In this document: positions 1 to 64,000 of the stretch, in pieces | Numbering within the stretch: position 1 is the first letter of the stretch | Layout of the letters: every line of letters starts with the position of its first letter | Virus record (IMG/VR): IMGVR_UViG_3300037264_002389 | Location: 10,545-74,544 of that record | From: a virus | Lineage: Duplodnaviria > Heunggongvirae > Uroviricota > Caudoviricetes | Direction: 5' to 3' (one strand) | DNA length: 64,000 nt | The notes under the pieces: model-generated | Databases searched by the model: none | Seen by the model: only the letters and a program-made list of their open reading frames with translations | Told to the model about the DNA's origin: nothing | Made by a program: the position numbers and the translations under genes

Positions 1-42
1 ATCAAGTTCGAGGTCTTATCACAACTTGGCCACCCGGTCGTA

Positions 43-684
43 ATGGTTGAATTGACAGAACCACAATTAGAACAAGCAATTAGAGTTACTGGTGACTTTA
101 TAGCTCAATACTTTCCTCTTGAAGAGAAATATTCATATTTTTATACACAACCACTGGTAACAGAGTATGATCTGCCACCTGATGCCTATTGGGTGCAAGA
201 TGTTAAATGGGATCCAGCTACTACAAGAATCGGAGACATATTTGGAGCCGAGAGCTTTCTATTCAATGTCGGAAACGTTACTGGCATTCAGAACATCCTT
301 CTCGATTATCACTTGCTCCAAGCGTATCGTAAATTCAGTCAACGTATTCTAGCCACAGAGGGGCAATGGGAAGTTAAAGGAAATAATAAAATTAGGTTAT
401 TTCCAACGCCACGAGGTAGTTTCCCAGTGGTAGTTGAATACTATCCAACTGTTCAGCGGTTCCGTTCGCCGCATGCCAGAGAGATTTTGAAACGCGCCCT
501 AGTGGCTGAAGCCAAGATTATGCTTGGTAATTCTAGGAGTAAATTTGGTAATATTCCCGCCCCAGGTGGTGGATCATTAAGTCTTAATGGTGATGCATTA
601 AGGACAGAAGGACAGGCTGAGAAAGATAAAGCGGTTCAAGATGCTATATTATTGTCTGAGCCTTTGGGACCGATCCTGTGGTGA
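43..684 (+). CDS. hypothetical protein, probably structural (tail or baseplate region). The reading frame stays open to position 1, so the gene may begin upstream of the window.
   Basis: 213-aa ORF, co-oriented with the structural block; no stop in frame between positions 1 and 42. Confidence 0.45.
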   Translation: MVELTEPQLEQAIRVTGDFIAQYFPLEEKYSYFYTQPLVTEYDLPPDAYWVQDVKWDPATTRIGDIFGAESFLFNVGNVTGIQNILLDYHLLQAYRKFSQRILATEGQWEVKGNNKIRLFPTPRGSFPVVVEYYPTVQRFRSPHAREILKRALVAEAKIMLGNSRSKFGNIPAPGGGSLSLNGDALRTEGQAEKDKAVQDAILLSEPLGPILW

Positions 685-732
685 ATTATACAACTCGTAA
701 CTTGTAATCAATAAAATATATTTAGGTGAGTT

Positions 733-1194
733 ATGGCTAAATCAGAAATCATGATTAAGAATAAGTTAGAAATTCTTAATGGAAATGTAATTACTGTGCC
801 TGGATGCGAGCCTGTATCTTCTGTGACTGGAACTAGTTTGCTGCGCAATATTAATTGTAATGCTTCAGTTATTCCAGTTGAAGATGTGCTTCGCCTTATA
901 CCTGGTTCGAAAATCGTTAAAGTAATGACTCCGGCTGGGCAGAATGGCACTGGCCGTTTTATTGAACTACCAAGTGGCCCGCCACCAAATGCTAATAAAT
1001 GTCCTAAAATATGTCTAACTGATTATTATAGAATTCTAAAGGAGAACGCTAAGGTTAAGAAACCGTCTGATAAACTAATTGTTGATGGCGATGTATGTTC
1101 AGGGTTTAATTTTAGTGGATGCGTGCTTGAACAGGACGTGCTTAGAACAACACGTGATCCGAGCATGAGGCCGAATAGTAATCCATTGGGGTAA
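733..1194 (+). CDS. hypothetical protein
   Basis: 153-aa ORF with an RBS-like 'aggtgag' upstream and an AAATATATTT promoter-like motif near 710. Confidence 0.45.
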   Translation: MAKSEIMIKNKLEILNGNVITVPGCEPVSSVTGTSLLRNINCNASVIPVEDVLRLIPGSKIVKVMTPAGQNGTGRFIELPSGPPPNANKCPKICLTDYYRILKENAKVKKPSDKLIVDGDVCSGFNFSGCVLEQDVLRTTRDPSMRPNSNPLG

Positions 1195-1197
1195 GCC

Positions 1198-1812
1198 GTG
1201 GCTATTCACGATTTTGATCCGCAACAGCAATTTGTCTCTATTGACAAGTTGCCTGACCCACGTCTTGATCAAGAGAAGACCAACTCGTTGTTATCGTCCT
1301 ACAATCATGATAGCCCAGACATAGCATATGCTGAACGTCTTGCTGAGGAACTGGTTAATCTGTCAGGAGCTTGGATTACGGTGTATCAAAGGACCCAAAA
1401 TGAAGGTAATAAAGATGAGGTGTGGGATGAAGATGCAGACCCGACTTATCGGAATGGTAAGAAGATAAAAGGTTTCTTTGAACCAGCCCCAGCCGATATT
1501 CAATTGACTAGGTATGGTGTTGATATTCAGAACCAGACTACTGTGCATTTTTCTAGGGCTAATATTTTTCAGACATTCGGTAAGAGAATGATTTCTGAGG
1601 GTGACGTATTGATTGTTCCACACAATACGATGTCTGCAGCTCAGATTCCGGATATTCGTGAGGGTGTTCACAACAGAGTTGATAGATATAGAGTCATTAA
1701 GGCATCTGATTCTGGTAATTTCAAATATCGTTGGTTATATTGGAGTGCGTTGATTGAAAATATTACGGGCGACCAAACGATTGATGTATCATTTAGAACA
1801 GAAAAGAGTTGA
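1198..1812 (+). CDS. hypothetical protein (GTG start)
   Basis: 204-aa ORF tightly packed after the previous gene. Confidence 0.45.
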   Translation: MAIHDFDPQQQFVSIDKLPDPRLDQEKTNSLLSSYNHDSPDIAYAERLAEELVNLSGAWITVYQRTQNEGNKDEVWDEDADPTYRNGKKIKGFFEPAPADIQLTRYGVDIQNQTTVHFSRANIFQTFGKRMISEGDVLIVPHNTMSAAQIPDIREGVHNRVDRYRVIKASDSGNFKYRWLYWSALIENITGDQTIDVSFRTEKS

Positions 1813-1892
1813 GAGTATATTTCAGCAGAAGCAATAAAATTTGATAGATATGTGTATGTGATGTGTTAATCCAAATATAATTATGGTGATAT

Positions 1893-2216
1893 ATGGCTAA
1901 GATCCAAGTTAAGAATACTATTGATATAATGAGACTTGCTAGGGATGTAATTCGTCAAGTTAAGAATGAGGCCATAACAACGATAGCTCAAAATGCTAAA
2001 GAACAAATTCGTGTTAAGTCAGAAAGGCAGTTTGATCCAGACATTAAATATGCGCCAGATGCCGCTTCTATTGTTGTAGAACCTGCAGTAGACGATCCAA
2101 AAGGAGAGAAGATTAGGGCGATAGAACGAAATACTCGTGCTGTTGAGTCAGCATATAAACAGTTGTCATCTAAACCATACGTGGTTAGTTTATTAAGTAG
2201 GAAAAGGGTTAAATAA
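1893..2216 (+). CDS. hypothetical protein
   Basis: 107-aa ORF preceded by AAATATAAT and an RBS. Confidence 0.45.
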   Translation: MAKIQVKNTIDIMRLARDVIRQVKNEAITTIAQNAKEQIRVKSERQFDPDIKYAPDAASIVVEPAVDDPKGEKIRAIERNTRAVESAYKQLSSKPYVVSLLSRKRVK

Positions 2217-2229
2217 GGAGGATTAGTTC

Positions 2230-3126
2230 GTGCCAATTTATGATTTTGAGTTTAATAATGACGCAGTTCCAGTTAAATGGACAAACCAACAATTTGATCC
2301 GAAGAATCGTCATGGTTTAGAACAGAAACCAGCCATTCATCAACGTGTTGAGGACCCTAGGCCAAGAGACGATATCTTTTTTGAACGTCAAAATGTCAAT
2401 ATTGCCGAAGAAGTCCATGAGATACTACCACAGGGCCATCGTACGATGGATCGTGGTCTTAAGAATTATTTCTCAGGAATTCCAGTACCAACAAAAGATG
2501 GCGTTAGGATAATGGGAGTGCGAATTAGCGGTGGTGATAAACCATACCTGATTTGGGCACAAGATTTACGGTATGGTCGTGTTACGCTCCCAATAATGGC
2601 GATCCGGAGAGAAAGTGATGAATTTCATTTCATGAAGTTTAGCCCAGCGCATCATCACTATATTGCTAAGCGGTTCATTGATCAAGAATGCAGTCGGATA
2701 GCTCTAACTTATCGACCTGTGCCTTCTCTTATAAATTATACATTATCAGTTTGGGCAGAGCATAAGCGTGATCTTGAATATGTTAATTATCAAGTAAGGC
2801 GCAGATTTAATCCTGTGGCTGAATTTTTGGTTGAAGATGAACATCTGCGTGGTAGTGTGTTTTTAAAGTATAATGGTACTACTATGGCAATAGACGATGA
2901 TATACCTGCAGAACAACGTCAGAATAAGCGTTATGATTATTCGATAACTATGGAGGGATGGATGCCGCTACCAGAGAAGATTGTTCCAAGCATTCTTGGC
3001 ACAGTAACTAGTTTGCGTGAGGGGAGGGGTGTGCTCAGCACGCCAGGTATAGGCGTGGGAGATCTACTGGAAACAGTTTCCGGCAAGAGTGACCTTCCAC
3101 TTGTGCAGATTAGGAGTCGTCCATGA
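2230..3126 (+). CDS. hypothetical structural protein
   Basis: 298-aa ORF; RBS 'aaggagg' at 2215-2221. Confidence 0.5.
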   Translation: MPIYDFEFNNDAVPVKWTNQQFDPKNRHGLEQKPAIHQRVEDPRPRDDIFFERQNVNIAEEVHEILPQGHRTMDRGLKNYFSGIPVPTKDGVRIMGVRISGGDKPYLIWAQDLRYGRVTLPIMAIRRESDEFHFMKFSPAHHHYIAKRFIDQECSRIALTYRPVPSLINYTLSVWAEHKRDLEYVNYQVRRRFNPVAEFLVEDEHLRGSVFLKYNGTTMAIDDDIPAEQRQNKRYDYSITMEGWMPLPEKIVPSILGTVTSLREGRGVLSTPGIGVGDLLETVSGKSDLPLVQIRSRP

Positions 3127-3431
3127 ATAAACAGAATAAACAGAATCAGCAAGTCAAGCGCCCACCCACTATGCATGAAATGCAGGTGGAAAAACAAAAG
3201 AAGGACAAAGGACCAGAACTTATTATAGAGAATATTTCAAAACAATTAATACCGATTCATCAACGTCAACCAAAGGGAGTTGATTTCTATTTTGGTGCCC
3301 AAGATATTAGGTTGGGTCCTGGGCAGCGTTACAAATTTGATAAGCGGCGTCTTTTTACCAGTCAGGTTGAGCGACTACAAAAACAGAGGAAAATTCAGGT
3401 TATATATGACGAAGAGAAACAACCAAAGTAA
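3123..3431 (+). CDS. hypothetical basic protein
   Basis: 102-aa Lys/Gln-rich ORF overlapping the previous stop (ATGA). Confidence 0.4.
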   Translation: MNKQNKQNQQVKRPPTMHEMQVEKQKKDKGPELIIENISKQLIPIHQRQPKGVDFYFGAQDIRLGPGQRYKFDKRRLFTSQVERLQKQRKIQVIYDEEKQPK

Positions 3432-3497
3432 GTTATAGTTTACAGTAAAGCAAATATAATATGATCGCGGCGGGTATCATTAAGAGGAGAAAAACCC

Positions 3498-6362
3498 ATG
3501 GCAGTCTTTCTTTCGCCAGGAGTATTTCCTAGAGAGGTAGATCTGAGTGCGATTCCGACAAACACAGGTGCATTAACGCCTGCGTTTATCGGAACAGCCA
3601 AAAAGGGTCCACTTCAAAATCCAACTTTTATAAGTAACTCACAGCAATTTGTTGATATTTTCGGTGAACCATTTCAAGAGAGTTTCCTTGGCTATGCAGT
3701 GCTAGCTTATTTCGAAGATGGTGGAAGAGCATGGATATTACGGGTTGGCGTGGAATGTGAAGAAGGACAGCCAGATGGTCTAGCAGATATTTGTATTGAT
3801 AATTCAGGCGCACGTGGTAAAGGATGGGGTCGAATACCAATATTCTCCGGAATCGACTTCGGCAAAATTTGCACAAGAGTAGTAAATGCCGATCTTCCAT
3901 TAGCCTTCCATGCGGCTCTGGTATCAGATATCGATTACAATGACATTGATGTAGATCCGACTCCAGGACCAGTATCTGCCACCTTAAGCTTTGTTAGCCT
4001 AACCAGCTATTCAGGCGCTATTGATGATTCATTCACGGTTCTGATTACCAGTGACGTACCAGTAACTGGTGGTTCAGTAATGGATGGTGCAACTTTTGAA
4101 GTTATTCGTAATTCTGATGGTGTTACAGTATTGACCGATACGATTGTTGAAAGTGGTACTCCTGGTACATCGGAGTTAATTGATATTGGTGATGGGATGG
4201 TATTTGCGATTGTCGTGACTGGATCGGTTCCACTAGCCGTCAATGATACGTTTACATTCATCGTTCGACCAGATAACCGAATCTTCTCCTTCAATGTTGA
4301 TAGGCAAGATTCCGGGTCAGTAGTTGAATATACGATTCCTGATGGTTCGACCTACACCGATGTTAATGATTTTGCCGATGATATTAATGCACTAATTTCG
4401 AGTTCAGAACCATACAGGGCTATTGCACAAAGTGATGACACAGCGTGCTTCACAACCGACGTAGCTGGTAGGAACATTCAGCTTGTATCGAGAGAGGCTT
4501 TTAGCTTAGAGATTGGACAAACTTTATACGCTTATGATATTCCACGTAGCCATCTCAACTCGACCAATACCGGGCCATATGATATTACTACCGAAAATAA
4601 TCGTGTCAACATTGAAGTTGTCGGGCAGAGTAGCACAACCGAAATCGAGTTTAGTGTCACGGTTGGCTTAAACCAATCAGAAGCCGCCGTTGCCAATGCG
4701 ATCCATCTTGGTGGTGTTAAGACTGGTGAACGTTATTGGCGTTCATTTACGATGCTTATTCCTGGTGGCGAAACTCAAGTCTTCATTGAGACAGTGGTTG
4801 ATCATCAGTTCGATCAATTGAAGATGCAAGCAGATGGATCTCATTTTAAGACACTACGCTTTGCAGAAGAACTTGGGATCCAGTTCCCTTACACAAGGGC
4901 ATACCAGGTATTTAGTGATTCACGGGTTCTGCTGCCTGATGCTGGCACAGTCACTCCTAATACACCACTCTCTTGCGAGGTTGATGCATTCAGTGATGAA
5001 TGTGCAGCTGATTCAGCGTACTTTGCTAACATCGTTGGTTGGTTGGTAGCCAAGAGTGCTGGTACATGGGTTGATGATTTCAAGGTTACATTACAGATTT
5101 TTGGTACCGGTGAAGGTGCTGGCGATGTCGCTGGCCGCTTCAAGATTATCATTGAAGATAAGAACAATCAAACTGTTGATGCGATTGAAGATGTTACATT
5201 CGATCCTCGCGATGAACGATACATCGGTAATGTAATTAATGAGGGATCACAATTTGGTGGGCCAAATGGCAATAGCTTTGTTCAATGGATTCCACGTCCA
5301 GCTTTCCTGAATAATGATCCAGTGAATGATCTTGACAACTTTGAAGTTAGAGTGCCAGGTTCATTCAGCCGCTTTACCTTCTCCGGTTCGGCAAATGGTA
5401 TCCCATCTGATCCAGCGTTCTCATCCGAGCTTGATAGGGCCGTTATTGGTAATCCGAATCTGGAGACTGGTATATTCGCATTCCAGAACCCAGAGGTGTA
5501 TGACATTTCACTATTGGTCATCCCAGGATTCAGCTCTGGTGCAGTAATTGGTCAAGGTTTGAGAATGTGTGAGACGCGTGGCGATTGTCTCTTCATTATT
5601 GACCCTCCATTTGGTCTGCGTGCTCAGCAGGTGGTTGACTGGCATAACGGAATCCTCTTTAGTGACCTGGCACAAGCAATCAACTCTAGTTATGGTGCGC
5701 TCTATCATCCGTGGTTGAAGCTATTTGATCAGTTTAATGGCGGCACAATCTTCACGCCTCCAAGTGGCCATGTTTCCGGTGTGTATGCTAGGACTGAACG
5801 TGTGACCGAGACTTGGTTTGCTCCTGCTGGCGTTAATAGAGGCCGATTGCTTACCCCGCTCGATACAGAGGTCGATTTGAGTATGGGCGAGCGTGATCTA
5901 ATGTACGGATCAGGAAATGCCGTTAATCCGATTGTCAATTTCCCACAGGACGGAATTACGATTTGGGGTCAGCGAACCCTGCAGCGCCGAGCCACTGCAC
6001 TTGATCGCGTGAACGTTCGTATGCTCCTAATCTTCATCAAGAAGAATGCAATCAATTTCCTGCGACAGTTTGTGTTTGAGCCGAATGATAGGATTACACG
6101 GGCACGGGTTGTGAACGTTAGCAATTCATTCCTTGCCGATATCCAGGCTAGGAGAGGACTGACTGGGTTTTCAGTCGTCTGCGATGAAAGAAATAACACA
6201 CCAGAGAGAATTGATCGTAATGAGTTGCACGTTGCGTACTTCTTGAAGCCAACGCGTGCGGCAGAATTCATTCAGCTGAACCTGGTAGTCCTCCGGACCG
6301 AGGCGAGCTTCTCCTCTGAGGCTGTGCTACAAGCTGGTGGCGTAGTTCTAGCGACTCAGTAA
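3498..6362 (+). CDS. contractile tail sheath protein (T4 gp18-like, large variant)
   Basis: 954-aa ORF; C-terminal region contains GVYARTERVTETWFAPAGVNRGRL, typical of the conserved sheath C-domain. Strong RBS 'aagaggag' at 3481-3488 and AAATATAAT at 3452-3460. Confidence 0.85.
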   Translation: MAVFLSPGVFPREVDLSAIPTNTGALTPAFIGTAKKGPLQNPTFISNSQQFVDIFGEPFQESFLGYAVLAYFEDGGRAWILRVGVECEEGQPDGLADICIDNSGARGKGWGRIPIFSGIDFGKICTRVVNADLPLAFHAALVSDIDYNDIDVDPTPGPVSATLSFVSLTSYSGAIDDSFTVLITSDVPVTGGSVMDGATFEVIRNSDGVTVLTDTIVESGTPGTSELIDIGDGMVFAIVVTGSVPLAVNDTFTFIVRPDNRIFSFNVDRQDSGSVVEYTIPDGSTYTDVNDFADDINALISSSEPYRAIAQSDDTACFTTDVAGRNIQLVSREAFSLEIGQTLYAYDIPRSHLNSTNTGPYDITTENNRVNIEVVGQSSTTEIEFSVTVGLNQSEAAVANAIHLGGVKTGERYWRSFTMLIPGGETQVFIETVVDHQFDQLKMQADGSHFKTLRFAEELGIQFPYTRAYQVFSDSRVLLPDAGTVTPNTPLSCEVDAFSDECAADSAYFANIVGWLVAKSAGTWVDDFKVTLQIFGTGEGAGDVAGRFKIIIEDKNNQTVDAIEDVTFDPRDERYIGNVINEGSQFGGPNGNSFVQWIPRPAFLNNDPVNDLDNFEVRVPGSFSRFTFSGSANGIPSDPAFSSELDRAVIGNPNLETGIFAFQNPEVYDISLLVIPGFSSGAVIGQGLRMCETRGDCLFIIDPPFGLRAQQVVDWHNGILFSDLAQAINSSYGALYHPWLKLFDQFNGGTIFTPPSGHVSGVYARTERVTETWFAPAGVNRGRLLTPLDTEVDLSMGERDLMYGSGNAVNPIVNFPQDGITIWGQRTLQRRATALDRVNVRMLLIFIKKNAINFLRQFVFEPNDRITRARVVNVSNSFLADIQARRGLTGFSVVCDERNNTPERIDRNELHVAYFLKPTRAAEFIQLNLVVLRTEASFSSEAVLQAGGVVLATQ

Positions 6363-6365
6363 TGG

Positions 6366-6393
6366 AAAGGGGAGGATGAAACCTCCCCTTTTC
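6366..6393 (+). terminator. rho-independent terminator after the sheath gene, possibly bidirectional
   Basis: Hairpin aaaggggagg / cctcccctttt with a T-run after it and an A-run before it, so it could also terminate the convergent minus-strand ORF. Confidence 0.7.
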
Positions 6394-6408
6394 ATTATAA
6401 ATTAATAA

Positions 6409-6858
6409 TCAGCCAATTAATGAATCAAGTTCTATTAATGCTTCTGCTTTATTGTTATCATGACGGCTATTAATAAATGATCTGATATCTTGTAATGGGA
6501 ATCCAAAAATAATGCCTTGAATATAGTGATATTCAGCGTCATTAGAGTCGAATGTGTTGCTTGTATGGAGCCATTCTAATAATTTAGCGATGTCTTCATT
6601 AGCTTCATTATAGAAGATTTCGGATTTGCTGTCTGGCACACCATCAATTGTATTAAATCCTTGTGGGACTTCGCCAATTGTATTAAATCGTACTTGGCTA
6701 TTTATTGTCGTAATCGCTTTCCTGCCATTAATCACTAATTTTATACAATCTGATTCATTACGTGGTGGACTAAGTGGCCCCCAGGTATATGCTTTATTAA
6801 AGGCAGAGTGATACTCTGTGGGTATTGAGCTTAGTATTGATATTGTCCATGGACCCAT
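6409..6858 (-). CDS. hypothetical protein
   Basis: 149-aa minus-strand ORF between two terminator-like and head-to-head junctions. Confidence 0.4.
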   Translation of the reverse strand: MGPWTISILSSIPTEYHSAFNKAYTWGPLSPPRNESDCIKLVINGRKAITTINSQVRFNTIGEVPQGFNTIDGVPDSKSEIFYNEANEDIAKLLEWLHTSNTFDSNDAEYHYIQGIIFGFPLQDIRSFINSRHDNNKAEALIELDSLIG

Positions 6859-7866
6859 ATGTTATGTTTGTATTTTATCAGAATGCCAGAGCCTGTTGAA
6901 TATATGCCTGAGGCACTGCGTCCGAGACGTAAAATTTCACGTAAATTAGAATATGGTATTGGTATTCCGGATGGCAATTCAAGTTTTGGCATGACTAATG
7001 GTCCAGTTGAGAATCTTCAAGAGATGTTAAATGTTATTCCACATGATGTTAAGTCAGTAATTATTAGGTTTAATGAGGATCAATCTGATGATGTGATTTA
7101 TAAATGGAACCATAATCGTTGGATTCGTGTTGATCCTGATATTGAGCGTTTGAGTAATTTTCATTGGGACCCAAGTAAATTAGATAAATCACAATTCGAG
7201 TCTATTCCATCTATTCCAATAACCGTTAGTGATGTTAAAGGGAAAGAACAATGGCAAGAGCGCGTAATGCGGATGTTATATCAAGTTAGTAATGTGGTGC
7301 GATCTTGTAGCATGTGTTCTTTAGGTAGACAATTGTGTGATGAACACAACACAGTGTTTGATCCACATGTGTTTAGTACAATGAATCCAAGCAGGTTGGT
7401 TGTAGTTGGTCAGAATCCTGGGTTTAATGAATGTTTACAGGGCAGGCCATTTGTCGGCGATGCTGGTAAGTTTTTTGATGAAGCTATTGTGCGGCATGGC
7501 TTATCGAGGAATGATTTTTATATAACTAATCTTGTCAAGTGTTATACTATTGGTAATAATCGACCTACTAAAGAACACATGGTGCGTTGTGAGTCTATAT
7601 TGAGAATGGAAATCACATTACTTAGACCATTATTGGTAATTACACTTGGTTCGGTGGCTTTTGAGGCTTTCTTTCATGGCATGACTTTATCAGAGCATCT
7701 TGGTGATTTAATGAAATCAGATAAATTCGATGTTGAGGTTTATCCAATGTATCATCCGTCACCGAGAAATATGCAAGATTCAGTTCGTCGTGCTAAATTT
7801 ATTGATAATATTAATGACCTTTGTGAATTAATTAAAGCTTATAGATCGAGTGTCTTAAACTCGTGA
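6859..7866 (+). CDS. uracil-DNA glycosylase family 4-like protein (Fe-S type) with a ~150-aa N-terminal extension
   Basis: C-terminal half has CSMCSLGRQLC (cluster cysteines), GQNPGFNE (family-4 GEGPG-like motif), FVGDAGKFFDEA, LVKCYT and a terminal HPSP motif. Confidence 0.6.
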   Translation: MLCLYFIRMPEPVEYMPEALRPRRKISRKLEYGIGIPDGNSSFGMTNGPVENLQEMLNVIPHDVKSVIIRFNEDQSDDVIYKWNHNRWIRVDPDIERLSNFHWDPSKLDKSQFESIPSIPITVSDVKGKEQWQERVMRMLYQVSNVVRSCSMCSLGRQLCDEHNTVFDPHVFSTMNPSRLVVVGQNPGFNECLQGRPFVGDAGKFFDEAIVRHGLSRNDFYITNLVKCYTIGNNRPTKEHMVRCESILRMEITLLRPLLVITLGSVAFEAFFHGMTLSEHLGDLMKSDKFDVEVYPMYHPSPRNMQDSVRRAKFIDNINDLCELIKAYRSSVLNS

Positions 7867-8439
7867 GTGTCGTAGAAGTTCACATAAAATTTTCGCATGT
7901 TGTGGAATAGTTCGATTGATGTAATGTGATATGTCTTTACCCATAATAAGACTAGTCTGTATGATTACGTCTTGTGTGCGTTGATAGCCGTCTTCTATGC
8001 CGATTATAATCATTGGCGGGCCTGCTTGTTTTGATTTAATTCTGACCAGATGCGCACCGAGTTCGTACAATACGATTGGATTTAATGTCTCCTTACTAAA
8101 CCAAAATGATATTATATCTGCTTGCCATAAATATTCATATTCCCATTTAATTTGTTCTTCGGCTGCTTTAGGATTATGCACTGAAAATTCTTTTCGTCTC
8201 GGATTGAAGATGGTTCCTTTATTTTGAATTAATAATTCTATCAGTTCTGATTGCCAATCTCTACAGTTTGTGATTCCACCTGCTAGAAATAACCAAGGAC
8301 GTTGGTCTAATTTATTTGGATGATTTGGAGCTTCACAGTAATTCACGTTTAATTTCCTAGCTGTGATTGAATATGAAATACTGCACTTGTGATTGTTTAT
8401 TGTTGAAGATATTTTAATGATGATTGAGTTGTTGCTCAT
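7855..8439 (-). CDS. nucleoside 2-deoxyribosyltransferase / Rcl-like (NDT superfamily) protein
   Basis: WLFLAGGITNCRDW resembles the YLAGP...W nucleotide-binding motif of the NDT/DNPH1 fold; 194 aa. Confidence 0.4.
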   Translation of the reverse strand: MSNNSIIIKISSTINNHKCSISYSITARKLNVNYCEAPNHPNKLDQRPWLFLAGGITNCRDWQSELIELLIQNKGTIFNPRRKEFSVHNPKAAEEQIKWEYEYLWQADIISFWFSKETLNPIVLYELGAHLVRIKSKQAGPPMIIIGIEDGYQRTQDVIIQTSLIMGKDISHYINRTIPQHAKILCELLRHSRV

Positions 8440-8501
8440 AGGAATTATTTATCTGATATGTAAAAATAATTTATGAATAGGCGCTGTTAGCAGGTGCCGT
8501 T

Positions 8502-8738
8502 ATGAAGAAATTAGTTAAAGTAACATTAACAATTGCTGATCTCGCTTCGCTTATATGTGACGAACGAATCACGATGAAGCAATCTGGTATTCATGATCTA
8601 GAAATATCATTAAAAGACTTTATTGCAGAAGATCTTGATGACCTTGAAGCAATACTAGATGTCTTAGAAACAGAGATTAATGCAATTCGTAATGAAGAGC
8701 CTGAGGAAGAGCCTGAGGCAAGACCAGATGGCGAATAG
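8502..8738 (+). CDS. small acidic hypothetical protein
   Basis: 78 aa, Glu/Asp-rich C-terminus. Confidence 0.4.
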   Translation: MKKLVKVTLTIADLASLICDERITMKQSGIHDLEISLKDFIAEDLDDLEAILDVLETEINAIRNEEPEEEPEARPDGE

Positions 8739-8743
8739 GGCAG

Positions 8744-8800
8744 CCACCCCCGTCCCATTAATGGTGATTGTCACCATTACGGATGGTGGTGGCTGCTCTT
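8744..8800 (+). promoter_or_regulatory. long imperfect hairpin between genes
   Basis: gcagccaccc...ggtggtggctgc outer stem with an inner taatggtga/tcaccatta stem; no U-tract. Confidence 0.3.
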
Positions 8801-8810
8801 AGGAGATAAC

Positions 8811-9584
8811 ATGAAATATATTGAAGGATTGGTTGGATTATGGAGAAGATTTAAGTTATTAGATAACAAATATCTAATGTACTTCTTAATAGCATTAATT
8901 GGCATAATGGCCGCTTATGCATTAAGCCTCAAAACCGATTATAAGATTAAGGTAAAGATGATAGTTCAACCACGTGTGATAGAGACTTTGCCCAGCCATG
9001 TTATCGACTCGACAATTACCATAAGAACACCATTCGGATTTGGATCAGGAGTAGTAGTATCGAAGCACTTTATATTGTCAGCGGCACACCTATTGGCGAC
9101 CCCGCCATGGGAAAATGATGAGGCTGTGGTAGAAGTAGAGATACGTCATCATGAGTTGCAGGTAAATGTATGGACGCGTGCGACGATTGCAAAAGTGGAT
9201 AAAGAATCTGACCTGTTATTGTTATTTGTTCCTATTGAACTACCACATGCTATTAGTACAATAGCTACCAATGATATGATGAATGCTGGCGATAAGTTAT
9301 ATGTGGTTGGTTATCCATATGGCGCATCGGCCCCTAATTGTAGTGATGGTAGATTAACGGCTAAATTTAATAATCATAATGAGGATGCTCCATTCTTATG
9401 GCACTGTAGTGCACCAGCTTTCCCCGGAAATTCTGGTGGCCCAGTGTTTTTAGCGAAAACAGGTGAATTAATTGGTATCTTAGTTCGCGTGCCAATTATA
9501 AGTGAAAATATCTTATCTAATAATGTCTCTTATTTTGTGCCATGGGATAGAATCGTGAACTTCGTTGGTCCACAAGGAAATTAG
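8811..9584 (+). CDS. trypsin-like (S1 family) serine protease with an N-terminal TM segment
   Basis: VSKHFILSAAHLL (His motif), a DLLLL-context Asp, and GNSGGPVF (Ser motif). Confidence 0.7.
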   Translation: MKYIEGLVGLWRRFKLLDNKYLMYFLIALIGIMAAYALSLKTDYKIKVKMIVQPRVIETLPSHVIDSTITIRTPFGFGSGVVVSKHFILSAAHLLATPPWENDEAVVEVEIRHHELQVNVWTRATIAKVDKESDLLLLFVPIELPHAISTIATNDMMNAGDKLYVVGYPYGASAPNCSDGRLTAKFNNHNEDAPFLWHCSAPAFPGNSGGPVFLAKTGELIGILVRVPIISENILSNNVSYFVPWDRIVNFVGPQGN

Positions 9585-9672
9585 TAATGAAAACATGGGT
9601 GCAGGAGAGTCTTAGGAGGCCATAAGTTATATTTAGATTCAAAGATAATTCGGATTAACAGGAGGTCTGATT

Positions 9673-10203
9673 ATGCCAGGCTTTATAATTGGTGGCGTTG
9701 GGGCAGGTCCAAACCATACCGTAGAGACTCGGCGTAAACACCGTTGGTTATTTCGTACTTTAGGTAAAGCCGCTGCTGGTGAATTTGCGGCAGAAGTGCT
9801 TGTTATTCTCAAAGAGGCCAGTAGGCCACATCCGACTTTCGAAGAGCCTGAAATGCACCACAACCAGGAAAAAAGTTACTTTGCTGGTAAGCATTCATGG
9901 GAACCAATTAAGTTGGTATGGTATGATGGTGAACAGGCTCCTGATGTTTCTAGGGAGATGTGGGATTGGTTGAATGGTGTACTTGGCGTTCACCGTGGTA
10001 ATATCCCAGTTAATAAACCAAATCAGTATAAGAAGAATGGCAGCCTAGAGATGCTCATGGGGGATGGTACGCCATCTGAGCGTTGGGAATTGTTTGGTTG
10101 TTGGCCACAGGATATTAACTGGAATACGTTAGATTACGCTGATACTGAGATTCAGACAATTGAAGTTAACATGCGGATTGATCGAGCCAATCGCGCTGCT
10201 TAA
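9673..10203 (+). CDS. tail tube protein paralog 1 (gp19-like)
   Basis: Begins MPGFIIGG; shares WEPIKLVWYD and a C-terminal EIQTIEV block with the next two ORFs and with T4 gp19 (NEIQTFEVTLALDY). Confidence 0.65.
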   Translation: MPGFIIGGVGAGPNHTVETRRKHRWLFRTLGKAAAGEFAAEVLVILKEASRPHPTFEEPEMHHNQEKSYFAGKHSWEPIKLVWYDGEQAPDVSREMWDWLNGVLGVHRGNIPVNKPNQYKKNGSLEMLMGDGTPSERWELFGCWPQDINWNTLDYADTEIQTIEVNMRIDRANRAA

Positions 10204-10229
10204 TTATAGATCTAGCATTAATCATTTCA

Positions 10230-10237
10230 TATAAATA
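10230..10237 (+). promoter_or_regulatory. TATAAATA box (T4-type late promoter consensus) upstream of tube paralog 2
   Basis: Exact TATAAATA 18 nt upstream of the ATG at 10255. Confidence 0.4.
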
Positions 10238-10254
10238 TAACTTGGAGGTTATAT

Positions 10255-10770
10255 ATGCCTGGTTTCATCATTGGTGGTATTGGACAAGGTCCAAATCATG
10301 CTATTGAGACACGGAGAAAGCATCGTTGGTTATTTGAGACTCTTGATGGCGTTGATGACAAAAAAATTTTAACCTATTTAAAAGAAGCAACTAGACCACA
10401 TTTAGTTATAGAACAGTCAGAGGTTTATCATAAACAAGAACGTATTTATTTAGCGGGTAGACATTCTTGGGAACCAATCAAGTTAGTATGGTATGACGTG
10501 GCTGATGAGGTTGATTCATCTGACGCTATTTGGCAATGGGTTAATAAAGTTATCGATTTCTTCAGGGATGTTGGTGTCCCACCACCAGGATCATATAAGA
10601 AAAATGGTCGTTTGATTATGCTGGATGGTGATGGGCGAACTAATGAAAATTGGGAGATATTTAACTGTTGGCCTGCAGAAGTGAACTGGAATGCTGTTGA
10701 TTACGCTGATTCAGAAATACAGACAATTGAAGTTACAATGCGGTACGATAGAGCAGCGAGATTTACCTAA
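10255..10770 (+). CDS. tail tube protein paralog 2 (gp19-like)
   Basis: About 55% identical by eye to paralog 1; a TATAAATA late-promoter-like box lies at 10230-10237. Confidence 0.65.
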   Translation: MPGFIIGGIGQGPNHAIETRRKHRWLFETLDGVDDKKILTYLKEATRPHLVIEQSEVYHKQERIYLAGRHSWEPIKLVWYDVADEVDSSDAIWQWVNKVIDFFRDVGVPPPGSYKKNGRLIMLDGDGRTNENWEIFNCWPAEVNWNAVDYADSEIQTIEVTMRYDRAARFT

Positions 10771-11267
10771 TGCCTGGATTCAATATTGATGGTGCTGGCG
10801 ATGGACCTGAAGGAACAGTTGATGTTCTGCGGCAGTATCGTTGGGAGATTCAACAATTAGGACCAATATCAGATAGAATTGTTAGACTATTAGCTAGGGA
10901 GATGGTTTTGCCAGAAAGTAAAATTGATACACAAGAGGTGCTTGGTGGTTTATTATATTACAAATATGCAAAATCAGTAAAATGGGAGAATATTAGTGTA
11001 ACGTTCTACGACACTACTGACACATTGAAAGAATTAATAGCATGGCGCGATAAGATTTATACAAATCAGGGCGGAATTAAGATTCATTCAAGATATAAAC
11101 TTGACAGCATCTTTCTCTTACAAGATGGTCTAGGCGCAACACTCAAAACAATTACAGCAAAAGGTTCATGGCCAGTTTCGATTGCCCAAGGCCAATTGTC
11201 TTATGCTAGTAGTGATGCTAAAATAATCACCGTAACATTAGCTTATGATTATGCAGAAGTAACATAG
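10770..11267 (+). CDS. tail tube protein (closest to T4 gp19)
   Basis: C-terminus KGSWPVSIAQGQLSYASSDAKIITVTLAYDYAEV parallels gp19 KGLWPTNVGELQLDWDSNNEIQTFEVTLALDYWE. Confidence 0.75.
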   Translation: MPGFNIDGAGDGPEGTVDVLRQYRWEIQQLGPISDRIVRLLAREMVLPESKIDTQEVLGGLLYYKYAKSVKWENISVTFYDTTDTLKELIAWRDKIYTNQGGIKIHSRYKLDSIFLLQDGLGATLKTITAKGSWPVSIAQGQLSYASSDAKIITVTLAYDYAEVT

Positions 11268-11302
11268 AACAGTACATAATATTGACATCATAGGAGAATA
11301 CT

Positions 11303-12325
11303 ATGCCAGAAAAAGAAGTAAATTTATTGAGTGGTGAACAACCAACTCAATCAGCTAAACCAGTGCCACATAAAGATGAATCGCCACCAAAAGAAACATC
11401 ACAAATGATTCATGGGACTAGACCTGATTTTAGTAGTGAGTTGAATCCAACTAGTAGTCCAGCAGATATTATCTCATTTCTGGCCAATAAGACCACAGAT
11501 GAGTTGATCCCATGGGAAGAGGTACAATTACCTAGTTTGGGAATTTATTATAATGGATTAATCCCCGATGGTAAAGTGCAAGTTAGACCGATGACAATTT
11601 ATACCGAAAAGATACTAGCAACAGCACGATTAGCGCAGACTAACCAATCAATTGATTATGTCTATAAGAATTGTGTTAAATTCCCATCGACATTTGATCC
11701 ACTCGACCTCTTAAATGGCGACAGAATGTTTCTATTGTTTTATATTCGTGGTGTGACCTATGGTAATGATTATGAATTTATGATTACATGTACAAACGAT
11801 GCTTGCAAGCAACAGAGTACGCATGAATATGACCTGAATATGCTTGCTAGCACTATTCGTGCTCCTAAACATCCAACTGAACCAATTAAAATTGCTTTGC
11901 CATATTCATCTGAAATCACCAAACGAGAAGTATGGGTTGAGATTCGTTTCTTACGTGGACGCGATATGCAAGTGATCAATCAGCGGAGGTCCATTAGAGA
12001 TAAAGCAATCGGTGCACCAGTTAGAAACGCTAAATCAGGTATGTCAAGTCCAGTCGAATCAGTTGCTCTTGATGATGCTATTGAAGCTAACTTGAATTTG
12101 GTCGCTGTAAGTGCCAACGGTCTCAAGGATAGAAATATCTTAAGTCAATTTATATCGAAGCTACATGGTATCGATACTGCGGCTATTAGGAAATGCCTGA
12201 ACGATGAGGCACCAGGTATTGATATGGATATTGTTGTAACTTGTCCACATTGTCAAAATGAAATGCGTATGCCGTTGCCGTTTACTGACAGCTTTTTTCG
12301 TCCAACGCACCGTGGGGGAATGTGA
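11303..12325 (+). CDS. hypothetical virion or neck protein with Cys pairs
   Basis: 340 aa; CTNDACKQ and CPHCQNE zinc-ribbon-like pairs. Confidence 0.45.
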   Translation: MPEKEVNLLSGEQPTQSAKPVPHKDESPPKETSQMIHGTRPDFSSELNPTSSPADIISFLANKTTDELIPWEEVQLPSLGIYYNGLIPDGKVQVRPMTIYTEKILATARLAQTNQSIDYVYKNCVKFPSTFDPLDLLNGDRMFLLFYIRGVTYGNDYEFMITCTNDACKQQSTHEYDLNMLASTIRAPKHPTEPIKIALPYSSEITKREVWVEIRFLRGRDMQVINQRRSIRDKAIGAPVRNAKSGMSSPVESVALDDAIEANLNLVAVSANGLKDRNILSQFISKLHGIDTAAIRKCLNDEAPGIDMDIVVTCPHCQNEMRMPLPFTDSFFRPTHRGGM

Positions 12326-12534
12326 AGCAGAATGGAATCACCTAATGGAGCAGGAATTCCTTCTTAAACGTTACGGCGATTTCTCTATATTCGAAATTAA
12401 TGCAATGACAGCAGAAGAGAGAAATTGGTTTTTAACTCGTATTAATAAAGAGAATAAGAGAATCAAAGACGATTCAAACACAAGTGGAATAACACCAAAA
12501 TAGGTCAAAAATATTCTAGATCAGGGGCATATAT

Positions 12535-13347
12535 ATGGCAACAGCAGGTAGTGAACCATTTCCGCGAGTAAGTGGCAGACTTGGTAGTCAACTTGATCTG
12601 AATATTACATTCTATAAGAATGGAGTACCAGCAGACCCCTTTGCTATACGTCTTGTTCAGATTTACAAATCATCAGTACAACAAGAAAACCTAATCGCCG
12701 AATTTCCAATTTTAGATCCAGACGAAACAGGCTATCCATCACCATTAACTCGTGAGTACGATGCTAATAACAATATTAAACCAGGTGTCTTCCACTTAAT
12801 ATGGGATGTGCCGACGCAAGGCATACCAACACCAGATATTTTCTTTGACGTGTGGTCCTATATACCAGAAGAACCAGATAGTGCATCAGATCTAGATGCC
12901 GTATTAGATGACGAGACTAGATGGCAGCGTTGTTGTAATGAGTTTTGGTTGTTGCCAGATGGATTCTACTGCGATAGTGGATTAACGAATATACGATTTG
13001 GGTTTGAACCAATCGATGTCAAATTCAATCAGCCTGAAGTACGGACCTTAGAAGTTGGACTTACACCATTGCCGCTATATGATTTCGAATATAACAAGGT
13101 AGCACCAATAATACCACATCTGAGGGCATTCATTACGCTGCGCACAGAGAATTGTGAATTATTAGTCGATAGGGAGCCGATGAGAATTGGTTTGCGGCAA
13201 GGTACGTACCGGTCTAATCCATTTGTACTTCAATACACTTTTGATAGTAACCGTGTCCTTAAAGGCACATATCAGTACCAGGTCGCTGTGTGCCTGCCAA
13301 ATGGCGAATCGCGTGTTAGCAAATTCTTTAGCCTTCAGGTGTCATAA
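12535..13347 (+). CDS. hypothetical structural protein
   Basis: 270-aa ORF. Confidence 0.45.
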   Translation: MATAGSEPFPRVSGRLGSQLDLNITFYKNGVPADPFAIRLVQIYKSSVQQENLIAEFPILDPDETGYPSPLTREYDANNNIKPGVFHLIWDVPTQGIPTPDIFFDVWSYIPEEPDSASDLDAVLDDETRWQRCCNEFWLLPDGFYCDSGLTNIRFGFEPIDVKFNQPEVRTLEVGLTPLPLYDFEYNKVAPIIPHLRAFITLRTENCELLVDREPMRIGLRQGTYRSNPFVLQYTFDSNRVLKGTYQYQVAVCLPNGESRVSKFFSLQVS

Positions 13348-13814
13348 TGTCAAAGGCATTTTTAAATCAACATGGTTTGCGCAAATTACTACCATACTTG
13401 GAAGGTATAGTACCTGGCATTAGAAATAAACTAGTAATTGAAGGCAACCATCTCAAGATACGTGACGAAGATTTTGACATTTTAATAAGAATACCTATTA
13501 CAGAACAGGCACCATTGCCAAGCCAAGCGGCTATGCCGACTCAAGCATCAGGGCCGACAGCAGCAACACCAACCAGTCAATTACCAGCAAGTAAAGCAGT
13601 CAGTAAAGGACCAGAACAGGAAGTATCACAAATCGGCAGGGCCGGTGCTAGAAAAGACGAAGAAGAGATGCTTGAGAAATTAATTGAGAAATTGAGTAAG
13701 CATTTCACAACCAGAAAAGAATTCGATGAGTATTTGTCAGGTGCTAAATCTGAAAATGAGAAGGCTGATGCTGCGAATACTTTTGAACAAATCGCAGCGC
13801 TATTGAAAAAGTAA
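13347..13814 (+). CDS. hypothetical protein
   Basis: 155 aa; start overlaps the previous stop. Confidence 0.4.
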   Translation: MSKAFLNQHGLRKLLPYLEGIVPGIRNKLVIEGNHLKIRDEDFDILIRIPITEQAPLPSQAAMPTQASGPTAATPTSQLPASKAVSKGPEQEVSQIGRAGARKDEEEMLEKLIEKLSKHFTTRKEFDEYLSGAKSENEKADAANTFEQIAALLKK

Positions 13815-13822
13815 ATATCTGC

Positions 13823-14272
13823 ATGGCTTACTACGAACTTGACCATAAAAAGCGTGAACATTTAGGTGCATTAATATCTGAAGCAGAGGTGAAAGGTAGT
13901 GACGCAATATATGTTATTGAATTGTCTAAAGCTTTAGCTGGCCTCCCTAACCCTATCGATAAGGATCAACGATATGTTAATATGTCTGACGAATTGGTAA
14001 GGTTTCTATTGACAACTATTGACAATGTGATTATTAGAGGCAAAATGGCTCTAATTATTATTGAATTACAATTAGCATTAAAGCGAAGGCTCGATGTACT
14101 ACCAACAACTCAATCGGACAAGGATAAAAAGTCGCCTGAAAAACCAGTCAAATTACAGCCGCAAATGATTAAAGAGGGCACCTGCCCACCGCCGATGCGA
14201 CCAACTTCATTAATTGAAACTGGCAAGAAATTGCCTGAGAAACCAGCTAAATTGCAGTCAAAGCCGACCTAA
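13823..14272 (+). CDS. hypothetical protein with duplicated KLPEKPAKLQ C-terminal repeat
   Basis: 149 aa. Confidence 0.4.
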   Translation: MAYYELDHKKREHLGALISEAEVKGSDAIYVIELSKALAGLPNPIDKDQRYVNMSDELVRFLLTTIDNVIIRGKMALIIIELQLALKRRLDVLPTTQSDKDKKSPEKPVKLQPQMIKEGTCPPPMRPTSLIETGKKLPEKPAKLQSKPT

Positions 14273-14290
14273 AACAAGTATTTAATTATA

Positions 14291-15994
14291 ATGCTGGCAC
14301 GTATCGTCGATAACCATTTCATATACTTGGATCAAGTTACACAGGGTATAGAAGAAAGTCTTATTGTTCATTTTAGCATTCGTGATCCACGTGCCTATCG
14401 TATGTCGGGGCCATGGGATGGATGGTATAGACGCTATAACACTAAAGAACAACGGCTTGCATTACCATTTTTAGATGAATTAAAGATTTGTTGTGATATT
14501 AATAATATTCCATTAGAGATTGTTGATGAGAGACCAGCACCCCAATACTCAGCCCCACAGGAAGACCAAATTACTGAAGATCTGGTGCCGAATATTAAAT
14601 TAGAATTATATCAGGTTAGATGTTTAAAAGTGTGTTGTCATGAAGAGATTGGTATTGTATCAGCAGTGACAGGTGCGGGAAAATCAGAGTTGATGTGTGG
14701 ATTGGTTAAAATGTTTCGCTGCCCAACTGTAATCATTACAGAACAAATAGTTGTTTTGGAGCAAATAGTCAAGCGATTAGAGGCACGCAATGTAGTTCAT
14801 AATAATGATGTTGGTATGTTTTGCCATGGTCATATGCCAGATGGGAATCTGGTTATAGTTGGCAGCATACAATCATTAAGTTCTCCACCAAAACCAGAAA
14901 AGAAGAAGATTAAAGTAACCATTAAGCAAGCTATTAAGCGTGTGACTGATTGGGCCAGGAAGCGTGATGAGCACATATTTAATATATTCCCACAAATATT
15001 AGCTGACTCTCTTTGTGATAATCCGTCTGGGGTAATGTGCTTACAAGGGAAATATCTACAATTATTAATTGATTATTGTATTGAACTTGAGTGGGAGCGG
15101 GTACGACATGCCTACTATACTAGGCATCAACATGCAAAACAAATTCAAGACGAAGTCGCCAAATGCGATCTATTGATCGTGGATGAATGTGATCTGGCCT
15201 CAACAACTAATTATTCTAAACTTTTTAAGCGCTATTTTAATGGGCGTAGGCGATTTGGATTTAGTGGAACTCCGTTTGATAAATCGAAGCCAGTTCAGGC
15301 ACTTTTCTTGAAAGAGAATTTGGGCAATGTAATCGCCGAGGCAACGCGTGAGGAAGTCCAGAGTCGGGGTAGGATAATACCCATTAAGATGTTTATGATT
15401 GGAATTGGTGAAGATGGCGATAAGGATGATGCGCGAGCTTATGATATAGCAATGCGCGAGGAGATGATTGAGAGTCATTCGTTTCATCAGTCAGTAGCAA
15501 ATATTGTATCGGCTTTTCCAAAAGATGGTACTTTAATACTTGTCGATACATCTCCAATTGAACCATTGGGTAATGCACTACAAGGAATAATTCCTCACTC
15601 AAAATTTATCTTTGGTGGTACTCCTAAGACGGAGCGTCGTAGATACATACAATTATTTGAGAGTAGACAATTAACTTGTTTGATAGGCAGCAAGATCTTG
15701 AAACGTGGGTTGGATCTGGAAGGTGGTGTCGAGAATCTAATAATAATCGGAGGTGGTGGGCAATGGTCTGATTTTGAACAGAAGGTAGGTCGAGCAGTAC
15801 GGGTGAACAAAAGGGGGTGGACGCGGATCTTCAGTTTCTTCTTCCTGAATAATAAATATTTGTATAAGCATTCCAGGGAGAATCTGAAGGCCATAGTGAG
15901 CATGGGTTATGATGCACGAGTCATCATTGGTGGAACAGAGATCGATGGCAAAGCTTTCGTCAAATCAAGATTCCGCATCACCAAAAATCGATGA
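14291..15994 (+). CDS. SF2 DNA/RNA helicase (DExD-box, possibly UvsW-like)
   Basis: Walker A TGAGKSE, Walker B LIVDECD, and a helicase-C-like LIGSKILKRGLDLEG. Confidence 0.7.
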   Translation: MLARIVDNHFIYLDQVTQGIEESLIVHFSIRDPRAYRMSGPWDGWYRRYNTKEQRLALPFLDELKICCDINNIPLEIVDERPAPQYSAPQEDQITEDLVPNIKLELYQVRCLKVCCHEEIGIVSAVTGAGKSELMCGLVKMFRCPTVIITEQIVVLEQIVKRLEARNVVHNNDVGMFCHGHMPDGNLVIVGSIQSLSSPPKPEKKKIKVTIKQAIKRVTDWARKRDEHIFNIFPQILADSLCDNPSGVMCLQGKYLQLLIDYCIELEWERVRHAYYTRHQHAKQIQDEVAKCDLLIVDECDLASTTNYSKLFKRYFNGRRRFGFSGTPFDKSKPVQALFLKENLGNVIAEATREEVQSRGRIIPIKMFMIGIGEDGDKDDARAYDIAMREEMIESHSFHQSVANIVSAFPKDGTLILVDTSPIEPLGNALQGIIPHSKFIFGGTPKTERRRYIQLFESRQLTCLIGSKILKRGLDLEGGVENLIIIGGGGQWSDFEQKVGRAVRVNKRGWTRIFSFFFLNNKYLYKHSRENLKAIVSMGYDARVIIGGTEIDGKAFVKSRFRITKNR

Positions 15995-16838
15995 ATTCGA
16001 ACGAAAAGAAGAATATAAATCAAATTGGTATTTCGACAATGAAGTAGTAGAACGATTAATGTATCGATATGTAGAAGGTGCATGTACAGATGTGTCACTT
16101 CGCGACCAGATAATGGAACATGCATCAGAATTAATCAGACAATTAATCAAAGCACACAATCTAGGCCAAATTTATCCAGGTAAAGAAGAATCATCAATAG
16201 GCGATCTATTCCAAGTCGCATGGCTTCAAATAGAAGGTGCGTTGTATAAATATGAGGCACACCCACATTGTTCTGCTTGCTTCAACAAATTAAGACCAAC
16301 TGATTCGTTACTTAGTAATGAATTCATGTTGGTTAGTGAGATTATAACCAAAATTGGTAAGTGTCCGCATTGTAAAGCACGATTAGAACCTAGCAAGATT
16401 TATTATAGAGGCAAATCCAGATTATTTAACTTATGGTCGCAGATCGCTCGAACCGTAATTCTAGCGCACATTAAGAAAGAAAATCGTGATAAGAAGAATG
16501 GATCGTTATTCCAAGAACATCTAGAAAATCGTCGTGTACAAAAAACGAACATGTTAGAACGATTCCAAACAGAGGCTAGATTACTCTGTCAGTATAACAA
16601 AGATTATCTTAAAATAATTGATACTTTAGATAAATTATACAGAGAAGACGAGAAACCACATGAAGGCTTAATTGGTAAATTGGTTGAAATGACAAGTTTA
16701 CCGCGCTTGACAATAACATCATTTTTGAAAATTTGTAGATTAAGAAGTTATGAATTTACTGATTCACCTATAAATGAAGAATTCGACACAATACGACGGC
16801 GCTCAACTGATCAGGATCAACAGGATGGAGATAACTGA
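15909..16838 (+). CDS. hypothetical regulator, possibly sigma-factor-like; the true start may be the ATG at 15945
   Basis: DLFQVAWLQIEGALYKYE resembles sigma-70 region 2.2 (DLIQEGNIGLMKAVEKFD). Also has a CSACF...CPHCKARL zinc ribbon. Overlaps the helicase 3' end by 86 nt. Confidence 0.3.
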   Translation: MMHESSLVEQRSMAKLSSNQDSASPKIDEFERKEEYKSNWYFDNEVVERLMYRYVEGACTDVSLRDQIMEHASELIRQLIKAHNLGQIYPGKEESSIGDLFQVAWLQIEGALYKYEAHPHCSACFNKLRPTDSLLSNEFMLVSEIITKIGKCPHCKARLEPSKIYYRGKSRLFNLWSQIARTVILAHIKKENRDKKNGSLFQEHLENRRVQKTNMLERFQTEARLLCQYNKDYLKIIDTLDKLYREDEKPHEGLIGKLVEMTSLPRLTITSFLKICRLRSYEFTDSPINEEFDTIRRRSTDQDQQDGDN

Positions 16839-17436
16839 GCGTGCCGTTACAGCGATCCAACGAATCCTAGATTCTTATTTAGCAGCCACAGGTCAAGCCC
16901 TAGAAGATATATTTATGATAGACAAAGATCTAGAGGAGGCATACATGTCAATTAACGGTAACAAAGAAATAACCGAAGCAACACCCAAGTCAACTTTAGA
17001 AAAGATGTATCGTAAATCAAGACCAAAAACAATTAGAACAAAAGCAGTCCATATGACAGGTAGAGTCGTACCCAAGAAAACGGCCAATAATGATCCACGT
17101 CGAGGTGGAAACAGAATTCATAATGAGAAATTTAATGAGCATTTAATTACAACCATTAACAAATTGAAAGAATTACTCACAGAAGACACACCTACCAGAA
17201 CATCATTGCATAATTTTAAACACATGGGTGAATTGAAAGAACTTCTTGAACATATGATTGCAGTTAGTAAAGATGGTTGGAAATTGGATAATGGAATACT
17301 AGTAAATAAAAATGGTCGTATGGCTTCGCCACAACGGTGGACGCTAAATGACGGCTATTTAGTTTGTCGACAAAATAGCAAAACGCCCAGTTACAATATA
17401 AATAAACTAGTTGAGATTAGGAAATTATTATCATGA
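16774..17436 (+). CDS. hypothetical protein
   Basis: 220-aa ORF. Confidence 0.4.
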   Translation: MKNSTQYDGAQLIRINRMEITERAVTAIQRILDSYLAATGQALEDIFMIDKDLEEAYMSINGNKEITEATPKSTLEKMYRKSRPKTIRTKAVHMTGRVVPKKTANNDPRRGGNRIHNEKFNEHLITTINKLKELLTEDTPTRTSLHNFKHMGELKELLEHMIAVSKDGWKLDNGILVNKNGRMASPQRWTLNDGYLVCRQNSKTPSYNINKLVEIRKLLS

Positions 17437-17999
17437 ACCAAAATCAAGAATTAATAGAAATTCTTAGTTCTGTTACTGAACCAGAACAGCCAGATGAACC
17501 CATGCCTCCATCGCCAGCTACCCCGCCTGAACCTCAAATTAAAGAACCAGCATTGATTCAAGCTGAGCCATTAGAACCAAATCTCCCACCATCTGACTTA
17601 ATAAAAGCGCAGGATAACAAGAACATTAATGATAATTTCAAACGATTAATTGAATTGTTCGGAACATCAGTCAATGAAATAATTAACAATCAACATACTG
17701 ATAGAGAGCAAGTTGATAGTGCAATACAGATCGTTCAGGCGCAGATTAATACTATGATTCAGTCAGGGAATACAAAAGGCATTGGAGTCTATTTAGATGC
17801 ATGGGCTAGATTGTTACAGACTAAAGCAGAGGTTAATGCAAATGCGCCACGTTCAATGGATTCAATAGCTAAATTATTGTCAGCCGCAAAATCAAATGAT
17901 TTAATTATTAATCTTGGTGGAGGGGCAGCAAAGGGCACTCTTAATTTAGAAGAGTTATTATCACAACCCATGAAGGACGATATAGATGACTCAGCTTGA
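17433..17999 (+). CDS. candidate small terminase subunit (by position only)
   Basis: 188-aa ORF overlapping the large-terminase start by 14 nt; T4 gp16 sits in the same position. Confidence 0.3.
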   Translation: MNQNQELIEILSSVTEPEQPDEPMPPSPATPPEPQIKEPALIQAEPLEPNLPPSDLIKAQDNKNINDNFKRLIELFGTSVNEIINNQHTDREQVDSAIQIVQAQINTMIQSGNTKGIGVYLDAWARLLQTKAEVNANAPRSMDSIAKLLSAAKSNDLIINLGGGAAKGTLNLEELLSQPMKDDIDDSA

Positions 18000-19884
18000 G
18001 CAGATGGCATTATTGATCAAACGCTGTCAAGCTCAGCCGTCGTTTTTTATTGAAAACTTTTGTATAATTAAACATCCAAAAGCTGGTATTATTAAATTTA
18101 AATTGTTTAAATATCAGCGTAAATCAATTCAAGCCTATTTAAAATATCGCTACACAATTTATAGAAAGTGTCGTCAATCTGGAATATCAACTTTAGCTGG
18201 AGCATTTGCTCTATGGTATGGCATGTTTTTCTCAAATAAGAAAATATTAATTGTCAGTAAACGAGACGAAGATGCTAAAGAATTTTTAAAGAAGAATGTG
18301 AAAATACCTTATGAACATCTTCCAGACGAATTTAAGAACATCTATGGCAATCCGAACCCAGAAGCATCGGGTGGAATCTGGAATGAACACTCGGTTGGAT
18401 TTCCAAATGGCTCAGTCATTAAGAGTCTAACGTCAAGCAAAGACACAATGCGATCTGAATCAGCATCACTTAATATTATTGACGAAGCAGCGTTTATGCC
18501 ACACATGGATGAAATGTGGAGTGGTGCCCAACCGACGTTACAACACGGTGGATCGGTAATAGTAATCAGCACATGCCTAGGAGTCGGCAATTGGTATCAT
18601 GCCACATGGGATGACGCGGAAAAGGGTCAAAATGACTTTTATCCAATCCATATTAACTGGTGGGAGATGGATTGGGAAATCGCCTATAAAGATGAGTTTA
18701 ATGGTAAGATGAGAAAGATCAGCCCAGCTGCTGGCTTAAAAAAGTGTGAAACCAAAGAAGAAATAGAAAAATGGGGGCCATATTGGAGTCCATGGCTCGA
18801 AGAACAATATAGACAATTACAACGGAAAGGTGAAGCTCACAAGTTCAAACAAGAAGTGTTGGCTGAATTCATCGGATCAGGCAATACAGTCTTACCAGCT
18901 AACGTCTTAAAGCATATAGAGACAACAATTGATGATAAATATTGGATTGTTGGTAAAGTTGACTATGTTCACCCGGTTAGTAGTGATACTATTCAACTCG
19001 ACTTTAGTAATGAGCTAAAAATATGGCGTAAGCCAGTAAGACCAGAACCAGATCTAATCGAAAATGGTCGCGTCATCAAGCCAGGCGCATCTGGCCATTC
19101 ATACTCAGTTGGTGTTGACTTTTCATCAGGTGAAGATGAGGACTTCTCAGCAATTGTAGTAATTGATTGTGTTACTAAGGAACAAGTTGCAGAACTTAAT
19201 ATAAAAGTTCTCCCAGGCACAATAGTAATGATGGTTGATTATCTAGCCAGGTGGTATAACAATGCATTTGTAGTACCAGAACGTACAGGTATAGGAATAC
19301 CAATATGTAATTCGTTATACTATGATGTTGCTTATACCAACATCTATCGCATGAAGACACCATCAGGCCAGGTTAGCAAGAAGCTTGGATTCCCGACATC
19401 GCCAGCACATAAACCAGATCTTGAGAAAGCTCTTATGGATCACCTTGGAGAAGATGGTATAATATTATACAGTAGAAAACTCCTAGAACAACTACACATT
19501 TATGTGCATCTAGGCAATAGAAAAACGGGTCACACGAAGGGACCAGGTAATCATAGTGATCTTGCGATAGCACTTGGATTAGCATTAATTGGTATTCGTG
19601 ATGCTATAATAGCCGACACTAGTACCTTAACCCCGATGCATAATGTTTCTAACCAGAGTCCAGCTTTGACTGCACACGACACTATTAAAGTTTCTGATTT
19701 CTTAGAAAAAGGTGGTGTACAAGCATTATTGCCAATAGCCATGGGGCGCAAAATAGATAATCAGACCCTATCACCAGAAGAGGAATTGCAAAGATTTACT
19801 CACCAATTAGGTGGAATAATGCTTGGAACCAAATACAGTAACCCATTAATGAAAACGAGGAGACCCATAATACATAAACAGTAA
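17986..19884 (+). CDS. terL: terminase large subunit (gp17-like)
   Basis: ATPase motifs RQSGISTLAG (Walker A-like) and LNIIDEAAFMP (Walker B); C-terminal nuclease-like VGVDFSSGEDEDFSAIVVID; 632 aa. Confidence 0.85.
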   Translation: MTQLEQMALLIKRCQAQPSFFIENFCIIKHPKAGIIKFKLFKYQRKSIQAYLKYRYTIYRKCRQSGISTLAGAFALWYGMFFSNKKILIVSKRDEDAKEFLKKNVKIPYEHLPDEFKNIYGNPNPEASGGIWNEHSVGFPNGSVIKSLTSSKDTMRSESASLNIIDEAAFMPHMDEMWSGAQPTLQHGGSVIVISTCLGVGNWYHATWDDAEKGQNDFYPIHINWWEMDWEIAYKDEFNGKMRKISPAAGLKKCETKEEIEKWGPYWSPWLEEQYRQLQRKGEAHKFKQEVLAEFIGSGNTVLPANVLKHIETTIDDKYWIVGKVDYVHPVSSDTIQLDFSNELKIWRKPVRPEPDLIENGRVIKPGASGHSYSVGVDFSSGEDEDFSAIVVIDCVTKEQVAELNIKVLPGTIVMMVDYLARWYNNAFVVPERTGIGIPICNSLYYDVAYTNIYRMKTPSGQVSKKLGFPTSPAHKPDLEKALMDHLGEDGIILYSRKLLEQLHIYVHLGNRKTGHTKGPGNHSDLAIALGLALIGIRDAIIADTSTLTPMHNVSNQSPALTAHDTIKVSDFLEKGGVQALLPIAMGRKIDNQTLSPEEELQRFTHQLGGIMLGTKYSNPLMKTRRPIIHKQ

Positions 19885-19992
19885 ACATTGGTATTTGAGA
19901 ATTATAGCTAGGGCCTGACCAAGGAACGAATTGGATGACTGAAGCGAACTCTAAAGTTAATATGCCGCCTCTTAGAAAATATATCAAGATGA

Positions 19993-22914
19993 TTGGAGTC
20001 ACTAATGCCTCTTAAATGGCAATTATGGGATCGAGTCCGCGCTTTTATGCGGCAAGCTCAGATCTACAGAACCGATAATTTATATCAAGACCAAGAGACA
20101 ATCGACAAGATAGTATATGGAGGACAATTTCTTGACTTTAGTAAACAATCGGCTCTATTTGAACAGACCAGTCTACAGATAAATCGTCTGGAGCGCTATA
20201 AAGATTATGACATGATGGACGAAGTAGGTGAAGTCAGTCTAGCACTTGACATGTACGCGGACGAATCAACATTAATTGATCCAGAACGAAAGCACTCAAT
20301 AATAGTAAAAGCCAAGCGTAAGGGTCTCAAGAAAATTGTAGAAGATCTATTATATAACACATTAATGATTGACAGAGAAATTAGACCATTGGTACGTTAC
20401 CTATGCAAATATGGCGACTTTGTATCAGAAATTATACCAACTAAGAACCGCGATGGAGTTGCATCATTCAAATTCATGAACGTCTATAATTTCACACGAG
20501 TTCAAACCAAATATGGTGATCTAGTCGGTTTCTATTACCAAGACGCCGGTCTAGCAGAACCACAATTCTTACACCCATGGCAAGTAATGCACCTAAGACT
20601 TACAAGTTATGAAACTGTGTATCACCCTTACGGGCGATGTAGCGCACTGTGCAGCACAGTGTGCACACCAACTGGTTATAAATTATTGAAAGATATTCAG
20701 AAAGGTGATCAAGTATATTCGTTTGATCTTAAGACACAAAAACCAGTTATTACTACCGTTCTTGATAAGGTCTTAAATGGCAAGAAGAAGACGTTAATTA
20801 TTAAGACTAAACATCGTTCAATTCAAGTTACACCAGAACACCCAATGTTGGCTATTATTAAGAATAATTATATTTGTGAAGAACAATTATGTAGAGGTAC
20901 CGACCGCAATAAGCCACATATTCGTAGGCAACATAAGAGAGATATTAAAACTAAACAGTATGTTTTAGCACAAGATCTGGTCAGAAATGATAAACTTGTA
21001 CTTCCGAAGCTACACAATCCTGGGGTTGATATTCCAATTGAATCATACAAAATTGCACAACAATATGATGGTAAGAGAATGTGCTTCCCGCAATATGTTA
21101 CTGAAAATTTTGCTAGATTGATTGGTTTTTTGATTGGTGATGGTTGGGTCCCAAATGGAGGTAGGACATTATGTTTTGCAGAAGGTGAATATCAAGAATT
21201 AAATAATAAATATATTAGTATTATTAAATTATTTAATTATGAATCAGAACCATATCGGCATATTATCAAGGATAAAAATGGGCAAGAAAAGAAACATGGT
21301 TATTTCACATTTAACTCCATAGAATTAGCTCAGACAATAGTTAATATGGGTCTTGTTGGTCGCTGTTATGAGAAACGTATTCCTAAATGGGTGTTTGTTG
21401 CTAAGGAAGAAATTAAGAAGGCATTTATTGAAGGGTTGGTCGATGCAGATGGTTCAACAAATATTGATGAATGGGATTGTGAGCGATATCAAATTGAATT
21501 AACCTCAGAAGAGTTAGTGAAAGATCTGAAGGTCTTATTAGATCAAATGAATATTAAGTGTGGGAATATTAGCAAGCGTAATCGCTCTGATCCGATTGTT
21601 GTGTTTGATGGTGAAGAATATGAACGTCGTGATTCATGGATTGTGTATTGGTATGATGCTAAGATGCCATCAGGTGATTTAATGCATATGGGTAAGCGTA
21701 GGACGAAGTACGACAATTCATCTGATGACTATCTGGTTGAATCTATCCTATCGATAGAAGACGGTGGCGAGGTTGAAGTTGGTGATATCCAGGTTTCAGA
21801 GCATCACAACTTCGTGGCCGATGGTGTTGTTATCCACAATTCGATGTTAGATGGTGGTCGTAAGGATTTCAAACGTCTTAGACTGATGGAAGATGCCGCG
21901 CTTGTCTACAGGCTGACCCGCGCCCCCGAAAAGCGGATTTTTAGTATTCCAGTTGGTAATATTCCACCTAAGGAAGTGCCACAATATATTGAGTTGCTTG
22001 CTCGTCAGATGAAGAAGCATAAGTTCGTTGATCCTGCTACTGGTCAAGTTAATGAGCGTTATAGTCCACTAATTCAAGATGATGATTTCTGGTTGCCTAA
22101 GAGAGCTGATGGCACCGGCCCAACTATTGATACTTTACCGGGTGCTGAGAACCTTGATCAGATTGCTGATATTGAATATTTCAAGAAGAAGATGGTGGCT
22201 GGATTAAAGATTCCGTTTAATCGGGTTGGTATTGGTGAACCAGCTGAGGCCGATGGACGCTCATTGGCTTCTGTTTCACCTGAGTTTGCCAAGGCGATTC
22301 AATGGGTACAGCGTGAAGTGGTAATGGGTATTAAGAAGATTGTGCTTGTTCATTTGGCACTTCGTGGGCATTCTGTTGACGATCTTAGCAGTTTTGATTT
22401 GTCAATGACCGCCGCAAGTGCGATCGATGAGTTATATCGTATTGAAACATGGAATACTAGATCTGATATTATGAAGAACCTGAAGGAGCTTGGCTTCTTC
22501 CCTGATGAATGGATTGTTGAGCGCTTTACGGATATGTCGCCAGATGAAATTGCGCTTATGAAGAAGCAGAAGGGTGTTATTGCGCCGGATGAAATGAAGG
22601 CTGAAGATGTACAAGATGATGAAACTCGTGATCTAATTCTTGAGTATAATAACTTGCGGCCACACAGAGAATTACAGATTGATAATAGACATGATGTTAT
22701 AATATTTGCACCACAGTTCTATGTTAATGCTAAGGAACTTGATGGTTTGAAGAATAAGGATGGCAAGTATATTGTCGAAAGTAGTGTTGCAGAGGACGAT
22801 GCAACCGCAGTTAAAAAAGAGACGCGTAATTTATTGATGGAGGAAGCTGGTCACAAATCAGTTGAAGTTGATAGTGTTGTTAAGCAAATGGACGATGTTC
22901 CTACAAAAGAATAA
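19993..22914 (+). CDS. portal protein (gp20-like) interrupted by an intein
   Basis: 973 aa; about 580 aa remain without the intein, consistent with T4 gp20 size. Lies directly downstream of terL and upstream of the prohead protease. Confidence 0.8.
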   Translation: MESLMPLKWQLWDRVRAFMRQAQIYRTDNLYQDQETIDKIVYGGQFLDFSKQSALFEQTSLQINRLERYKDYDMMDEVGEVSLALDMYADESTLIDPERKHSIIVKAKRKGLKKIVEDLLYNTLMIDREIRPLVRYLCKYGDFVSEIIPTKNRDGVASFKFMNVYNFTRVQTKYGDLVGFYYQDAGLAEPQFLHPWQVMHLRLTSYETVYHPYGRCSALCSTVCTPTGYKLLKDIQKGDQVYSFDLKTQKPVITTVLDKVLNGKKKTLIIKTKHRSIQVTPEHPMLAIIKNNYICEEQLCRGTDRNKPHIRRQHKRDIKTKQYVLAQDLVRNDKLVLPKLHNPGVDIPIESYKIAQQYDGKRMCFPQYVTENFARLIGFLIGDGWVPNGGRTLCFAEGEYQELNNKYISIIKLFNYESEPYRHIIKDKNGQEKKHGYFTFNSIELAQTIVNMGLVGRCYEKRIPKWVFVAKEEIKKAFIEGLVDADGSTNIDEWDCERYQIELTSEELVKDLKVLLDQMNIKCGNISKRNRSDPIVVFDGEEYERRDSWIVYWYDAKMPSGDLMHMGKRRTKYDNSSDDYLVESILSIEDGGEVEVGDIQVSEHHNFVADGVVIHNSMLDGGRKDFKRLRLMEDAALVYRLTRAPEKRIFSIPVGNIPPKEVPQYIELLARQMKKHKFVDPATGQVNERYSPLIQDDDFWLPKRADGTGPTIDTLPGAENLDQIADIEYFKKKMVAGLKIPFNRVGIGEPAEADGRSLASVSPEFAKAIQWVQREVVMGIKKIVLVHLALRGHSVDDLSSFDLSMTAASAIDELYRIETWNTRSDIMKNLKELGFFPDEWIVERFTDMSPDEIALMKKQKGVIAPDEMKAEDVQDDETRDLILEYNNLRPHRELQIDNRHDVIIFAPQFYVNAKELDGLKNKDGKYIVESSVAEDDATAVKKETRNLLMEEAGHKSVEVDSVVKQMDDVPTKE
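20662..21840 (+). mobile_element. intein with two-motif LAGLIDADG homing endonuclease
   Basis: N-terminal Cys candidates at 20638, 20650 and 20662, so the start is uncertain. LAGLIDADG blocks LIGFLIGDGW and IEGLVDADGS. Ends VVIHN (HN at 21835-21840) followed by Ser at 21841 as the +1 residue. Confidence 0.8.
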
Positions 22915-23007
22915 TGTCTACAATCAAATCTAAATTTAGATGATCGATAAATCCTTGCCCTGATGTAAAGATAGGGCAATTGGAAATCGAGTTAAGGGGA
23001 ATTACTC

Positions 23008-26000
23008 ATGGCACAGCCAATCAATCGTATTGACAATATTATCGAGATGGATGCCCGCAAGTTCTTAAGAATGCTTAATTCAGGGGCACCAAGTCAAATT
23101 ACAATCTTTAGTGAACGCGTTCAGGCCATGGGCGAGAAGATTGGTCGGAACTGGCAGTTGGTATCACTTGATAGCACTAGCATCATAATTGAAGACAAAG
23201 GCAATCACACCTATTATTGTGCCAGCATTGAACGTTTAGCTCAAGGTCGTGTCAAAATTGCGAATCCAAGACCAATTAAGATTACAGAATCAGAAAAACC
23301 CGAAATGTTCCACAAGAATGTTGTTGAGTTGATCGAAGCGATTGAGGATGAAGATACAAAGAAAGCCGATAGCTGTTTTAATCGTATCGCCCATCAACGC
23401 TTTCGGTCCAAGGTAATACCTGAGTCTGGCTTCATTACGACCTTAGACGGAATCTCACGATACATTCCGGTATCGAAGACTATTGTAAGTGAGAAATGTA
23501 AGCCAGAGATTATCAAGAAGATCTGCGAGGCATTAGTCGATACAGTCAAGGTTACTCGTGGACGTATCGTAGAGGCAGTATTCAATGAGAAGCCAGTTCA
23601 ATTCCCAGTAAGTGAATTAACTCGTAGACGTGTAGTTGCTCGATGCATGAAAGATGTTGCGAGCAAGGCATATACCTCCGAAGGATTCCAGAATCGGATT
23701 AAGCACATTGCGTCATTAGTCTGTGATGGCAAGATTAAAGAAGCGGTTCAGAATGCAATCGAGTTCTTGAAGGAAGAGCAAGAATTTTCTTTACTAAATC
23801 TTGCCGAGACACAGACACTGACCGCCAACACTCTGGCGGCAGTTGGTAGCTTTAATGATAAGTTAGCAGAAGATGTTGGAAAGCTCTTCTATAGGACTAA
23901 CTGCACAATCAACAAAGACAATATTATTAAAGAATGGCGAGAAGTGGCTAGAATGACCGAATTTGCGCCATTTGTTGAGAACGTTCATAAGCTCGCTGAA
24001 TCAAAGGACTTCGAGAAAGATTACCCAATATTCCTTGATGTTATATTCAATGAGGACATGACTACTAAAGCGGCGAAGGCCAAGATGTACCTCAATGCCC
24101 TCAAGGATATGCGTAATATCCTAGCCAATAGTGATGTCGATCAGGAATTGACAGAGTCAATTGATGAATATATCGTCAGACTTGAACGTTCCGCAGATCA
24201 TATTGATGATGCGACCTTAATGGAAATCGAAGAATTGGTAGCATCAACATCTGAGAATCTGCTTAATGATGTGAATAGTTTAGCTGATTATGATTCAATT
24301 CCTGAACCAAAAGATGCTGAACCAGAAACATTTGGTGATCAGGATCTTGGCGGAGCTGCTGGTGCGGGAGCTGGTGAAGGTGGCTTATCACTCCCACTGG
24401 GTGGCGAGGAGTCGGCAGCCCCTGAGGGTGGTGAGGGTGGTGAGGGTGGTGAGGCTGGTGAAGGTGGTGGTGAAGGTGATGAAGGTGAGGGCGAAGAAGG
24501 AGCTGGAGAGGAAGCAGAGGATATTCTCAAGGCCTTTGAGTCTAAAAAGACAAAGGGCACACCCATCTCAGAAATGGGCACGACAACAGCTAATATAGCT
24601 GTTGCGCCTCATGGACGGGTGGCCGAAGATAAATGCTCGAAATGTGGCGGCATGATTCAGGATGAAGTTTGTTCAGAATGTGGCCATGTGGCCGAGGATG
24701 AACTTGAGAAATATGAAGCCAAGTTATCGACTGCTGTTGCTTCTCTCAGTGAAGAACAACTTACGATTGAATTGAAGGAATGGCAGAAGAATCATAAGAA
24801 GTTCTTTGCAGAGGACGGCAATGAAAAGGCGGCTCGTACCCTTAAGGTTTACATTCTACATGCCAATAAGTTAAAGTCGAATGGCTTGGTAGAGAGTTTC
24901 AAGCAGATTCTGTTTGAGAACGTTGAGCCAGATCTGTCAGAAGTCAAGACTGATCCATATGCTTACAAGGCACCAAAAAATACCAAGATCGGTCACACTT
25001 ATAATAGTCTGAAAGAAGACCATGCCGAAATGCCGGGTAAGATGAAGCAGAGTAAAGAAGGTGGGCAAGTTGGTAGTAAGGAGACTGCCAAAGGCAATGC
25101 AATGGGCTGTGGCGGCGAAGAGGATCAGAATGTCGCCAAAGATGCAGGACATAAGGGCGCTCTTCTCAAGAAGGGTACTAAGACAGCTGCCGAAGATATT
25201 ACTTGCCCTGAATGCAAGCGTAATTCTGATCTTGCTGAATGCATGACAGCAGATGGTGCAGCCTGTCCACATTGTGGTGCAGATGTAACCGAGTTAATGA
25301 TTGAAGCCCTTGAAATTAAGGAGAACATCAAGGGTGCCGGTCATAAGATGGATCGGATTGATGGAGACAAGGGCAGTGTTGCTAAGACTACTGCTACTCA
25401 GTCAAATGGTGCCCGTGTTGGTGGTAGTGCTGATGGTATGGATGGTCAGGATGGTAAGGGAGTTACTGGTAGAGGTACATCTCAAAATGATGGACGAGGT
25501 GCAGGCGGCAAAAAAGATGGTATGGATGGTCAGGATGGTAAAGGAGTAACTGGTGCCGGGATGGGCAAGAGTGATGGTAAGTCTGGTGGATCTGCCGCTA
25601 AGGGAGTTGATGAGGATCAATATAAGAGTGGTATTAAACGTCGCCGGATGGCTTTCCCAGGTGCTGGTCGTGCAGCAATAACTAAGTCGGAGGCGACTAC
25701 CCCTAAGAATATGATTGAGGCTTTTGGCGATGAGTTAGGTGATAAATCGCTAGATGACGATATGCCTGAGGAGCCAGTAGGTGGCGCTATGGAGGGGCCG
25801 GTTGAGGAGCCGATGGAAGAGCCGATGGAAGAGCCGATGGAGGAGCCGATGGAGGGTGGTGCTATTGGCTCTCCATCTACGACTGTTACTGTCACCGGTT
25901 CTGAAGAGACTGATGATGGTCGTTCTAAGTCTCAGTCGGTTACTTGGACCACACCCGATACCGTTGATGATGTTGTAAGCAAGATTGCGGCTAGTCTTGA

Positions 26001-26538
26001 ACCTGAGATGGGTGGGCTTGATATGGGTGAAGAGCCTGGTGAGGGTCTGCCAGGTGAGGGTCTGCCAGGCGATGAGGGCTTGCCAGGTGGCGAGGTTCCA
26101 GAAGATGACATGATGCCACCAGATGAAGACGAAATGGAATTGCCTGGTAGTGAAGGCGAAGAGGGTGGTGAAGAGGGTGGTGAAGGGGGCGGACCACCTC
26201 CTGGTATTACGGAGCCAGAAGAAGGTGAGGGAGAGGAAGAAGAGGAAGAGGAAGAAGAGGTAGAAGAAGGTAAACTACCAGCTCACTTAAAGAAATTTAA
26301 ATTTGGTAAGAAGAAAGATGATTCGTCAGATGATGAATCAGATGAATCAGACGAATCATCGAAAGATGCCGTAAAAGAAGACAATAATATTGGTAAGCCA
26401 ACCGATAAGGGCCACGATAGTGTTGAAACCGCTCGTAAGGATGGCGGTGGCAAGCAGATGAATCCGAAGCCAAAATGGTCCGATAAGGACTATGATGGAA
26501 CTAAAGGTGCAAAGACAGCTAAGAGTGGAGATAAGTAA
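23008..26538 (+). CDS. very large acidic low-complexity protein with two Cys4 zinc ribbons (candidate prohead core or internal protein)
   Basis: 1176 aa; GEGGEGGEAGEGG, DGMDGQDGKGVTG x2, (EEPM)x4, EEEEEEEE runs, DESDESDES. CSKCGG...CSECGH and CPECKR...CPHCG zinc-ribbon pairs. Occupies the gp67/gp68/IP position. Confidence 0.6.
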   Translation: MAQPINRIDNIIEMDARKFLRMLNSGAPSQITIFSERVQAMGEKIGRNWQLVSLDSTSIIIEDKGNHTYYCASIERLAQGRVKIANPRPIKITESEKPEMFHKNVVELIEAIEDEDTKKADSCFNRIAHQRFRSKVIPESGFITTLDGISRYIPVSKTIVSEKCKPEIIKKICEALVDTVKVTRGRIVEAVFNEKPVQFPVSELTRRRVVARCMKDVASKAYTSEGFQNRIKHIASLVCDGKIKEAVQNAIEFLKEEQEFSLLNLAETQTLTANTLAAVGSFNDKLAEDVGKLFYRTNCTINKDNIIKEWREVARMTEFAPFVENVHKLAESKDFEKDYPIFLDVIFNEDMTTKAAKAKMYLNALKDMRNILANSDVDQELTESIDEYIVRLERSADHIDDATLMEIEELVASTSENLLNDVNSLADYDSIPEPKDAEPETFGDQDLGGAAGAGAGEGGLSLPLGGEESAAPEGGEGGEGGEAGEGGGEGDEGEGEEGAGEEAEDILKAFESKKTKGTPISEMGTTTANIAVAPHGRVAEDKCSKCGGMIQDEVCSECGHVAEDELEKYEAKLSTAVASLSEEQLTIELKEWQKNHKKFFAEDGNEKAARTLKVYILHANKLKSNGLVESFKQILFENVEPDLSEVKTDPYAYKAPKNTKIGHTYNSLKEDHAEMPGKMKQSKEGGQVGSKETAKGNAMGCGGEEDQNVAKDAGHKGALLKKGTKTAAEDITCPECKRNSDLAECMTADGAACPHCGADVTELMIEALEIKENIKGAGHKMDRIDGDKGSVAKTTATQSNGARVGGSADGMDGQDGKGVTGRGTSQNDGRGAGGKKDGMDGQDGKGVTGAGMGKSDGKSGGSAAKGVDEDQYKSGIKRRRMAFPGAGRAAITKSEATTPKNMIEAFGDELGDKSLDDDMPEEPVGGAMEGPVEEPMEEPMEEPMEEPMEGGAIGSPSTTVTVTGSEETDDGRSKSQSVTWTTPDTVDDVVSKIAASLEPEMGGLDMGEEPGEGLPGEGLPGDEGLPGGEVPEDDMMPPDEDEMELPGSEGEEGGEEGGEGGGPPPGITEPEEGEGEEEEEEEEEVEEGKLPAHLKKFKFGKKKDDSSDDESDESDESSKDAVKEDNNIGKPTDKGHDSVETARKDGGGKQMNPKPKWSDKDYDGTKGAKTAKSGDK

Positions 26539-27248
26539 TGTTAGCGACTATGAAACCTAGAATTGATCGGGATAAGGTCTTCTACACGGGCCTTATTCCC
26601 GATGGTTATCAATTAATTCAAGATTCACGACCACTTAAGGTTCTAGACATTAAGCGTGGTACGATATCCGAAGAAAGAGATGGTAAGAATTTCGAAGTAC
26701 CAGTAATGCGTGTTGTTGGTGTATTCCAAAGAGCCAATGAGAAGAATGCTAATGGCCGGATCTACCCTAAGTCTGTTCTTGAATCAGCGGTTAAATCCAT
26801 ACAGTCTGCAATTAAAGAACGCCGAGTAATGGGTGAGTTTGATCACCCACCAGATGCTAAGATCCATCTTGACCGTGTATCGCATCTCATTACTAACTTG
26901 TCGATGGATGGAAATAATGTGGTTGGTGAAGCAGAAGTCATGAATGATGATCGGATGCCATGTGGTTCAATGTTAGCTTGTCTATTGGAACGTAAGGTTC
27001 AAGTTGGCGTATCGTCTCGTGGTGTTGGTGAGATGGATCTAACTAGACATGAAGGTGAAGATGCATACGAAGTTCAAGAGGGTTATGCATTAGTAACTTT
27101 CGATACGGTTGCCGAGCCTTCAGTGTCTGGGACACAATTGAAGGTGATGGAAGAGAGTTTAAACCGCCATAAGTTGAATTCCAGGCAGTTCCGCGTGATG
27201 CGTGAGCGCCTGTTAGTAAGAGAATTGAGGAAGTACCTGGTTAGTTGA
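26538..27248 (+). CDS. prohead core protease (T4 gp21-like)
   Basis: NEKNANGRIYPKSVLESAVKSI vs gp21 VNRNKRLYPKRILEKAVKDY; GEFDHPP vs GELNHPP; GVSSRGVGE vs GVSSRGLGS. Confidence 0.85.
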   Translation: MLATMKPRIDRDKVFYTGLIPDGYQLIQDSRPLKVLDIKRGTISEERDGKNFEVPVMRVVGVFQRANEKNANGRIYPKSVLESAVKSIQSAIKERRVMGEFDHPPDAKIHLDRVSHLITNLSMDGNNVVGEAEVMNDDRMPCGSMLACLLERKVQVGVSSRGVGEMDLTRHEGEDAYEVQEGYALVTFDTVAEPSVSGTQLKVMEESLNRHKLNSRQFRVMRERLLVRELRKYLVS

Positions 27249-27290
27249 CGATACCCTTAGGCAAAAATAATTTTCGAAGGAGATCGGAGC

Positions 27291-28013
27291 ATGGACAAGA
27301 TCATCGGCCTTTTGAAGCAGCTGGGAGCTTCCGATCAGCTATCTAAGTCAGTTGTAAGCGAGCTGAATGCGTGGAGAGCTGCTGAAGAAAAAGCGCTCAA
27401 CGAGAATTATGAGCGCAAACTAGTCAAGGCTAAACAAGCTTGCCTAGAAGCAGTTGAGAGTTATAAGGCCGATATTGCTAAGCGAATTGAGATCTTCCTT
27501 GAAGCACGAGTAAACACGATCAATCGGGAAGCGCAGAAGCAAGCCGCTGTGGGTGAATCCGAGGCAGCCAGGACACTGAGAGGGGTAAAATCCCTCATTG
27601 AAGGTGTCAAAATTGACTTGCCAGAGGGGAACCAGGTTGCGGTGGAAGAAACCAAGAAGCTGCGCGTCATGGTTGGTCAGCTGCAAGAGAAGCTTGAAGC
27701 ATCCGAACAGTCCAAGCGACATGCTAACATCATCGCTCGCAAACTGCTCGAACGTAACAAGCTCCTCGAAGCCAAGGGTGGCGCAGTAACAGAAGATAAG
27801 ACTGTAACTGAGTCAACCGAAGCCAAAAAGACAGAGCGACTTGAGGATCTTCGTGCTAAGAGCGAAAATCCTAAAACCACTAGGCCAGCAGCGGTTGAAA
27901 CCATTGCTAAGCCGAGTGTCAAGTCAACTGTCTCTCAGCAAGCTGGCGACCAAGATGTAATGGCAATCGCCGAAGGACTTGATGGAAGTCCGGCGTTGGT
28001 AATCACCGAATAA
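27291..28013 (+). CDS. prohead scaffold protein (gp22-like)
   Basis: 240 aa; Ala/Glu/Lys-rich coiled-coil character; sits between protease and capsid genes; GC-rich like the capsid gene. Confidence 0.6.
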   Translation: MDKIIGLLKQLGASDQLSKSVVSELNAWRAAEEKALNENYERKLVKAKQACLEAVESYKADIAKRIEIFLEARVNTINREAQKQAAVGESEAARTLRGVKSLIEGVKIDLPEGNQVAVEETKKLRVMVGQLQEKLEASEQSKRHANIIARKLLERNKLLEAKGGAVTEDKTVTESTEAKKTERLEDLRAKSENPKTTRPAAVETIAKPSVKSTVSQQAGDQDVMAIAEGLDGSPALVITE

Positions 28014-28038
28014 GGCCCCTAAACCTGGAGAAGTAACA

Positions 28039-29619
28039 ATGCGGAATGCAACCCGATCAGGCGTCCCGGCACACGCCAGTCACTACGCTGGTGCTCTGAC
28101 CGAAGAACGCCGAGTAGTTCGTGACCAGCGCCTCATGCTGGAAGGTAAGAAAAACAAGCTCGTGAATCGCTGGAACCCAGTCCTCCGCAAGTGCTTGGAG
28201 ATACCGGCTCAGAAGTTTGGCCTCATGGCTGCTATGCTGGAAAACCAGTACGCAGCTTGGGACCCAAAGAACCGCAGCGCCATCTTTGAGGAAGCAACCA
28301 CCACAGGCAACATCGCTGACTTCACCCGATTTGCGCTCCCACTCATCCGCAAGAGCTACCCACGGCTAATCGCTGACAACTTGGTCGGCGTGCAGCCAAT
28401 GAGCAGCCCAGCTAGCTTGATCTTCTACATCCGGTATCGCTACGCCATTAGCAAGGGCCAAACGATTGCCGGAACGCAGATCATGCGCCAGAACACGGCG
28501 CAGCAGTTCAGCCGTCAGAACGGTTGGGCACTTGATCCATACTACAGCAGCCAGACCGTCAAGGGTGAAGAACTCACCATTAGCGGCGGTGGTGCAGTAA
28601 TCAGCGGCACTCTGGCCCACAAGCCAGTCCTCGCCGGAACAGTTGTTGTCAACGTCTTCCTCGAAGACGACGACAACTGCGAAGATCCAACCCCATGTCT
28701 CCAAGTCACCTTCGATGCCAACGGGAATCCAGATCTAGTCCTGGTTGGTGAATCGACGGACTGCCCAGACGTGACGGTTGACACCAGCACGACCGGTGCC
28801 ACGGTCTTCGACCACACCACTGGTGAAGTAACCATCACGCTCTCGGCTGGTTCCTTCGCTGGAACAGCAATTGCTCGCGCTGATTACGAGTTCGATCTGG
28901 AAAATAATCCTTTTCAGCCAGAACTAACTCTGTCGATCGACAGTGATTCAGTCTCAGCCGTAACTCGTAAGCTCAAGACCACCTGGTCCCTCGAAGCGGC
29001 CCAGGACCTCAAGAGCGTTCACAACATCGATGCCGAAGGCACCCTCACCGACCTGATGGCCGATGAGATCGTAGCCGAAATCGACCGCGAAATCATCAAC
29101 GATCTAATCATCGCGGCCTCGATCCGAGCTACGCACAACTTCGGTACCGCTGCCGGTGCATCAGTGAACTTCACAGACCGCAACATCGCGCTCCTCTACA
29201 AGGTGCTCGAAGTCGCCAACGTGATTCACCGCACCACCCTCCGTGGACCAGCCAACTGGATGGTAACCAGTGCTGATATTGCCTCGAAGTTTGAGCAGCT
29301 GAATGACTTCCGAGGCTCTGATGCACTGGCTCAGGACGGAATCGATATCGGCATCATGAGCGCCGGTACGATTCAGGGCAAGATCAAGCTGTACAAGGAC
29401 CCGTTGTTCCCGAACTGCAAAATCCTCCTTGGCTTCAAGGGGAACTCGGTTCTGGATGCGGGTTACTTCTACGCACCGTACATCCCACTCCTGAGCACCC
29501 CAACGGTCCTCGATCCCAATAGCTTCACGCCAAGCAAGGGTGTAATGACCCGCTACGGCAAGAAGTTGATTGAGGATGGAGGTCTTTATTACGGGGTAAT
29601 CACGGTTTCGAATTTGTAA
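28039..29619 (+). CDS. major capsid protein (T4 gp23 family)
   Basis: LVGVQPMSSP vs gp23 CGVQPMNSP; SLEAAQDLKSVHNIDAEGTLTDLMADEIVAEIDREIIN vs SIELAQDLRAVHGMDADAELSGILATEIMLEINREVVD; AGYFYAPYIPL vs AGIYYAPYVAL. Confidence 0.92.
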   Translation: MRNATRSGVPAHASHYAGALTEERRVVRDQRLMLEGKKNKLVNRWNPVLRKCLEIPAQKFGLMAAMLENQYAAWDPKNRSAIFEEATTTGNIADFTRFALPLIRKSYPRLIADNLVGVQPMSSPASLIFYIRYRYAISKGQTIAGTQIMRQNTAQQFSRQNGWALDPYYSSQTVKGEELTISGGGAVISGTLAHKPVLAGTVVVNVFLEDDDNCEDPTPCLQVTFDANGNPDLVLVGESTDCPDVTVDTSTTGATVFDHTTGEVTITLSAGSFAGTAIARADYEFDLENNPFQPELTLSIDSDSVSAVTRKLKTTWSLEAAQDLKSVHNIDAEGTLTDLMADEIVAEIDREIINDLIIAASIRATHNFGTAAGASVNFTDRNIALLYKVLEVANVIHRTTLRGPANWMVTSADIASKFEQLNDFRGSDALAQDGIDIGIMSAGTIQGKIKLYKDPLFPNCKILLGFKGNSVLDAGYFYAPYIPLLSTPTVLDPNSFTPSKGVMTRYGKKLIEDGGLYYGVITVSNL

Positions 29620-29644
29620 ACCGTAGTACAGTCCGTCGTCCCTT

Positions 29645-29678
29645 AAACGGCCAGGCTAATCACCTGGCCGTTTTTGTA
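29645..29678 (+). terminator. rho-independent terminator after the capsid gene
   Basis: aaacggccagg-ctaatca-cctggccgttt hairpin followed by TTTTT. Confidence 0.8.
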
Positions 29679-29895
29679 TCTATACTTCTGTATTTAAAAA
29701 CTGCTATATGGCAAGGGTGGCCAACTTCGTGTTGGGAATGTTGCTTGGCGTAGGGTTGATGGCGAGGTTGAGTTGAGTTTGATTCCTGATTTTATTGATA
29801 AAGTTAAGGATAAGTGTGGGTCGCTTAGGGACGCTTTTGCTTAGATGGTGTATATCTTCTTGACTTTCTACCTTCTGATATAATGAGTAATAGAG

Positions 29896-29925
29896 AGGAG
29901 GTAATTAAATATGCCTGATGATATG
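29896..29925. repeat. 30-bp direct repeat, copy 1 (aggaggtaattaaatatgcctgatgatatg)
   Basis: Exact copy again at 30080-30109. Confidence 0.9.
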
Positions 29926-30081
29926 AACGAAAAACGTAAGCAGGAGAATAATAGTAAACTTCTTTCTATAATAGAAGATTCTGAATGTAAATTATCCTTA
30001 ATATATATATTTGTTTTTGGAATTCCATTTTTAATTTTATTGATTAAGATATTATTTGATATTTATACTTATAATAAATAG
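29911..30081 (+). CDS. 56-aa AT-rich small membrane peptide (MPDDMNEKRKQ...FGIPFLILLIKILF)
   Basis: Perfect RBS aggagg 8 nt upstream; hydrophobic C-terminal half; very AT-rich unlike its neighbours. Confidence 0.4.
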   Translation: MPDDMNEKRKQENNSKLLSIIEDSECKLSLIYIFVFGIPFLILLIKILFDIYTYNK

Positions 30082-30109
30082 GAGGTAATTAAATATGCCT
30101 GATGATATG
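30080..30109. repeat. 30-bp direct repeat, copy 2, recreating RBS plus ATG and then a stop after five codons (MPDDM*)
   Basis: Exact duplicate of 29896-29925. Confidence 0.9.
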
Positions 30110-30135
30110 TAGGTACGTTTCTGTTTCTTGTTGTT

Positions 30136-30396
30136 TTGTTAGCTAGCATTATCGCGTTTATTGTCAGTACGGAAGTCGTGGTGCGTGTGTTGGCAGCTGG
30201 TATGATGTTTGGATTGTTCATTGGTTGGGTGTTCGGGAGCGTGGATAGCCCGAACTTCAGGTATACGTGGCGGATCAAGGATGGCAACGATATCTGGTTT
30301 TCAGACGAAAAGCTCTATCGCAGCCGACAAGCGGCTCAGGATGGTGCGGTCAGCACGTCTAGCACGATCTTCTGCCCCAAGGTTGGAGATCATTGA
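30136..30396 (+). CDS. small membrane protein (TTG start as drawn in the ORF track)
   Basis: 86 aa with a hydrophobic N-terminal segment AAGMMFGLFIGWVFG; GC-rich. Confidence 0.3.
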   Translation: MLASIIAFIVSTEVVVRVLAAGMMFGLFIGWVFGSVDSPNFRYTWRIKDGNDIWFSDEKLYRSRQAAQDGAVSTSSTIFCPKVGDH

Positions 30397-30432
30397 ACTG
30401 TAGCTTAGTCCTTAAAACGAAAGGAGCATGTA

Positions 30433-30807
30433 GTGGCAAGCGAGAAGGAAACCATGGCGTTGCTATTTGCTGAGATCGCTGCCGAGCGTAAGCGCCAGAA
30501 TAAAAAGTGGGGCGAGCAGGATTATCTAAGTTTTGATCCTGTCCTAATGGACCGTGAAGGTGGCTGTTCTGTTGAGAGGCTGGCCGAATATTATGGAATT
30601 CCGGGTCCTGAACGGGCGCGATATATGACCGCTACGGCTGCTGATCACAAAGAGCTTACTTGGATGCATGTTCTGGTTGAGGAAGTGGCCGAACTGATCG
30701 AAGAAAAAGACAATACTGCCAAGCTGCGAGCCGAGCTGATCCAGTGTGCGGCTGTTTGTGCAGCTTGGATTGAGTGCCTGGATAGACAAAAGGGATTAAA
30801 GCATTAA
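30433..30807 (+). CDS. MazG-like all-alpha NTP pyrophosphohydrolase (tentative)
   Basis: EEVAELIEE (ExxE) followed by an E...D helix pattern (RAELIQ...WIECLD); 124 aa. Confidence 0.35.
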   Translation: MASEKETMALLFAEIAAERKRQNKKWGEQDYLSFDPVLMDREGGCSVERLAEYYGIPGPERARYMTATAADHKELTWMHVLVEEVAELIEEKDNTAKLRAELIQCAAVCAAWIECLDRQKGLKH

Positions 30808-30839
30808 GGTTTTAGATACCATTTTGTTGTATTTGATAG

Positions 30840-32480
30840 TTGATAAGACAATGCAACCCCGACAAAGGAGGTCACATGGTGTTGTTTATTATTGGGATAT
30901 TACTGGTGGTGGCTGGAATTGTGATATATGCTGGAGCGCCAATGAATAGATTGGTTAAACTTGCTATTGCAGCTAGTTTAGGTTTAGTTGGTTTTGTTTT
31001 CGTGTTTACTTCGACGGTGGCTCTTGTGCCTGATGGTACATCTGGTGTTGTTATTAAGAAATTTGGGCCTAATTTACCGCAGGGTCAAATTGTTGCACGT
31101 AATGGTGAACAGGGACCACAGGCTGCGTTACTTGGTCCTGGTTGGCATTTTTGGTTTTGGCCTTGGGTGTATACGATTGAGCCTGTGGATATTTATGAGG
31201 TACAACGTGGTCAAGTTGGTGTTGTCGTTGCTCTTGATGGTAAGCCACTTCTGGATGGTGAGATATTCGCCAAAGAGTTTTCGTCAATTGATGATATGAT
31301 TGATGGTGAAAAGTTCTTGGCTAGTGGTTTTAAGGGTCCGCAGCTAACTGTTCTTGGTCCTGGTCAATATCGTATTAATCCTAGATTATTTAATGTTAGT
31401 AATCATCCTGCTCTTGAGGTCGATATGGGTGAGGTTGCAGTTATTAAGGCTAATGCTGGTCAGATGCCAACAGAAAAGGATATTAATGTACTTGTTAATG
31501 GTTTGCCGTTGGTTCCTAAGTGATTTCGTGGTGTGTGGAAGGATGCTTTGCCTCCTGGGGCATATTATTTGCATCCGAATGCATATATCGTTACTAAGGT
31601 TGCTACGTCTAAGCGTGTATATGATTATGCTTTATCTGAGGTTAAAGATCTTAGTGATCCTATTTCGGTTAGGTCGAAGGATGGTTTTACTTTTCCGGTT
31701 GATGTGCGTGTTGCGGTTTCTATTTCTGCAGAGGAGGCTCCATATATTTCAGCTATGTTAGGCAATCCGGATGGTATTGTTCAAGATGGTGAGGATAAGG
31801 GCAAGATTTGTATTCTTGAGGCTAGGTTGATTTTGCCTTCGATTAGGACTATTTTTAGGAATGTTGCTGAGAAGTTGACTGCTTTACAATTTGTTGATTC
31901 TCGTTCTGTTGTAGAGAAAAATGCTACTGATTTGTTTATTGCAGATGTGAAGCAATTTCGTATCAATACTAATGGTGTATTTGTTGGTCAGATCGATCTA
32001 GACAATAATGAGATTACTAGATCATTGATGAAGACCAGGACTGATATGGAGATTGCGTTGAATCAGCAGAAGATGTATCTGGAGCAGGAGAGAGCACAAC
32101 AGGAGCGAGCTAAGTTTACCAAGTCAGAGGAGATTGCTGAGCAACAGAAGACTTTGGTTGCTGCTCAGTTTCAGGTTGATGTTCAGAAGGAGAAGTCAAA
32201 GGCGCGTGAGGTTGAGGCGGCTGGTGAGGCTAAGTATGTTGAGATTACGTTTGCTGCTCGTCGTAAGGCGTATGAGGATTTGTGTAAGGCGATTGGTTCT
32301 GAGTCAGTTACTATTCTTGAGATTTTAAAGACAGTTAAGGAAGGTAATATTCAGATTACGCCTCAGGTCATGGTGTCTGGTTCTAGTGGTGATGTTACGG
32401 GTGCATTGGCTGGTACGATTCTTAATAGTATTCTTAAGAAGGATACTCTTAAGAAGGGATCGCAATCAGAGAAGGAATAG
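30840..32480 (+). CDS. SPFH/band-7 flotillin-like protein interrupted by an in-frame TGA at 31521-31523
   Basis: N-terminal part has a TM segment plus an SPFH-like core GVVIKKFGPN...VQRGQVGVV. The second ORF (31533..) continues in the same frame with a long coiled-coil flotillin-like C-terminus. Combined length is about 545 aa, typical of YqiK-type flotillins. Confidence 0.6.
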
Positions 32481-32663
32481 AATGTCTGATCAAGTTAATT
32501 GGGTCTAAAACTTTGTGAAATCATCTTCGGCGAATATTTCGTTTAGTCGGTCGATTAGTGCCATACAATATGTTTGAGGCTATCCGAATCGTTGGCATAT
32601 TCGAATAATATGGATTAGTATCTTTGAGAAAATATAGTTGGATCGAGTCTCAAAGGAGAATAT

Positions 32664-33185
32664 ATGATCAATATTAAGGAATTGGCGATGTTGTTGTCTG
32701 AGGATATTAGGGATAATAATGGTTTTGTGTTGAATGAGGCAGGTATTCAACCTGGTCAACCTGGTCAGCCTGGTGGTAAGCCCCAGACAGGGTCTGGGGA
32801 TGAAATTACTCAAAATGATGATGTAGTTTTTCAAGCAATTGCAAGAAGTATCGCGATTGCTCTTGATGAGCAGGATTTGTATAGGATGTTGGATGGTGGC
32901 AAAGTAGTTACTCTACAACAGCTTGAAACTGATGATGTTGTTTTTGTGTTGAATAATGTGTCTGTGAAGCAGTTATCAGGTAATGAGGAAACTAGGGAAC
33001 TTCAGGTGTCTGGGGTTATGGATGAAGCAGTGATCGCTGCCAATACCGATCAAGAGCGAACTGTTCTTAATGTGCCTTTCAATGGTAAGTTATTGATTAC
33101 CCCAGGTGGAGTTGAGGGTGCTATTAAGATATATGGTTCACGTGGTAAGCCTGATAGTGGAAGTAATCTAATAGCATTAGGTTGA
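32664..33185 (+). CDS. hypothetical protein
   Basis: 173-aa ORF with RBS aaaggag. Confidence 0.45.
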   Translation: MINIKELAMLLSEDIRDNNGFVLNEAGIQPGQPGQPGGKPQTGSGDEITQNDDVVFQAIARSIAIALDEQDLYRMLDGGKVVTLQQLETDDVVFVLNNVSVKQLSGNEETRELQVSGVMDEAVIAANTDQERTVLNVPFNGKLLITPGGVEGAIKIYGSRGKPDSGSNLIALG

Positions 33186-33255
33186 ATATTGAATGACAGT
33201 ATGGGTGAACTACCATTAAAAGTGAATAGGGTTCTGAGTGAACCAGTATATTAAT

Positions 33256-33298
33256 ATATTGGGTTACTCCTCACTAATGACGAGGAGTAACCCAATAT
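33256..33298 (+). promoter_or_regulatory. 17-bp perfect stem hairpin abutting the start codon of the next gene
   Basis: atattgggttactcctc-actaatgac-gaggagtaacccaatat; the right arm contains gaggag (RBS-like); ATG at 33300. Confidence 0.5.
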
Positions 33299-33299
33299 T

Positions 33300-33650
33300 A
33301 TGTATCTGAATCATATGAGTATTATGAGGGAGATTACTGAAAAGGATTGGGCTAAGAAGGATGAGTTGCAGAGTAGGTTGGATAAGTTGTTGGTGGAGGC
33401 TACAGAGGCTAAGTTGGTGTTGTATTTCCATGTTGGTCTAAAGCGTTCGGCTTTTATGATGTCTTATTTGTCTGAGACGATGAAGAATAATACAGCTGGG
33501 GCTTCATTTGGTTTTAAGGGTATTTGTGATTTTACTCCTCTGCCGTTCAGATTTGATTTTGATAGTAGCGATGGTGCTTTGTCTTATGGGTCTTCACCGC
33601 GTCCTGCCGATGAGCTAGCTATTAAGAAGAGGATTTACGCGCAGGAGTAG
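33300..33650 (+). CDS. hypothetical protein
   Basis: 116-aa ORF. Confidence 0.45.
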   Translation: MYLNHMSIMREITEKDWAKKDELQSRLDKLLVEATEAKLVLYFHVGLKRSAFMMSYLSETMKNNTAGASFGFKGICDFTPLPFRFDFDSSDGALSYGSSPRPADELAIKKRIYAQE

Positions 33651-33654
33651 ATCA

Positions 33655-33927
33655 TTGAGTGATTTAGAGTCTGTTGGCCCATTGTTGGTCGAGATGATGA
33701 AGGCTGGTTATTTTTGTCGAGTATGGTGTCAATCTGAGGTTAGTGAGGAACGGCGTTGGCATGTGACTTTTGAAAAAGGCTGTCCACGTCCTAATCAGGA
33801 AGTGTGGCCGTGGGCGTGGGCTGAGGACACTGATTTGGTTGTTGCGGTTAAACGAGCATCGTCTGAGGCTAGGGAGCGCGAACGGGAGTTTTCTTACAAG
33901 GAGAATCGCCATGGAAGAACTGATTGA
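33655..33927 (+). CDS. hypothetical small protein carrying repeat B1
   Basis: 90 aa; contains the 33739-33888 sequence that is repeated at 35092-35199. Confidence 0.35.
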   Translation: MSDLESVGPLLVEMMKAGYFCRVWCQSEVSEERRWHVTFEKGCPRPNQEVWPWAWAEDTDLVVAVKRASSEAREREREFSYKENRHGRTD

Positions 33928-34204
33928 ACAAGTAGTCCGGGAGTTCGACTACGAAAAGTGTTTGTTATTGATGAGGGCTTCTGGGCATCAATGGGCTTGC
34001 GAAGGTATGCCCGGAAGTGAGTACCCCTCCGTCGAAAGAATGAAGGCATCGCTTGCCGACATACTTCGCGATCTTCTGATTAAGTTCGAAGGAAATGGGG
34101 AGTGTGGTGTCGGAGGGTTCAAGGTTTCTATTCGAGACGGGAAACTTCAAGTTTGGTTTGTTACGTCTTTTAAACAGGAGTTCGGGGTGGAGGTCTGCGC
34201 CTGA
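33911..34204 (+). CDS. hypothetical protein (internal ATG with RBS aaggagaa)
   Basis: 98 aa read from an ATG inside the 33770 ORF frame. Confidence 0.35.
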   Translation: MEELIEQVVREFDYEKCLLLMRASGHQWACEGMPGSEYPSVERMKASLADILRDLLIKFEGNGECGVGGFKVSIRDGKLQVWFVTSFKQEFGVEVCA

Positions 34205-34251
34205 AGTAGGTTGATACTTTACGCGAAGATCTTAAATGATACGACCCTCGT

Positions 34252-34885
34252 AGACAACTCGGTGTCTGGTCCACGCCGCCCACTCGTCAGAGGGGCGATA
34301 CCGAAAGGAGAGTAGCCGTGTACCATCGCGGAAAAGCCCTCAAACAGAGGGCAATCAGCCACATCGTCGCCACAATGCACAACATCCCCGAATGTGCGCC
34401 TACGGGGGTGGGTGCTGGTCCCAAGAAAATCGGCTATCTGGCCGGTTTCGACTTCCACAGCCCCCATAAGCGGCAGTTCGCCAGGGGTCTGCTCTTGGAA
34501 GCTCTTGACCTGGGCTTGGTCAAGCAAGTACCGATGGGTAGGAGCCGCCATCGGTATGTCCTCAGCGTCGAACAACAACAGCCGACGCATTCCCCGTACT
34601 ATGCTAACTGGCTCAAGCAAGAAGGCGCAACCATCATCGTAGCGTCCATGAATCTGTATCTGGATTATTTCATCCAGGTTGGTCCTCGTCTCAAGTCCCT
34701 TGAAGTTGAAGTTGGGACTGGGTTGTACGAGCCGAGTAACAGCCATACCCACCGTGGTTACTGGGCATGGCTGATCAGGGAAGAACTTGTTCATCGCGGA
34801 CAGCTCGTCAAGGTTGAGAACGAGCTGAGGATTGTTCTAGGTGATGCCCGTAGCATCATCTAGTTAATCAGACACCGAGTTGTCT
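34252..34885. mobile_element. GC-rich island bounded by perfect 17-bp inverted repeats (agacaactcggtgtctg / cagacaccgagttgtct)
   Basis: IRs at 34252-34268 and 34869-34885; the interior is about 58% GC against ~40% background; one ORF inside. Confidence 0.45.
34318..34863 (+). CDS. hypothetical protein encoded inside the IR-flanked island (GTG start, RBS gaaaggagag)
   Basis: 181 aa with high GC3 codon bias on the + strand. Confidence 0.4.
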   Translation: MYHRGKALKQRAISHIVATMHNIPECAPTGVGAGPKKIGYLAGFDFHSPHKRQFARGLLLEALDLGLVKQVPMGRSRHRYVLSVEQQQPTHSPYYANWLKQEGATIIVASMNLYLDYFIQVGPRLKSLEVEVGTGLYEPSNSHTHRGYWAWLIREELVHRGQLVKVENELRIVLGDARSII

Positions 34886-34948
34886 TATTTTGTTATTTTG
34901 TTGATTTTCCGGCTATATTAATATATCTCTCTATACAAATATATTAAT

Positions 34949-35119
34949 ATGGCTAATAGCATTGAGTTAGATGGTATTAAACGTTATGAAAAAGCAATTA
35001 AACAGATAATTAGTACCCTTACTGGTCCTATTGGCCCTACTGGGTTAACTGGTCCTATTGGCCCCACGGGTCCCACCGGTCCTGCCGAAGGGTTAGTGAG
35101 GAACGGCGTTGGCATGTGA
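34949..35119 (+). pseudogene. truncated duplicate of the tail-fibre 5' end fused to repeat B2 (56 aa, [24 protein letters not shown] plus GPxG repeats)
   Basis: Near-identical to 35962-36040 and then diverges into B-repeat sequence at 35092. Confidence 0.55.
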
Positions 35120-35264
35120 CTTTTGAAAAAGGCTGTCCACGTCCCAATCAGGAAGTGTGGCCGTGGGCGTGGGCTGAGGCTAAGGAGCGCGAACGGGAGA
35201 GTCTTTCCAGAAGTCGTTAAGAAGACGTGGTTCTGGTAAAAATAGAAATAGGTTGGGTTAAGAT

Positions 35265-35819
35265 ATGAGAATGTTCCATTTAACCCGCAAGAGCAATCTA
35301 GAATCAATCAAGCAATCTGGTCTACAAGTTAGAAATGCAGATCCAACTCATGGCAAAGGGATTTACGTATTCGACAATATTGATCGTGCGGACGTGATGA
35401 TGTACCATCTATATGGAGGCTATGGCGGCGAGCCATCTGATTTCGTCATTGTTGAAGTAGACATCGACCCGAAGGACCTCCTTATGGATGAGGACGCCCT
35501 AATAAATCTATTTAATGACCAAGACTTTGCCGCTTATGTATCGCCAGAAGCATTTAAGGTCTATCAGTTAGCGGTTGAGAAATGGGGCGATGATGTCAAT
35601 TCCATAGACGATCCGGAGGTTGCATTGTTTAAACAGTGGTTGATCGAGAAATACAACATCTTAGCAGATAAACGATTTACAATACCTACGAGAGATTTTA
35701 TTTTCACAGGCAAGGTGCTCTCACAGCCGCCGATTATTGCGTTTCATGCAATGCCAGTTGAGGATGAAGATGGATTTGATGAAAAACTTTCCGAGGCGCT
35801 AAGATACCACGCATTATGA
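35265..35819 (+). CDS. hypothetical protein
   Basis: 184-aa ORF. Confidence 0.45.
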   Translation: MRMFHLTRKSNLESIKQSGLQVRNADPTHGKGIYVFDNIDRADVMMYHLYGGYGGEPSDFVIVEVDIDPKDLLMDEDALINLFNDQDFAAYVSPEAFKVYQLAVEKWGDDVNSIDDPEVALFKQWLIEKYNILADKRFTIPTRDFIFTGKVLSQPPIIAFHAMPVEDEDGFDEKLSEALRYHAL

Positions 35820-35961
35820 GTTAGTAGTCGTTAGGATAGAACCAGTCATGGCTTGATATTCGATGAATTCTAGGAAGTTAGTGATGTCGTGTATTCCATA
35901 AGCCACCTATTTCCGGCGCTCTGTAAAAGCGTATAGCGCTATTCTATACAAATATATTAAT

Positions 35962-38319
35962 ATGGCTAATAGCATTGAATTAGATGGTATTAGACGTTAT
36001 GAAAAAGCAATTAAACAGATAATTAGTACCCTTCCACAAGGCCCTACCGGAGACACTGGCCCCATTGGTCCTACCGGATCAATTGGTCCCACTGGTCCCA
36101 TCGGTCCCACTGGGCCTACTGAGGGGTTTGTTAAGACTGCTGATAATGCTCCAAATATTTTGGTACTTTCTACGGATTTTCTTTATCAGATTCAGGTGTC
36201 TGGCGATACCGGTGATCGTTATAATATTGATGGCGCTGGGAAAATGTCGTGGGGAAATGGCGGTGGCGCTACTGATGTGTCTCTTGAGAGACTTGCCGCT
36301 AATATTCTTAAAATAGATGATACATTACAGGTAGATAATATTCTTCTTAATAGCCCATTTTCTTTTGCTGACGGTGTGCTTTCAAGTGATTCGACTTCTT
36401 TTTTACGCCTATTTACAGCAACTCCGAGCGCATATACAGCTGATCCTGATGTAGATGCGTTTGATATATTTTTCCGTGCTCAAGATGGTGGTGCACATAC
36501 TGTTAATAATCCTGTTGGCGGATCATTTGTTTATGTTCCTGGAGATCAAGGTGCTGGTGGGTCGGGTGCGCGAGGGAAGTTTATTGTCCGTGCTCCCGTG
36601 GCTGGGGAATATGCGACGTTCCAGGCGCAGGATAGTGGTAGCAATGCCAGATTTACTATTAATTCTGGTGGCGCGGTTAGTATGACGCCAGTTGCACAGT
36701 CAGGCACCGTTAATCCTGATTTTACTTTTACGGCTCCTGCACATGGGCCGCTTACGGCTGGTACTTCCCGTGCGGATGTAACGTTTGATCTGACGGCTAC
36801 TCATACTTGGGCAACTGGTGCTGGCCCAAACCCTCAGCGGTTCATCCGGTTTCTAGCTCCGACTCTGGACTATGTTGGGGCTTCGTCCTCGAATCTGATT
36901 CACTTCATCAACATCAGTGGTGGAGTGATTGCCGGACCTAACGCTACTATCGGGGTGAGCACGGCGCTCTACATCAGCAGCCACAACGTCGCCTCTGGTG
37001 GCGGCATCGTTTCTCAAGCGCGTGGCTTAAGCGTCGATCACCCCACAGGCGCGTCGTACAACATGGCGTTCCGGGTTCCTACTGCGCCTCAAGCAAGCAG
37101 CGGAAGCGCGTCACTGGCGATAGGCAGTGCTCGATTCGATGCCTCTGGTTTGACTCCCTTCTTCGGCAGCGTGAATGGCACGACCATTGGCGTGGCGGAA
37201 AACAGCTTTACCGGCTCGCTGATTGATTTACAGAACAATCAGAATCCTCATTTCCGTGTTTCTACTGGAGGTGTCGCTACTTCTGCTGTCGGACTTGAAG
37301 TTTTGTCTGCTGCTGCTGCCGGTGGTCTGAATCTTAATACATTGTCTACAGGAGCGAATGAATCATTAACGATTTCTTCAAAGGGCACTGGGACATTTAC
37401 TTTATCGTGCCCAGGGATCGGTAATGTTATTCTTCGCGCTAATGGTAACAATAGCATTACCGTCAGTCAGACAAGTTTTTCTTTTGTTCCAGTTGCTAGA
37501 TCTGGTGCTGACGGAAGCACTGCGACTTTTGTGATTACACTTCCAAGTGAATCTGCTGCTGCATTTACAGCGAGCACTGAGTCGCCAGATGTTAATCTTA
37601 ATATGACGCATACTAAGCAGCATGCCACTGGTGCTCTTACAACTAATCGTGAATTTATTGTTCAATCTGCTACACATAGTTTTGTGGGTGCGTCTACGTT
37701 GACGACTGCGGCTACTTTAGCAATTGATAATGCGCCTAGGGCTGGGTCAAATGCTACGATCACCAATAGTATTGCTTTTTTAATTCAATCGGTGAATTCT
37801 GTTGCTAATGGAGGAGCAGTTAATAATGCGTATGGTGCTTTAATTAATGCCCCAGTTGGGGCGACCAATAATATCGCTCTAGCATTGAAGGCAGCCGCTG
37901 GTCAGACTTCAAATATGTTCGAGATTCAGAATAGTTCTGGAACAGTTGAACTTTCTATTGATTCTGCTAATAATATTACATCTATTGGACGACTTACTCC
38001 GCGTGTTCAAACGGCAGCTGATGCTACTAGTATTACTCCAACTGGCAACACTGCGGATTTGGTCATTCAGACTAATACACAGGCTGCTGGTACACTTACC
38101 TTAAATGCACCTACAGGAACACCAGTCGATGGGCAGGTTCTTGTGGTAAGAGTTAAATGTACGAATAGTCAAACGTGGAGTTTTAATGCGATTTATAGAA
38201 GTGGAACTGATGTTTCCTTACCCACGACCACTACGGCTGGTATGGATGATTATCTTAGCTTCAAGTATAATGCTGCAGCCGCTGCATTTGATTGTGTTGG
38301 TCTTGCTAGAGGGTATTAG
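35962..38319 (+). CDS. tail fibre-like protein with N-terminal collagen-like GPxG repeats
   Basis: 785 aa; [27 protein letters not shown] at 36040-36120; Gly/Ala/Thr/Ser-rich repetitive beta-like body. Confidence 0.65.
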
Positions 38320-38357
38320 TGAGAATATATAGAATAGATCATGATAGGAGATAATTT

Positions 38358-38807
38358 ATGCAATTGATTTTAACCCCAGGCGAGTCGGTTTTCTTGTATC
38401 GAATATTGTTTAACCCTTATGCTTTTCCTCTTACGCATGTTCGAGTGGCAGGTCAGCCTCTCCTACCATGGCGTCCAAGAGGTGAAGGAAAAGAGGCGCT
38501 TCGAGTTGCGAAACAGATTCATGCTCTTAAGAAATGGTTCAACTTACATGTGGCAACCGAAGTTAGTGAAAAGTTTGGAAAAATCGAGCATCAATTTGGC
38601 ACTAGTGATATTCAGGTTGGTCTTACGCAAGTATATATTGATCTCCTTCTCGATCTTATTGAATATTATGAGCCTATAGGATGTTTAGCTGAATATGTTG
38701 ACGTATACTTGCCGTTAATTGGAAAATTAAAAGATGAAAAGTATATGATTGAAGATCCGTTTGTGGCACCGGAGTCTGAATCTACACCGAAGTCTGAACC
38801 TAAATAG
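38358..38807 (+). CDS. hypothetical protein (candidate fibre assembly partner by position)
   Basis: 149-aa ORF directly after the fibre gene. Confidence 0.4.
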   Translation: MQLILTPGESVFLYRILFNPYAFPLTHVRVAGQPLLPWRPRGEGKEALRVAKQIHALKKWFNLHVATEVSEKFGKIEHQFGTSDIQVGLTQVYIDLLLDLIEYYEPIGCLAEYVDVYLPLIGKLKDEKYMIEDPFVAPESESTPKSEPK

Positions 38808-38875
38808 CCATACTTCTAGAATTGGCTGTTGACGCTATGATTAGGTGCATGAGATCGTCATTTATAATCTGAAAA

Positions 38876-39298
38876 ATGAAACCTAGGAGCATTAAAATGA
38901 AGATCGAGTTGGAGAATCGTGATGCTTTGAATTTGATTTTTGGTGTACCAATTATGATAACAGTTATAATTTTAGTCACAATTGTTGTAATATCACTTCT
39001 TGCACGTTTTGATCTTCCACCTATTAAAGTAGAAATTAAGAATGACATCCCAAAAGCAGAGATAACCATGAAAAATGATGTAAAGATTAATGAAATTATT
39101 AGAGAGAGAACTGTTGTGTCTCCTATTGAAATGAAGAATGTGGTAAATGTTCCTGAAATCAAGATACCTGAAATCAAGATACCAGAGTTCAAGATCCCAC
39201 CTGCACCCAAAGCAGAAGTAACATTTATTACAGATGTGCGGAAGGAAAATGAAGACGAAATAGACGGAATTCTTTTACCGCCACCTAAGGTAAAGTAG
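38876..39298 (+). CDS. membrane protein with EIKIPEIKIPEFKIP tandem repeats
   Basis: 140 aa with an N-terminal TM; 15-bp tandem repeats at 39151-39198. Confidence 0.45.
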   Translation: MKPRSIKMKIELENRDALNLIFGVPIMITVIILVTIVVISLLARFDLPPIKVEIKNDIPKAEITMKNDVKINEIIRERTVVSPIEMKNVVNVPEIKIPEIKIPEFKIPPAPKAEVTFITDVRKENEDEIDGILLPPPKVK

Positions 39299-39322
39299 TA
39301 TAATTGCCCTAAAATATATTGT

Positions 39323-39610
39323 ATGAAGCAACATACTTATAATGGGGATTGTTGGTGTAAACCAATCATCCTTCAATTATGCTTAGAATGCTTTGATGCT
39401 GAGGCTGGCTTCGTATGCTCACATTGTGAGGGAATGTGTTTGATACCAGTATATGATGAAGACCGTACTGATTTAATTGTAATTGTACATGATCACACTG
39501 TTTCCAATGAATTTGAAGGATGCCATAGATCTGATATTACACATACGTTTTTGGACCCGATACCATGGCAACGCATAGTTAAATTTTTCAGTATGGGCAA
39601 ATATATTTAG
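39323..39610 (+). CDS. Cys/His-rich small protein
   Basis: 95 aa; CWC...CLEC...CSHCEGMC. Confidence 0.4.
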   Translation: MKQHTYNGDCWCKPIILQLCLECFDAEAGFVCSHCEGMCLIPVYDEDRTDLIVIVHDHTVSNEFEGCHRSDITHTFLDPIPWQRIVKFFSMGKYI

Positions 39611-39624
39611 GAGGCAATTCAATT

Positions 39625-39885
39625 ATGTCAGCCATAACTATACGACAGCAAAATTTACTGCCCATCATTAATAATTTCGTTATAATTCCTGATGTTGGTA
39701 GTACAAAGCGACTTGCTCTTGATACAGCACTTGCTGCATTACCTGGGTCAAGTATAACTACGTTTTTCATCGACAAACGTCAGCGTCTATTTAAGCTTCC
39801 TGAACATCAAAGTGATACTGGATATTCTGATGATTTCCATGCTATATTGAGGGGAGCTTCTTCAGTTATTGCCGATACAGTCTAG
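39625..39885 (+). CDS. hypothetical protein
   Basis: 86 aa. Confidence 0.35.
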   Translation: MSAITIRQQNLLPIINNFVIIPDVGSTKRLALDTALAALPGSSITTFFIDKRQRLFKLPEHQSDTGYSDDFHAILRGASSVIADTV

Positions 39886-39894
39886 TATTTTAAA

Positions 39895-40608
39895 ATGATT
39901 AACGGAGGTACTATGTCCAATAAGATTACCATATTTGTTAGAAATTTATCTGTCTTTAGCGATTCAATGAAGCAAGCATTAGATGCACAAATTACTAAGG
40001 ATACTAAAGCAGCACCAGGACAAATTAGGAAAAACAAAGACTGGTATTCTCTTACGTTTCTTCGCGTGGTTAAAGTTAAGAATTTTAATCCAGAAACGTT
40101 ATTGCTAGATGAAAATGAAATTTCATGTATTCGTGCGACGATGTTCAAATTTGACGGGTCGAGGTTATTAGTGCAGGGAGCAAAAGGTGAAATTAAGGAA
40201 ATTATATCGTATTTTGATAGTTTGGCACTGAAATTAGTATCAAACACACAACAGACCGAGATTAATTTCGACCAATTCTATAGAATAGACGATCCGAATA
40301 TTGATTTAGGGAATATTTTGTCTAAGCTAGAAGATGATGGGGTTATTAGTAATATTAGAAAGTTGCGATTGCGTGCGATGGAAATTACGTTGGGTAAAAT
40401 TGATAATTGTATCGTTAAGACATCTGACTATGGTGCCACGAAGAAAGTAGTAGAGGAACAAGAAAGTAAGGCATGTGGTTATGAAATTGATTTAAATAAT
40501 CCAAAAGACACGTTGGTATATATTGATTTAGATGGTCAGGTCCGTGTTGCTTCTAAAAGTGATGCTGACATATGTGGTGTGGCCATGCAATTCTGTAATA
40601 TGTTGTAA
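39895..40608 (+). CDS. hypothetical protein
   Basis: 237 aa with RBS acggaggt. Confidence 0.45.
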   Translation: MINGGTMSNKITIFVRNLSVFSDSMKQALDAQITKDTKAAPGQIRKNKDWYSLTFLRVVKVKNFNPETLLLDENEISCIRATMFKFDGSRLLVQGAKGEIKEIISYFDSLALKLVSNTQQTEINFDQFYRIDDPNIDLGNILSKLEDDGVISNIRKLRLRAMEITLGKIDNCIVKTSDYGATKKVVEEQESKACGYEIDLNNPKDTLVYIDLDGQVRVASKSDADICGVAMQFCNML

Positions 40609-40665
40609 GGGTAATGTCTGTTAGGATCGAGCAAATATAGAAAGAGGAATAATTGGAGGCATACC

Positions 40666-41721
40666 GTGAAGCTTAATTATCTGCATATTGGTGCAGTTAG
40701 CGATCTAACTATTAATGAGGATTTTAATCCTGGGCAAGAAGAGCAATTAGCATATCTGCAAATGATGGCTGCACGGCAGGGTAAAGATGCCACTAAGTTT
40801 ATTAATAGAGTTCGTGGGTACGTTGATCCAACCCATGCCAAGAAGATGGGAGCAAAAGCCACTTTTGAGCGTTGGGTACAGGCAGCTATGCCGGGTGAAT
40901 CCAGAGTGGGACGCACTCTTGGTCGGCGGGTTAAAATCACAGTTCTAGAATCAGCGGTCAAAGAAGCAATTACCGAAGGATTCTTTTCTGATATAGGCGA
41001 TGTTATCTTATCGAAGTTGCGTAATATTCTTGGCGATGATCGCAAAGAGCATGCCTTGGTTACTTCAGCATTGGATAGACATCCAGCACTCGCAGCTATA
41101 CATCGTTATGCTAAGAGAGCAGAACAACCGATTTATGATGACGAGAATTTCTGGGCGCTCGTCGATAAGATTACTAATGGCAAGGCTAATGAAATTAAGC
41201 GATTGACGCAAGCCACATTCAAGCGCATGTTAGAATCTAAAGAGCGTGTTAGTGTTCTTTCCGAGTGTGTTATAGTTGAAGCTAAGATGTCGGATGTAAT
41301 GTCAGAATTGGGCCTTGATCGTGATACTATTGACGGTTTAATACGACAATTTAATTTACGTGACGATGACTATGATTTAGCGCGAATGCGCGATGCCTTG
41401 ACCAAAGCCAAGGGTCGTGTAGAAGACGCTGTGCGTTATATGGCTGAGTTGCCCGGACGTAAGGCTGGTGAGTTAGTGCGTGGTGCTGGCGAGTTAGTGC
41501 GTGGTGCTGGTGAGAAGATTAAATCTGTTACCGACACCAAGCGCATGCAGGATGAGAATGCTGATTTAGCCGATCATGTGATTAGTTTGGCTGCTGTGAT
41601 TATGGATGTTCGTGAGGCGGATGCCACTACCCCGCAGGAGGTTGCGCAGGTTGTTGGCCAGGCTGCTAAGGTTGCAGACCCGTCTATAGTTGGTGCTGAA
41701 GAATTAGGAGCTAACGTCTAG
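40666..41721 (+). CDS. hypothetical protein with an internal 21-bp tandem duplication (GELVRGA x2)
   Basis: 351 aa; tandem repeat at 41466-41515. Confidence 0.45.
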   Translation: MKLNYLHIGAVSDLTINEDFNPGQEEQLAYLQMMAARQGKDATKFINRVRGYVDPTHAKKMGAKATFERWVQAAMPGESRVGRTLGRRVKITVLESAVKEAITEGFFSDIGDVILSKLRNILGDDRKEHALVTSALDRHPALAAIHRYAKRAEQPIYDDENFWALVDKITNGKANEIKRLTQATFKRMLESKERVSVLSECVIVEAKMSDVMSELGLDRDTIDGLIRQFNLRDDDYDLARMRDALTKAKGRVEDAVRYMAELPGRKAGELVRGAGELVRGAGEKIKSVTDTKRMQDENADLADHVISLAAVIMDVREADATTPQEVAQVVGQAAKVADPSIVGAEELGANV

Positions 41722-41735
41722 TTCATCAAATCATA

Positions 41736-42080
41736 TCAATTGGCGATCCTGCAACGTTTTTGAGTGCTTTTCCTACTCACGTGAACACCACCCTTTCTGG
41801 TTTTGGTGGGAGATTGGAGATTTCCGGGGTTTTTCGTTGAAACTAGAGTACCTATTGGCAATAGGAAAGATTTAATTCTGTAGGGGATAGTTGGTAGAAC
41901 ATACGCTACTTCGCACAATTTACCTTCATTCCTTAGTTCTTCAATCAATTCTGGGAAGATTGGGTACGATGATACTGCTATTTCTTCATCTGTGCATACT
42001 TCGATTGCCTTGCATCCGTTCTTATTTGTGACGAATGCGATAATCTTGTTCTTAATTTGGTTACGACTTAGTTTTTTCAT
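41736..42080 (-). CDS. hypothetical protein
   Basis: 114-aa minus-strand ORF. Confidence 0.4.
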   Translation of the reverse strand: MKKLSRNQIKNKIIAFVTNKNGCKAIEVCTDEEIAVSSYPIFPELIEELRNEGKLCEVAYVLPTIPYRIKSFLLPIGTLVSTKNPGNLQSPTKTRKGGVHVSRKSTQKRCRIAN

Positions 42081-42672
42081 TCCGATTCAGTTGCCCCTTA
42101 ATAAGATTGGCAATATTCATCTTGGCAAGTCCAAGTGGTTTGGACTTATGCTTATCGATTTTCTCTTTAGAGATATTCAATTCTTGTGCCCATTTAATGA
42201 CTTCCTCAAGTGACTTGGTTGCTACTTGCTGGCTGAATTCCGATTTGGGCCTCTGTGTTTTTGGCATTTGCTGTATTCTCTCCTTTTCTTGTTTTCTCTC
42301 TGTCTTTTTGATGCTGGCTATCACTTTCTTTTCAACATTCGCCGATCTTGGTGTATCGCGCAAATCGAGTTTTGCTAAGATCTCCTTGTCTTTTTCTAAT
42401 ACTTTAATTGATTGCTCGCGATCATATAATTTACTATAGAAGTTGGCTTGTATGGCACGTCTGGCTCCATTTATTAGGATGTCTTTGTTGTCACAATGTG
42501 GCCACTTCCCATAGAGCCTGTAGATTATCTCTGTTATACCACTCAGAGTAAAGCCTTCAAGGTATATACTTACCCTGTTTAATAAGTCAAGATGACTTGG
42601 TTGTGGTTTTTCAGGGTCACCCCTGAAATATATGACGAACTCGTTGAAATTAGTGAGATGAGTAATATCCAT
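42061..42672 (-). CDS. hypothetical basic protein
   Basis: 203-aa minus-strand ORF overlapping the previous one. Confidence 0.4.
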   Translation of the reverse strand: MDITHLTNFNEFVIYFRGDPEKPQPSHLDLLNRVSIYLEGFTLSGITEIIYRLYGKWPHCDNKDILINGARRAIQANFYSKLYDREQSIKVLEKDKEILAKLDLRDTPRSANVEKKVIASIKKTERKQEKERIQQMPKTQRPKSEFSQQVATKSLEEVIKWAQELNISKEKIDKHKSKPLGLAKMNIANLIKGQLNRNEKTKS

Positions 42673-42745
42673 ATTAATGGTTCCTGTACCCTTTATTCTA
42701 TCTAGAACGAGAATTCTCTAAATTATAAATGTATTTAAGTCGAGA

Positions 42746-43372
42746 ATGGAAACAATTGATCTATCAAATCAATCAGATTATAATTATGAACCACATGGTT
42801 CATTATATATTAAGCGCGATCCGGATCAATCCTTCATACCAAAATTTGCCAAATCAGGTGATGTTGGACTCGACCTGCCAGTAAAAATCAATATCGATCA
42901 AGCTAAATTCACGCAGAGTGGTGAAGTTAAGGATCGTCTCAGAAATCCAATGCTATATCCTGATGTTAAGGAATTCGTATATCCCAATGGTACGAGTGAT
43001 GATCCAAATCCATTTTTGTTGGTGCCTCCTATGGGATGGGCCGAGATACCAACAGGCATATCGATTAAATTACCAGATGATGCTTGGGGAATGATTAAAA
43101 GTAGATCATCAACCGGATGGAAAAAGCACCTTGAGGTAATTATCGGAACTATTGATACTGGTTATGTGGGCCTATTGGGAACCCTTGTCTATAATCCAAA
43201 TACCTCGCCTGTAAAAGTATATGAATACGATCCTGTGACTGGGAAAGGGGATTGCTTATCGCAGCTTATTCTGATACCTGTATATCCACTTAAGAAGATG
43301 TTCCTAGTCGATAGACTTCCAGTAACGGTGCGTGGCAAAACTGGCTTTGGGAGCACTAGTCTAGGCACATGA
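42746..43372 (+). CDS. dUTPase / dCTP deaminase family protein
   Basis: VGLDLPV (motif 1-like), IPTGISIKLP, GTIDTGYVGLLG (motif 3, G-x-ID-x-GY-x-G); 208 aa. Confidence 0.7.
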   Translation: METIDLSNQSDYNYEPHGSLYIKRDPDQSFIPKFAKSGDVGLDLPVKINIDQAKFTQSGEVKDRLRNPMLYPDVKEFVYPNGTSDDPNPFLLVPPMGWAEIPTGISIKLPDDAWGMIKSRSSTGWKKHLEVIIGTIDTGYVGLLGTLVYNPNTSPVKVYEYDPVTGKGDCLSQLILIPVYPLKKMFLVDRLPVTVRGKTGFGSTSLGT

Positions 43373-43665
43373 CTAAACATATTGTTTTATATGCGGCAAT
43401 TATTGATCATGATGAAGCCGGTATTTTTGTAGATGCTTATTTCTTGGGAGGTGTTGTTGATACACATTCAGCAGCAGAAAAATTAGCATGGAGTTTAACA
43501 AATGACAAGACAATTCCAGGTACCATATTGACCAAGATTTATAAATTCAATAGTCATACTGAATTTGGGCGTGTTCTTGATATGGCTACTAAATATTTTC
43601 ATCAATTAGCTTTGGATATGTATGATACCGAAGATGTCCAGAAGAAGTCTAAGAACAGGGATTAA
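43369..43665 (+). CDS. hypothetical protein
   Basis: 98 aa, overlapping the previous stop. Confidence 0.4.
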   Translation: MTKHIVLYAAIIDHDEAGIFVDAYFLGGVVDTHSAAEKLAWSLTNDKTIPGTILTKIYKFNSHTEFGRVLDMATKYFHQLALDMYDTEDVQKKSKNRD

Positions 43666-43695
43666 TTATTAATGTTAGTACGATACGAATAATCC

Positions 43696-44625
43696 ATGAG
43701 AGAAGAATTTAAAGAAGTTCGTTTCACGCCAGCATCATCACAGCGCATTGAACAATGTAACTCAATTATTTCAAATTATCAAGCACAGCATCTGCGATTG
43801 ACATTGCGGCAATTGTATTACCAGATGGTTGTACGGAATTGGTTAGTAAATGAAGAGCGATCATATCGACAATTATCTGGCTTGATTTCTGATGCGCGTT
43901 TAGCTGGGCTAGTTGATTGGGATGCTATTGAAGATCGTGTGCGTGTTCCGCGTATTCCAACCGAATTTACAAATTTGCGTGAATTAACCGAAGCCGCACT
44001 ACAATCTTATCGTTTACCACGTTGGGTTGGTCAGAAGCATTATGTTGAGTTATGGGTAGAGAAGGATGCTCTAGCTGGGGTGTTAATACCGTTGGCTAGG
44101 CATTTTCATGTTACCCTAATGGTCAATCGTGGCTATAGTTCCCAATCTGCCATGTATGAGAGCGCAAATCGTTTTAGAGAAAAATCAGCTATATTAGAGG
44201 ACAATAGTAATCTAATCATATTTTATCTTGGCGACCATGATCCATCTGGCGAGGATATGGTTCGTGATATTCGCGATCGTCTGTTTATGTTTGGTATGGA
44301 TATTGATGTCCGTAAAATTGCTTTAACGATGGAACAAATTGAGCATTATAATCCGCCACCAAACCCGACTAAATTGACTGATTCTAGAGCACCAGCCTAT
44401 ATTGCTATGCATGGCAATAATTCATGGGAAGTTGATGCGCTACCGCCTGAGGTATTAACTGGGCTTATTACCAGTGAGCTTAATGCCGTGATTAATAAGA
44501 GAGATATGAATGTGGTGAAGGCTCTTGAGGAAAGAGATAAAAAGAATTTGCGTGTTGTTGTTGAAGGGCTTCTAAATAGTAAGCCCAAGAAGTTAAGTAA
44601 GCCTAGGAAGCCCAAGAAGAAGTGA
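43696..44625 (+). CDS. Topo VI-A / Spo11-like 'mini-A' protein (5Y-CAP plus Toprim)
   Basis: RQLYYQMV (the R-x-x-YY catalytic tyrosine motif of type IIB cleavage subunits); ELWVEKDAL (Toprim Glu, cf. VVEKE); YLGDHDPSGEDM (the DxDPxG Toprim motif of Spo11/Topo VI-A). Spacing Y to E about 80 aa and E to DxD about 60 aa, as in Topo VI-A. Only 309 aa. Confidence 0.6.
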   Translation: MREEFKEVRFTPASSQRIEQCNSIISNYQAQHLRLTLRQLYYQMVVRNWLVNEERSYRQLSGLISDARLAGLVDWDAIEDRVRVPRIPTEFTNLRELTEAALQSYRLPRWVGQKHYVELWVEKDALAGVLIPLARHFHVTLMVNRGYSSQSAMYESANRFREKSAILEDNSNLIIFYLGDHDPSGEDMVRDIRDRLFMFGMDIDVRKIALTMEQIEHYNPPPNPTKLTDSRAPAYIAMHGNNSWEVDALPPEVLTGLITSELNAVINKRDMNVVKALEERDKKNLRVVVEGLLNSKPKKLSKPRKPKKK

Positions 44626-44691
44626 TACTTACTTGACAAGCTTGATTTATGTGGTAAAATATAGATTGGAGATGTTTGATAACGATACTGA

Positions 44692-44768
44692 CGCAGGCGG
44701 CTAGGGCTGGCTGCTCTGGAGAGGCCCATAACCTTTCAACGAGAGTTCGATTCTCTCGCCTGCTACCA
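44692..44768 (+). ncRNA. tRNA-like RNA element, candidate tRNA-like module of a Y RNA
   Basis: Canonical T-arm gagag-TTCGATT-ctctc, 7-bp acceptor-like stem with a 1:72 mismatch, discriminator A plus CCA. Anticodon-like stem-loop agagg-CCCAUAA-ccttt (CAU). No foldable D-arm and no U8 or U33. Lies immediately upstream of a Ro60 gene. Confidence 0.5.
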
Positions 44769-44772
44769 CAAG

Positions 44773-44990
44773 ACAGGGGACTGCGCGTCATTCCAGCTAC
44801 CGATAATGGCAAAATGACTTCGTAAATCCCCCTGTATTATGAGGAGACAATCGAGAGACTGCGCGTCATTCCAGCAACTTCATACGGAGAAGTCAGGTGT
44901 AAACCTGAGCGAAAAAATGACCACGCGATTCCTCTCGATTTTATACCTACTTGGTCGTAAGATTTAGAGACTGCACGTCACTATTGACTG
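44773..44990 (+). repeat. three iterated stem-loop units sharing the core gactgcgcgtcattccagc
   Basis: Core copies at 44779-44797, 44857-44875 and a degenerate 44968-44985. Each is embedded in flanking inverted repeats (acagggga/tcccctgt; tcgagag/ctctcga; tagaga/tctct). Confidence 0.6.
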
Positions 44991-45028
44991 CGATTTCTCT
45001 TTAATTACGAAGTCTAATTACGACAACC

Positions 45029-46624
45029 ATGACGCAAGATACGAAATACGAACGCAATGGAGAAGATATAATGTCAACTACTACCCAAACAAATCAACTA
45101 GCCCACATAGAGCATTTCACGCCGGAACTTAAAGCGCGAATCCCACAGGCTCTATCAGATATGATCGATGTGTCATTCTCGGCAACTAACCGAGCAACGT
45201 TCTATAACTCCAAGCAGGAACAGGAAGCAGCTGTTGAGAAAATTCACAAGGAATTATTTAACCTGGATAGAGGTCTATATGGACTAAGCCTCCTATTACC
45301 GGGAACGAACGACTATGCGAGACAACTTGGCCTAGGGTTTTTGCTTGATAATCCCCGTGGCGGCAAATTGGCTGTGTTAACAGAAGCACAGGAAGCCAAG
45401 CTAGTAACCTACTTGGCCCAATTCATGCCCCCACAGCGATTATTTAAGCTTTATCGCGAGCTACGGCAGAACCGTGTCAATAACTCTAGGACAAGAAAAC
45501 TCATCCTCCGAACCATCCTAGGTTCACGAAGACTTGAATTATGGGCAGTCAAGTACAGATTTAAAATCAGACAGGCACTTAGCCATGCATGGGGCCGCGC
45601 TACAGCACTGGCAATGAAGGCAATCCTATCCAAAGAAGGGAAAGATAGATCTGAGCAGGAAACCAAAGGATTGGAGAGGAATATCACCAAGTACGCAGCA
45701 GAGCCGACCAAGGCACTAGAGTGTGTTAAATTCATTTTCGGAGTAGAGACTGGACTAACCATCCCGATCCTTAAGTCTTATCATGCCGCCAGAACTGATC
45801 TGTCTAAAGGGAAGGATCTACCAGAAGAACAACTCGAATATTTGCGCAACAGGCTCCATCCAACGGTCAGCCGAGCAGAAGTGCTTAAACTCGCCAAGAG
45901 CACTATGTCCGAAGGCAAGAAAATGGCAGTTCAAAGACAGGCTAAAGAAGCCGGTGTCGAAATTAAATTCGATCCATCAGCAGCTGATCCTGTTAGGCTC
46001 TACATTTATGCCTATGAAATGGGCATGACGAATGAAATTTCCAATGAACTAAAAAAGAAGGCAAAGAAAACAGCAGATATGCTACTCACCAAATACGATA
46101 AGATTGGTATTGTGATTGACAACTCTTTATCAATGCGTGGACATGGTACGCAGAAGAACCGCCCAATTGCAGTTGCTCTTGCTACTCGTGATATGCTTGA
46201 GGCGGCATCAGAAAATGCCACCATTGAATATTGTGGGCAAGAAACTAATAAACTGGTTCAGCCGATTGGTGATACTAGTCTGTCATATGCTTTGGTTAAG
46301 GTTCTCAAGAGTGGCAAATTAGATTCAGTGTTCGTCATTACTGATGGATATGAAAATGCTCCCGCTGGGCGTTTCGCTCAGACGGTAGAGGCTGTTAGGA
46401 AAATCGGAATCGTTACGCCGATCTTCCAGATCGCCCCTGTAATGGCTGCTGAGAAGGGCGGTATTCGGCAGATATCATCGCAAGTTCCGGCTATGCCATT
46501 GAATAAGCCGGAAGCGATAAATGTTGTAATCATCAAATCATTGCTTGTTTCTGATGTCGATAAGGCAATCCTAGGGATGGCTAAGTCTCTATTGCCACAA
46601 CTTGGGGAGAATAGCGATGACTGA
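45029..46624 (+). CDS. rsr: Ro60/Rsr orthologue (TROVE domain plus C-terminal vWA with MIDAS)
   Basis: [22 protein letters not shown] vs human Ro60 [36 protein letters not shown] vs MWGRALRKAIADW; vWA [9 protein letters not shown] (DxSxS) vs [17 protein letters not shown] vs [25 protein letters not shown] vs ADVFIVFTDNETFAG; 531 aa. Confidence 0.78.
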   Translation: [531 protein letters not shown]

Positions 46625-47675
46625 ATTGACTATTAGTGAGATTCTACGTGGGTTAGTGCCCGGTAGATTACAATCGGTTGGTTTGATGCAGGTTATTCCG
46701 TTGACCTGCACGGACCCCGATCTATTTGATCAGGATCTAGTGTCGCCGATGCATAATTATGATGCACAGTCTTCGAATGTGCGAGTCACTAGCGGCACGA
46801 CAGGATATGGTGCAATGCAGTTTAAGAATCCGACTGATAAGGTTTTGCTTGTCCCATGCCATGTTGGTTATGTTACCAAACATGCATCGCAGGACCACGC
46901 TATGGCTACTTCTGGTTTAGTCGCAGCAAAGAAGGAGAAGATATTTGAGAACGCGATGTGTATTCAACAGAGGCAAGGTGGCTTGATTCCACTTGAGCAA
47001 CATAAGATGTTAATCCTCCCATACTCTCTACGCGAATGTGCTTTAGCTAAGAGAAGCAGCAATGAATTTAGTAGACTATGGGAAGACATTGATGACTTTA
47101 ATAAGACACTTGGTATTGCCACGCGAGGTGGGCATCTTGAATACTTCATGGATGCTTTTAAAGAAGAGCTAGATCAATTTGTTGCCGAGTTTGAGATTGT
47201 ACCTGGACAGACTGGCGCGATTATCTTGGTTAATGGTTCGGTGGTAGGTGTTGAGCGAGCACCTTCTCCTAAGTTCTGGTCAGAGGTTTGGGATGCTCTG
47301 ATTAGAGAGTGCTATGGTTCGCTGGCTATTGAAGTTAGCCGTAAAACAGGTAATCGTTTACCGCCTCCAAGCACTAGGACTGCGATTGATCTGCAACAGA
47401 TTAATACCCTTGATGATCTGGAAAAGGAATTGCAACGCGCAGATTGCGACGCCGAGGCGAGGGTTAAGACCATAGTGCGCGATCTATTGGAAGATCCGTT
47501 TAAAACCAAGAACGAAGGTGATCTTAATAGATATAATCTCATGACCCTTGAGAATGGTCAATTTAATGGTCAGGTGGTACGAGAGAGCCAGAGGGTTGTT
47601 TATGCCTCTCTGTTCACCACTAAGTCATGGGCTAAGAATGCTCCGTGGATGAAGGCCAGTAAGTTTGCAGTCTAG
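46602..47675 (+). CDS. hypothetical protein co-operonic with the Ro60 gene
   Basis: 357-aa ORF overlapping the rsr stop by 23 nt. Confidence 0.5.
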   Translation: MGRIAMTELTISEILRGLVPGRLQSVGLMQVIPLTCTDPDLFDQDLVSPMHNYDAQSSNVRVTSGTTGYGAMQFKNPTDKVLLVPCHVGYVTKHASQDHAMATSGLVAAKKEKIFENAMCIQQRQGGLIPLEQHKMLILPYSLRECALAKRSSNEFSRLWEDIDDFNKTLGIATRGGHLEYFMDAFKEELDQFVAEFEIVPGQTGAIILVNGSVVGVERAPSPKFWSEVWDALIRECYGSLAIEVSRKTGNRLPPPSTRTAIDLQQINTLDDLEKELQRADCDAEARVKTIVRDLLEDPFKTKNEGDLNRYNLMTLENGQFNGQVVRESQRVVYASLFTTKSWAKNAPWMKASKFAV

Positions 47676-47939
47676 GAGCTGTTATTGATGGTTTTGTGCG
47701 AATGGCTTGGGTTGTTCTTGGTGGATTCTCATTAGCAATTATTGGTTTTTGTGTAGCGTGTCCGTTCATGTACTTTTTCTGTTTTTTGGAACGCGCACAC
47801 GAGTCAAACGTATGTAAGAAGTGACGCGGAACTAGCGGCGTATAACAGCTAGTGAAGGACCCAGCGAACCGGCTTCGGCCCAAGTAACTCGGTCAACAAG
47901 ACGCCGAAAACAAGGCGTCAGCGCGAAAGGTGGTGCAAG

Positions 47940-48872
47940 ATGTCTAGTGCCCATGTTTCTTCCCTCCAAGACCGAATCTCACAAGCAGCAAAGGTGATGA
48001 AAATCACCGAAGACCAACTATGGGAACACCTATCTGATCTTGGTATTAATCAAAAAGACGACGACGCATTAGCCCTATTGGAAGCTGAAACTACACGCGA
48101 AGGTGATGCACGGAAAGTGTTTTGTGAAAATGCTGTGGCTCCCTATGTTCCAGTAGCACGATTCCTGGCAGGATGGGCAATTCTGAAAGGCCGTAACTAT
48201 CAAGTCGGTGTAGATATGGCTTCCGGACCAGACAAATCGGTAGTTACCATTATTGAATCACTTCGACCCATTAATAGTCTCAAAGACAAAGAACTCATCG
48301 AAAAATACGGACCAGACGCTTCAACCGAAATCTACGACGAACTAAATCGTAGATCCCATGGTAGACCATTCATAATCTTCAATGAAGACAACACAATTGT
48401 TGATGTGGAGAAGACCACCAATCATCTCCGCATCGCTCGTAGAAATGAAACCAAATCAACACATGTAATCTCCACACCAGAAGGTAACAAACCAGTTCGT
48501 GTATATTGTGTTGGTGAATTCCCGATGCTATGGTTAGAAGAAAGCCCAATCCATCCAGAAATTATCTTAGTTAATGGTTACTGTGAAAAATGTGGCAACA
48601 CCTGGGATGGTATCTCAATGGAAGATAGGGTTCTTGTTCGAATTGGTGTAATGGTTGGATTACATTATGCCGATCATAAACTTGAGGTCCACAATTTAAT
48701 CGCTAATATCAAGAAAGCAGGCAATGCCAAGTTCTTGTTGGATATTCCAGATGTTAAATTCAAGTATGATGAATTGAAGGAGCAAAATCAATTGCCGGTC
48801 TTACGCAGACGCACATCAGCAAGTCGGGATGGCAAAGCTGACCCATGTTTCGTGCGTAACCGGTCTTATTAA
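47940..48872 (+). CDS. hypothetical protein
   Basis: 310 aa; preceded by a GC-rich structured 265-nt leader. Confidence 0.5.
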   Translation: MSSAHVSSLQDRISQAAKVMKITEDQLWEHLSDLGINQKDDDALALLEAETTREGDARKVFCENAVAPYVPVARFLAGWAILKGRNYQVGVDMASGPDKSVVTIIESLRPINSLKDKELIEKYGPDASTEIYDELNRRSHGRPFIIFNEDNTIVDVEKTTNHLRIARRNETKSTHVISTPEGNKPVRVYCVGEFPMLWLEESPIHPEIILVNGYCEKCGNTWDGISMEDRVLVRIGVMVGLHYADHKLEVHNLIANIKKAGNAKFLLDIPDVKFKYDELKEQNQLPVLRRRTSASRDGKADPCFVRNRSY

Positions 48873-48927
48873 CCCAAATGGGGATCACCAAGTCGGTGAT
48901 CCCCAACATTTAAATTAGGAGATCAAC

Positions 48928-50031
48928 ATGGATGCCACACAGATAGCCAAAACAGGCTTTAAATTGGAGATGCAACATAAGGGTTTCAAGGCCCAATTAA
49001 TGCGTGCGCAGCGTCTTAAGGATATAGGACGTGCACATGGTTTGCCACCTGGGGTTGCAATACCGATTTGGCCAATCGAATCACTCCCAGGTGTTCCATC
49101 TAGTTGGATCAATGAAGCTGGTAGCTATGTATGTCCTGTAAGTACGAATTATGGCTTGTGGTTTGATTGGACAATGAATGATGGTCTGAATACAGCAGTT
49201 GTCCCTAGTGTTAAGGGTATGAATCCTATTACTGGTCTTAAAATTACAGAACCACGATTAGAGCAATATCTTGAGAAATGTCCGAAGCATAATATTGCAT
49301 TTAAGGATGAACTTTATTGTCCAAAGTGCAAGTATAAATGGCCAACACAATCATATGTTGCTAATCCAAATGTCCTGTGGTGGGATGGATTTAGGCAGGC
49401 TAATGGGACAGTTAGACAATTCTTTTTTACCGATAAGGATGAACGTGATATTGCATCAATTATGATCGGTAAACAAAATGTAGTTCCGGCGTTTGGTTTT
49501 ATGTTCTTTCAACCAAAGCAAAGACGTGAATATCCGAAGGTCAATATGCTGCGTGGTGATGATCTTATTAAGACACAAGGTTTCTATGGGTGGACAGCAG
49601 ATGATCATCCAAATTTAGGTTGCGCTCCAGGAGGAATGTCAGGAGGAATGTCAGCAGGTGGTAATCAGCACATAGGAGTACCAATGGCTTATTACCATGC
49701 AGACAGTCTTTCATATCAATCAGAAGAGAAGACTGCCGCGCCAATACTCGCATCAATGAATACTTCTGCGCCAAGATCAAGATCAATACAAAATCGTTTA
49801 GACAATCCGATTGCCTCAATCCGAGATGTCTCAGTAGGGGCTGGTGCCGAAATCAATCAAAGTTTACAGCGTGATCCATTAAAAATTGAAGACTGGAAAG
49901 ATGAACCAGCAGCAATAATTAGATTATACTTTGTCTTCGAGCGACAATTCCAAGATATTGTTAATAAAGGTGGAATTTTGGATTTAGAGGGTGATAGAGA
50001 GGGATACCTTAAAAATTTACCAGTTGGATGA
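48928..50031 (+). CDS. hypothetical protein with a CPKH...CPKCKYKW zinc ribbon and a GGMSGGMS repeat
   Basis: 367 aa with RBS taggagat. Confidence 0.5.
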   Translation: MDATQIAKTGFKLEMQHKGFKAQLMRAQRLKDIGRAHGLPPGVAIPIWPIESLPGVPSSWINEAGSYVCPVSTNYGLWFDWTMNDGLNTAVVPSVKGMNPITGLKITEPRLEQYLEKCPKHNIAFKDELYCPKCKYKWPTQSYVANPNVLWWDGFRQANGTVRQFFFTDKDERDIASIMIGKQNVVPAFGFMFFQPKQRREYPKVNMLRGDDLIKTQGFYGWTADDHPNLGCAPGGMSGGMSAGGNQHIGVPMAYYHADSLSYQSEEKTAAPILASMNTSAPRSRSIQNRLDNPIASIRDVSVGAGAEINQSLQRDPLKIEDWKDEPAAIIRLYFVFERQFQDIVNKGGILDLEGDREGYLKNLPVG

Positions 50032-50384
50032 TAGAATCGATCATGCTACAAGTTGGCGATTTAGTACGCTTCTCGAATGAGTATCTCAGCGGCATTGGTC
50101 GTGAGATCAATGATGGAAGATCGCGTAGGGGTAAGAATAAGATTATGCGGATTGTCGCTCTTAATAGGACAGAGGTTAAATGGTTCAGATTAACTGATCG
50201 TAGAGCTATATTTAGTCAAGTTGCTACACTTGATGTTACCAGGGAGATTAGGGCCAAATTGCCGATTTGTTTTTTGCCGATAGAAATTAATGTTTGTTTT
50301 TTGAGGTTTTACAAGCGTCCAAAGAAGGAGGATATAAATATTGGAGGATTAATTTCTCGGCCTAGGCGAGTGTTGGATTTGTGA
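50028..50384 (+). CDS. hypothetical protein
   Basis: 118 aa, overlapping the previous stop. Confidence 0.35.
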   Translation: MIESIMLQVGDLVRFSNEYLSGIGREINDGRSRRGKNKIMRIVALNRTEVKWFRLTDRRAIFSQVATLDVTREIRAKLPICFLPIEINVCFLRFYKRPKKEDINIGGLISRPRRVLDL

Positions 50385-50571
50385 TCATGCAGCCATCTGG
50401 TGTTGCATGAATCATTCGGATTAGGAGATGCCATTAGATTATGTCCGGATGAGCAGTTGCGAGACGTTAACTCCTGGTAAGAGTGTGATGCGTCTCGACC
50501 AGAGCCACATTCTATAACACCTTGTGCACGGGTGTGAATGTGGAAAATAGTAGTTTAGTGTGTTGTGAGTG

Positions 50572-50615
50572 TCCCGGTTGACACGTTATACCAGCGTGTC
50601 AACCGGGATTTTAAT
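50572..50615 (+). terminator. strong rho-independent terminator closing the rsr operon
   Basis: 14-bp perfect stem tcccggttgacacg / cgtgtcaaccggga with a 9-nt loop, followed by TTTTAAT. Confidence 0.75.
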
Positions 50616-50627
50616 AAGGCATAAACT

Positions 50628-51131
50628 ATGATCTACCGCGCACTAATGTTCGCCAAAGCAGCCCATAAAGGTCAATTCAGAAAATATACTAACGAACCAT
50701 ACGTAACACACCCAATCAGAGTAGCACACGCAGTAATGCTACATCCTATAGTGGCAGAAGATATGATAGCAGCAGCCTTCCTACATGATGTGCCAGAAGA
50801 TACCGAATTCACAATAGAACAAATCACTAACCTATTTGGACAAGAAGTAGGAACCTTAGTTGACGAACTAACAAACCAAAGCAAAGCCACCGGATTGCCA
50901 AGAGCAGAACGAAAATCCATGGATCGTGAACGCCTCAAAACAGTCAGTAAGAAAGCTAAGATCATTAAAATGCTAGACCGAATTGATAACCTTAATGAAA
51001 TGCATGGAGCAGAATACGACTTCAAGAAACTATATGTCGGTGAGTCATTATGGTTAGCAGATTCTATTGGAGATGCAGACCCAGCTCTGAAGAAAAGATT
51101 AATAACAGCAGCCAATTTACTACATGCTTGA
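50628..51131 (+). CDS. small alarmone hydrolase (SpoT/RelA HD-domain, Mesh1-like)
   Basis: AHKGQFRKYTNEPYVTHP (cf. AHxGQxRxSGEPYIxHP), AAFLHDVPEDT (HD...ED), KMLDRIDNL (cf. KLADRLHNM); 167 aa. Confidence 0.78.
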   Translation: MIYRALMFAKAAHKGQFRKYTNEPYVTHPIRVAHAVMLHPIVAEDMIAAAFLHDVPEDTEFTIEQITNLFGQEVGTLVDELTNQSKATGLPRAERKSMDRERLKTVSKKAKIIKMLDRIDNLNEMHGAEYDFKKLYVGESLWLADSIGDADPALKKRLITAANLLHA

Positions 51132-51333
51132 ACCCACCGACCTAGATCCGGAGCTAACACGTCTGCTAACATGGTGGATGAAAAACAAGCAGCGAGTCGC
51201 ATGGGCTTATGGAGCAGACCAAATAATCGTCGGAGCAGAAATAGCTTGTAATATCGAACTAACTCCAGATGAAGTATTGGCAATAAAGGACAGAAAAGCA
51301 TTTAAATTAAAGATACCAGCATTCAAGAAATAA
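51124..51333 (+). CDS. hypothetical small protein
   Basis: 69 aa, overlapping the previous stop. Confidence 0.3.
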   Translation: MLEPTDLDPELTRLLTWWMKNKQRVAWAYGADQIIVGAEIACNIELTPDEVLAIKDRKAFKLKIPAFKK

Positions 51334-51765
51334 TCATTTCTTGTACTGCTTATAATAATCAAATGGAGCTTGATTAGGTGATGGTGGCGGTTCTAGCTTT
51401 GGTAACTCTGGTGGCCCAATTTCAGGAATAGTGGGTATGGTGGTGGGTTTATTTAATTTAGTCTCTAAAGCAGTAATCTTATTGAGTAACTCAGCTTCTC
51501 TAAGGACAGTTTCATTATTAAGATCAATTATCCGCTGATTAAGCGCTACAATCTTCTCTGAGCATTCAAGTCTGATCTTGGTAATTTCAATTTGATTTCT
51601 TTCACGTTGTAATTCTGCGTCACCATCCGCACGCCATGCTTTAAAGCATGAATAACCAAGCACAATTAATGCCATCCAAGCCATAGCACTAACTAAAGCT
51701 TCGGCTACCTTTTCCTTCAACCAATTCCAATATGTCTTATTATCAATCTTAGATGATGTATCCAA
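51334..51765 (-). CDS. membrane-anchored coiled-coil protein with a Pro-rich C-terminus (i-spanin-like architecture)
   Basis: TM segment AMAWMALIVLGY, then a long coiled coil, then a PPELPKLEPPPSP tail; minus strand. Confidence 0.4.
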   Translation of the reverse strand: MDTSSKIDNKTYWNWLKEKVAEALVSAMAWMALIVLGYSCFKAWRADGDAELQRERNQIEITKIRLECSEKIVALNQRIIDLNNETVLREAELLNKITALETKLNKPTTIPTIPEIGPPELPKLEPPPSPNQAPFDYYKQYKK

Positions 51766-51768
51766 ATG

Positions 51769-52026
51769 TCACCTCTCGTTAAGCTCGTTAGGCTCGTTAG
51801 TATCTTCGTTAATTCGCTGAATGCGATTAGATTCTCTATGATGATATATGGCTTCATTAGCGCAACGAGTGCACTTATACAGAGGACCAGCCGCAGTTTG
51901 CCCCATAAAAATATGTTTTACACTAATATGGCATTTGCAACAATGGAAGTTCTGATCGCGATGAGTTTTCATGGCACCCCATAAATAATTTTTATTAGAT
52001 CTTGCACATTGTAAATTCAAGACCAC
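51769..52026 (-). CDS. small zinc-ribbon protein
   Basis: CCKCH...CTRCANE cysteine pairs; 85 aa; minus strand. Confidence 0.4.
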   Translation of the reverse strand: MVLNLQCARSNKNYLWGAMKTHRDQNFHCCKCHISVKHIFMGQTAAGPLYKCTRCANEAIYHHRESNRIQRINEDTNEPNELNER

Positions 52027-52049
52027 TAACTCGATGATATGATAAAAAC

Positions 52050-52958
52050 ATGGACAAACGACAGCAAAAACTAGAACGAAAACGCAAAAAACGCAACAAG
52101 CTTAGGCAAGAACACCTATGTAAGCGTGGTCTTGAACGGAAAAGCTTACTCCGCGATTACCTAATGCGCGGCCAATATGTCCTACCAAAGCACTGTCTCC
52201 CATCCAAAGACGACATGGACGGCTGGCACGACATTAATGCCATTCGAGACCGTGCCAAAATTATGACTAAAGCTATCGAATTATTCGATACAGACGTCAC
52301 TCTTAAAGAGTATTTGGACGGTCATCTAAACATCCACGACAACCAAAAACGAAAGAAATTAAACGAAATTTTTAGTATCGCTGCACAAGAATTATGTTGC
52401 AAACCACCTTACTTCATACCCCATATGACCATGATAGCTGATGGCAGATATTACGCACCAGCACTAAGCCTCTACCTACTCAAGAAAAAAGGCACAGGAC
52501 CAGGAACCCTCTGGTACGACCTCGAAAACATTCTAGAAATTGATTCCAAACACGTCCTATTCTCAACCCACGCCATAGAGCGCATCATAGCTAGACTGGA
52601 CCTCGTCAAAAACAAATACACGAAAAACACACTGTCTATACTCCTATTCTCGCGTATGAAATTAGGCCCAATGGCAGCAGCTAGAGGCGAACCACTACTA
52701 CAACTATATAATGAACCACTCTATGGCGATACAGAACCATTCGGATACTGCCCAATCTCATATAACAAAGACATCATAGTAGCCACCACCTACCTATTAC
52801 CAGGCATGTCTGGCACCCCAGAAGGAGTAGTCCTCAGAATGGCCGGAGAATATCCAGCAATCAACAACATTAATGATTTAGAGGAGAATAAGGAGAAATT
52901 TGAGAAGGCTGGACTACCGACATTCATTAGTGAGAAGGACGATTCACAAAAGACATGA
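52050..52958 (+). CDS. hypothetical protein
   Basis: 302 aa with a basic N-terminus. Confidence 0.45.
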   Translation: MDKRQQKLERKRKKRNKLRQEHLCKRGLERKSLLRDYLMRGQYVLPKHCLPSKDDMDGWHDINAIRDRAKIMTKAIELFDTDVTLKEYLDGHLNIHDNQKRKKLNEIFSIAAQELCCKPPYFIPHMTMIADGRYYAPALSLYLLKKKGTGPGTLWYDLENILEIDSKHVLFSTHAIERIIARLDLVKNKYTKNTLSILLFSRMKLGPMAAARGEPLLQLYNEPLYGDTEPFGYCPISYNKDIIVATTYLLPGMSGTPEGVVLRMAGEYPAINNINDLEENKEKFEKAGLPTFISEKDDSQKT

Positions 52959-53862
52959 CTCTTTGGGCTTTTCTATCGAGATATAATGTACAGTTTGTGT
53001 ATAATGCTCTTCCTATGAGTAAGGCGTCGTGACCGCACCACCAGGTATTGTAGATTAGTTGTTTTGATATTTTGTTTATTTTAATGGTTTCCTGATATTG
53101 TGTCAATACTAATTTAATGATTTGTGTTTGAACCCACTCTATTATCGGATAATGTCGGCTGCAGAATCCCAATCTTAGATAACGATTTTTATTGTGGGTA
53201 ACAGTTCCATCACCATCCCACAATCCGCGTAAGAAATGTTTCATGTTTAGATTAAGTTTTTCTAATTTGATAATGCCTTGCTTATATTCTGGCCAACCAG
53301 CTTGTTGATAGAATTCATATAATTCTTTATTATTAATAGAGATGTAGGCTCTGTCGAATGTTTTACCAGCGCATCTGACTTGACCTTTCTTTGGTTGGAT
53401 TGTGCTTTTTAATGATCTAGATAATTTATATAAGTGGCCAATATCTTTGTAAGCTAGATTTATTCTAATACGATGTGTAGTTTTTGGCATATACCCGTCA
53501 CTTAGGAAGAAACCAAACCAGTAACTGCCAGTCTCACTTGATAGATCCATAATGTCGGTTAGATCGAGATCATAATGGCGGGCAGCTGTACTTCGGTCTC
53601 GTAGTTCGACATTATGCTTCTTTAACTGCATCGCGACTACTATTGCACTACATCTGAATCTTTTTGCTATGTCATATGTGCTCATGCCTGAATTGTATAA
53701 GGAGGTAGCCAAAGTTGTATTGACCTTCATTGGCGTTGGTGGACGTGGTTTTATTTTGTTTTCTCTGAGTATTTTATATATGGTTTTATCGTTTACATGG
53801 TACTTTCGCGCTAGTTTTCTTATACCAGTCCCAGAAATGTATTCGGTGACGATGTTTATCAA
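52927..53862 (-). CDS. free-standing LAGLIDADG homing endonuclease with N-terminal HTH modules
   Basis: LRGLWDGDG and WFGFFLSDG motifs; two HTH-like segments (IRKLARKYHVNDKTIYKIL; TYDIAKRFRCSAIVVAMQL); minus strand among + genes. Confidence 0.6.
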   Translation of the reverse strand: MINIVTEYISGTGIRKLARKYHVNDKTIYKILRENKIKPRPPTPMKVNTTLATSLYNSGMSTYDIAKRFRCSAIVVAMQLKKHNVELRDRSTAARHYDLDLTDIMDLSSETGSYWFGFFLSDGYMPKTTHRIRINLAYKDIGHLYKLSRSLKSTIQPKKGQVRCAGKTFDRAYISINNKELYEFYQQAGWPEYKQGIIKLEKLNLNMKHFLRGLWDGDGTVTHNKNRYLRLGFCSRHYPIIEWVQTQIIKLVLTQYQETIKINKISKQLIYNTWWCGHDALLIGRALYTNCTLYLDRKAQRVMSFVNRPSH

Positions 53863-53930
53863 GTTTTTACCCTAATAATATTATATACTCGATGCAAATT
53901 TTCTATAAGTAATAGGAGGTAATTAATTTA

Positions 53931-56750
53931 ATGGCTAAGTTACCAGATGTTGATAATCTTGTTGATTCTCAATTTTTCCAGGTCCCTTTAAGCGATGGTT
54001 TATTAGCAGGGTTTAGCTACGATTCGCAGACTCGTTCGTTAATTCAAAAAGAATCACAGGTGATCGTACCGAGTCGCCATGGCATGACCCATGTCGCGGA
54101 GGACCCCGTACCAGATGCGTCATGTGATCTACATGGTTTGATGTCTGCCGACGATAAGTGTAAGTTGGATGCGATGTTGCAGATGCGTTTGGGGATTTTG
54201 GGTTTTCAAGGAAGTGGTTTCCCAGATGATGGTGGCTTCTTGGTTGGCGATGTTGTCTTGGCCGCTGGTAGCGAGTTTATTAGCATAGAACGCATTGGTA
54301 ATACGATCAGGTTTACGGTTGATTCTCCGTTGCCTTTGAATTGTGCGTGTGAGGAATGTGCTAGGATTTTTTGGATTCAGGATGAGTCTGAGGCTCGTGC
54401 GATTCGTCCTCCATCGTGCAATGGTGTGATGCCTGATGTTAATACTTATGGCGAGTTGAAGATTTATACCTTCCCTGAATCTACTCTTCTTGATGTTACT
54501 GATCCGCTGGCTACTTTAAATCGGAAGGGTGAATTTCCGGCGTTGGTGTTTAAGCGTTTTGATGATGCGGTTACGCCTGGTCAGAATGAGTTTGAGATGG
54601 TTCTGAAGCGTAATGCTAATCTTACTTCTAATGTTGGTTGGGCTTTTACGCCTGGTGCTCAGGGTATTGCGCAGTGTGTTTGGTTTATGGGCAATGCTAA
54701 TGATGGTTCGCAGATGAAGTTTGAGTTGGCTCCTGAGGTTGAGCCTGGGTTGTTGGGTTCGTTGTTGTTTATGGGGCATTTGATTACTAAGCAGATGGCA
54801 GTGGTTGTTGATGTTGATCAGAATGTTCTTAGTAATAATCAGTATGTGTTACGTAAGTGGGACATTCAGGGTGCCAAGCCGCTTGGTCAGAGTTTTACCG
54901 CTACAAATGTTTGGATGTATAATAATCCTGAAAATTCTCCAACTGCGATTAGTAATCCACGTACTTTGACGCTTGATAGCACTAAATCGATCATTCCGAT
55001 TGGTTCGTTGATTGAGATTTGGGAGTTCGAGATTACTCGTAATTCGCAGCAGCGGGTTACGAGGCATTTCTTTAGTAAAGAACCTCAGCTAAATCCGTCG
55101 TCGTTGTGGGCTTTGGCTGATGCTTTACAATTCGGTGATCTATTTGCTGCTCGTGAGGAGATTAATGATCCTCAGAGTGATACTGCAGTGTCTGCTTCTG
55201 AGATCGATGTGTCAGATAAGCGTTTATTGGAGAAGACGTTGTGGGGTTTGACCAATTTTGAGGATAGATTACTATTGTCCGATGATGGTGGTGAGGTTGA
55301 ATCTTCGGATGGCATTATTCGTCGTGAGCCGTCTGGTGAGCCGGTTAATAATGACATCGTGGCTGATATTGATCCTACTTTGCCTGGTTTGAGAGTGGTG
55401 CATCAAGCTAAGAGTTTAATTGCTGATATTAATGGAGATGGGATAGTAGATGATGAGGATTTAAGATTATTCATGTGTGCGTATAATACGACGATTTTTG
55501 ATGCTAAGTATAATCCTGGGGCTGATTTTAATGCCGATGGTAAGGTTGATGTGCGTGATCTCTCCATTCTTGGTCAACAGTTTGATTTGAATATTGAGAA
55601 GGTTAGCGATAGACCGGTGTTCCTATGGCATCGGCAGAATCATAAGAATATCTTGTTGAAGTTTAAGATTGGTATGCCAGATTCTGTGCAACAGAAGACA
55701 TTCCCACCATATGATTTGTTATTGTCTGCACCTGTTGATAGTTTCGATGACACTTATCTTAAGATTGTTAAGCGTGGTGTGTTTACTACTGGCCCGTTTG
55801 CTGGTTTGCCGTTTGTAGTTGCCAAGGGGATGCGTTGGGAGGATATGCCAGATCGGGGCGTACTACGGATTTTGACCGGTGCGTTTAGAAATGGGGTGTG
55901 GCCATATCAGTTTAAAGCGGCGTTTGCTAACTGGGATGACGATGGGATTACGTTGATTGGTTCTGGGGATGTTTTCCCATTCGATGAGGATTTCCCGATT
56001 GGTGATTTGGCTACTGGTTGTGATGTTGAAGCTACGGGTGCGGATGTGACGGGTTGTCCTACGGATGGTTGTCCTCCAATTGAGAGCACAGCTGCTACTG
56101 AGGTGACCGCTGCTATTTCTGAGATTGAAGCGGTTGAGGTTCCTGCAAATTCGACTGTGGTTGAATTGTTACGGCAGGATTTTACCGCTCCTTGTGTGAG
56201 GTTCCAATTTAGTGTCAATACTGATTCTGGCAGTGAGTCAGTGCAGTTGCAGGTGAAGGTTGGACTATTAGACATGAGTGTGCCATATGAGTTGAATGAT
56301 TCGATTGATCCTGTTGATGATTTGGTGCGTGGATTCCGTGCGGGTGCTGCTGTTAGTCGTGTGTTTACTCAATCTGGTATTATTACTGATGGTGTGGGTT
56401 TAGATGTTACGTCTGATCCTGAAGGTTTTAGGGTGTATTCCGGTGGAGAGTTAGATGTTCCGGTGAATGGTCAGGTTGAGAAGTGGAATGATGTTGAAAT
56501 TATGTTTAGAGATGGTCAGGTGTGGGTTTGGTGGAATGGGCTATTGATTACTCCGGATACGGTGGAGTCGGCGAGTTTGACTTCTCCGGTTGCTGTTAAT
56601 ACTCCATATTTCCCGTTGAACCCACAGGTTGCTATTGGGAAGGTTGCGTTTAGGCTGTTCCCTGGGGCTACGATGCGGTTTGTTGAGGTTAGGGACCAGC
56701 TTGAAGCTTTTACAGAATTTAGTAAGGGTCAGTTACAGCTGACTAATTGA
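53931..56750 (+). CDS. large virion or fibre-like protein with an internal dockerin-like duplicated Ca-binding segment
   Basis: 939 aa; DINGDGIVDDEDLRLF ... DFNADGKVDVRDLSILGQQF (nt ~55425-55590) matches the duplicated DxNxDGxVxxxDL dockerin repeat; RBS ataggaggtaatta. Confidence 0.6.
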   Translation: MAKLPDVDNLVDSQFFQVPLSDGLLAGFSYDSQTRSLIQKESQVIVPSRHGMTHVAEDPVPDASCDLHGLMSADDKCKLDAMLQMRLGILGFQGSGFPDDGGFLVGDVVLAAGSEFISIERIGNTIRFTVDSPLPLNCACEECARIFWIQDESEARAIRPPSCNGVMPDVNTYGELKIYTFPESTLLDVTDPLATLNRKGEFPALVFKRFDDAVTPGQNEFEMVLKRNANLTSNVGWAFTPGAQGIAQCVWFMGNANDGSQMKFELAPEVEPGLLGSLLFMGHLITKQMAVVVDVDQNVLSNNQYVLRKWDIQGAKPLGQSFTATNVWMYNNPENSPTAISNPRTLTLDSTKSIIPIGSLIEIWEFEITRNSQQRVTRHFFSKEPQLNPSSLWALADALQFGDLFAAREEINDPQSDTAVSASEIDVSDKRLLEKTLWGLTNFEDRLLLSDDGGEVESSDGIIRREPSGEPVNNDIVADIDPTLPGLRVVHQAKSLIADINGDGIVDDEDLRLFMCAYNTTIFDAKYNPGADFNADGKVDVRDLSILGQQFDLNIEKVSDRPVFLWHRQNHKNILLKFKIGMPDSVQQKTFPPYDLLLSAPVDSFDDTYLKIVKRGVFTTGPFAGLPFVVAKGMRWEDMPDRGVLRILTGAFRNGVWPYQFKAAFANWDDDGITLIGSGDVFPFDEDFPIGDLATGCDVEATGADVTGCPTDGCPPIESTAATEVTAAISEIEAVEVPANSTVVELLRQDFTAPCVRFQFSVNTDSGSESVQLQVKVGLLDMSVPYELNDSIDPVDDLVRGFRAGAAVSRVFTQSGIITDGVGLDVTSDPEGFRVYSGGELDVPVNGQVEKWNDVEIMFRDGQVWVWWNGLLITPDTVESASLTSPVAVNTPYFPLNPQVAIGKVAFRLFPGATMRFVEVRDQLEAFTEFSKGQLQLTN

Positions 56751-56751
56751 T

Positions 56752-57273
56752 ATGGATTCGTTTGATGCTAGGCTAACAGAGGCTATTAATGACATCCTGT
56801 CATCTGAAGATGCCTGGCTTAATTACGACACGACTTTCCATGACATTATTAGACGTGGTGGTTCACCAGAGCAGACTATTAATGATCTATTCATTTATGC
56901 GAATATTGGTGCAGAAACTAAATTATTGAGTTTCGAGCTGATGGGCGATTCTGTTCGTGTTGTCTTTTCTCAGTTTGGTGTTAAGCGTACGTATTACTTT
57001 TCAGTGAATGAAAGGGTTATGGATTCAATATATGTACTATCACCCAGTAAAGTTACGTTCAAAGAGTTGATTGATGCTAGAGCGCCCTTAGGCTTGGTAT
57101 TAGCTCAGGTGCTTGATTCACTGGCAGTTGGTTATACTGTTAGAGATATTGATACTGAGAATCAATATATTGAGGTAATGCATGTGTCGAAGGGGAAGTA
57201 TGTGTCCGATAAGTTTAGGTTTAGGTTTGAGCAGAGCCTGGGTAATTGGGTACGATCTTTGCTTAGGATCTAA
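56752..57273 (+). CDS. hypothetical protein
   Basis: 173-aa ORF. Confidence 0.45.
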   Translation: MDSFDARLTEAINDILSSEDAWLNYDTTFHDIIRRGGSPEQTINDLFIYANIGAETKLLSFELMGDSVRVVFSQFGVKRTYYFSVNERVMDSIYVLSPSKVTFKELIDARAPLGLVLAQVLDSLAVGYTVRDIDTENQYIEVMHVSKGKYVSDKFRFRFEQSLGNWVRSLLRI

Positions 57274-57328
57274 TCCTCTCTCCACTTTCCTAGGACCCGA
57301 ACCAGAGAACCAATGCATACATAGTTAT

Positions 57329-58396
57329 ATGCTCATCGGCATCTTTACCAAAATGGACGGCCTAGCCGGAACAGAACACCGCGCCATAGAAATGGCCAAT
57401 GCCATAGTACGATATACAAACCACGAATGTACCTTATTCTGCGAACGTGGCATTACCCAATATATGCTTAGCAAAGCCGATCCAAATGTCAAAATCGCAA
57501 TTGAAACATTCGGTGAAAGAGGAATTAGTGCCAACCAACTCTATCAATTAGATAGCTTACTTGTTATTAATTCTGATATACATGAATTCTCACAATTAAC
57601 CTATTGGCAAGGCAGAACCGATCGTCATAGATTTAGCATCGAAATTAATAAGATACCACAGGTAATATTCCTATATAATTCAATATTGGACCCAGCTTCT
57701 AAGTTACACGAAATAGCTGCAGTTTGCCCAAATACCAGAATTATTTGTGCCAACAAAGAAATGAGCAATATACTTAGCACCGATAAGAAATATTCAGAGA
57801 TCAGATTTTTGCCACGGTTAATCTTGGAAAGTCCAATTGACCCACACACTGGTAATTATCAGAAGAATCCATATAATAAGATCAGAATTGGGCGACATAC
57901 TAATTGTCAATCGTACAAATTCAATGAGGATCATGTCAAGTTAATTAAAATGGTTAATGAGACTTATGGGTACCAAGTTATTTGGGATTTTATGGGAGTT
58001 CCATCTAATAGAGAGAAGGAATTGTCGCAGTTTAAGAATGTAATAATAAGGAAGCCATTTTCGACTAATGTACCTGACTACTTTAGAGATATTGATATAT
58101 ATCTACAATTTATTAATTATACATATAATGAGCCATGGTCACGTGGAGTGGCAGAGGCAATGCGATGTGGGTGTCCTGTATTGGCAACGAATAGAGGAGG
58201 GCATCGCGATCAGATTATTCAAGGAAATACGGGTTATCTCTGTGATACTCTGGATGATTTCTATAAGCATCTTGTTGGGTTGTTAGACAACCCACAAATT
58301 ATACATGTCTTAGGTTTTAATGCACATATTCATGCGAAGCAATTCTTGTCAATAAACATAATTGGTAAATATTTAGATTTTATAACGTCGAAATAA
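57329..58396 (+). CDS. GT-B glycosyltransferase (GT4-like); start chosen inside ORF 57182..58396
   Basis: C-terminal GVAEAMRCGCPVLATNRGGHRDQI...GNTGYL, the EX7E-region signature of GT4 enzymes. The upstream part of the ORF overlaps the previous gene, and MLIGIFTK... is a more GT-like N-terminus. Confidence 0.6.
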   Translation: MLIGIFTKMDGLAGTEHRAIEMANAIVRYTNHECTLFCERGITQYMLSKADPNVKIAIETFGERGISANQLYQLDSLLVINSDIHEFSQLTYWQGRTDRHRFSIEINKIPQVIFLYNSILDPASKLHEIAAVCPNTRIICANKEMSNILSTDKKYSEIRFLPRLILESPIDPHTGNYQKNPYNKIRIGRHTNCQSYKFNEDHVKLIKMVNETYGYQVIWDFMGVPSNREKELSQFKNVIIRKPFSTNVPDYFRDIDIYLQFINYTYNEPWSRGVAEAMRCGCPVLATNRGGHRDQIIQGNTGYLCDTLDDFYKHLVGLLDNPQIIHVLGFNAHIHAKQFLSINIIGKYLDFITSK

Positions 58397-58403
58397 TCAG
58401 GGG

Positions 58404-58607
58404 GTGATGATGCAAGGGATAACCGAGTTCAACATGATACATGGACAGAGGCTTCTAGTTCCTTCCGATTATATTATTTATACTATTATTAATAATGATG
58501 GGACAGCATATGTGAAAATCAAAGATGTGTCCGAAACATTCTTGGTTAAGTGGCCTCCGTCGAAACCTGATACATCAATCGAAGACCATCAGAACGCAAG
58601 TCAATGA
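58404..58607 (+). CDS. hypothetical small protein
   Basis: 67 aa. Confidence 0.3.
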   Translation: MMMQGITEFNMIHGQRLLVPSDYIIYTIINNDGTAYVKIKDVSETFLVKWPPSKPDTSIEDHQNASQ

Positions 58608-58643
58608 ATTGAAGTTATATATCAAAAATACATAGGACTTATT

Positions 58644-58877
58644 ATGAAGACCAAGAATAAGCAACGGATTGGGCATCTAGTCGGTATAGGTTATGATAGT
58701 GATGGCCATGTTCGGATAACCAAGGGCGATGACTTTAGCATTATTGGTGGTAGTAAAAAGACCCATGAGCAGCTCCAAGAAAAAGTGACCAAGTTCAATG
58801 AGTGTCTAAAAAGGAAGGGTAAGAGTATCCATGATATTAGTCGGAGAGAATTCTTCGACATTATGGATAGAATTTAA
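58644..58877 (+). CDS. hypothetical small protein
   Basis: 77 aa. Confidence 0.35.
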   Translation: MKTKNKQRIGHLVGIGYDSDGHVRITKGDDFSIIGGSKKTHEQLQEKVTKFNECLKRKGKSIHDISRREFFDIMDRI

Positions 58878-59466
58878 TAGTTTAGATTATCACGATATAA
58901 TCAATATAATGAAAGAGTTGAGCAATTTAGAAATCGTTATGCTTGCTTTTAATGAAATTGGCTCGCTTGGTGAGTCAATACACCAAGAACACATTTATGC
59001 GAAATGTTTCGAACTTGCTCCTCAGCGGTTTGCTTGGAGATTACCAGAATATAATAAATGGCCCAATACTGAGATGATCCGTAGAGCTTTGCGCACTGCA
59101 AGCAGGAGCGGCTTAATTGGGTATCATGCTATCCAATGGTACTTGACTCCGAAGGGGATTAGTTGGCTACAAGAAAATAGCTCTGATAAGCACATTGCTT
59201 CGTCCAATAATATTAAGGCTGATTATACATTTTTCCACCGAGCGCAGAAGTCCGTATTGTTCCAACGCTATCTTAAATTAGGCAGGATGAAGAAGACAGA
59301 CAGATGTTTGTTCACGGACATGCTCAGCTTGCCACCTCTGGCTGAACAGAACCTGATTAGAAGTAAGGTTAACTCATTAGAGATAATTGCAAACGACACA
59401 CAAGACGATAAATTTGGCGGTTTTATTAAAGAGGCTAAACATTTATTCATAGAGACTGTAAAATGA
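58831..59466 (+). CDS. hypothetical protein
   Basis: 211 aa. Confidence 0.4.
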   Translation: MILVGENSSTLWIEFNSLDYHDIINIMKELSNLEIVMLAFNEIGSLGESIHQEHIYAKCFELAPQRFAWRLPEYNKWPNTEMIRRALRTASRSGLIGYHAIQWYLTPKGISWLQENSSDKHIASSNNIKADYTFFHRAQKSVLFQRYLKLGRMKKTDRCLFTDMLSLPPLAEQNLIRSKVNSLEIIANDTQDDKFGGFIKEAKHLFIETVK

Positions 59467-59511
59467 ACACAAAATTTCGCTTTCGCTTTCTAACCTTCTG
59501 GAGGTAGTAAA

Positions 59512-61734
59512 ATGAGCACTACGGCGATACAAGCTTTGCCCAGGCAAATTATGCAGTTGACCGCTCGTGCGATTGGTCAACAAGCCAGTGAGCGCATAAC
59601 CGACATTAGTTGGTTGTTATTGGAATTGATCACGAATAGCGACGATATTTATGCTGTACTTGGTGTTCAACGCGATGTATGGATCGAAATCATCTATAAG
59701 AAAGAGAATTCGATAATCATTTATAAGGACAATGGAAGTGGTCTTACTTATGAGGAACAGTTACAAAAGTTGAACCGTTATGGTGCGCACACATCGGCTG
59801 AAGGGGTGCGTGGTTTCTTTTCCGTAGGGGCTAAAGACATCATCCCACATGTTAATGATTTCGTTATTGTGTCTTTTAAAGATGGCCAATATTACAGGTC
59901 GAAATATTTTATTGAGTCTAATGGTTCTTATTCGTTATTTCCAGTTGATGACGACAACAATAAGATTCATAATACGGAAGGCAGACCAGCATCTAAAAAG
60001 GATTATGAGAGTTTCGATTTTAAGCCGGGGATGAATGGTTTAATTTTCATCCTAGATGGAATCCGCCTAAATTTGCCACGTTATAAGAATCTATGCGCTT
60101 TGTTATCAGAACTTCCGCAATTGCGTTTAATTATGATGAATCGGTCTAGTCATGGTATTAAAAAGATAGTTGTTAGTTGTCGTGATGAGTCACAAGAATT
60201 GAATTATGAGGAACCTAAAGGTGAATTGTTATTTAGTAGGGTTATTACTAGTAATATCATGAAGGACGCTAAGATTAAGTTAGTTGTGTTTCAATCCCAT
60301 AAGCCATTGATTGACGGCGACTATTATCCACGGAATGGTTTTATTGTCACGGCAGGTCGCATGGCAATAGAACATACATATTTTGATCACGCGTTTAAGA
60401 ATTGTCAAGCTACGCAATATGTCTATGGCGAATTACGTATTCCATATGATTTAGTTAGGGGTTTGTTGGTCGAGTATGATGTTATTGAGCGAGAAAAGAG
60501 TAAGCGTCCAATACACAATGATCGGTGTCTATTAAGGCCGACCAGAAAAGAAGGGCTTGATAAGAACCACCCATTTGTAAAAGATTTATTTGAACAAGTT
60601 CGATTGATTCTCATGGATGAAGTGGTTGGTGAACAGGGTGATGGTGAATTGCCTAAGGAGTTTATTGACGAGTTTATGCGTCTTGCGATGGAAGAATGTC
60701 AGGATGAGGGCGACGAGGAAGATGGTGAATATGACGACGATTTTCTAACCAAAGCCCTTGGACAAGATGGTGTCTATATTATGCCACAAAATATTAAGAT
60801 GTTTAAGGATAGTGTGCGCCGGTTGTCTATTTATGTGAATAATGATCTAATCACAGATAAGAAAGATCAGAAAGTAATCAAATTGGAGATGGAGCAGGAT
60901 AAGAATTTGATTATCGCCAAGCGGCGACCAAATGATCCCACGCGTGGTCCGAGGGAGATGACACAAAAGATTAATCTTCCGGTGCGCCAAATGGGCAAAC
61001 GGTTTGGTGCTCAGGTTGATATTATTAGTAGATCACTTATTGGGACGACAAAATTAACTGCGAGTTTTGAAGATGCTTATAAGAATGAGACAACAGTTGA
61101 AATAGACAATTATAAAGTAATTGGATTAATGCAGTTCTTTCGTCCTCAATTTAGTGTGAAAGTTGGCCATGGCAAACGAATATCGCTGGATATTAATGCT
61201 GACGAACTTGATTTGAAACAGATTAAGCAAGTTAAGCTCTCAATGGAACCGAAGGGTCTAGTAACTATTGAGCATGGTGGGAAACCAGTCTATAATGATG
61301 TCAAGAAGTGTTATGAATATTGGGTGTCTGTTACGGCTAAGGCTGTAGGTAAGGTAAACCTAACGGCTGAGTTACAATATGGTCTAATGAAGAGGAAGGG
61401 TGAATCAACTAAGAAAGCACAGGTTGAGTGTGCGGTTAATGTTTATCCTGCGCAACAAGTTACACCAGCTAAAATTGAGATCGATAAGAGTGAAACGTCG
61501 AGCATGTTTGAATGGGTGCCAAATACTAAGATTCCGACATTGAAGGTTTATATTGGCAACAAGTCTGTCAAAAAAATAATTAATGATCCGGTGTTGTATA
61601 AGAATCTGATTATTCTACCAGCATTCGCGTCGAGGAATGCAATTAAGACGATTGGTAAGGTGGAAGGGGTTGAAGAGTATAGTCATGAGTATCAGGCTGA
61701 GATGACTAGGTTTCTGCGAAGAGGTCTAAAATGA
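59512..61734 (+). CDS. GHKL-superfamily ATPase (Bergerat fold; Hsp90/MORC/MutL/Topo VI-B-like N-terminal domain) with a ~540-aa C-terminal extension
   Basis: N-box ELITNSDDIY (ExxxNSxDA), G1 box IYKDNGSGLT, G2-like EGVRGFFSVGAKD; 740 aa. Confidence 0.6.
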   Translation: MSTTAIQALPRQIMQLTARAIGQQASERITDISWLLLELITNSDDIYAVLGVQRDVWIEIIYKKENSIIIYKDNGSGLTYEEQLQKLNRYGAHTSAEGVRGFFSVGAKDIIPHVNDFVIVSFKDGQYYRSKYFIESNGSYSLFPVDDDNNKIHNTEGRPASKKDYESFDFKPGMNGLIFILDGIRLNLPRYKNLCALLSELPQLRLIMMNRSSHGIKKIVVSCRDESQELNYEEPKGELLFSRVITSNIMKDAKIKLVVFQSHKPLIDGDYYPRNGFIVTAGRMAIEHTYFDHAFKNCQATQYVYGELRIPYDLVRGLLVEYDVIEREKSKRPIHNDRCLLRPTRKEGLDKNHPFVKDLFEQVRLILMDEVVGEQGDGELPKEFIDEFMRLAMEECQDEGDEEDGEYDDDFLTKALGQDGVYIMPQNIKMFKDSVRRLSIYVNNDLITDKKDQKVIKLEMEQDKNLIIAKRRPNDPTRGPREMTQKINLPVRQMGKRFGAQVDIISRSLIGTTKLTASFEDAYKNETTVEIDNYKVIGLMQFFRPQFSVKVGHGKRISLDINADELDLKQIKQVKLSMEPKGLVTIEHGGKPVYNDVKKCYEYWVSVTAKAVGKVNLTAELQYGLMKRKGESTKKAQVECAVNVYPAQQVTPAKIEIDKSETSSMFEWVPNTKIPTLKVYIGNKSVKKIINDPVLYKNLIILPAFASRNAIKTIGKVEGVEEYSHEYQAEMTRFLRRGLK

Positions 61735-62009
61735 AACGTAATCCGGTGAATAATCTTGAAAAAGAATTAAACAAGATTTTTATTGACATTGATCCGGAAG
61801 GATTGATTAGGATGGGTGCTTATTCTGATGAATATAATTCAGAAGTTCGAACACTGATTAAACAGCGTAATAAGTGTACAAATGTGCGGCAAACTGCAAC
61901 AGTAATTGCTAAGATATTTAATGAATCTTTTGGTTCACAATACCACAAGCCAAAAGCGTATATGAAGGCCGCGAAGAATATATTGAAAACATTGGCCGAA
62001 CAGAAATGA
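61731..62009 (+). CDS. hypothetical protein
   Basis: 92 aa, overlapping the previous stop. Confidence 0.35.
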   Translation: MKRNPVNNLEKELNKIFIDIDPEGLIRMGAYSDEYNSEVRTLIKQRNKCTNVRQTATVIAKIFNESFGSQYHKPKAYMKAAKNILKTLAEQK

Positions 62010-62233
62010 AGAAAATTAAGGCATTCAACCCCGAAACTGGAAAAGTTGATTTGGAAGTTAAAATTCCAGATGGTAGACCAAGTGAGTATGTGTGTAAAAG
62101 TTGTGGCGATGTGGTAGGCGGTTGTTTCGAGAAATATGTAGATGTAGGCCACATGGAGAGCCGATTGCAATATATCTGTTGTCCACGTTGTGGTTTGAGC
62201 GGCTCAGAGAATATTAAGATTCGACATTATTAA
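62006..62233 (+). CDS. small zinc-ribbon protein
   Basis: CKSCG...CCPRCG; 75 aa. Confidence 0.35.
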   Translation: MKKIKAFNPETGKVDLEVKIPDGRPSEYVCKSCGDVVGGCFEKYVDVGHMESRLQYICCPRCGLSGSENIKIRHY

Positions 62234-62784
62234 GATTCTATCGTTCCGCGTTCCGTTTCAACTCTCTTAATGATTTTAGTTAGGTCGTTCCATACGTCTC
62301 GCTGTACTTTATCCTTGACTTTCTTCCAATCAACTGGTTCCTTAGTAACCTTGAGGACGCGATAGATGTCGCCAATATCGCTTGGGTCACCGCGTCGTAA
62401 TTTGATGATGATTAGATCAGTTAGGCTAGCTATGTGTGGGTTGGCCAAGCTTGATTTAATTTCTGATGTCTTCGGGAAAATACCACCACCGAGCAATACA
62501 TCTACTTGCATACCTGTCTTTTTGTGTAGTAGGTTACCGAAGTTACTACCTGGCGTGATTTTCTTTCTGAAGTCTTGACTATCTAATTTGTCGAAGTCGT
62601 CTTGGTCGATAACCACGTCAATGTCTCTAGTTAAGCGTTCCCATCCATGGTATGTAACTGCTACTCCTCCGACCACATAGAATTTGATGCCTGTTTTCTG
62701 TAGGTCAGCTATGATCTGTGAGAAGAGTTTAGCTGATTCATCTAGTCTTTGCAATGCTTGGTCGATGCGGTTGCTGAAGTTCAT
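62230..62784 (-). CDS. minimal nucleotidyltransferase (Pol-beta superfamily, MNT-like)
   Basis: VVGGVAVTYHGWERLTRDIDVVID gives the GG-x(n)-[DE]xD nucleotidyltransferase signature; 184 aa; minus strand. Confidence 0.55.
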   Translation of the reverse strand: MNFSNRIDQALQRLDESAKLFSQIIADLQKTGIKFYVVGGVAVTYHGWERLTRDIDVVIDQDDFDKLDSQDFRKKITPGSNFGNLLHKKTGMQVDVLLGGGIFPKTSEIKSSLANPHIASLTDLIIIKLRRGDPSDIGDIYRVLKVTKEPVDWKKVKDKVQRDVWNDLTKIIKRVETERGTIES

Positions 62785-62939
62785 TTAGGTTGACGCTCCA
62801 CTGTTAGTATATTTTATCGCGTTATTGAGGTTAGTGGAATTATTTGTGTTAATAATCATGATTTCTCGAATTAGAAGCGAGTATGATTGATCGATATAAT
62901 TCCTAATGATACAAAAATATGGGTCAAGGAGACTAAGCC

Positions 62940-63875
62940 ATGCGCTTTATGATTATTTCTCTGTTATTGTTGTCTTTGCAGTTAGTTGGTGAAGAATCGA
63001 CGATTATCGGTAAGGCACATATTAAGACTGATCCGGCTGGAGCTGAAATCTTTAAGGCAGATGTTAGCCTTGGGAAAACACCATGTTTGATTGATCTTGG
63101 AGCGGGTGGTTCTCATATGTTGGTGGTTAGATTGAAGGGCTACGTGGACAAAGTTTTAAATATTGAGATTAAAGATGCTTCAATTCATAAGTTAGATGTG
63201 GTTAAACTAGAAGCAATTAAGGTGAAGTTTGATGTAGTATTCCTTGAGGAAGGATGGGAGATTGTTGTTGATAAGGTTTCTTATGTTAAGGATGGTAAGC
63301 CGGTTACTGCTCCTGCTACTATTGAAATCATACCTGGTCAGCACGAGATTAAGCTAGTTAAAGACAATTTTCAAGACATTGTGGGTAAGGTTGACACTGA
63401 GAAGGTTAAGCAATGGGAAGTGACCGACAAGCCTAAGCAGGGGCGAAGTAGCAAAACCATAGTCAAAAATGAGACACAAATTCAAACCGAATCAAATAAG
63501 GGATTGTTGCTGATTACGGGAAATGAACGTAAAACATATTTGAATGATTCTCAACTTCTTTTGCCTAGTGCAAAAACTAAGACCTCTTTTACCGGGTGGT
63601 TAGTGTTGCCGGAAAATTTTAAATCGTTGCGTCTTAGAAGTGGTAGCGCGGTTGGCAGTGAAGGATTGAAATTTTCAATCGAAGGACAAACATTAATCTT
63701 TGACGCTGTTAAGTTGCATAGATTTGTTGTGGTTCCACCAAAATATCAAAGAAGAGTTAAGTTGTGCATTGATCGATCTATTGCTGTTAATGAGTTTCCA
63801 TGGGGGCCTCTAGAATGGTCAATTGATGATTCTGATTGGATTGCTATTCCTTTAGAGAATTTATACACGCGTTAA
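62940..63875 (+). CDS. secreted or exported protein with an N-terminal signal peptide
   Basis: MRFMIISLLLLSLQLVG hydrophobic leader; 311 aa. Confidence 0.45.
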   Translation: MRFMIISLLLLSLQLVGEESTIIGKAHIKTDPAGAEIFKADVSLGKTPCLIDLGAGGSHMLVVRLKGYVDKVLNIEIKDASIHKLDVVKLEAIKVKFDVVFLEEGWEIVVDKVSYVKDGKPVTAPATIEIIPGQHEIKLVKDNFQDIVGKVDTEKVKQWEVTDKPKQGRSSKTIVKNETQIQTESNKGLLLITGNERKTYLNDSQLLLPSAKTKTSFTGWLVLPENFKSLRLRSGSAVGSEGLKFSIEGQTLIFDAVKLHRFVVVPPKYQRRVKLCIDRSIAVNEFPWGPLEWSIDDSDWIAIPLENLYTR

Positions 63876-64000
63876 TCATTTTCGTGTAATCTTGTTTCCA
63901 ATTTGGTTGAATATTATATAACAATGGCAAATTTATTTTATTGACATACTTTCCTACCTCATTTTGTCCACGATTCCAACCAAATGATGACAAATGATAG

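Follow-up and report, generated by a model that had tools for sequence, protein, structure and literature searches.

The portal gene of the myovirus represented by our window, the whole 64,000-nucleotide stretch of viral DNA analysed here, very probably carries an in-frame, canonical class 1 intein with a double-motif LAGLIDADG homing endonuclease nested inside it. A LAGLIDADG-bearing intein within the portal gene had been proposed in a sequence-only reading of this DNA, and the proposal is borne out by Pfam matches, a structure model, a gap in orthologous portals and conservation of the junction. The gene and its surroundings are laid out as follows.

17986-19884, + strand: large terminase subunit (TerL) with a T4-type N-terminal domain (Pfam Terminase_6N, 32.5 bits)
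20005-22914, + strand: gene for the 112-kDa portal precursor (969 aa and a stop codon), with Portal_T4 and 3JA7 matches
20005-20637, + strand: N-extein, 211 aa, ending in YHPYGR, delimited by alignments with intein-less orthologues (A1 and A2)
20638-21840, + strand: intein of 401 aa and 46.3 kDa, in which a LAGLIDADG endonuclease is nested within a class 1 Hint splicing domain
21841-22914, + strand: C-extein, 357 aa plus stop, beginning S-M-L-D-G-G-R-K, with Ser+1 as the predicted second nucleophile
26538-29619, + strand: prohead protease (Peptidase_S77), a 240-aa ORF and a Gp23-type major capsid protein

The portal ORF (19993-22914, + strand) is one unbroken frame of 973 codons from a TTG. 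Its true start is probably the ATG at 20005, with the stop ending at 22914, because orthologues begin MPL... and this ATG is preceded, at a distance of 9 nt, by a GGAG; the precursor would then be 969 aa long. The Pfam Portal_T4 model matched the ORF with an E-value of 3.7e-65, broken into two stretches, and the solved T4 gp20 structure (PDB 3JA7) matched the extein with an E-value of 1.4e-23 over the stem and clip region. Together with the TerL-portal-protease-capsid module, the family model and the solved gp20 place the protein among the T4 gp20-type portals (PF07230). The likeness to T4 extends to the neighbours of gp20, namely TerL, a gp21-type protease and a Gp23-type capsid protein, and the TerL/portal gene order is the same in L004. 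However, the window portal shares about 22% overall identity with a T4-type gp20, that of phage RB10, and has an extra acidic C-terminal tail of 100 aa relative to T4 gp20, which also has no intein; syntenic relatives lie on contigs of up to 372 kb. Resemblance to T4 is confined to the head module (TerL, gp20, gp21-type protease and Gp23-type capsid protein), so that the earlier description of a T4-like phage holds for the morphogenetic genes and fails elsewhere.

We located the insertion site by comparison with portals that have no insert. Rather than aligning straight through the region, intein-less orthologues (nine in alignment A1 and seven in A2; 57-75% identical and 544-650 aa long) showed a clean gap of 401 residues between YHPYGR and S(I/L/M)LDGGRK. 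One such intein-less portal gene is syntenic, on a contig of 371,794 bp. The sequence-only reading had recognised the excess length of the portal and put it at about 390 aa; measured against intein-less orthologues, the excess is 401 aa. Its coordinates for the insert, 20638-21840, were exact: the Cys cluster CSALCSTVC opens the insert at ORF aa 216 (nt 20638), VVIHN closes it at aa 616 (nt 21840), and the codon directly after the insert (21841-21843) encodes Ser. Removal of the insert gives a predicted spliced portal of 568 aa with a computed mass of 65.7 kDa, in agreement with the approximately 65 kDa expected beforehand. The alignment to RB10 gp20 and the 3JA7 match map the site between K248 and N249 of T4 gp20, approximately 6 residues before stem helix alpha5 (as placed in the gp20 structure, PMC4493910). 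The site motif is contiguous in intein-less orthologues and in RB10 gp20.

The residues and blocks of a splicing domain are found at both ends of the insert.

20638-20676, + strand: block A, CSALCSTVCTPTG, with Cys1 (nt 20638-20640) as the predicted N-terminal nucleophile
20830-20841, + strand: block B, T65-P-E-H68 (TxxH), with H68 invariant in alignment A3
21763-21840, + strand: blocks F and G, GGEVEVGDIQVSEHHNFVADGVVIHN, including D383, H400 and N401

When the insert was searched alone, Pfam Intein_splicing (PF14890) scored 45.5 bits against a cut-off of 35.8 and LAGLIDADG_3 scored 34.7 bits against 22.5; a profile search for the Hint blocks, proposed as a check on the original claim, thus returned both families above their curated cut-offs, at a level far exceeding chance. 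In phmmer alignments, blocks F and G paired with the C-terminal ends of two DnaB inteins, those of Ssp and Npu. Alignment A3 shows no variation at C1 or G13; the 15 closest alleles all have T65, H68, D271, D383, H400 and N401, and 14 of them also have D168. Among all 41 homologues with an intein at this site (PYGR/S, termed site b), Cys1, the terminal HN and Ser+1 are each kept without exception, and the HN-Ser junction is therefore conserved as expected of an intein C-terminus. With Cys1, TxxH, D383, HN, Ser+1, a Hint fold and an in-frame insertion that orthologues do not have, the insert is confirmed by every sequence hallmark as a class 1 intein, and splicing is predicted. We also considered class 3, in which the N-terminal nucleophile is absent and a Trp(B)-Cys(F)-Thr(G) triplet supplies a block F Cys nucleophile. 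This assignment was rejected, as Cys1 is present, block F has D383 and no Cys in GDIQV, and block G reads VVIHN. The composition of the intein is shifted modestly, by approximately 1.5 SD: its GC content is 35.5%, versus 39-42% in the exteins, and 3.3% of equal-sized windows are as low.

Between the Hint blocks lies the endonuclease, with both of the motifs that the sequence-only reading had named.

21088-21642, + strand: endonuclease domain, covering roughly intein aa 151-335 and modelled as alpha-beta-beta-alpha-beta-beta-alpha repeats
21118-21147, + strand: LAGLIDADG motif 1, LIGFLIGDGW, predicted catalytic residue D168
21427-21456, + strand: LAGLIDADG motif 2, IEGLVDADGS, predicted catalytic residue D271

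An AlphaFold (AF2) model of the intein had a pLDDT of 93.6 and a pTM of 0.89. Each motif carries its acidic residue (D168 or D271) at the penultimate position, as in double-motif LAGLIDADG enzymes, and the order of helices and strands across model residues 156-330 is that of the pseudo-dimeric alpha-beta-beta-alpha-beta-beta-alpha fold. The best Foldseek matches in the PDB, with intein structures at a probability of 1.00, were endonuclease-bearing inteins: TliVMA (7qss; E 1.3e-19, TM 0.66), PI-SceI, PI-TkoII and PI-PfuI. Free LAGLIDADG enzymes matched one half of the model (I-Tsp061I, I-SceI and I-DmoI, E 6e-6 to 5e-4) and mini-inteins matched the other. The solved class 1 inteins TliVMA/PhoVMA (7QSS, 7QST), PI-SceI (1VDE), PI-TkoII (2CW7) and PI-PfuI (1DQ3) resemble the window's intein in having a Hint domain split by a double-motif LAGLIDADG endonuclease, and in Cys1, TxxH and a terminal HN followed by the nucleophile; for this group, Foldseek E-values ran from 1e-19 to 1e-13, with TM-scores of up to 0.66. 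They differ in sequence (12-18% identity) and in host protein, which is a V-ATPase, polymerase or RNR rather than a phage portal. A sequence search against the PDB gave significance only to the C-terminal Hint blocks of the intein.

Based on this anatomy, we infer splicing, DNA cleavage and the cleavage target as follows. The 112-kDa precursor would be made as a single chain and would pass through four steps: (i) an N-S acyl shift at Cys1, helped by T65 and H68 of block B; (ii) attack on the thioester by Ser+1, giving a branched intermediate; (iii) cyclisation of Asn401, aided by H400 and by D383 of block F, which would free the 46-kDa intein; and (iv) an O-N shift that would leave R211 bonded to S212. 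The product would be a 65.7-kDa gp20-type portal able to form the dodecamer that initiates head assembly. The portal is essential, so an insert of 401 aa immediately ahead of the stem helix would be expected to kill the phage if it did not splice out. In the homing cycle, the endonuclease of the freed intein, with D168 and D271 coordinating a metal ion, would cut the intein-less portal allele of a co-infecting relative at the ...CCTTACGGGCGA/TCGATGTTAGAT... junction (slash, insertion point), and repair off the intein-bearing copy would spread the element.

To place this intein among its relatives, we called site-b carriers by their junction pattern, which gave 42 including the window. An earlier count from a MAFFT alignment of all 121 portals was discarded, as inteins at neighbouring sites merged into the same columns and carriers were overcounted (44). 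On a neighbour-joining tree of the exteins, the intein is present in 42 of 121 tips, in a homologue sample that is biased towards carriers because the query contained the intein, and at least 23 gain or loss steps are needed; among the window's nearest neighbours, tips with and without the intein alternate. The residue at the +1 position of intein-less alleles is S (70), A (8) or G (1). The allelic inteins, from uncultured jumbo-phage portals (P0001-P0052), share the insertion point (PYG[RK]/C...HN/S) and are 26-87% identical as inteins. The site-b family contains full-length and mini forms, and the window's intein is a distinct allele; its nearest relative shares 87% identity with it, and 95% over the flanking extein. 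Four of the homologues (P0001, P0009, P0010 and P0016) had been named 'intein/homing endonuclease' by JGI, the nearest orthologue among them. A search with the intein alone returned four proteins, including related inteins in non-portal exteins (P0121 and P0124); this search says little on wider distribution, because it missed alleles known from the full-portal search.

Whether the endonuclease is still a homing enzyme is the point at which the evidence divides. An intein that splices normally could be fixed and vertically inherited, its endonuclease inactive in homing and kept for folding, stability or another role; we consider this unlikely, though the likeliest of the alternatives. In comparison with L006, an 89%-identical IMG/VR orthologue whose DNA was used for P0001, dS is 1.2 for the intein and 1.2-2.6 for the extein, and across alleles the identity of the intein falls with that of the extein. 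These similar values and parallel declines point to long vertical inheritance in this lineage and not to a recent acquisition. Moreover, the close allele P0006 carries D168N and G272S, and seven same-site alleles are mini-inteins with no endonuclease, so decay and loss of the endonuclease do occur in the site-b family. Against an idle domain, dN/dS relative to L006 is 0.079 for the endonuclease, low like that of the splicing domain (0.055 for Hint-N and 0.018 for Hint-C), although these values are approximate because dS between the window and L006 (approximately 1-2.6) is near saturation. A dN/dS of about 0.08 thus indicates that purifying selection acts on the endonuclease domain. The window's intein, like most full-length alleles, retains the two motifs and their catalytic Asp residues undamaged, and the many gain or loss steps, with close relatives that have no intein, are what one would expect if the homing cycle were still running. 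The intact catalytic residues, the low dN/dS and the patchy distribution suggest that the window's portal gene may mark an active homing site.

The remaining alternatives concern the insert as a whole. It could be a permanent accessory domain derived from Hint and LAGLIDADG modules that stays unspliced in the mature portal, and Hint-derived non-splicing domains of the bacterial intein-like kind do exist and were among the weaker Foldseek matches. We regard this as highly improbable, since all 41 alleles keep, without variation, the residues that the four splicing steps require, Ser+1 among them, the insert splits a contiguous motif just ahead of alpha5, and orthologues function with no such domain. 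Domains of that bacterial kind are typically found in variable regions of non-conserved proteins, have no endonuclease and often lack a +1 nucleophile; assignment to that class was rejected on the conserved motif at the site (from the clade to RB10 gp20), the presence of an endonuclease and the invariant Ser+1. An artefact, either a chimeric contig or a group I intron whose endonuclease ORF happens to be in frame, is scarcely credible. Metagenomic assemblies are sometimes chimeric, and jumbo and crAss-like phages carry many group I introns (PMC12880540, PMC7886860), but the frame is open and continuous across both junctions, and the junction recurs in 41 independently assembled homologues and in GenBank LR756508.1. 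Hint blocks flanking the endonuclease are the architecture of an intein and not of an intron ORF, and an Rfam scan of the whole window found no intron family at the gathering threshold. A scan for promoters and terminators around the portal gene found nothing beyond chance, and no sign of a separately transcribed endonuclease.

We also considered whether splicing might be conditional and serve as a head-assembly checkpoint, for example through a redox-sensitive disulfide between Cys1 and Cys5 or Cys9, so that the intein would be no mere passenger. If this were true, the assembly-competent portal, the nucleator of the prohead, would be made only under certain intracellular conditions. Since portals of this jumbo-phage family accept inteins at six or more sites, with as many as three per gene, maturation by serial splicing may also be a trait of the lineage. 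We hold this to be a long shot, and redox control through the Cys cluster is speculation: P0001 alone has a matching Cys5, and no allele of the 41 has Cys9.

Portal inteins have been documented in mycobacteriophages, actinophages and prophages (Kelley et al. 2016, PMC5050341; bioRxiv 10.1101/2025.01.02.630785; Novikova et al. 2016, PMC4760082). They resemble the present case in interrupting the portal of a tailed phage, in that many carry LAGLIDADG endonucleases, and in occurring sporadically among close relatives. Their hosts are different: SPP1 Gp6/Mu F-type or IPR009279-labelled portals, in actinobacteriophages and prophages. None of the portal inteins in these three reports could be placed in a gp20-type portal (Pfam Portal_T4) or at PYGR/S. 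In a collection of 50,697 phage records, the site-b intein occurred in no isolate phage, and the sole record was the metagenomic LR756508.1, which has an intein at the same junction; a protein search of deposited phages gave no close relative. The close portal family has at least four intein sites, with two more in LR756508.1 and up to three in one gene, and all sites but one lie at or near the portal's stem and clip, the parts lining the DNA channel. Inteins favour conserved, essential sites that handle nucleic acids, and the clustering at the stem and clip fits this preference. Judged from these sequences, inteins have repeatedly targeted the portal gene in this clade of uncultured jumbo phages.

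For annotation, the 973-codon ORF should be split into a portal of 568 aa and a mobile element of 401 aa, and the intein should be stripped before this portal is compared, modelled or placed on trees. A compact, apparently intact Cys1/Ser+1 intein with a new LAGLIDADG specificity is a candidate reagent for protein engineering or genome editing, albeit of modest practical value. The finding leaves current understanding unchallenged, as it is an ordinary example of a well-known selfish element. If the intein splices as predicted, the head-assembly initiator of this phage would be a product of protein splicing.

The portal gene is one open frame (19993..22914, plus strand; 973 codons counted from TTG). 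Because portal orthologues start MPL... and a GGAG lies 9 nt upstream of the ATG at 20005, the precursor most likely begins at that ATG and comprises 969 aa. Pfam identified Portal_T4 in the ORF (E 3.7e-65), split in two stretches, and the 401-aa insert alone matched both Intein_splicing (45.5 bits; cut-off 35.8) and LAGLIDADG_3 (34.7 bits; cut-off 22.5). The insert is real, far beyond chance. The sequence-only reading had placed it at 20638-21840, and we found these coordinates to be exact, including the following landmarks:

20638, plus strand: insert start, CSALCSTVC
21118-21147, plus strand: LAGLIDADG motif, LIGFLIGDGW
21427-21456, plus strand: LAGLIDADG motif, IEGLVDADGS
21840, plus strand: insert end, VVIHN; next codon Ser

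Searching a database with the complete ORF gave 410 homologues: many of 950-1060 aa (intein plus LAGLIDADG domains), some of 1150-1615 aa, and many of 544-650 aa (portal domain only). Related portals do not align through the insert: orthologues that lack the intein (57-75% identity to the spliced sequence) have a clean gap that opens right after ...YHPYGR and closes right before S(I/L/M)LDGGRK, as does the T4-type gp20 of phage RB10. The HN|S junction is conserved, since all 41 inserts found at this PYGR|S point (site b) among the homologues inspected begin with Cys and end with His-Asn, followed by Ser. In intein-less alleles the residue after the junction is Ser in 70, Ala in 8 and Gly in 1.

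All class 1 intein blocks are present in the insert:

Cys1: block A, with the standard spacing C-x4-S-T-V-x-T-x2-G
T65-x-x-H68: TxxH motif
D383: block F
H400-N401, then Ser+1: intein C-terminus and extein nucleophile position

The two LAGLIDADG motifs, with acidic residues D168 and D271, are nested between the Hint halves. The 15 closest alleles share all nine residues (Cys1, T65, H68, D383, H400, N401, Ser+1, D168 and D271), except that D168 is Asn in one of them, P0006. An AlphaFold2 model based on 35 sequences was highly confident (pLDDT 93.6, pTM 0.89). Its best matches among solved structures were endonuclease-bearing inteins, namely TliVMA (7QSS; E 1.3e-19, TM 0.66), PhoVMA, PI-SceI, PI-TkoII and PI-PfuI; the middle of the model matches the free LAGLIDADG enzymes I-Tsp061I, I-SceI and I-DmoI, and the ends match mini-inteins. 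When PDB inteins were compared by sequence only, the C-terminal Hint blocks alone reached a match. Based on the class 1 blocks, Pfam domains, fold and clean gap, an intein with a LAGLIDADG homing endonuclease in the portal gene, as the sequence-only reading proposed, is correct both as observation and as interpretation. It is an ordinary, well-formed representative of a known class.

From established knowledge of the family, the standard four-step class 1 pathway most likely excises the intein, which would leave a 65.7-kDa portal and release an intein of 46.3 kDa (computed masses). During co-infection, the element would spread through LAGLIDADG-mediated double-strand breaks in intein-less alleles and subsequent gene conversion. 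Conditional splicing could in principle serve as a checkpoint in head assembly; we consider this very improbable, because the extra cysteines close to Cys1 are not conserved among alleles.

Inteins usually occupy conserved, functionally critical places, and the insertion point in this portal is such a place. For site mapping we used RB10 gp20 (gene 20 annotated in KM606999.1), in whose alignment extein K219 corresponds to gp20 K259; counting back from this pair puts the insertion point at gp20 K248|N249. In the gp20 structure, residue 254 is the last of the wing domain, and alpha5, the stem helix, covers 255-278 (PMC4493910), so the intein lies about 6 residues before the stem helix lining the DNA channel. 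Unspliced precursor would probably be unable to assemble.

The portal exteins match the T4 gp20 structure 3JA7 (E 1.4e-23), and the gene sits within a T4-type morphogenetic module:

3498-6362: tail sheath
14291-15994: helicase
17986-19884: TerL, with the portal next
23008..26538, plus strand: 1176-aa acidic ORF, between portal and prohead protease
26538-27248: Peptidase_S77 prohead protease
28039-29619: Gp23-type capsid protein

The 1176-aa ORF has long acidic low-complexity tracts rich in Gly/Glu/Pro and CxxC pairs (weak zinc-ribbon hit), and could act as a scaffold or be an internal protein of the head. A syntenic relative without the intein (L004, on a 371,794-bp contig) carries a 1064-aa ORF in the corresponding place. 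The portal is only ~22% identical to T4-type gp20, and no phage at least 60% identical was found among deposited phages. Given these values and the contig of L004, the earlier description of the phage as T4-like stands for the core module only (TerL, portal, protease, Gp23-type capsid); the lineage looks like that of uncultured jumbo phages.

Three further features were observed in the window:

44695..44768, plus strand: tRNA-Met (CAU), single gene
52927..53862, minus strand: free-standing LAGLIDADG homing endonuclease (311 aa) that has helix-turn-helix domains at its N-terminus
53931..56750, plus strand: 939-aa ORF that scores above cut-off for a Dockerin type I domain (25.8 bits), unusual in a phage structural region

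The free-standing endonuclease (LAGLIDADG_3, 33.3 bits, above cut-off) lies amid plus-strand genes, has only weak similarity to that of the intein (tblastn E 0.01-0.1), and represents another selfish element in the window, independent of the intein.

Among the 121 tips of a neighbour-joining tree built from intein-free extein cores, 42 have the site-b intein, which requires at least 23 steps of gain or loss; in 500 shuffles the number of steps averaged 35 and never fell below 27. Intein presence alternates among the neighbours closest to the window (P0001 with, P0027 without, P0002 with, P0045 without). In a comparison with L006 (from IMG/VR; 89% amino acid identity), the closest orthologue for which DNA was available, the endonuclease domain had a dN/dS of 0.079, Hint-N 0.055, Hint-C 0.018 and the extein cores 0.01-0.04, ratios that are approximate at a dS of 1-2.6. 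The endonuclease is therefore under purifying selection. Intein dS is similar to extein dS and intein identity follows extein identity; in the window's lineage it is an old element that has been inherited together with the exteins and did not arrive recently. Its compositional shift is mild: GC is 35.5% (GC3 28%) versus 39-42% (GC3 35-36%) in the exteins, and only 3.3% of equal-sized windows have GC as low. DNA identity to the intein-less L004 allele is 77% around the junction versus 69% across the whole extein.

Inteins in phage portal genes are already established: mycobacteriophages of cluster C1 have six (PMC5050341), those of actinobacteriophages fall into five separate groups (bioRxiv 10.1101/2025.01.02.630785), and 14 are known from prophage portals of the SPP1 Gp6/Mu F type (PMC4760082). 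Dense loads of inteins and introns have also been reported for crAss-like and Jug jumbo phages (PMC7886860, PMC12880540). Our literature search found no paper on an intein at site b of a gp20-type portal, and JGI automatic annotation already labels the nearest orthologues "intein/homing endonuclease".

Two relatives of the intein occur elsewhere. One, 46% identical, is in a non-portal protein (P0121) with an N-flank, EPYGR, that resembles the portal site and a C-extein starting CDFLVREGRTHHVIEVKAGG; the other (P0124), 27% identical, interrupts a trypsin-like protease within its catalytic-serine motif, GN|SGG.

The portal of the window's clade is a recurrent intein target. Junction sequences of the close portal family define at least four sites, all except site a at or near the stem and clip of the DNA channel:

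Site a: YADE(S/A)|SL(I/V)DPE
Site b: PYGR|S, occupied in the window
Site c: YR(L/I)|TRAPEKR, at the stem/clip boundary
Site d: LPKR|SDGTGP, aligned to the inner loop of the clip, close to gp20 R338

Seven site-b alleles are mini-inteins of 136-165 aa. The homologues noted for these sites are P0046, P0050, P0051, P0085 and P0101, and up to three inteins occur in one gene (P0046, P0050, P0051). P0021 (residues about 212-764) holds two complete abutting inteins at site b (...GMAIHN|CIKVGTP..., then ...GIIVHN|SILDGG), Cys1 of the second doubling as the +1 residue of the first. The unannotated portal gene of GenBank record LR756508.1, a 484-kb uncultured huge phage, has three in-frame inteins (about 3400-6100): a mini-intein at site b, PYG(K)|S, and two at sites beyond the four, KQL|TLLEDA and LEGK|STLSQQ, the last ending in KN rather than HN and bearing an HNH-like motif. 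The least ordinary aspect of the finding is this multi-site intein load of the jumbo-phage portal family, outside the window itself.

Follow-up and report, generated by a model that had tools for sequence, protein, structure and literature searches.

How the 5′ end of a fibre gene came to be present twice in one phage genome, with its truncated copy fused to a fragment of another repeated gene, is the question raised by the locus described here. The locus lies in a 64-kb window, the whole stretch of phage DNA analysed (64,000 nucleotides), and self-comparison of this window ranks its two repeat pairs, A and B, as the strongest two. Both pairs had been proposed in the first-pass annotation, as a fibre 5′ segment in two copies and a second, recurring segment, and the self-comparison bears them out. 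Segment A consists of a leader and about 50 fibre codons, its homology beginning exactly 19 nt upstream of the ATG, and segment B is a 3′ part of an upstream gene, termed gene B. The features run as follows:

33655–33927, + strand: gene B, a 90-aa ORF and the intact source of repeat B, with a TTG start and an AGGAG Shine-Dalgarno sequence 7 nt upstream
33738–33888, + strand: repeat copy B1, corresponding to the 3′ two-thirds of gene B
33827–33868, + strand: 42 nt in B1 that are missing from B2, an in-frame indel of 14 codons
33889–34929, + strand: cassette X, 1041 nt, unique between B1 and A1, with a 97-aa ORF and ORF181 with its flanking inverted repeats
33911–34204: the 97-aa ORF of cassette X
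34252–34885, + strand: segment carrying ORF181, bounded by a perfect 17-nt inverted repeat (34252–34268 and 34869–34885)
34318–34863: ORF181, 181 aa, inside that segment
34930–35090, + strand: repeat copy A1, truncated: a 19-nt leader, then 47 fibre-allele codons from the ATG at 34949
34949–35119, + strand: chimeric ORF of 56 aa, 47 fibre codons followed by 8 out-of-frame B2 codons to a TGA
35091–35094, + strand: crossover point GGTT, the sole exact string common to the junction and both of its sides, A and B
35091–35199, + strand: repeat copy B2, a 5′-truncated copy of gene B that starts at its nt 84
35200–35942, + strand: cassette Y, 743 nt, unique between B2 and A2, holding ORF184 (35265–35819)
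35943–36131, + strand: repeat copy A2, covering the leader and the 5′ part of the intact fibre gene
35962–38319, + strand: intact collagen-like fibre gene, 785 aa, a putative tail fibre, without a Shine-Dalgarno sequence

Divergence between the repeat copies

The resulting layout, B1-X-A1|B2-Y-A2, has the order B...A|B...A and is far beyond chance. A1 and A2 align over 34930–35097 and 35943–36131 (blastn E 1.6e-42), while B1 and B2 match at 99% over 33738–33826 and 35091–35179 (E 3.5e-38) and at 96% over 33863–33888 and 35174–35199. Cores X and Y share neither DNA nor protein similarity. The arrangement contains a single novel joint, at which the 5′ part of A, from the downstream locus, is fused to the 3′ part of B, from the upstream locus.

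The two copies of A differ in a mosaic manner. Their first 91 nt contain 2 differences (98% identical) and are followed by a 21-nt indel, beyond which the collagen-like GXY part is only 76–78% identical, with 17 differences in 74 nt (Fisher p = 3e-5 for the contrast). The coding part of A1 comprises a 24-aa N-terminus and 8 GXY triplets and is cut after codon 47. In the collagen part, 12 of the 17 differences occupy third codon positions (p = 0.002), the glycine of the GXY triplets is never hit, and the collinear register gives the best alignment (76%, versus ≤64% in other registers). These properties indicate that the collagen part of A1 diverged under purifying selection, within a working gene, and A1 looks like the relic of a different, once-functional fibre allele. 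Since this part is 23% off A2, mostly at synonymous positions, two fibre alleles appear to have met in the history of the lineage. Its higher divergence could alternatively date from a homologous exchange that later replaced the functional fibre, or be due in part to reshuffling of repeat units.

The intact fibre gene sits 6 kb past the capsid gene, among accessory genes and away from recognisable tail genes. Its label as a tail fibre is putative and derives only from the collagen-like repeats and a C-terminal domain of about 105 aa. Matches to fibre PHROGs come from the collagen repeats alone, and the C-terminal domain (105–122 aa) resembles an annotated tail fibre of Methylophilaceae phage P19250A at 39% identity and, at 44%, a collagen-repeat protein from a 340-kb contig; no match was found among PDB sequences. 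The 19-nt leader shared by both A copies, promoter-like according to the first-pass annotation, carries no sigma-70 or T4-late consensus, and a T4 late promoter (TATAAATA) at this leader was rejected as a candidate, as was an Rfam RNA element at the locus. Scans for consensus promoters and terminators at the locus gave nothing above shuffled expectation.

The copies of B are separated by one synonymous change, one Arg-to-Lys change and the in-frame 42-nt indel. In B1 the 42-nt segment is bounded by CTGAGG at 33821–33826 and 33863–33868 (10 of 13 nt alike). It had been described earlier as an internal duplication flanked by this hexamer; the flanks are as described, while the segment itself is unique sequence, and the indel would be accounted for most simply by a microhomology-mediated deletion in B2. 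The reading frame of B stays open in B2 to a TAA of its own at 35218–35220 (ORF 35116–35220), so that B2 has its own 3′ tail and stop codon, followed by a 44-nt spacer before ORF184. B2 looks like the end of a complete, once-functional allele, the selection argument being weak with only three differences.

The joint and its probable origin

The A1|B2 junction reads CCGAAGGGTTAGTG and lacks CTGAGG, a hexamer that is found at the matching points of A2 (36119) and B1 (33734). The proposal that truncated A is joined directly to B at ctgagg(g)tt is thus correct as to direct joining and incorrect as to CTGAGG, GGTT being all that is common. CTGAGG is locally enriched: 2.4 kb hold 6 copies on the + strand where 0.9 would be expected. 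It was rejected as a specific recombination site, since it lies at three breakpoints yet is absent from the real joint. The joint shifts the reading frame and the fused ORF ends after 8 further codons, as expected for an unselected scar, and the start codon of the 56-aa chimeric ORF is buried in a 16-bp AU-rich hairpin. To judge from its sequence, A1|B2 appears to be a non-functional, dead-end fusion.

The order B...A|B...A with one downstream-to-upstream joint is the hallmark left by a duplication or an unequal crossover. In a simple tandem duplication the two units would be copies throughout, whereas X and Y are unrelated and the collagen part of A is only 76–78% identical; with unrelated cores of 1041 and 743 nt, such a duplication within one genome is insufficient. 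The locus was probably made by one unequal, illegitimate crossover between two related phage genomes, or, in an alternative form of the same event, by insertion of a small circle, which is topologically equivalent. Both partners would have had gene B, a variable cassette and fibre gene A in this order, and would have carried different cassettes and fibre alleles. Parent 1 would have been B-X-A′, with X contributing the 97-aa ORF and the winged-helix ORF181, and parent 2 B′-Y-A, with Y contributing ORF184. Joining 142 nt into the fibre gene of parent 1 and 83 nt into gene B of parent 2, at the GGTT microhomology, would yield B1-X-A1|B2-Y-A2, with both cassettes in tandem and the fibre of parent 2 intact. 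The similar divergence of B and of the 5′ part of A (about 2%) is expected if both repeat pairs arose in one event. We infer both the existence of two parents and the direction of the event. The direct repeats of 89–91 nt should still recombine: exchange between A1 and A2 would delete 1013 nt and restore B-X-A, and exchange between B1 and B2 would delete 1353 nt and restore B-Y-A.

A tandem duplication in a single genome, running from within B to within A and joined at GGTT, with later replacement of the core and the fibre allele, would leave an identical junction geometry and microhomology, and a replacement crossover inside the conserved 5′ 91 nt would give the sharp drop from 98% to 77% identity. 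This history is nevertheless unlikely, as it takes at least three events instead of one, still requires a second donor genome and leaves unexplained the different, complete-looking 3′ end of B2 with its own stop.

The window derives from a metagenome contig (129,257 bp, JGI), its two halves resemble strain variants, and the joint is known from this one contig alone, all of which would fit a chimeric assembly that joined the haplotypes of two co-occurring strains, B-X-A and B-Y-A, head to tail. Such an artefact is very unlikely, because the 4 exact bases shared at the joint fall far short of the k-mers or overlaps of any assembler. A graph path could therefore return from A to B only through real reads that contain the joint; in addition, both copies are truncated at the joint and not at repeat boundaries.

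The crossover between two genomes agrees with the earlier suggestion of a footprint of illegitimate or homologous recombination, in that the event was illegitimate, had homologous flanks and lay beside the fibre gene, with chance very unlikely. The accompanying claim that it shuffles a host-range (fibre) locus holds in part: two fibre alleles met, while the intact fibre gene at 35962–38319 is unrearranged. The event would have stacked accessory cassettes upstream of the fibre gene, leaving a dead 5′ fragment.

Cassette contents and mobile elements

Gene B and the ORFs of both cassettes (the 97-aa ORF, ORF181 and ORF184) match nothing above threshold in Pfam, PHROGs, NCBIfam, PADLOC or PDB sequences. 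ORF181 is modelled as a tandem winged helix (pLDDT 84.6) and has 3 to 5 homologues at 42–47% identity. ORF184 (184 aa) gives weak, sub-threshold matches of ADP-ribosyltransferase-like character, to DarT, PARP and DUF7002 (E 0.03–0.06), has no homologues in the phage collections searched, and its single-sequence AlphaFold model is unusable (pLDDT 42). The segment carrying ORF181, earlier called a GC island, is only moderately unusual, its 55% GC equalling that of the major capsid gene, where the window as a whole averages 41.6%. Its right inverted-repeat arm is followed by a T-rich run. Strong hairpins occur at the cassette borders, and a 12-nt perfect palindrome, TATATTAATATA, is present in 4 copies, all within a 2.7-kb stretch, at or before three gene starts.

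The presence of ORF181 with flanking inverted repeats between the copies raises the prospect that a mobile element (a homing endonuclease gene, a transposon or a diversity-generating retroelement) made the duplication. One ORF181 homologue, in another phage-like contig, is likewise bracketed by a 35-nt inverted repeat, and the phage carries a LAGLIDADG intein elsewhere, in its portal gene. The locus ORFs contain no nuclease, transposase, recombinase or reverse-transcriptase domain, and the winged-helix model of ORF181 comes with no transposase match. As in transposons and insertion sequences, an inverted repeat is present; a target-site duplication around it is absent, and the duplications of 110–170 nt far exceed target-site duplications. 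Two homologous loci, the 84%-identical relatives L084 and L085, lack the inverted-repeat arms. Diversity-generating retroelements leave adenine-specific mismatches at the 3′ end of their target, whereas here G/A, A/G and T/C differences and indels sit in the 5′ part of the gene. Invertible fibre switches (Gin/Cin/Min, shufflons), which have inverted crossover sites around alternative fibre 3′ ends, differ as well, the repeats here being direct and at the 5′ end, and no recombinase domain was found in neighbouring ORFs. A mobile-element origin of the duplication is extremely improbable on these grounds, and the ORF181 island was rejected as an autonomous mobile element.

Regional context and known systems

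Searches for relatives returned the source contig and little else. Megablast of the locus (33000–38400) against phages gave no relative. The fibre protein found only a distant C-terminal match in phage, IMG/VR and metagenome collections. A further fibre homology search was swamped by collagen repeats and missed even the source protein, which makes its negative outcome weak. The exact DNA pattern of B was not found in IMG/VR, and the B protein matched the source contig alone (P0029) in a set of 5.8 billion proteins. ORF184, ORF181, a 116-aa ORF (33300–33650) and a 351-aa ORF (40666–41721) had no matches in IMG/VR. Across the searched collections, homologues of B, the fibre N-terminus, ORF184 and the flanking genes came from the source contig only. 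Relatives with a B-X-A or B-Y-A arrangement were not found in these collections, so both parents are hypothetical. A set of 80 capsid relatives (75–96% identity) shares the head module and lacks every gene of the interval from 30.4 to 41.7 kb, which leaves synteny silent on the ancestral state; by its gene content, this interval is accessory and changes fast.

A second scar, smaller and of similar style, lies in the hypervariable region that follows the capsid gene and also contains this locus, where a ribosome-binding site and ATGCCTGATGATATG are duplicated at 29888–29925 and 30072–30109, the second copy ending in TAG. Separately, stop-codon recoding, prompted by one in-frame TGA in an SPFH gene, was rejected, as TGA is the most frequent terminator and its readthrough would merge no other gene.

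In T4-type and other phages, as in the classical T4 rII duplications, novel joints of tandem duplications and unequal crossovers are formed by illegitimate recombination at short homologies. Illegitimate exchanges are also described in T4-related genomes, along an "additions and replacements" pathway (PMC2993671). The present locus resembles T4-type duplications in its one downstream-to-upstream joint at a few-base microhomology, in the direct repeats flanking the unit and in the instability expected through homologous recombination between them. It differs in that its units have unrelated cores and common ends diverged by 2–23%, which suggests that the partners were two different haplotypes and not sister copies of one genome. 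Fibres and adhesins of the T4 superfamily are modular, with a conserved N-terminal anchor and exchangeable distal parts (PMC3157838), and the locus is similar in its conserved attachment end (first 24 codons 98% identical in nucleotides) and variable shaft (collagen part 23% diverged). Unlike mosaic tail fibres, it holds only a 47-codon relic of the second allele, with no exchange of a receptor-binding domain visible.

Another precedent is PeSL (promoter-early stem-loop) mediated modular shuffling in T4-type phages, in which cassettes between short direct repeats are exchanged via mini-circles (Arbiol et al. 2010, PMC2839356; Comeau et al. 2014, PMC4122927). Shared features are ORFan cassettes in a hyperplastic region, a T4-like head module and direct repeats of about 100 nt; the cassettes here could excise or insert as small circles, and AT-rich motifs and hairpins mark their borders. 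The differences are that the repeats here are gene fragments (fibre 5′ with its leader, and gene B 3′, which is coding throughout) and not intergenic promoter-terminator cassettes, that A and B have two copies each instead of many dispersed ones, and that the joint is non-homologous and inside coding sequence. The precedent invites a reading as a maintained cassette-exchange device of PeSL type, with A and B repeats as handles and mini-circles as intermediates, or one in which the 56-aa A1 peptide is functional, for example in fibre assembly. Repeats of 89–91 nt at 98–99% identity are long enough for phage homologous recombination, the palindrome TATATTAATATA is confined to the locus, strong hairpins mark the cassette borders, and the A1 ORF is intact through its collagen part. 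Even so, this pair of readings is highly improbable: the repeats are mostly coding and joined out of frame, the joint has no promoter-terminator cassette, no repeat family extends across the genome, no conservation is demonstrable in other phages, and the hairpin encloses the start codon of the peptide. That the stacked array is a maintained polymorphic switch, with B-X-A, B-Y-A and B-X-A|B-Y-A genomes and mini-circles of 1.0 kb and 1.35 kb, is quite unlikely. If such a switch were real, a winged-helix nucleic-acid binder and an ADP-ribosyltransferase-like protein would be traded in front of the fibre gene, and a large environmental phage would possess an analogue of PeSL cassette shuffling built on coding sequence.

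The crossover favoured here is a known kind of event, an ordinary unequal-crossover footprint with no new mechanism and no host-range change demonstrated. It predicts variants with 1013- and 1353-nt deletions, and matching mini-circles, in the source population. The locus offers a clean example of accessory-cassette addition to a large phage genome, with one microhomology joint and both parental boundaries readable, and the 47-codon fossil of a second fibre allele kept in the scar is direct evidence of an encounter between different fibre alleles in the lineage.

Genomic setting of the repeat locus

The window is a portion of an uncultured large myovirus-like phage, in which the following head, tail and terminase genes were located:

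3498-6362, tail sheath
17986-19884, large terminase
19993-22914, T4 gp20-like portal (973 aa)
26538-27248, prohead protease
28039-29619, T4-type major capsid protein

Capsid genes 72-96% identical, together with the same head module, occur on 80 IMG/VR contigs, some of them 100-400 kb long. One 96%-identical capsid gene (L001) is from 3300037264, a sister sample in the same project. None of these 80 relatives carries any gene of the 30.4-41.7 kb part of the window, which places the repeat locus in an accessory, fast-changing region 3' of the capsid gene.

Several other features were recorded in the window. In the portal, Intein_splicing and Hint mark an intein that includes a LAGLIDADG homing-endonuclease domain (about residues 214-616). 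Adjacent ORFs at 9673-10203 (176 aa) and 10255-10770 (171 aa) form a pair of tandem paralogues whose nucleotide sequences are 64% identical over ~520 nt, and a 1176-aa ORF (23008-26538) contains two short internal direct repeats, one at 25432-25470 and 25516-25554 (95%) and a second at 24478-24520 and 26218-26260 (81%). An SPFH/YqiK-like gene (30840-32480), whose closest homologues reach at most 62% identity and include Planctomycetota and Verrucomicrobiota MAG proteins, is split by one in-frame TGA (31521-31523) into ORFs of 227 and 315 aa. This codon lies opposite an invariant glycine of six full-length homologues (~530-550 aa), the simplest change being GGA to TGA. Recoding was rejected because elsewhere in the window TGA terminates more genes than either other stop codon, which leaves a nonsense mutation, sequencing error or readthrough as the explanation.

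Repeats, cassettes and the novel joint

In a self-comparison of all 64 kb, the two best repeats were A, the 5' end of a fibre gene (leader and first codons), and B, the 3' part of gene B. Their copies alternate with two cassettes, X and Y, in the order B1-X-A1/B2-Y-A2, where the slash marks a novel joint:

33655-33927, gene B (90 aa), containing B1
33889-34929, cassette X, with a 97-aa ORF and a 181-aa ORF (ORF181) flanked by a perfect 17-nt inverted repeat
34930-35097, A1, followed by the 5'-truncated copy B2
35200-35942, cassette Y, with a 184-aa ORF (ORF184)
35943-36131, A2, 3' of Y, the start of the intact 785-aa fibre gene

Repeat A matches between 34930-35097 and 35943-36131 (E 1.6e-42), and repeat B between 33738-33826 and 35091-35179 (99%, E 3.5e-38), with an additional 26-nt match (33863-33888 and 35174-35199). 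Homology in A begins exactly 19 nt 5' of the ATG, and further upstream A1 and A2 have in common only a short TTTCCGGC string. The copies differ by two mismatches in the first 91 nt, followed by 21 nt present only in A2 and then by the collagen-like GXY part at ~77% identity. X and Y show no similarity at the DNA or protein level.

A duplication or unequal-crossover joint has just this geometry, with a 5' piece of the downstream gene attached to a 3' piece of the upstream one; the cores of the two apparent units nevertheless differ. The joint reads CCGAAGGGTTAGTG, the A side being CTGAGGGGTTTG in A2 and the B side CTGAGGTTAGTG in B1, and the sole exact string common to both sides is GGTT (35091-35094). 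An assembly chimera is thus very unlikely, as four shared bases are too few for any assembler to have bridged the joint without real reads. The first-pass annotation, which had read a recombination footprint near the fibre gene, was right in outline. Some of its details did not hold: the supposed 42-nt internal duplication in B1 (33827-33868) is unique sequence with CTGAGG at either end, an in-frame indel absent from B2, and the scar does not reshuffle the fibre gene, which is left unaltered.

Reading frame is lost at the joint: the ORF from 34949 runs through 47 fibre codons and terminates eight codons into B2 (56 aa). It is improbable that the locus is a maintained cassette-exchange device or that this peptide is functional, given that the repeats are coding fragments present in just two copies each, that the joint breaks the frame, and that a 16-bp hairpin contains the A1 start codon.

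Products and palindromes of the locus

The 785-aa protein has a 24-aa N-terminus and ~10 GXY triplets, and contains in duplicate a module also found in a 1238-aa metagenomic protein. Its C-terminal domain of ~105 aa is 44% identical to a collagen-repeat protein of a 340-kb contig, and the tail fibre annotated in Methylophilaceae phage P19250A matches it at 39%. These sequence features support a fibre-like protein; a host-range function, also proposed earlier, is not demonstrated by them. No recognisable tail genes adjoin the gene.

The model of ORF181 is confidently that of a tandem winged-helix protein (pLDDT 84.6), with weak fold matches to SelB, AlkX and cullin-type winged helices. Its family is very rare (3-5 homologues, 42-47% identity, among 1.8 billion representatives), and all homologues lie on short phage-like contigs. 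The 17-nt arms around ORF181 bracket the segment 34252-34885, and the counterpart on contig L081 (124-953) is bracketed by a 35-nt inverted repeat (91% complementary). Contigs L084 and L085, 84% identical, lack such arms, which therefore resemble small hairpin repeats between genes rather than element ends. An origin from a homing endonuclease gene, a transposon or a diversity-generating retroelement is barely plausible: no nuclease, transposase, recombinase or RT domain was detected at the locus, ORF181 models as a tandem winged helix, a target-site duplication is absent, and close ORF181 homologues occur on other contigs without flanking repeats. Diversity-generating retroelement and invertible-switch models were also rejected, as repeat orientation, repeat position and mismatch pattern do not fit.

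The N-terminus of ORF184 (35265-35819) reads FHLT...SIKQSGL...GKGIYVF...VIVEVD and gives sub-threshold, ADP-ribosyltransferase-related Pfam matches to DarT (E 0.031), the PARP catalytic domain (0.051) and DUF7002 (0.06). It may be an H-Y-E type ADP-ribosyltransferase; the single-sequence model is too poor to bear on this reading.

A 12-nt palindrome, TATATTAATATA, perfect or matching at 11/12, occurs four times in 2.7 kb and, at this stringency, at no other position of the 64 kb:

33246-33259
34913-34926
34939-34950
35952-35963

It stands before or at the starts of a 116-aa ORF (33300-33650), A1 and the fibre gene, all three of which lack the AGGAG Shine-Dalgarno sequence present at most other genes. 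A single base lies between the ATG at 33300 and the end of a perfect 17-bp hairpin (33256-33298, z = -4.5).

Divergence of the copies and proposed origin of the scar

Differences between A1 and A2 are unevenly distributed, rising from 2 in 91 nt to 17 in the next 74 nt (Fisher p = 3e-5). Of these 17, 12 fall at third codon positions (binomial p = 0.002) and none affects a glycine. Identity is highest by a clear margin in the collinear register (76% versus at most 64% for shifted registers), so the divergence is not a by-product of repeat slippage. Together, these patterns argue that the collagen part of A1 diverged under purifying selection within a working fibre gene rather than in a copy under decay. 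Relative to B1, B2 shows one synonymous substitution, one Arg-to-Lys replacement and the in-frame 42-nt indel. Past the end of homology, B2 continues into a different C-terminal tail that closes with a separate TAA, 44 nt of spacer then leading to ORF184; B2 resembles the terminal part of a complete gene B allele. Divergence is similar for B and the 5' part of A (about 1-2%), as expected if both repeat pairs arose in one event.

In the proposed mechanism, one cell would have been co-infected by two related genomes, B-X-A' and B'-Y-A. A single illegitimate exchange at GGTT, joining codon 47 of A' to nucleotide 84 of B', would give a product with both X and Y, the second parent's fibre and a non-functional A'/B' fusion; equivalently, a circle closed at the A'/B' joint could have been inserted by homologous recombination. 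Only one non-homologous joint would be needed, the remaining boundaries all being parental. Tandem duplication within a single genome, followed by replacements, would leave an identical joint, but is unlikely: one core and a fibre allele must then be replaced, making at least three events, and a donor genome is still required. No relatives of the locus were found in any collection searched, so the ancestral arrangement and the two parents of the co-infection are deduced from internal evidence.

The locus is a real recombination scar of an already known kind. T4-related phages take up DNA via illegitimate exchanges and additions (PMC2993671), and shuffle ORFan cassettes between ~100-bp direct repeats through mini-circle intermediates (PMC2839356). 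We infer that the 89-91-nt repeats are still recombinogenic, and would generate deletions of 1013 nt and 1353 nt that restore B-X-A and B-Y-A. A smaller scar of similar style lies 4 kb upstream, where a ribosome-binding site plus ATGCCTGATGATATG occurs at 29888-29925 and 30072-30109 (38 nt, 95% identity); the first copy opens a 56-aa membrane-like ORF, and the second runs directly into TAG. This second scar suggests that such events are recurrent in this region. The locus is of value chiefly because the stacking of cassettes and the loss of a fibre allele can still be read from it.

Follow-up and report, generated by a model that had tools for sequence, protein, structure and literature searches.

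Does a perfect inverted repeat around a single gene in a phage genome mark a transposable element, or can such a repeat have another origin and another use? The question is raised by a small G+C-rich island at positions 34252-34885 of a stretch of 64,000 nucleotides, referred to here as the window, from a viral contig. Within the island, two 17-nt arms enclose a leader and one gene for a protein of 181 aa (Table 1). The first-pass annotation, made from the letters of the sequence, had likened this architecture to a miniature transposable element bounded by terminal inverted repeats (TIRs) or to a homing cassette acquired from a high-GC donor. The reading that we prefer is a different one, namely, that the island is a self-contained accessory cassette whose arms act as a transcribed terminator or stabilizer stem in RNA and are not transposon ends. 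We give this reading about an even chance of being correct. Judged by its gene content, which includes a Gp23-type capsid, a T4-type portal, a sheath, a baseplate hub and a large terminase, the phage itself is a T4-like myovirus.

Table 1. Positions in the window of the features discussed in the text, followed by the settings of the homologous loci.
Feature	Position	Strand	Remarks
Gene-end hairpin	6360-6397		After the sheath gene
Gene-end hairpin	29645-29673		After the capsid gene
Gene-end hairpin	33256-33298		17/17 stem, ~1 kb upstream of the island
89-nt direct repeat, copy 1	33738-33826	+	Inside ORF 33655-33927; copy 2 at 35091-35179, 99% identical
Sigma-70-like promoter candidate	34211-34240	+	TTGATA, 18 nt, AATGAT; consensus scan 9/12, weak
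Left arm, AGACAACTCGGTGTCTG	34252-34268	+	From repeat and copy scans; just outside the sequence common to the homologous loci
Conserved leader, 49 nt	34269-34317	+	GTCCACGC, stem-loop at 34277-34297, then ACCGAAAGGAG with AAGGAG at 34305-34310
Gene for the 181-aa protein (tandem winged helix, from the model)	34318-34863	+	GTG start, TAG stop
Right arm, CAGACACCGAGTTGTCT	34869-34885	+	Begins 5 nt past the stop codon; pairs with the left arm as RNA
T-rich tract, TATTTTGTTATTTTGTTGATTTT	34886-34908	+	Directly after the right arm; arranged with the helix as in an intrinsic terminator
Duplicated start of the collagen-like fiber gene	34930-35090	+	91 nt (34930-35020), 98% identical to 35943-36033
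Homologous locus L002			Adjoins a metallophosphatase
Homologous locus L003			Follows an NAD-dependent DNA ligase
Homologous locus L004			1-kb fragment
Homologous loci L005-L010			11-kb phage-like contig family
Homologous locus L011			Among small unannotated genes

The inverted repeat was found to be exact, as had been described: its arms are complementary at 17 of 17 positions (100%) across a spacer of 600 nt. Each arm is also a small partial palindrome of 5+5 nt (AGACA-N6-TGTCT). With up to three mismatches allowed, the two arms were the only copies of this sequence in the 64-kb window, and two matches were obtained in none of 100 shuffles. When the window was shuffled 200 times with dinucleotides preserved, 1% of the shuffles contained a perfect 17-mer inverted repeat with a spacing of 30-3000 nt (mean, 0.015). 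As a positional control, the 110-120 nt upstream of every other gene were compared with the 70-80 nt downstream of it. For these control genes, roughly 170 from the window and the related loci, perfect complements between the two flanks reached at most 12 nt and were typically 6-7 nt long. The inverted repeat is real and non-random. The source contig is a metagenome assembly, and the junctions around the island are known from that assembly alone. A second gene-bracketing repeat in the window (9624/10221) was considered as kin and rejected, as it is an unrelated A+T-rich motif that resembles a promoter and precedes two tandem paralogues.

The ORF within the arms is genuine, since five homologous clusters align to the 181-aa protein starting at residues 1-3, an AAGGAG ribosome-binding site lies 7 nt ahead of the GTG start, and the GC3 of the ORF is 0.63, compared with a window median of 0.34. 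The earlier description of a single 181-aa ORF with an excellent ribosome-binding site and high GC3 therefore stands. On the opposite strand, an ORF of 191 aa (34219-34794) was found to have neither homologues nor other support, and a long antisense frame is expected by chance in sequence of 55% G+C. Structured RNA within the coding sequence was also considered and set aside, the z-scores of -2.5 (sense) and -6.3 (antisense) overlapping those of controls (+1.7 to -4.8) and being uninformative.

Searches of Pfam, PHROGs and NCBIfam with the 181-aa protein and its homologues returned no family at threshold, including, in Pfam and NCBIfam, any curated winged-helix family (MarR, PadR, ArsR or others) for the protein itself. 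Likewise, a profile search of PDB sequences with the protein yielded noise only (E > 1). HMMER over 1.84 billion representative proteins detected three relatives beside the protein itself, and a profile search of a 5.8-billion-cluster collection brought the family to a total of six clusters. These six, drawn from ~15 billion proteins, are all metagenomic and show 41-47% protein identity. By these searches, the protein family is new, very rare and uncharacterized.

An AlphaFold2 model built from a four-sequence alignment (pLDDT 84.6; pTM 0.82) contains two helix-turn-helix-plus-wing units, at residues of about 35-82 and 127-172, with a 29-residue helix between them. On the basis of this model, the protein can confidently be assigned to a two-domain winged-helix nucleic-acid-binding class and is predicted not to be a transposition enzyme. 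The best whole-chain match in Foldseek was the tandem winged-helix SECIS-binding fragment of SelB, which was not significant (E = 8e-3; TM about 0.3), and a search of a viral structure library with the model gave no named match. The first-pass annotation had recognized no catalytic motif, and neither the family searches nor the model show a transposase, recombinase or nuclease fold or motif.

The high-GC donor proposed in the first-pass annotation is uncertain. The island was described as a segment of about 58% G+C, whereas positions 34252-34885 measure 54.9%, and 57.7% is reached only in the highest 300-nt window. The ~40% G+C neighborhood was confirmed on the right side, where the edge is sharp, but not on the left, where positions 33600-34250 have 49-51%. 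High GC3 was confirmed as well, but it is no proof of foreign origin, since the vertically inherited core capsid gene has it too: with a GC3 of 0.66, the major capsid gene is the only ORF above that of the island. High GC3 is thus an unreliable mark of foreign origin in the present genome. The codon usage of the island ORF correlates best with that of the capsid gene (r = +0.45), both favoring C-ending codons, and its correlation with pooled genes (r = -0.26) is the lowest among the genes compared. The strong ribosome-binding site and the capsid-like codon usage, as far as sequence can indicate, are signs of high expression. Selection for codons that the host prefers, in favor of high expression, may explain the high GC3 as well as recent import would. 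Relative to their own contigs, the homologues in L011 and L002 are richer in G+C, those in L003 and L005 are slightly richer, and that in L004 is not.

In a miniature TIR element, the arms would be ends at which the island is moved by its own unrecognized protein or by an enzyme acting in trans. The size would be like that of MPME1 and MPME2, ultra-small mycobacteriophage mobile elements of roughly 440 bp with short inverted repeats, which show that phage elements of this kind exist (PMC3029335). The module has a single gene and recurs in unrelated contexts, and the perfect 17-bp repeat coincides exactly with its limits; the codon usage of the island is atypical of the genome. Furthermore, a second member of the family (L002) is also bracketed, by arms that are indels relative to a close relative. 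However, the tandem winged-helix fold lacks the catalytic domains of all known transposase, recombinase and nuclease classes, and the scan of ORFs around the island revealed neither a transposase nor an invertase. Some transposon families generate no target-site duplication, and none was detected here just outside the arms, where the flanks (...CCCTCGT on the left and TATTTTG... on the right) have no direct repeat of 2-10 nt. The search for extra copies of the arms found no further pair: in IMG/VR, the arm 17-mer had one match, in a coding region of an unrelated high-GC contig and with no paired copy, and in 185,579 GTDB species genomes it had 12 single matches, scattered over unrelated taxa and never paired. 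Being single, unpaired and from unrelated taxa, these 12 look incidental. The homologues that share the leader do not have the arms, whereas for ends recognized by a protein one would expect conservation no weaker than that of the leader, which argues that the arms are not such ends.

With no transposase fold, no target-site duplication and no second paired arm copy, we consider a TIR element distinctly unlikely. A homing cassette fares no better, as no LAGLIDADG, GIY-YIG, HNH or related endonuclease domain or fold was found in the island protein by searches that did detect LAGLIDADG domains elsewhere in the window. Two further arrangements were considered and rejected: a REP/RAYT-like one (no conserved HUH motif in the alignment, no Y1-transposase Pfam match and the wrong fold) and an integron attC site, to which the position, size and context do not correspond.

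The extent of the module itself can be read from the homologous loci, which represent six different neighborhoods, the window included. The leaders in the window, L011 and L003 are 80-86% identical at the nucleotide level, compared with 53-61% for the coding sequences, while the 60 nt beyond the module on either side are 42-52% identical, which is essentially random. Similarity among the loci begins no more than ~3 nt from where the left arm ends on its inner side and runs to ~5 nt past the stop codon, so the arms stand just outside the conserved module. In the window, the island is located in a variable region after the capsid gene and ahead of a collagen-like fiber gene. Two relatives with 85-86% identical capsid proteins (L012 and L014) are collinear with the window up to the capsid gene and, over the 10 kb past it, share none of the window's genes at 30.4-41.7 kb. 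As these relatives have nothing in common with the window downstream of the capsid gene, the island belongs to a variable block of the T4-like type. The six unrelated neighborhoods, the end of similarity at the arms and the absence of the region from the relatives with 85% capsid identity together suggest that the island is a discrete single-gene module that has moved, in a loose sense of the word, between phage genomes over evolutionary time.

The leader stem-loop consists of 5 bp, a bulged A, a CTC/GAG helix and a 4-nt loop, and it ends 7 nt before the ribosome-binding site. It is present in the minimum-energy folds and is unique within the window. L002 and L005 have two tandem copies of the same hairpin design, with a lower stem of GGACG/CGTCC instead of CGCCC/GGGCG, and their hairpin is found at the start predicted from a near-consensus promoter (TTGACA-N17-TATACT). 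Among the five distinct leader hairpins, all pairs are kept (100%), three of eight pairs have changed on both sides, and the bulged A is invariant. From the sequences compared, this covariation is a single lineage split, representing one or a few events rather than many. Rfam had no match at a permissive threshold in positions 33000-36500, so the region is no known intron, riboswitch or leader, and the leader motif had no match in metagenome, viral and genome collections.

These observations suggest that the leader may have a role in control of the gene. In the mechanism that we propose, the winged-helix protein would bind its own leader stem-loop and thereby exert autogenous control. By analogy with known systems, the protein probably regulates its own expression in this way. 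It may instead bind duplex DNA, or the hairpin may be purely a 5' stabilizer. Regulation through the leader would make the protein a candidate self-regulating nucleic-acid-binding protein of T4-like phages that is small and testable and comes with a covarying leader stem-loop.

It is also conceivable that recognition involves the arms and not the leader. As duplex-DNA operators, both arms would be bound by the winged-helix protein, which would loop the intervening 617 bp and repress its own promoter. The left arm indeed lies at the predicted transcription start, and the internal two-fold symmetry of each arm is of the kind bound by dimeric winged-helix repressors. However, no equivalent palindromes flank L011, L003 or L005, no further copies of the arm motif occur in the window, and it is the leader hairpin, not the arms, that is conserved with the protein. 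Operators are therefore very improbable in our judgment.

The arms take on a different appearance when considered as RNA. When 34245-34900 is folded as RNA, both the minimum-energy and the centroid structures close with a 19-bp helix, which adds a G-U and a U-A pair, available on the + strand only, to the 17 Watson-Crick pairs and has a duplex energy of -33.7 kcal/mol. Immediately past the right arm comes TATTTTGTTATTTT, and the tail UAUUUUGUUAUUUU has U in six of its first eight bases; the T-rich tract is the most U-rich among the compared tails of the window's gene-end hairpins. The promoter candidate upstream would start transcription at about 34247, ~5 nt ahead of the left arm, and promoter scan matches in the island region are not enriched over shuffles. 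The gene-end hairpins of this phage have perfect stems of 11-17 bp, energies of -18 to -28 kcal/mol and loops of 5-9 nt. The arms of the island equal the largest of these native hairpins in length and exceed them in stability, with 600 nt in the place of the loop. A terminator scan in which loops were limited to 3-8 nt reported none at the island arms.

The 19-bp fold, the U-rich tract, the upstream promoter-like site and the match with the native hairpins are the reasons for reading the repeat as a terminator or stabilizer stem. Under this model, transcription would run through both arms, and the 5' arm of the message would pair with the arm just past the stop codon. The resulting 19-bp helix would enclose the message and be followed by the U-tract. 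This long-range helix would then terminate the transcript or protect its end, much as the native gene-end hairpins would, but with a 600-nt "loop." With respect to origin, the most economical explanation is a single event: a perfect gene-end hairpin was already in place, and the cassette was inserted into its loop or took the place of that loop. It is also conceivable that a clamp evolved gradually at the first free nucleotides on either side of a constrained module. If the arms do act as proposed, the phage keeps a working terminator or stabilizer stem while a whole gene occupies its loop, and a perfect inverted repeat around a gene is not automatically a transposon.

The surroundings of the other family members were compared with this arrangement. 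The two leader-sharing homologues, L011 and L003, share nothing with the arms. At equivalent positions, L011 has an unrelated complementary pair (11/12), one half of it immediately 5' of the hairpin and the other 9 nt past the stop codon, and the fold of its full transcript closes with this pair; about 7% of the control genes reach the same 11/12 level. A closing helix is absent from the L003 and L005-L010 loci. The bracket of L002 is 35 nt long and 91% complementary, with 26 nt of it perfect. Its arms are two extra copies of a lineage-specific small hairpin-plus-ATTTAAT motif, are absent from the collinear L005 and have been inserted on either side of the promoter and gene, the left arm being upstream of the predicted promoter. 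From its sequence, this bracket looks like a terminator-type motif reused as an insulator, unlike the arrangement in the window, and it may be a different phenomenon from the window repeat.

Long brackets are thus found in two of the six family members, compared with none of the ~170 control genes at ≥17 nt. This is more than chance would produce and favors some link between the family and inverted repeats; we do not claim a single mechanism for both. One conceivable explanation is that large phages harbor a new kind of very small mobile cassette, with the gene and its bulged-A leader hairpin as its core, which we regard as a long shot. Such a cassette would insert into, or become enclosed by, hairpin loops such as those of terminators, with no classical transposase, a proposal to which we attach equally little probability. 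It would explain why two of the six members have long inverted-repeat brackets that are unrelated to each other.

The sequence on both sides of the island bears traces of rearrangement. The pair of 89-nt direct repeats, judged from its sequence, is the mark of a recent rearrangement around the island. The duplicated start of the fiber gene forms a stub ORF of 56 aa that is fused, out of frame, to copy 2 of the 89-nt repeat, and the junction of the two duplicated pieces has an 8-nt microhomology, GA(G/A)GGGTT. The resulting order is A - [ORF98 + island] - B, followed by A' - [ORF184] - B', and it has the appearance of two cargoes, each an alternative occupant of the same slot, that became joined in tandem. 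Relatives sharing the flanks, in which an empty site could be seen, were found neither by megablast and tblastn against isolated phages nor by comparison of the flanking proteins with IMG/VR and JGI metagenomes and by exact-protein look-ups.

These scars bear on the proposal that the repeat is an inert by-product of an illegitimate insertion, either a split hairpin stem or an inverted micro-duplication, that has no present function. Recent illegitimate recombination did take place in the surrounding 2.5 kb, as indicated by the two repeat pairs of 98-99% identity and the out-of-frame junction with its microhomology. Perfect 17-bp hairpins are native 1 kb away, and most family members have no bracket, both of which agree with an inert origin. 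In contrast, the 17/17 match with its G-U/U-A extension beside a U-rich tract has the look of a working terminator-type helix. An unselected repeat, if old enough, would also be expected to gather mismatches. Overall, we consider an inert repeat unlikely.

The position immediately upstream of the fiber gene suggests yet another use of the inverted repeat, as the ends of an invertible 600-bp segment flipped by a site-specific recombinase, as by Gin, Cin and Hin beside tail-fiber genes. A long ORF is open on the opposite strand too. However, the antisense ORF is the one without homologues and expected by chance, no invertase was found among the ORFs scanned, and the fiber gene is neither interrupted by the segment nor fused to it. 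Moreover, the arms are unlike their counterparts in the homologous loci. An invertible segment is scarcely credible here.

Several known systems resemble the island in part. Like intrinsic terminators and stabilizing stems, it combines a perfect helix of 17-19 bp, with G+C in it, and a U-rich tract immediately downstream. The short loop of intrinsic terminators, 3-10 nt, lets the hairpin form in the RNA exit channel. In contrast, the island has a loop of 600 nt in which an entire translated gene is enclosed, and the function of its helix is a predicted one. We know of no documented case in which a helix with 600 nt between its arms terminates transcription.

The protein and its leader have their own counterparts. 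The leaders of T4 genes 43 and 32 are autogenous translational operators, and SelB is a case of winged-helix recognition of an RNA hairpin. The island likewise has a small conserved stem-loop upstream of the ribosome-binding site and a nucleic-acid-binding product, the binding being predicted, but it has no sequence relationship to these systems, and the SelB fold match is not significant. MarR-type and other winged-helix proteins differ from the 181-aa protein, which has two wings per chain and a 29-residue helix instead of a MarR dimer and matches no Pfam MarR or other helix-turn-helix family.

As a sub-kilobase unit with short terminal inverted repeats within a phage genome, the island is similar to MPME1 and MPME2. 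The MPMEs carry one small ORF of unknown function with no recognizable catalytic motif. However, identical copies of them are known from several sites, and sister phages have empty sites, whereas the island was found in one copy and with no empty site. Its homologues have 41-47% identical proteins, unrelated flanks and no shared arms, and its product models as a pure winged-helix binder.

In the hyperplastic regions of T4-like phages, accessory cassettes are shuffled via composite promoter/stem-loop motifs, or PeSLs (Arbiol et al. 2010, PMC2839356; Comeau et al. 2014, PMC4122927). A PeSL belongs to a conserved family of motifs that recurs through the genome, whereas the arms of the island are inverted and unique in the window, its stem spans a whole gene, and no PeSL-like recurring repeat family was found around it. 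In other respects, the island resembles a PeSL cassette: its small, uncharacterized gene occupies a variable block flanked by core genes in a T4-like genome. The resemblance extends to a candidate sigma-70-like promoter, a stem of its own, a U-rich end and adjacent recombination scars.

Two pairs of nearly identical direct repeats around the island, a single winged-helix gene between perfect 17-nt inverted-repeat arms, give window positions 33738-36033 the order A-X-B|A'-Y-B'. Within this region, a 56-aa stub (34949-35119) repeats the beginning of the collagen-like fibre gene (35962-38319) and is fused, not in frame, to part of ORF 33655-33927; the junction carries the microhomology GA(G/A)GGGTT. 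Such an arrangement suggests that two alternative versions of the cargo of a single slot were recently joined in tandem. Judged from its sequence, the product of the ORF in the second slot is a possible, unconfirmed ADP-ribosyltransferase-like protein.

Coordinates of features in the window
Feature	Position	Strand	Details
Nucleoside 2-deoxyribosyltransferase-like ORF	7855-8439	- (minority)	Pfam PF15891, 60.6 bits
Inverted repeat, 23 nt	9624-9646 / 10221-10243		83% complementary; flanks ORF 9673-10203
Portal gene	19993-22914	+	973 aa; 591-594 aa in relatives
Major capsid gene	28039-29619	+	GC3 0.66
Repeated sequence TATAAnnAATAGGAGGTAATTAAATATG	29886-29925, 30070-30109, 53904-53926		
Hairpin	33256-33298		Perfect 17 bp, 9-nt loop; between ORFs 32664-33185 and 33300-33650
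Direct-repeat pair 1	33738-33826 = 35091-35179		98-99% identical
Direct-repeat pair 2	34930-35020 = 35943-36033		98-99% identical
Second cargo-slot ORF	35265-35819	+	184 aa; faint N-terminal matches only: PARP, DarT, DUF7002 (E about 0.2)
Free-standing ORF	52927-53862	- (minority)	N-terminal HTH and LAGLIDADG domain (33 bits)

Four exact copies of the palindromic motif TATATTAATAT lie in a 2.7-kb stretch (33247, 34914, 34940 and 35953), and each closely precedes the start of a gene or a module boundary. When up to one mismatch was allowed, 13 matches were detected versus 3.8 expected. The motif could serve locally as a promoter or operator, or in recombination. One exact copy is directly followed by the perfect hairpin, which ends 1 nt before an ATG. 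This hairpin lacks a U-tail, so instead of a terminator it may represent a site of processing or regulation.

The lineage that carries P0002 and P0005, homologues of the island protein, has a different recurrent small hairpin motif, GCCG-N3-4-GGCGG with ATTTAAT after it; its positions are 124-158, 194-206 and 919-953 in locus L002 and 8890-8960 in locus L005. In this lineage it lies upstream of a near-consensus TTGACA-N17-TATACT promoter, and two extra inverted copies bracket the promoter and gene in L002. The upstream 1.1 kb of L005 (7964-9079) carries no called genes.

Elsewhere in the window, the portal gene contains an intein that includes a LAGLIDADG endonuclease, and parts of the T4 portal domain lie on either side of this intein; the Pfam matches are Intein_splicing at 44 bits and LAGLIDADG_3 at 32 bits, both above threshold. 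The free-standing LAGLIDADG ORF is probably a homing endonuclease gene. Codon usage of the major capsid gene correlates negatively with that of the rest of the genome, with third-position C at 43% compared with 14% in the pooled genes. A similar codon lean was observed in the scaffold gene (27291-28013) and ORF 52050-52958.

The second arm of the 23-nt inverted repeat is located upstream of ORF 10255-10770, a tandem paralogue of the ORF that the repeat flanks, and both paralogue proteins start with MPGFIIGG. The repeat looks like an A+T-rich promoter-type motif present in opposite orientations. Two copies of TATAAnnAATAGGAGGTAATTAAATATG, 184 nt apart, each precede a small ORF beginning with MPDDM; by its sequence, the repeat resembles a T4 late promoter together with a ribosome-binding site.

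What the first reader, a model, noticed from the sequence alone, without database searches (positions are those of the whole stretch)
43696..50615. Candidate phage RNA-surveillance module: mini Topo VI-A, tRNA-like/Y-RNA-like element, Ro60 (Rsr) and a three-gene operon
A Ro60/TROVE+vWA orthologue (45029-46624) is convincingly recognisable by eye against human Ro60. It is immediately preceded by a tRNA-like RNA element (perfect T-arm, acceptor-like stem, CCA, CAU anticodon-like loop, no D-arm) and by three iterated stem-loops. Bacterial Y RNAs (the Salmonella YrlA type) are known to carry tRNA-mimicking modules and to be encoded next to rsr. Unusually here, the block starts with a Spo11/Topo VI-A-like mini-A gene, continues into three co-oriented unknown genes (46602-50384), and ends at a strong terminator (50572-50615). 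A mini-A linked to Ro60 plus Y RNA in a T4-like phage is not something I can place in a described system. The unit could be an RNA quality-control or anti-defence cassette.
Basis: partly seen in the sequence, partly recalled or inferred. Interest (0 to 1): 0.8.

Follow-up and report, generated by a model that had tools for sequence, protein, structure and literature searches.

The report
Divergent Ro60–ARPP cassette with Y-like RNAs
This phage carries a self-contained cassette, a very divergent Ro60-type RNA-binding ring protein, an always-linked partner protein of unknown fold (ARPP-1) and a set of small structured RNAs; the same cassette recurs in many bacteria and large phages, often at the end of tRNA gene arrays, and appears to be undescribed in this form.

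The parts
43696..44625 (+). Mini-A (stand-alone Topo VI-A-like protein). It is a neighbour, not part of the conserved module.
   Evidence: phrog_6247 at E 4e-89. Motifs RxxYY, E, DxDxxG and WEVDAL read, against the definitions in PMC7671362. It co-occurs with the Ro-like gene only in L003 and L017.
44633..44660 (+). Sigma-70-like promoter (TTGACA, 16 nt, TG-TAAAAT) upstream of the RNA array.
   Evidence: Best site in the 8-kb scan, 11 of 12 matches with an extended -10. Comparable TTGACA sites precede the RNA arrays in L001, L093, L013, L015, L016 and L019.
44693..44768 (+). Non-canonical tRNA-like gene (CAU loop, canonical T-arm, short D-like hairpin, UACCA tail).
   Evidence: ARAGORN tRNA-Met(cat). 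Rfam best is 24.2 bits, below threshold. Cloverleaf MFE -31.5 kcal/mol, z -2.2.
44774..44834 (+). Y-like RNA unit 1: H1, ACU loop, H2, bulge and H3 stem enclosing a small hairpin.
   Evidence: Model R1 at 39.8 bits, E 3.6e-6 (this unit was a seed sequence). Fold z -3.0.
44852..44937 (+). Y-like RNA unit 2: the same stem enclosing two hairpins.
   Evidence: Model R1 at 34.5 bits, E 4.6e-5 (this unit was a seed sequence). Fold z -3.1.
44964..45004 (+). Minimal third copy of the stem with no inner module. It may be degenerate, or act as a terminator or attenuator before the protein gene.
   Evidence: Direct repeat 93% identical to unit 2. Model R1 gives only 11.3 bits, E 0.47. Fold z -3.3.
45029..46624 (+). 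Ro60-like protein: alpha-solenoid ring plus a vWA domain with an intact MIDAS. The probable start is ATG 45071 (517 aa).
46602..47675 (+). ARPP-1 family protein and obligate partner. The probable start is ATG 46617, overlapping the Ro-like stop codon by 8 nt.
   Evidence: Pfam PF20208 at E 7e-33, 114.6 bits. It lies directly downstream of the Ro-like gene in 81 of 92 loci. The overlap was read. C120 and Q97 are invariant.
47940..50384 (+). g310, g367 and g118: a separate phage gene group of unknown function, not part of the module.
   Evidence: The g310-g367 pair is present without the Ro-like and ARPP genes in L094 and L095, and with them in L004 and L093. g367 has 501 homologues, none with a Pfam domain except one vWA fusion (P0266).
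50571..50609 (+). Strong hairpin followed by UUUAAUA. It is terminator-like and ends the g310-g118 group, not the Ro module specifically.
   Evidence: 17 bp, -30.3 kcal/mol, z -7.3.

Best explanation
The region from about 44633 to 47675 is a compact, mobile ribonucleoprotein cassette of the Ro60/Y-RNA kind, in a divergent form.

A sigma-70-type promoter drives a tRNA-like RNA and two to three Y-like RNAs. Their 5' and 3' ends pair into a conserved three-helix stem with an invariant ACU internal loop and a CAG after the inner helix. The same region encodes a Ro60-fold ring protein with a functional-looking vWA/MIDAS domain and a translationally coupled ARPP-1 protein.

Inferred mechanism: the ring protein binds the conserved stem of the Y-like RNAs on its outer face, as Ro60 binds Y RNA. 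The variable inner modules are simple hairpins in this phage and tRNA bodies or permuted tRNA mimics in relatives. They would gate the ring or tether it to tRNA-handling factors or substrates. ARPP-1 would be the effector that acts on the captured RNA, possibly docked through the MIDAS site. It is a putative enzyme with invariant Cys and Gln and was proposed elsewhere to act on ribose or ADP-ribose moieties.

In many genomes the cassette sits at the 3' end of co-oriented tRNA arrays, so the likely clients are tRNAs. In a phage it would serve tRNA surveillance, repair or protection during conflict with host RNA-targeting defences.

Shown here: the protein fold, the strict gene pairing, the conserved and covarying RNA stem with its position and orientation, and the link to tRNA arrays. 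Inferred: RNA-protein binding, the role of ARPP-1, the client RNAs and the benefit to the phage.

The stated confidence applies to the reading 'Ro60-type RNP cassette made of the RNAs, the ring protein and ARPP-1'. The specific tRNA-surveillance role is less certain, about 0.35.

For: MIDAS residues are invariant in 30 family members.

Gene pairing: ARPP follows the Ro-like gene in 81 of 92 loci. Ten of the other eleven are truncated by contig ends and one is a fragment. The start and stop codons overlap in the window.

RNA: model R1 finds 70 matches (E <= 0.1) in 940 kb searched on both strands, all on the gene strand. In loci that hold the gene's N-terminus with at least 600 nt upstream, 65 of 68 matches lie within 800 nt upstream and 3 lie just after ARPP. 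Covariation on 68 distinct sequences: 90.8% of cells paired against 72.6% in shuffles and 29-45% when partners are slid; 13 of 15 pairs change on both sides; 196 compensatory cells against 55.

tRNA bodies inside the stems score 50-62 bits against Rfam tRNA.

tRNA arrays: 427 of 427 upstream and 76 of 76 downstream tRNA calls are co-oriented. Twenty of 72 loci have at least 5 tRNA genes, and up to 40, within 6 kb upstream.

Precedent: Ro60 with adjacent Y RNAs is known in bacteria and phages (PMC4201824, PMC12135203, PMC7824862). ARPP has been described as a conflict-system component with a conserved Cys and Gln (PMC9503650).
Against: No experiment shows that these RNAs accumulate or bind the protein.

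No sequence method links the protein to TROVE, so homology rests on a predicted structure.

The canonical Ro60-binding motif GNCGAA is absent, and the Rfam Y_RNA and YrlA models do not match.

In the window itself there is no tRNA array. The tRNA-like gene lies outside the stems, and the third stem copy is weak (E 0.47).

Only 41 of 72 loci gave a model hit. This is a lower bound, because even seed units in L004 were missed by the filters.

H1 pairing was a selection criterion for the seed alignment, and the larger alignment is fitted to the model.
Confidence: 0.6

Rival explanations
1. Decoy or sensor conflict system. The gene pair is primarily an immune or counter-immune module. The Y-like RNAs display tRNA mimics, and possibly rRNA mimics, as baits for RNA-targeting toxins or RNA-modifying enzymes, and ARPP-1 executes the response. 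This overlaps with the best explanation but makes the RNAs baits rather than regulators or tethers.
For: Inner modules are diverse: tRNA bodies, permuted tRNA-like modules, and possibly a 23S-like segment. ARPP occurs in predicted conflict systems. The cassette is patchily distributed across phyla and large phages. It behaves as an insertion between g98 and g310. A resolvase lies near L002.
Against: There are no PADLOC hits and no toxin or effector domain is recognisable. The window's own modules are plain hairpins, not mimics. The 23S resemblance is statistically weak (E = 6).
Confidence: 0.2
2. The repeated stems are cis-acting elements, not trans-acting Y-like RNAs. They would be either processing or leader-trailer structures for the tRNA and tRNA-like genes, or autoregulatory operators or attenuators in the 5' UTR of the Ro-like mRNA.
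For: The units lie between the promoter and the protein gene. In class-A units the stem replaces the acceptor stem of a tRNA body, much like a paired leader and trailer. The third window copy is followed by UUUAAUU and abuts the gene.
Against: Up to 5 copies per locus carry unrelated inner modules. Some lie up to 800 nt upstream, and in L008 and L060 they lie downstream of ARPP. Unpaired nucleotides (ACU, CAG) are invariant across phyla, which suggests protein recognition. In L004 and L093 a terminator-like hairpin separates the RNAs from the gene.
Confidence: 0.12
3. One reading: the whole 43696-50615 block (mini-A, RNAs, Ro60, three downstream genes) is one RNA-surveillance or anti-defence operon.
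For: All genes are co-oriented and closely packed. A single strong hairpin lies at the end of the block.
Against: Mini-A recurs with the Ro-like gene in only one other phage (L017) out of 92 loci. A strong promoter separates mini-A from the RNAs. The g310-g367 pair occurs without the Ro-like and ARPP genes in L094 and L095. A 265-nt gap with its own small ORF separates ARPP from g310.
Confidence: 0.04
4. The Ro60 resemblance is an artefact of structure prediction. The protein would be just an alpha-helical vWA protein acting as a peptide-binding chaperone, as proposed for vWA partners in ARPP systems, and the RNAs would be unrelated tRNA-array debris.
For: Only vWA is seen by sequence. Iyer et al. 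treat the vWA partners of ARG/ARPP systems as chaperones.
Confidence: 0.04

Closest known systems
Bacterial Ro60 (Rsr) with Y RNAs of the YrlA/YrlB type (Chen et al. 2014, PMC4201824)
   Same: Ring plus vWA protein fold. Several small RNA genes lie immediately next to the gene. The RNA 5' and 3' ends form a long conserved stem, and inner modules mimic tRNA, including a permuted arrangement with the T-arm before the D-arm in relatives.
   Different: Pfam TROVE does not recognise the protein, and structural identity is 12-14%. The stem motif is ACU…GCNCGUCAAU·CAG instead of GNCGAAN0-1G. No Rfam Y_RNA or YrlA match. The obligate partner is ARPP-1 rather than the rtcBA/PNPase context. The cassette often lies at the end of tRNA arrays. 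Many units carry an ordinary-order tRNA body whose acceptor stem is replaced by the Y stem.
Phage-encoded Ro60 with Y-RNA-like genes (Thermus phage phiLo phiRo60 with Yrl1 and Yrl2, PMC12135203; mycobacteriophages, CcrColossus, phage G; ROT/TROVE in jumbo phages, PMC7824862)
   Different: Those proteins are recognisable TROVE proteins whose RNAs carry the CGAA motif, and no ARPP partner is reported. Only one of 50,697 GenBank phage records holds this family, an unannotated 462-kb uncultured phage.
ARG-centred conflict systems containing ARPP (Iyer et al. 2022, PMC9503650)
   Same: The ARPP-1 domain with its invariant Cys and Gln. A vWA-containing partner is also mentioned in those systems.
   Different: No ARG, rhodanese-phosphatase, HIRAN, WYL or deacetylase partner appears in the loci examined. 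Here the partner is a Ro60-fold protein plus structured RNAs, a neighbourhood not listed in that paper.
Mini-A type IIB topoisomerase-like proteins of viruses (Takahashi et al. 2020, PMC7671362)
   Same: The gene at 43696-44625 meets every defining motif and is virus-encoded without a B subunit.
   Different: Nothing. It is an ordinary member and is not functionally tied to the Ro module.
tRNA gene arrays of phages and mobile elements
   Same: Relatives carry 5-40 co-oriented tRNA genes immediately upstream of the cassette.
   Different: The window phage has only one tRNA-like gene in 64 kb. A terminal Ro-like/ARPP/Y-like cassette has not, to my knowledge, been noted as part of such arrays, and no paper was found.

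Membership tests
Ro60 / TROVE (Rsr) | TROVE domain detectable by sequence (Pfam PF05731) or sequence similarity to solved Ro60 structures | tested here: not met
   Pfam gives only weak VWA_2, and TROVE matches 0 of 30 family members at E <= 1. phmmer and a profile search against PDB sequences find no Ro60.
Ro60 / TROVE (Rsr) | Helical-repeat ring followed by a vWA domain (the Ro60 fold) | tested here: met
Ro60 / TROVE (Rsr) | MIDAS motif (DxSxS … T … D) in the vWA domain | tested here: met
   D364, S366, S368 and D439 are invariant and T416 is at least 90% conserved in 30 sequences.
Ro60 / TROVE (Rsr) | Binds Y RNA on the outer surface and misfolded RNA ends in the central hole | not testable with these tools
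   Needs EMSA, RIP or a structure.
Y RNA / YrlA | Match to the curated covariance models (to my knowledge Rfam holds Y_RNA and YrlA families) | tested here: not met
   No match at gathering score in the window or in 7 related loci. No match at E <= 10 in 44500-45150 or at E <= 1 in L088:5100-6000.
Y RNA / YrlA | 5' and 3' ends pair into a long conserved stem with an internal loop or bulge, encoded next to the Ro60 gene | tested here: met
   The three-helix stem is supported by covariation. All 70 model hits are co-oriented, and 65 of the 68 in loci with a complete gene start lie within 800 nt upstream.
Y RNA / YrlA | GNCGAAN0-1G (CGAA) motif on the 5' strand | tested here: not met
   The consensus of 29 and of 22 units is CCGGGGACUnGCnCGUCAAUnCAG, with no CGAA.
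Y RNA / YrlA | A tRNA-like module inside at least one Y RNA of the locus | tested here: inconclusive
   Met in relatives: Rfam tRNA scores 50-62 bits inside the stems in L088 and L004. In the window the stems enclose only hairpins, and the tRNA-like gene stands alone upstream.
ARPP-1 (PF20208) | Pfam model above the gathering score, with the conserved Cys and Gln | tested here: met
   114.6 bits against a cutoff of 27. C120 and Q97 are invariant in 31 sequences.
ARPP-1 (PF20208) | Neighbourhood with ARG or rhodanese-phosphatase, or with the HIRAN, WYL or deacetylase partners described for ARPP | tested here: not met
   None of these appear among the called genes of L001, L002, L003 and L093. 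The invariant neighbour is the Ro-like gene.
Mini-A (type IIB topoisomerase A-like) | About 300 aa, RxxY/FY catalytic tyrosine, Toprim E and DxDxxG, C-terminal xWELDAL box, virus-encoded, no B subunit | tested here: met
   309 aa with R38-Q-L-Y41-Y42, E122, D180-H-D182-P-S-G185 and W244-E-V-D-A-L249, read. phrog_6247 at E 4e-89. Definitions from PMC7671362.
Canonical tRNA | Reaches the Rfam tRNA gathering score with a standard D-arm, U33 and an NCCA end | tested here: not met
   Best Rfam score is 24.2 bits (tRNA-Sec model), against 29 for tRNA. The D-loop has 5 nt, the base before the CAU triplet (tRNA position 33) is C, and the tail is UACCA. ARAGORN alone calls it tRNA-Met.

The most novel reading that the evidence does not exclude
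The Ro60-like ring, ARPP-1 and a repertoire of Y-like RNAs form a previously undescribed RNP conflict system of mobile elements. The RNAs would present tRNA mimics, and possibly 23S-rRNA mimics, on a common protein-binding stem. They would act as baits or guides that let the ring and the ARPP-1 enzyme detect, repair or neutralise attacks on translation RNAs, so protecting the tRNA arrays with which the cassette travels.
Probability: 0.2. Interest if true: 0.85.

Novelty: new variant of a known kind. Interest (0 to 1): 0.68.

Why it matters
The function of Ro60 and Y RNAs in bacteria and phages is still poorly understood. The known systems offer few genetic handles beyond PNPase tethering and the rtc operon.

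This clade adds a fixed protein partner, ARPP-1, an orphan fold with enzyme-like invariant residues. It also adds a well-defined RNA recognition stem with invariant unpaired bases, and a natural series of swapped inner modules: hairpins, tRNA bodies and permuted tRNA mimics. It has a recurrent genomic tie to tRNA arrays.

That makes three open questions directly testable in a compact cassette of about 3 kb:
- what a Y-RNA module does;
- what ARPP-1 does;
- why mobile tRNA arrays carry accessory genes.

It also shows that sequence-based annotation misses a whole branch of Ro60-fold proteins: 733 clusters at 50% identity in public data.

Tried and rejected
- Sequence annotation of the 531-aa protein gave nothing beyond weak vWA: Pfam, NCBIfam, PADLOC, PHROGs, and PDB phmmer and profile searches.
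- Megablast of the 6.9-kb block against 50,697 phage records found no match.
- Rfam gave no family for the stems.
- A hand-written structural descriptor scan was dropped. It gave 64 hits upstream, against 21 on the reverse complement and 11 in shuffles.
- Running the covariance model with filters off lost units with long inserts. Window unit 2 fell from 34.5 to 8 bits and the L004 seeds were missed. The hit count of 41 of 72 loci is therefore a lower bound.
- MAFFT could not align the 3' strands of the divergent viral units. I folded each mini-stem instead.
- The profile search of 1.84 billion representatives returned 733 hits. All 150 listed rows were strong matches (E <= 1e-92) and the library carries no annotation, so it could not show a sequence bridge to canonical TROVE.
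- Blastn of the 23S-like module against E. coli gave only a 35-nt match at E 6.
- Burroughs & Aravind 2016 (PMC5062991) is not held, so I could not check whether this neighbourhood is mentioned there.
- I considered whether the window's tRNA-like gene is enclosed by its own Y stem. No complementary flanks are present.

Full report
**What is in the window**

ORF listing shows a co-oriented run on the + strand:
- dUTPase (42746-43372) and a 98-aa gene;
- a 309-aa gene (43696-44625);
- a 400-nt non-coding gap;
- a 531-aa gene (45029-46624);
- a 357-aa gene (46602-47675);
- a 265-nt gap holding a 42-aa hydrophobic ORF;
- genes of 310, 367 and 118 aa (47940-50384);
- a hairpin, then an HD_4/SpoT-like hydrolase gene (50628-51131).

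The window is a tailed phage. It encodes tail sheath, terminase, portal and major head proteins. The same ARPP and g367 proteins occur on a 129-kb contig.

**Mini-A**

The 309-aa protein has no Pfam hit but matches phrog_6247 'DNA topoisomerase' at E 4e-89. Direct reading shows every Mini-A signature defined by Takahashi et al. (PMC7671362): R38xxY41Y42, Toprim E122 and D180xD182xxG185, and the C-terminal W244EVDAL249 box. It is an ordinary Mini-A.

**The 531-aa protein**

Sequence methods see only a sub-threshold vWA match (Pfam VWA_2, E 5e-4). NCBIfam, PADLOC, PHROGs and PDB sequence or profile searches return nothing. None of 30 family members hits TROVE even at E <= 1.

It belongs to a family of roughly 530-aa proteins. 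There are more than 300 hits in the word-indexed search and 733 cluster representatives at E <= 1e-3 in the exhaustive search. The few named members are annotated 'VWA domain-containing protein'.

An AlphaFold model built on 30 homologues is confident (pLDDT 91, pTM 0.86). It shows an all-helical region at residues 30-350 and a vWA domain at 355-490.
- Foldseek against the PDB puts seven Ro60 chains on top (E 1e-9 to 9e-7, full-length alignments). Nothing else is below E 0.01.

The MIDAS residues D364, S366, S368 and D439 are invariant. So this is a Ro60-fold protein, but a remote one.

The likely start is ATG 45071. It has a GGAG Shine-Dalgarno sequence. The identical database protein P0001 has 517 aa. 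Residues 1-21 of the longer form have low pLDDT.

**The partner gene**

The next gene is a clear ARPP-1 protein (PF20208, 114.6 bits). Its ATG at 46617 overlaps the Ro-like TGA stop by 8 nt and is preceded by GGGGAG.

**Comparative neighbourhoods**

I fetched 22 viral loci (IMG/VR contigs of 48-436 kb) and 67 genome loci. The genomes are mostly Pirellulaceae and other Planctomycetota, plus Myxococcota, Saprospiraceae, Yinghuangia and others.

tblastn with the window proteins gave these results:
- ARPP lies directly downstream of the Ro-like gene in 81 of 92 loci. Ten of the other eleven end within about 330 nt of the Ro-like match, and one is a fragment.
- Mini-A recurs only in the window's own contig (L003) and, 2 kb upstream, in L017.
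- g310 and g367 recur only in L003, L004 and L093.

Conversely, g367 belongs to a large phage family (501 hits). Its pairing with g310 is found without the Ro-like and ARPP genes in L094 and L095. There the order is dUTPase, the g98 homologue, a 108-aa gene, g310, g367.

So the Ro-like, ARPP and RNA unit, with mini-A beside it, sits between g98 and g310 in this phage lineage. The g310-g118 group is a separate unit.

**The RNAs**

The gap between mini-A and the Ro-like gene starts with the best promoter-like site of the region: TTGACA, 16 nt, TG-TAAAAT at 44633-44660, 11 of 12 matches. Four elements follow.

(i) A tRNA-like gene lies at 44693-44768. ARAGORN calls it tRNA-Met(CAU). Rfam gives at most 24.2 bits, to the tRNA-Sec model. 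It has a 7-bp acceptor, a canonical T-arm, a 6-bp anticodon-like stem with loop CCCAUAA, a short D-like hairpin and a UACCA tail.

(ii-iv) Three copies of a stem element lie at 44774-44834, 44852-44937 and 44964-45004. They share the repeat GACTGC(G/A)CGTCA.

The same element is obvious upstream of the Ro-like gene in other loci. Its form is:

5' CCGGGG-ACU-n-GCG-C-GUCAAU-nCAG … module … AUUGAC-C-CGC-(4-7 nt)-CCCCGG 3'

That is three helices (H1, H2, H3), an internal loop with invariant ACU, single-base bulges, and a conserved CAG after H3.

On 29 curated stems the three helices are 89.9% paired, against 74% in shuffles and 30-48% when partners are slid. There are 72 double-change cells against 20. 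H1 pairing was a selection criterion for this set; H2 and H3 pairing were not.

A covariance model of the stem (R1) finds only the two window units in the whole 64-kb window. In 86 loci (940 kb, both strands) it finds 70 matches at E <= 0.1, all on the gene strand. In loci that hold the gene's N-terminus with at least 600 nt upstream, 65 of 68 matches end within 800 nt upstream of the Ro-like start (median 256 nt). The other three lie just downstream of ARPP, in L008 and L060.

On the 68 distinct matches, 90.8% of cells pair, 13 of 15 pairs change on both sides, and there are 196 compensatory cells against 55 in shuffles. That alignment is fitted to the model.

Divergent viral units have different H2 and H3 sequences but fold into the same architecture. 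These are in L001, L004, L006, L010, L013-L017 and L019.

The third window copy is weak by score (11.3 bits, E 0.47). It may be a minimal binding site or an attenuator.

**Comparison with known Y RNAs**

Canonical bacterial and phage Y RNAs have a GNCGAAN0-1G (CGAA) motif (PMC4201824; PMC12135203). These do not. Rfam returns no Y_RNA or YrlA match anywhere.

The architecture is nonetheless the same: terminal stem, variable module, encoded next to the Ro60-type gene.

In relatives the modules are tRNA bodies whose acceptor stem is replaced by the Y stem. They score 50-62 bits against Rfam tRNA (for example L088:5140-5203 and L004:5676-5747). Other modules are pairs of hairpins, or a permuted tRNA-like module with the T-arm before the D-arm and a capped acceptor, as I recall the order in YrlA. 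In a few Planctomycetota loci the module is about 130 nt and begins GACGGUCCUAAGGUAGCGA. It resembles 23S rRNA only weakly.

In the window the modules are simple hairpins and the tRNA-like gene is free-standing. Its anticodon-like loop (CCCAUAA) resembles that of the tRNA module inside the L015 unit (CACAUAA).

**tRNA arrays**

ARAGORN on all loci gives 427 tRNA calls upstream and 76 downstream of the Ro-like gene. Every one is co-oriented with it. Twenty of 72 loci have at least 5 tRNA genes, and up to 40, within 6 kb upstream. These pass the Rfam tRNA threshold. The cassette therefore often forms the 3' end of a tRNA array. The window phage has none beyond the tRNA-like gene.

**Interpretation**

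Shown:
- a Ro60-fold protein with an intact MIDAS site;
- an invariably adjacent, translationally coupled ARPP-1;
- a conserved, covarying RNA stem tied to the gene pair in position and strand, with its own promoter;
- a recurrent link to tRNA arrays.

Inferred by analogy with Ro60/Y RNA: the ring binds the stem, and the modules gate or tether it. ARPP-1 would be the effector, tRNAs the likely clients, and in a phage the system would serve tRNA surveillance, repair or protection during conflict.

They are weighed in the structured fields. The neighbourhood data contradict the 7-kb operon.

**Novelty**

Phage and bacterial Ro60 with adjacent tRNA-mimicking Y RNAs is a known kind (PMC4201824, PMC12135203, PMC7824862). 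The following appear to be new:
- a Ro60-fold clade invisible to TROVE models;
- its obligate ARPP-1 partner, a neighbourhood not among those listed for ARPP in PMC9503650;
- the distinct RNA stem family, absent from Rfam;
- the association with tRNA arrays.

Literature searches found no description. One key paper (PMC5062991) could not be read. Only one of 50,697 GenBank phage records carries the protein, and it is unannotated. I class the finding as a new variant of a known kind.

Noticed in passing
L088:5514-5687; L043:1578-1770; L083:511-703: Some Y-like units enclose a module of about 130 nt beginning GAUGACGGUCCUAAGGUAGCGA … GAAUGGCG. From memory this resembles 23S rRNA domain IV. Blastn against E. 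coli genomes gave only a 35-nt, 82% match to a 23S rRNA gene at E = 6.
   Followed up: partly
L088:5698-5830; L002:7791-7935; L038:5767-5913: The gene-proximal Y-like unit in many Planctomycetota loci holds a circularly permuted tRNA-like module. The order is a hairpin, a T-arm, an acceptor stem capped by a loop, then a class-II-like D-arm (GGCGGAGUGGCGAAAUUGGCAAACGC). From memory YrlA has this order, but there is no Rfam YrlA hit.
   Followed up: partly
L018:5700-5840; L024:5705-5850: The most divergent Ro-like loci (31-40% identity) lack the standard stem. They carry instead a tRNA-like RNA with acceptor, T-arm and an encoded CCA. In L024 a long odd insert contains AACUCGUCAGAUUCA, which echoes the ACU…CGUCA motif.
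   Followed up: no
L002/L027, L029, L032, L052, L057, L066, L075, L088 (0-6 kb upstream of the Ro-like gene): Arrays of 19-40 co-oriented tRNA genes lie in chromosomes of Planctomycetota and Myxococcota, ending in the Y-like/Ro-like/ARPP cassette. A resolvase gene lies upstream of the array in L002. Whether these arrays sit on mobile elements was not examined.
   Followed up: partly
window 47696-47824: A 42-aa strongly hydrophobic ORF (MRMAWVVLGGFSLAIIGFCVACPFMYFFCFLERAHESNVCKK) lies in the 265-nt gap between ARPP-1 and g310. It is followed by a small GC hairpin (GACGCCGAAAACAAGGCGUC) just before g310.
   Followed up: no
window 48879-48905: A perfect 12-bp palindromic hairpin (TGGGGATCACC AAG/CTT GGTGATCCCCA) lies between g310 and g367. 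The scan calls it terminator-like on the minus strand.
   Followed up: no
window 50628-51131; L008:10247-10774: An HD_4 / SpoT-like hydrolase (TIGR00691 N-terminal region) lies just after the terminator hairpin. A 46%-identical homologue lies 1.6 kb downstream of ARPP in L008. Iyer et al. mention alarmone-type HD phosphatases in ARPP-containing systems. Only 2 loci show it.
   Followed up: partly
P0266 (homologue of window 48928-50031): One member of the g367 family is fused to a vWA domain (585 aa, PF00092/PF13519). The family otherwise has no Pfam domain and is widespread in large phage contigs.
   Followed up: no
L008:8775-8838 and 8930-8994; L060:7182-7248: In these loci the Y-like units lie downstream of ARPP-1 instead of upstream of the Ro-like gene. 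Their position relative to the genes is therefore flexible while the strand is kept.
   Followed up: partly
L001:1680-3068: The phage-like contig with the closest non-identical Ro-like homologue also carries a reverse transcriptase (RVT_1), a radical SAM gene and split DNA pol III alpha genes near the cassette.
   Followed up: no
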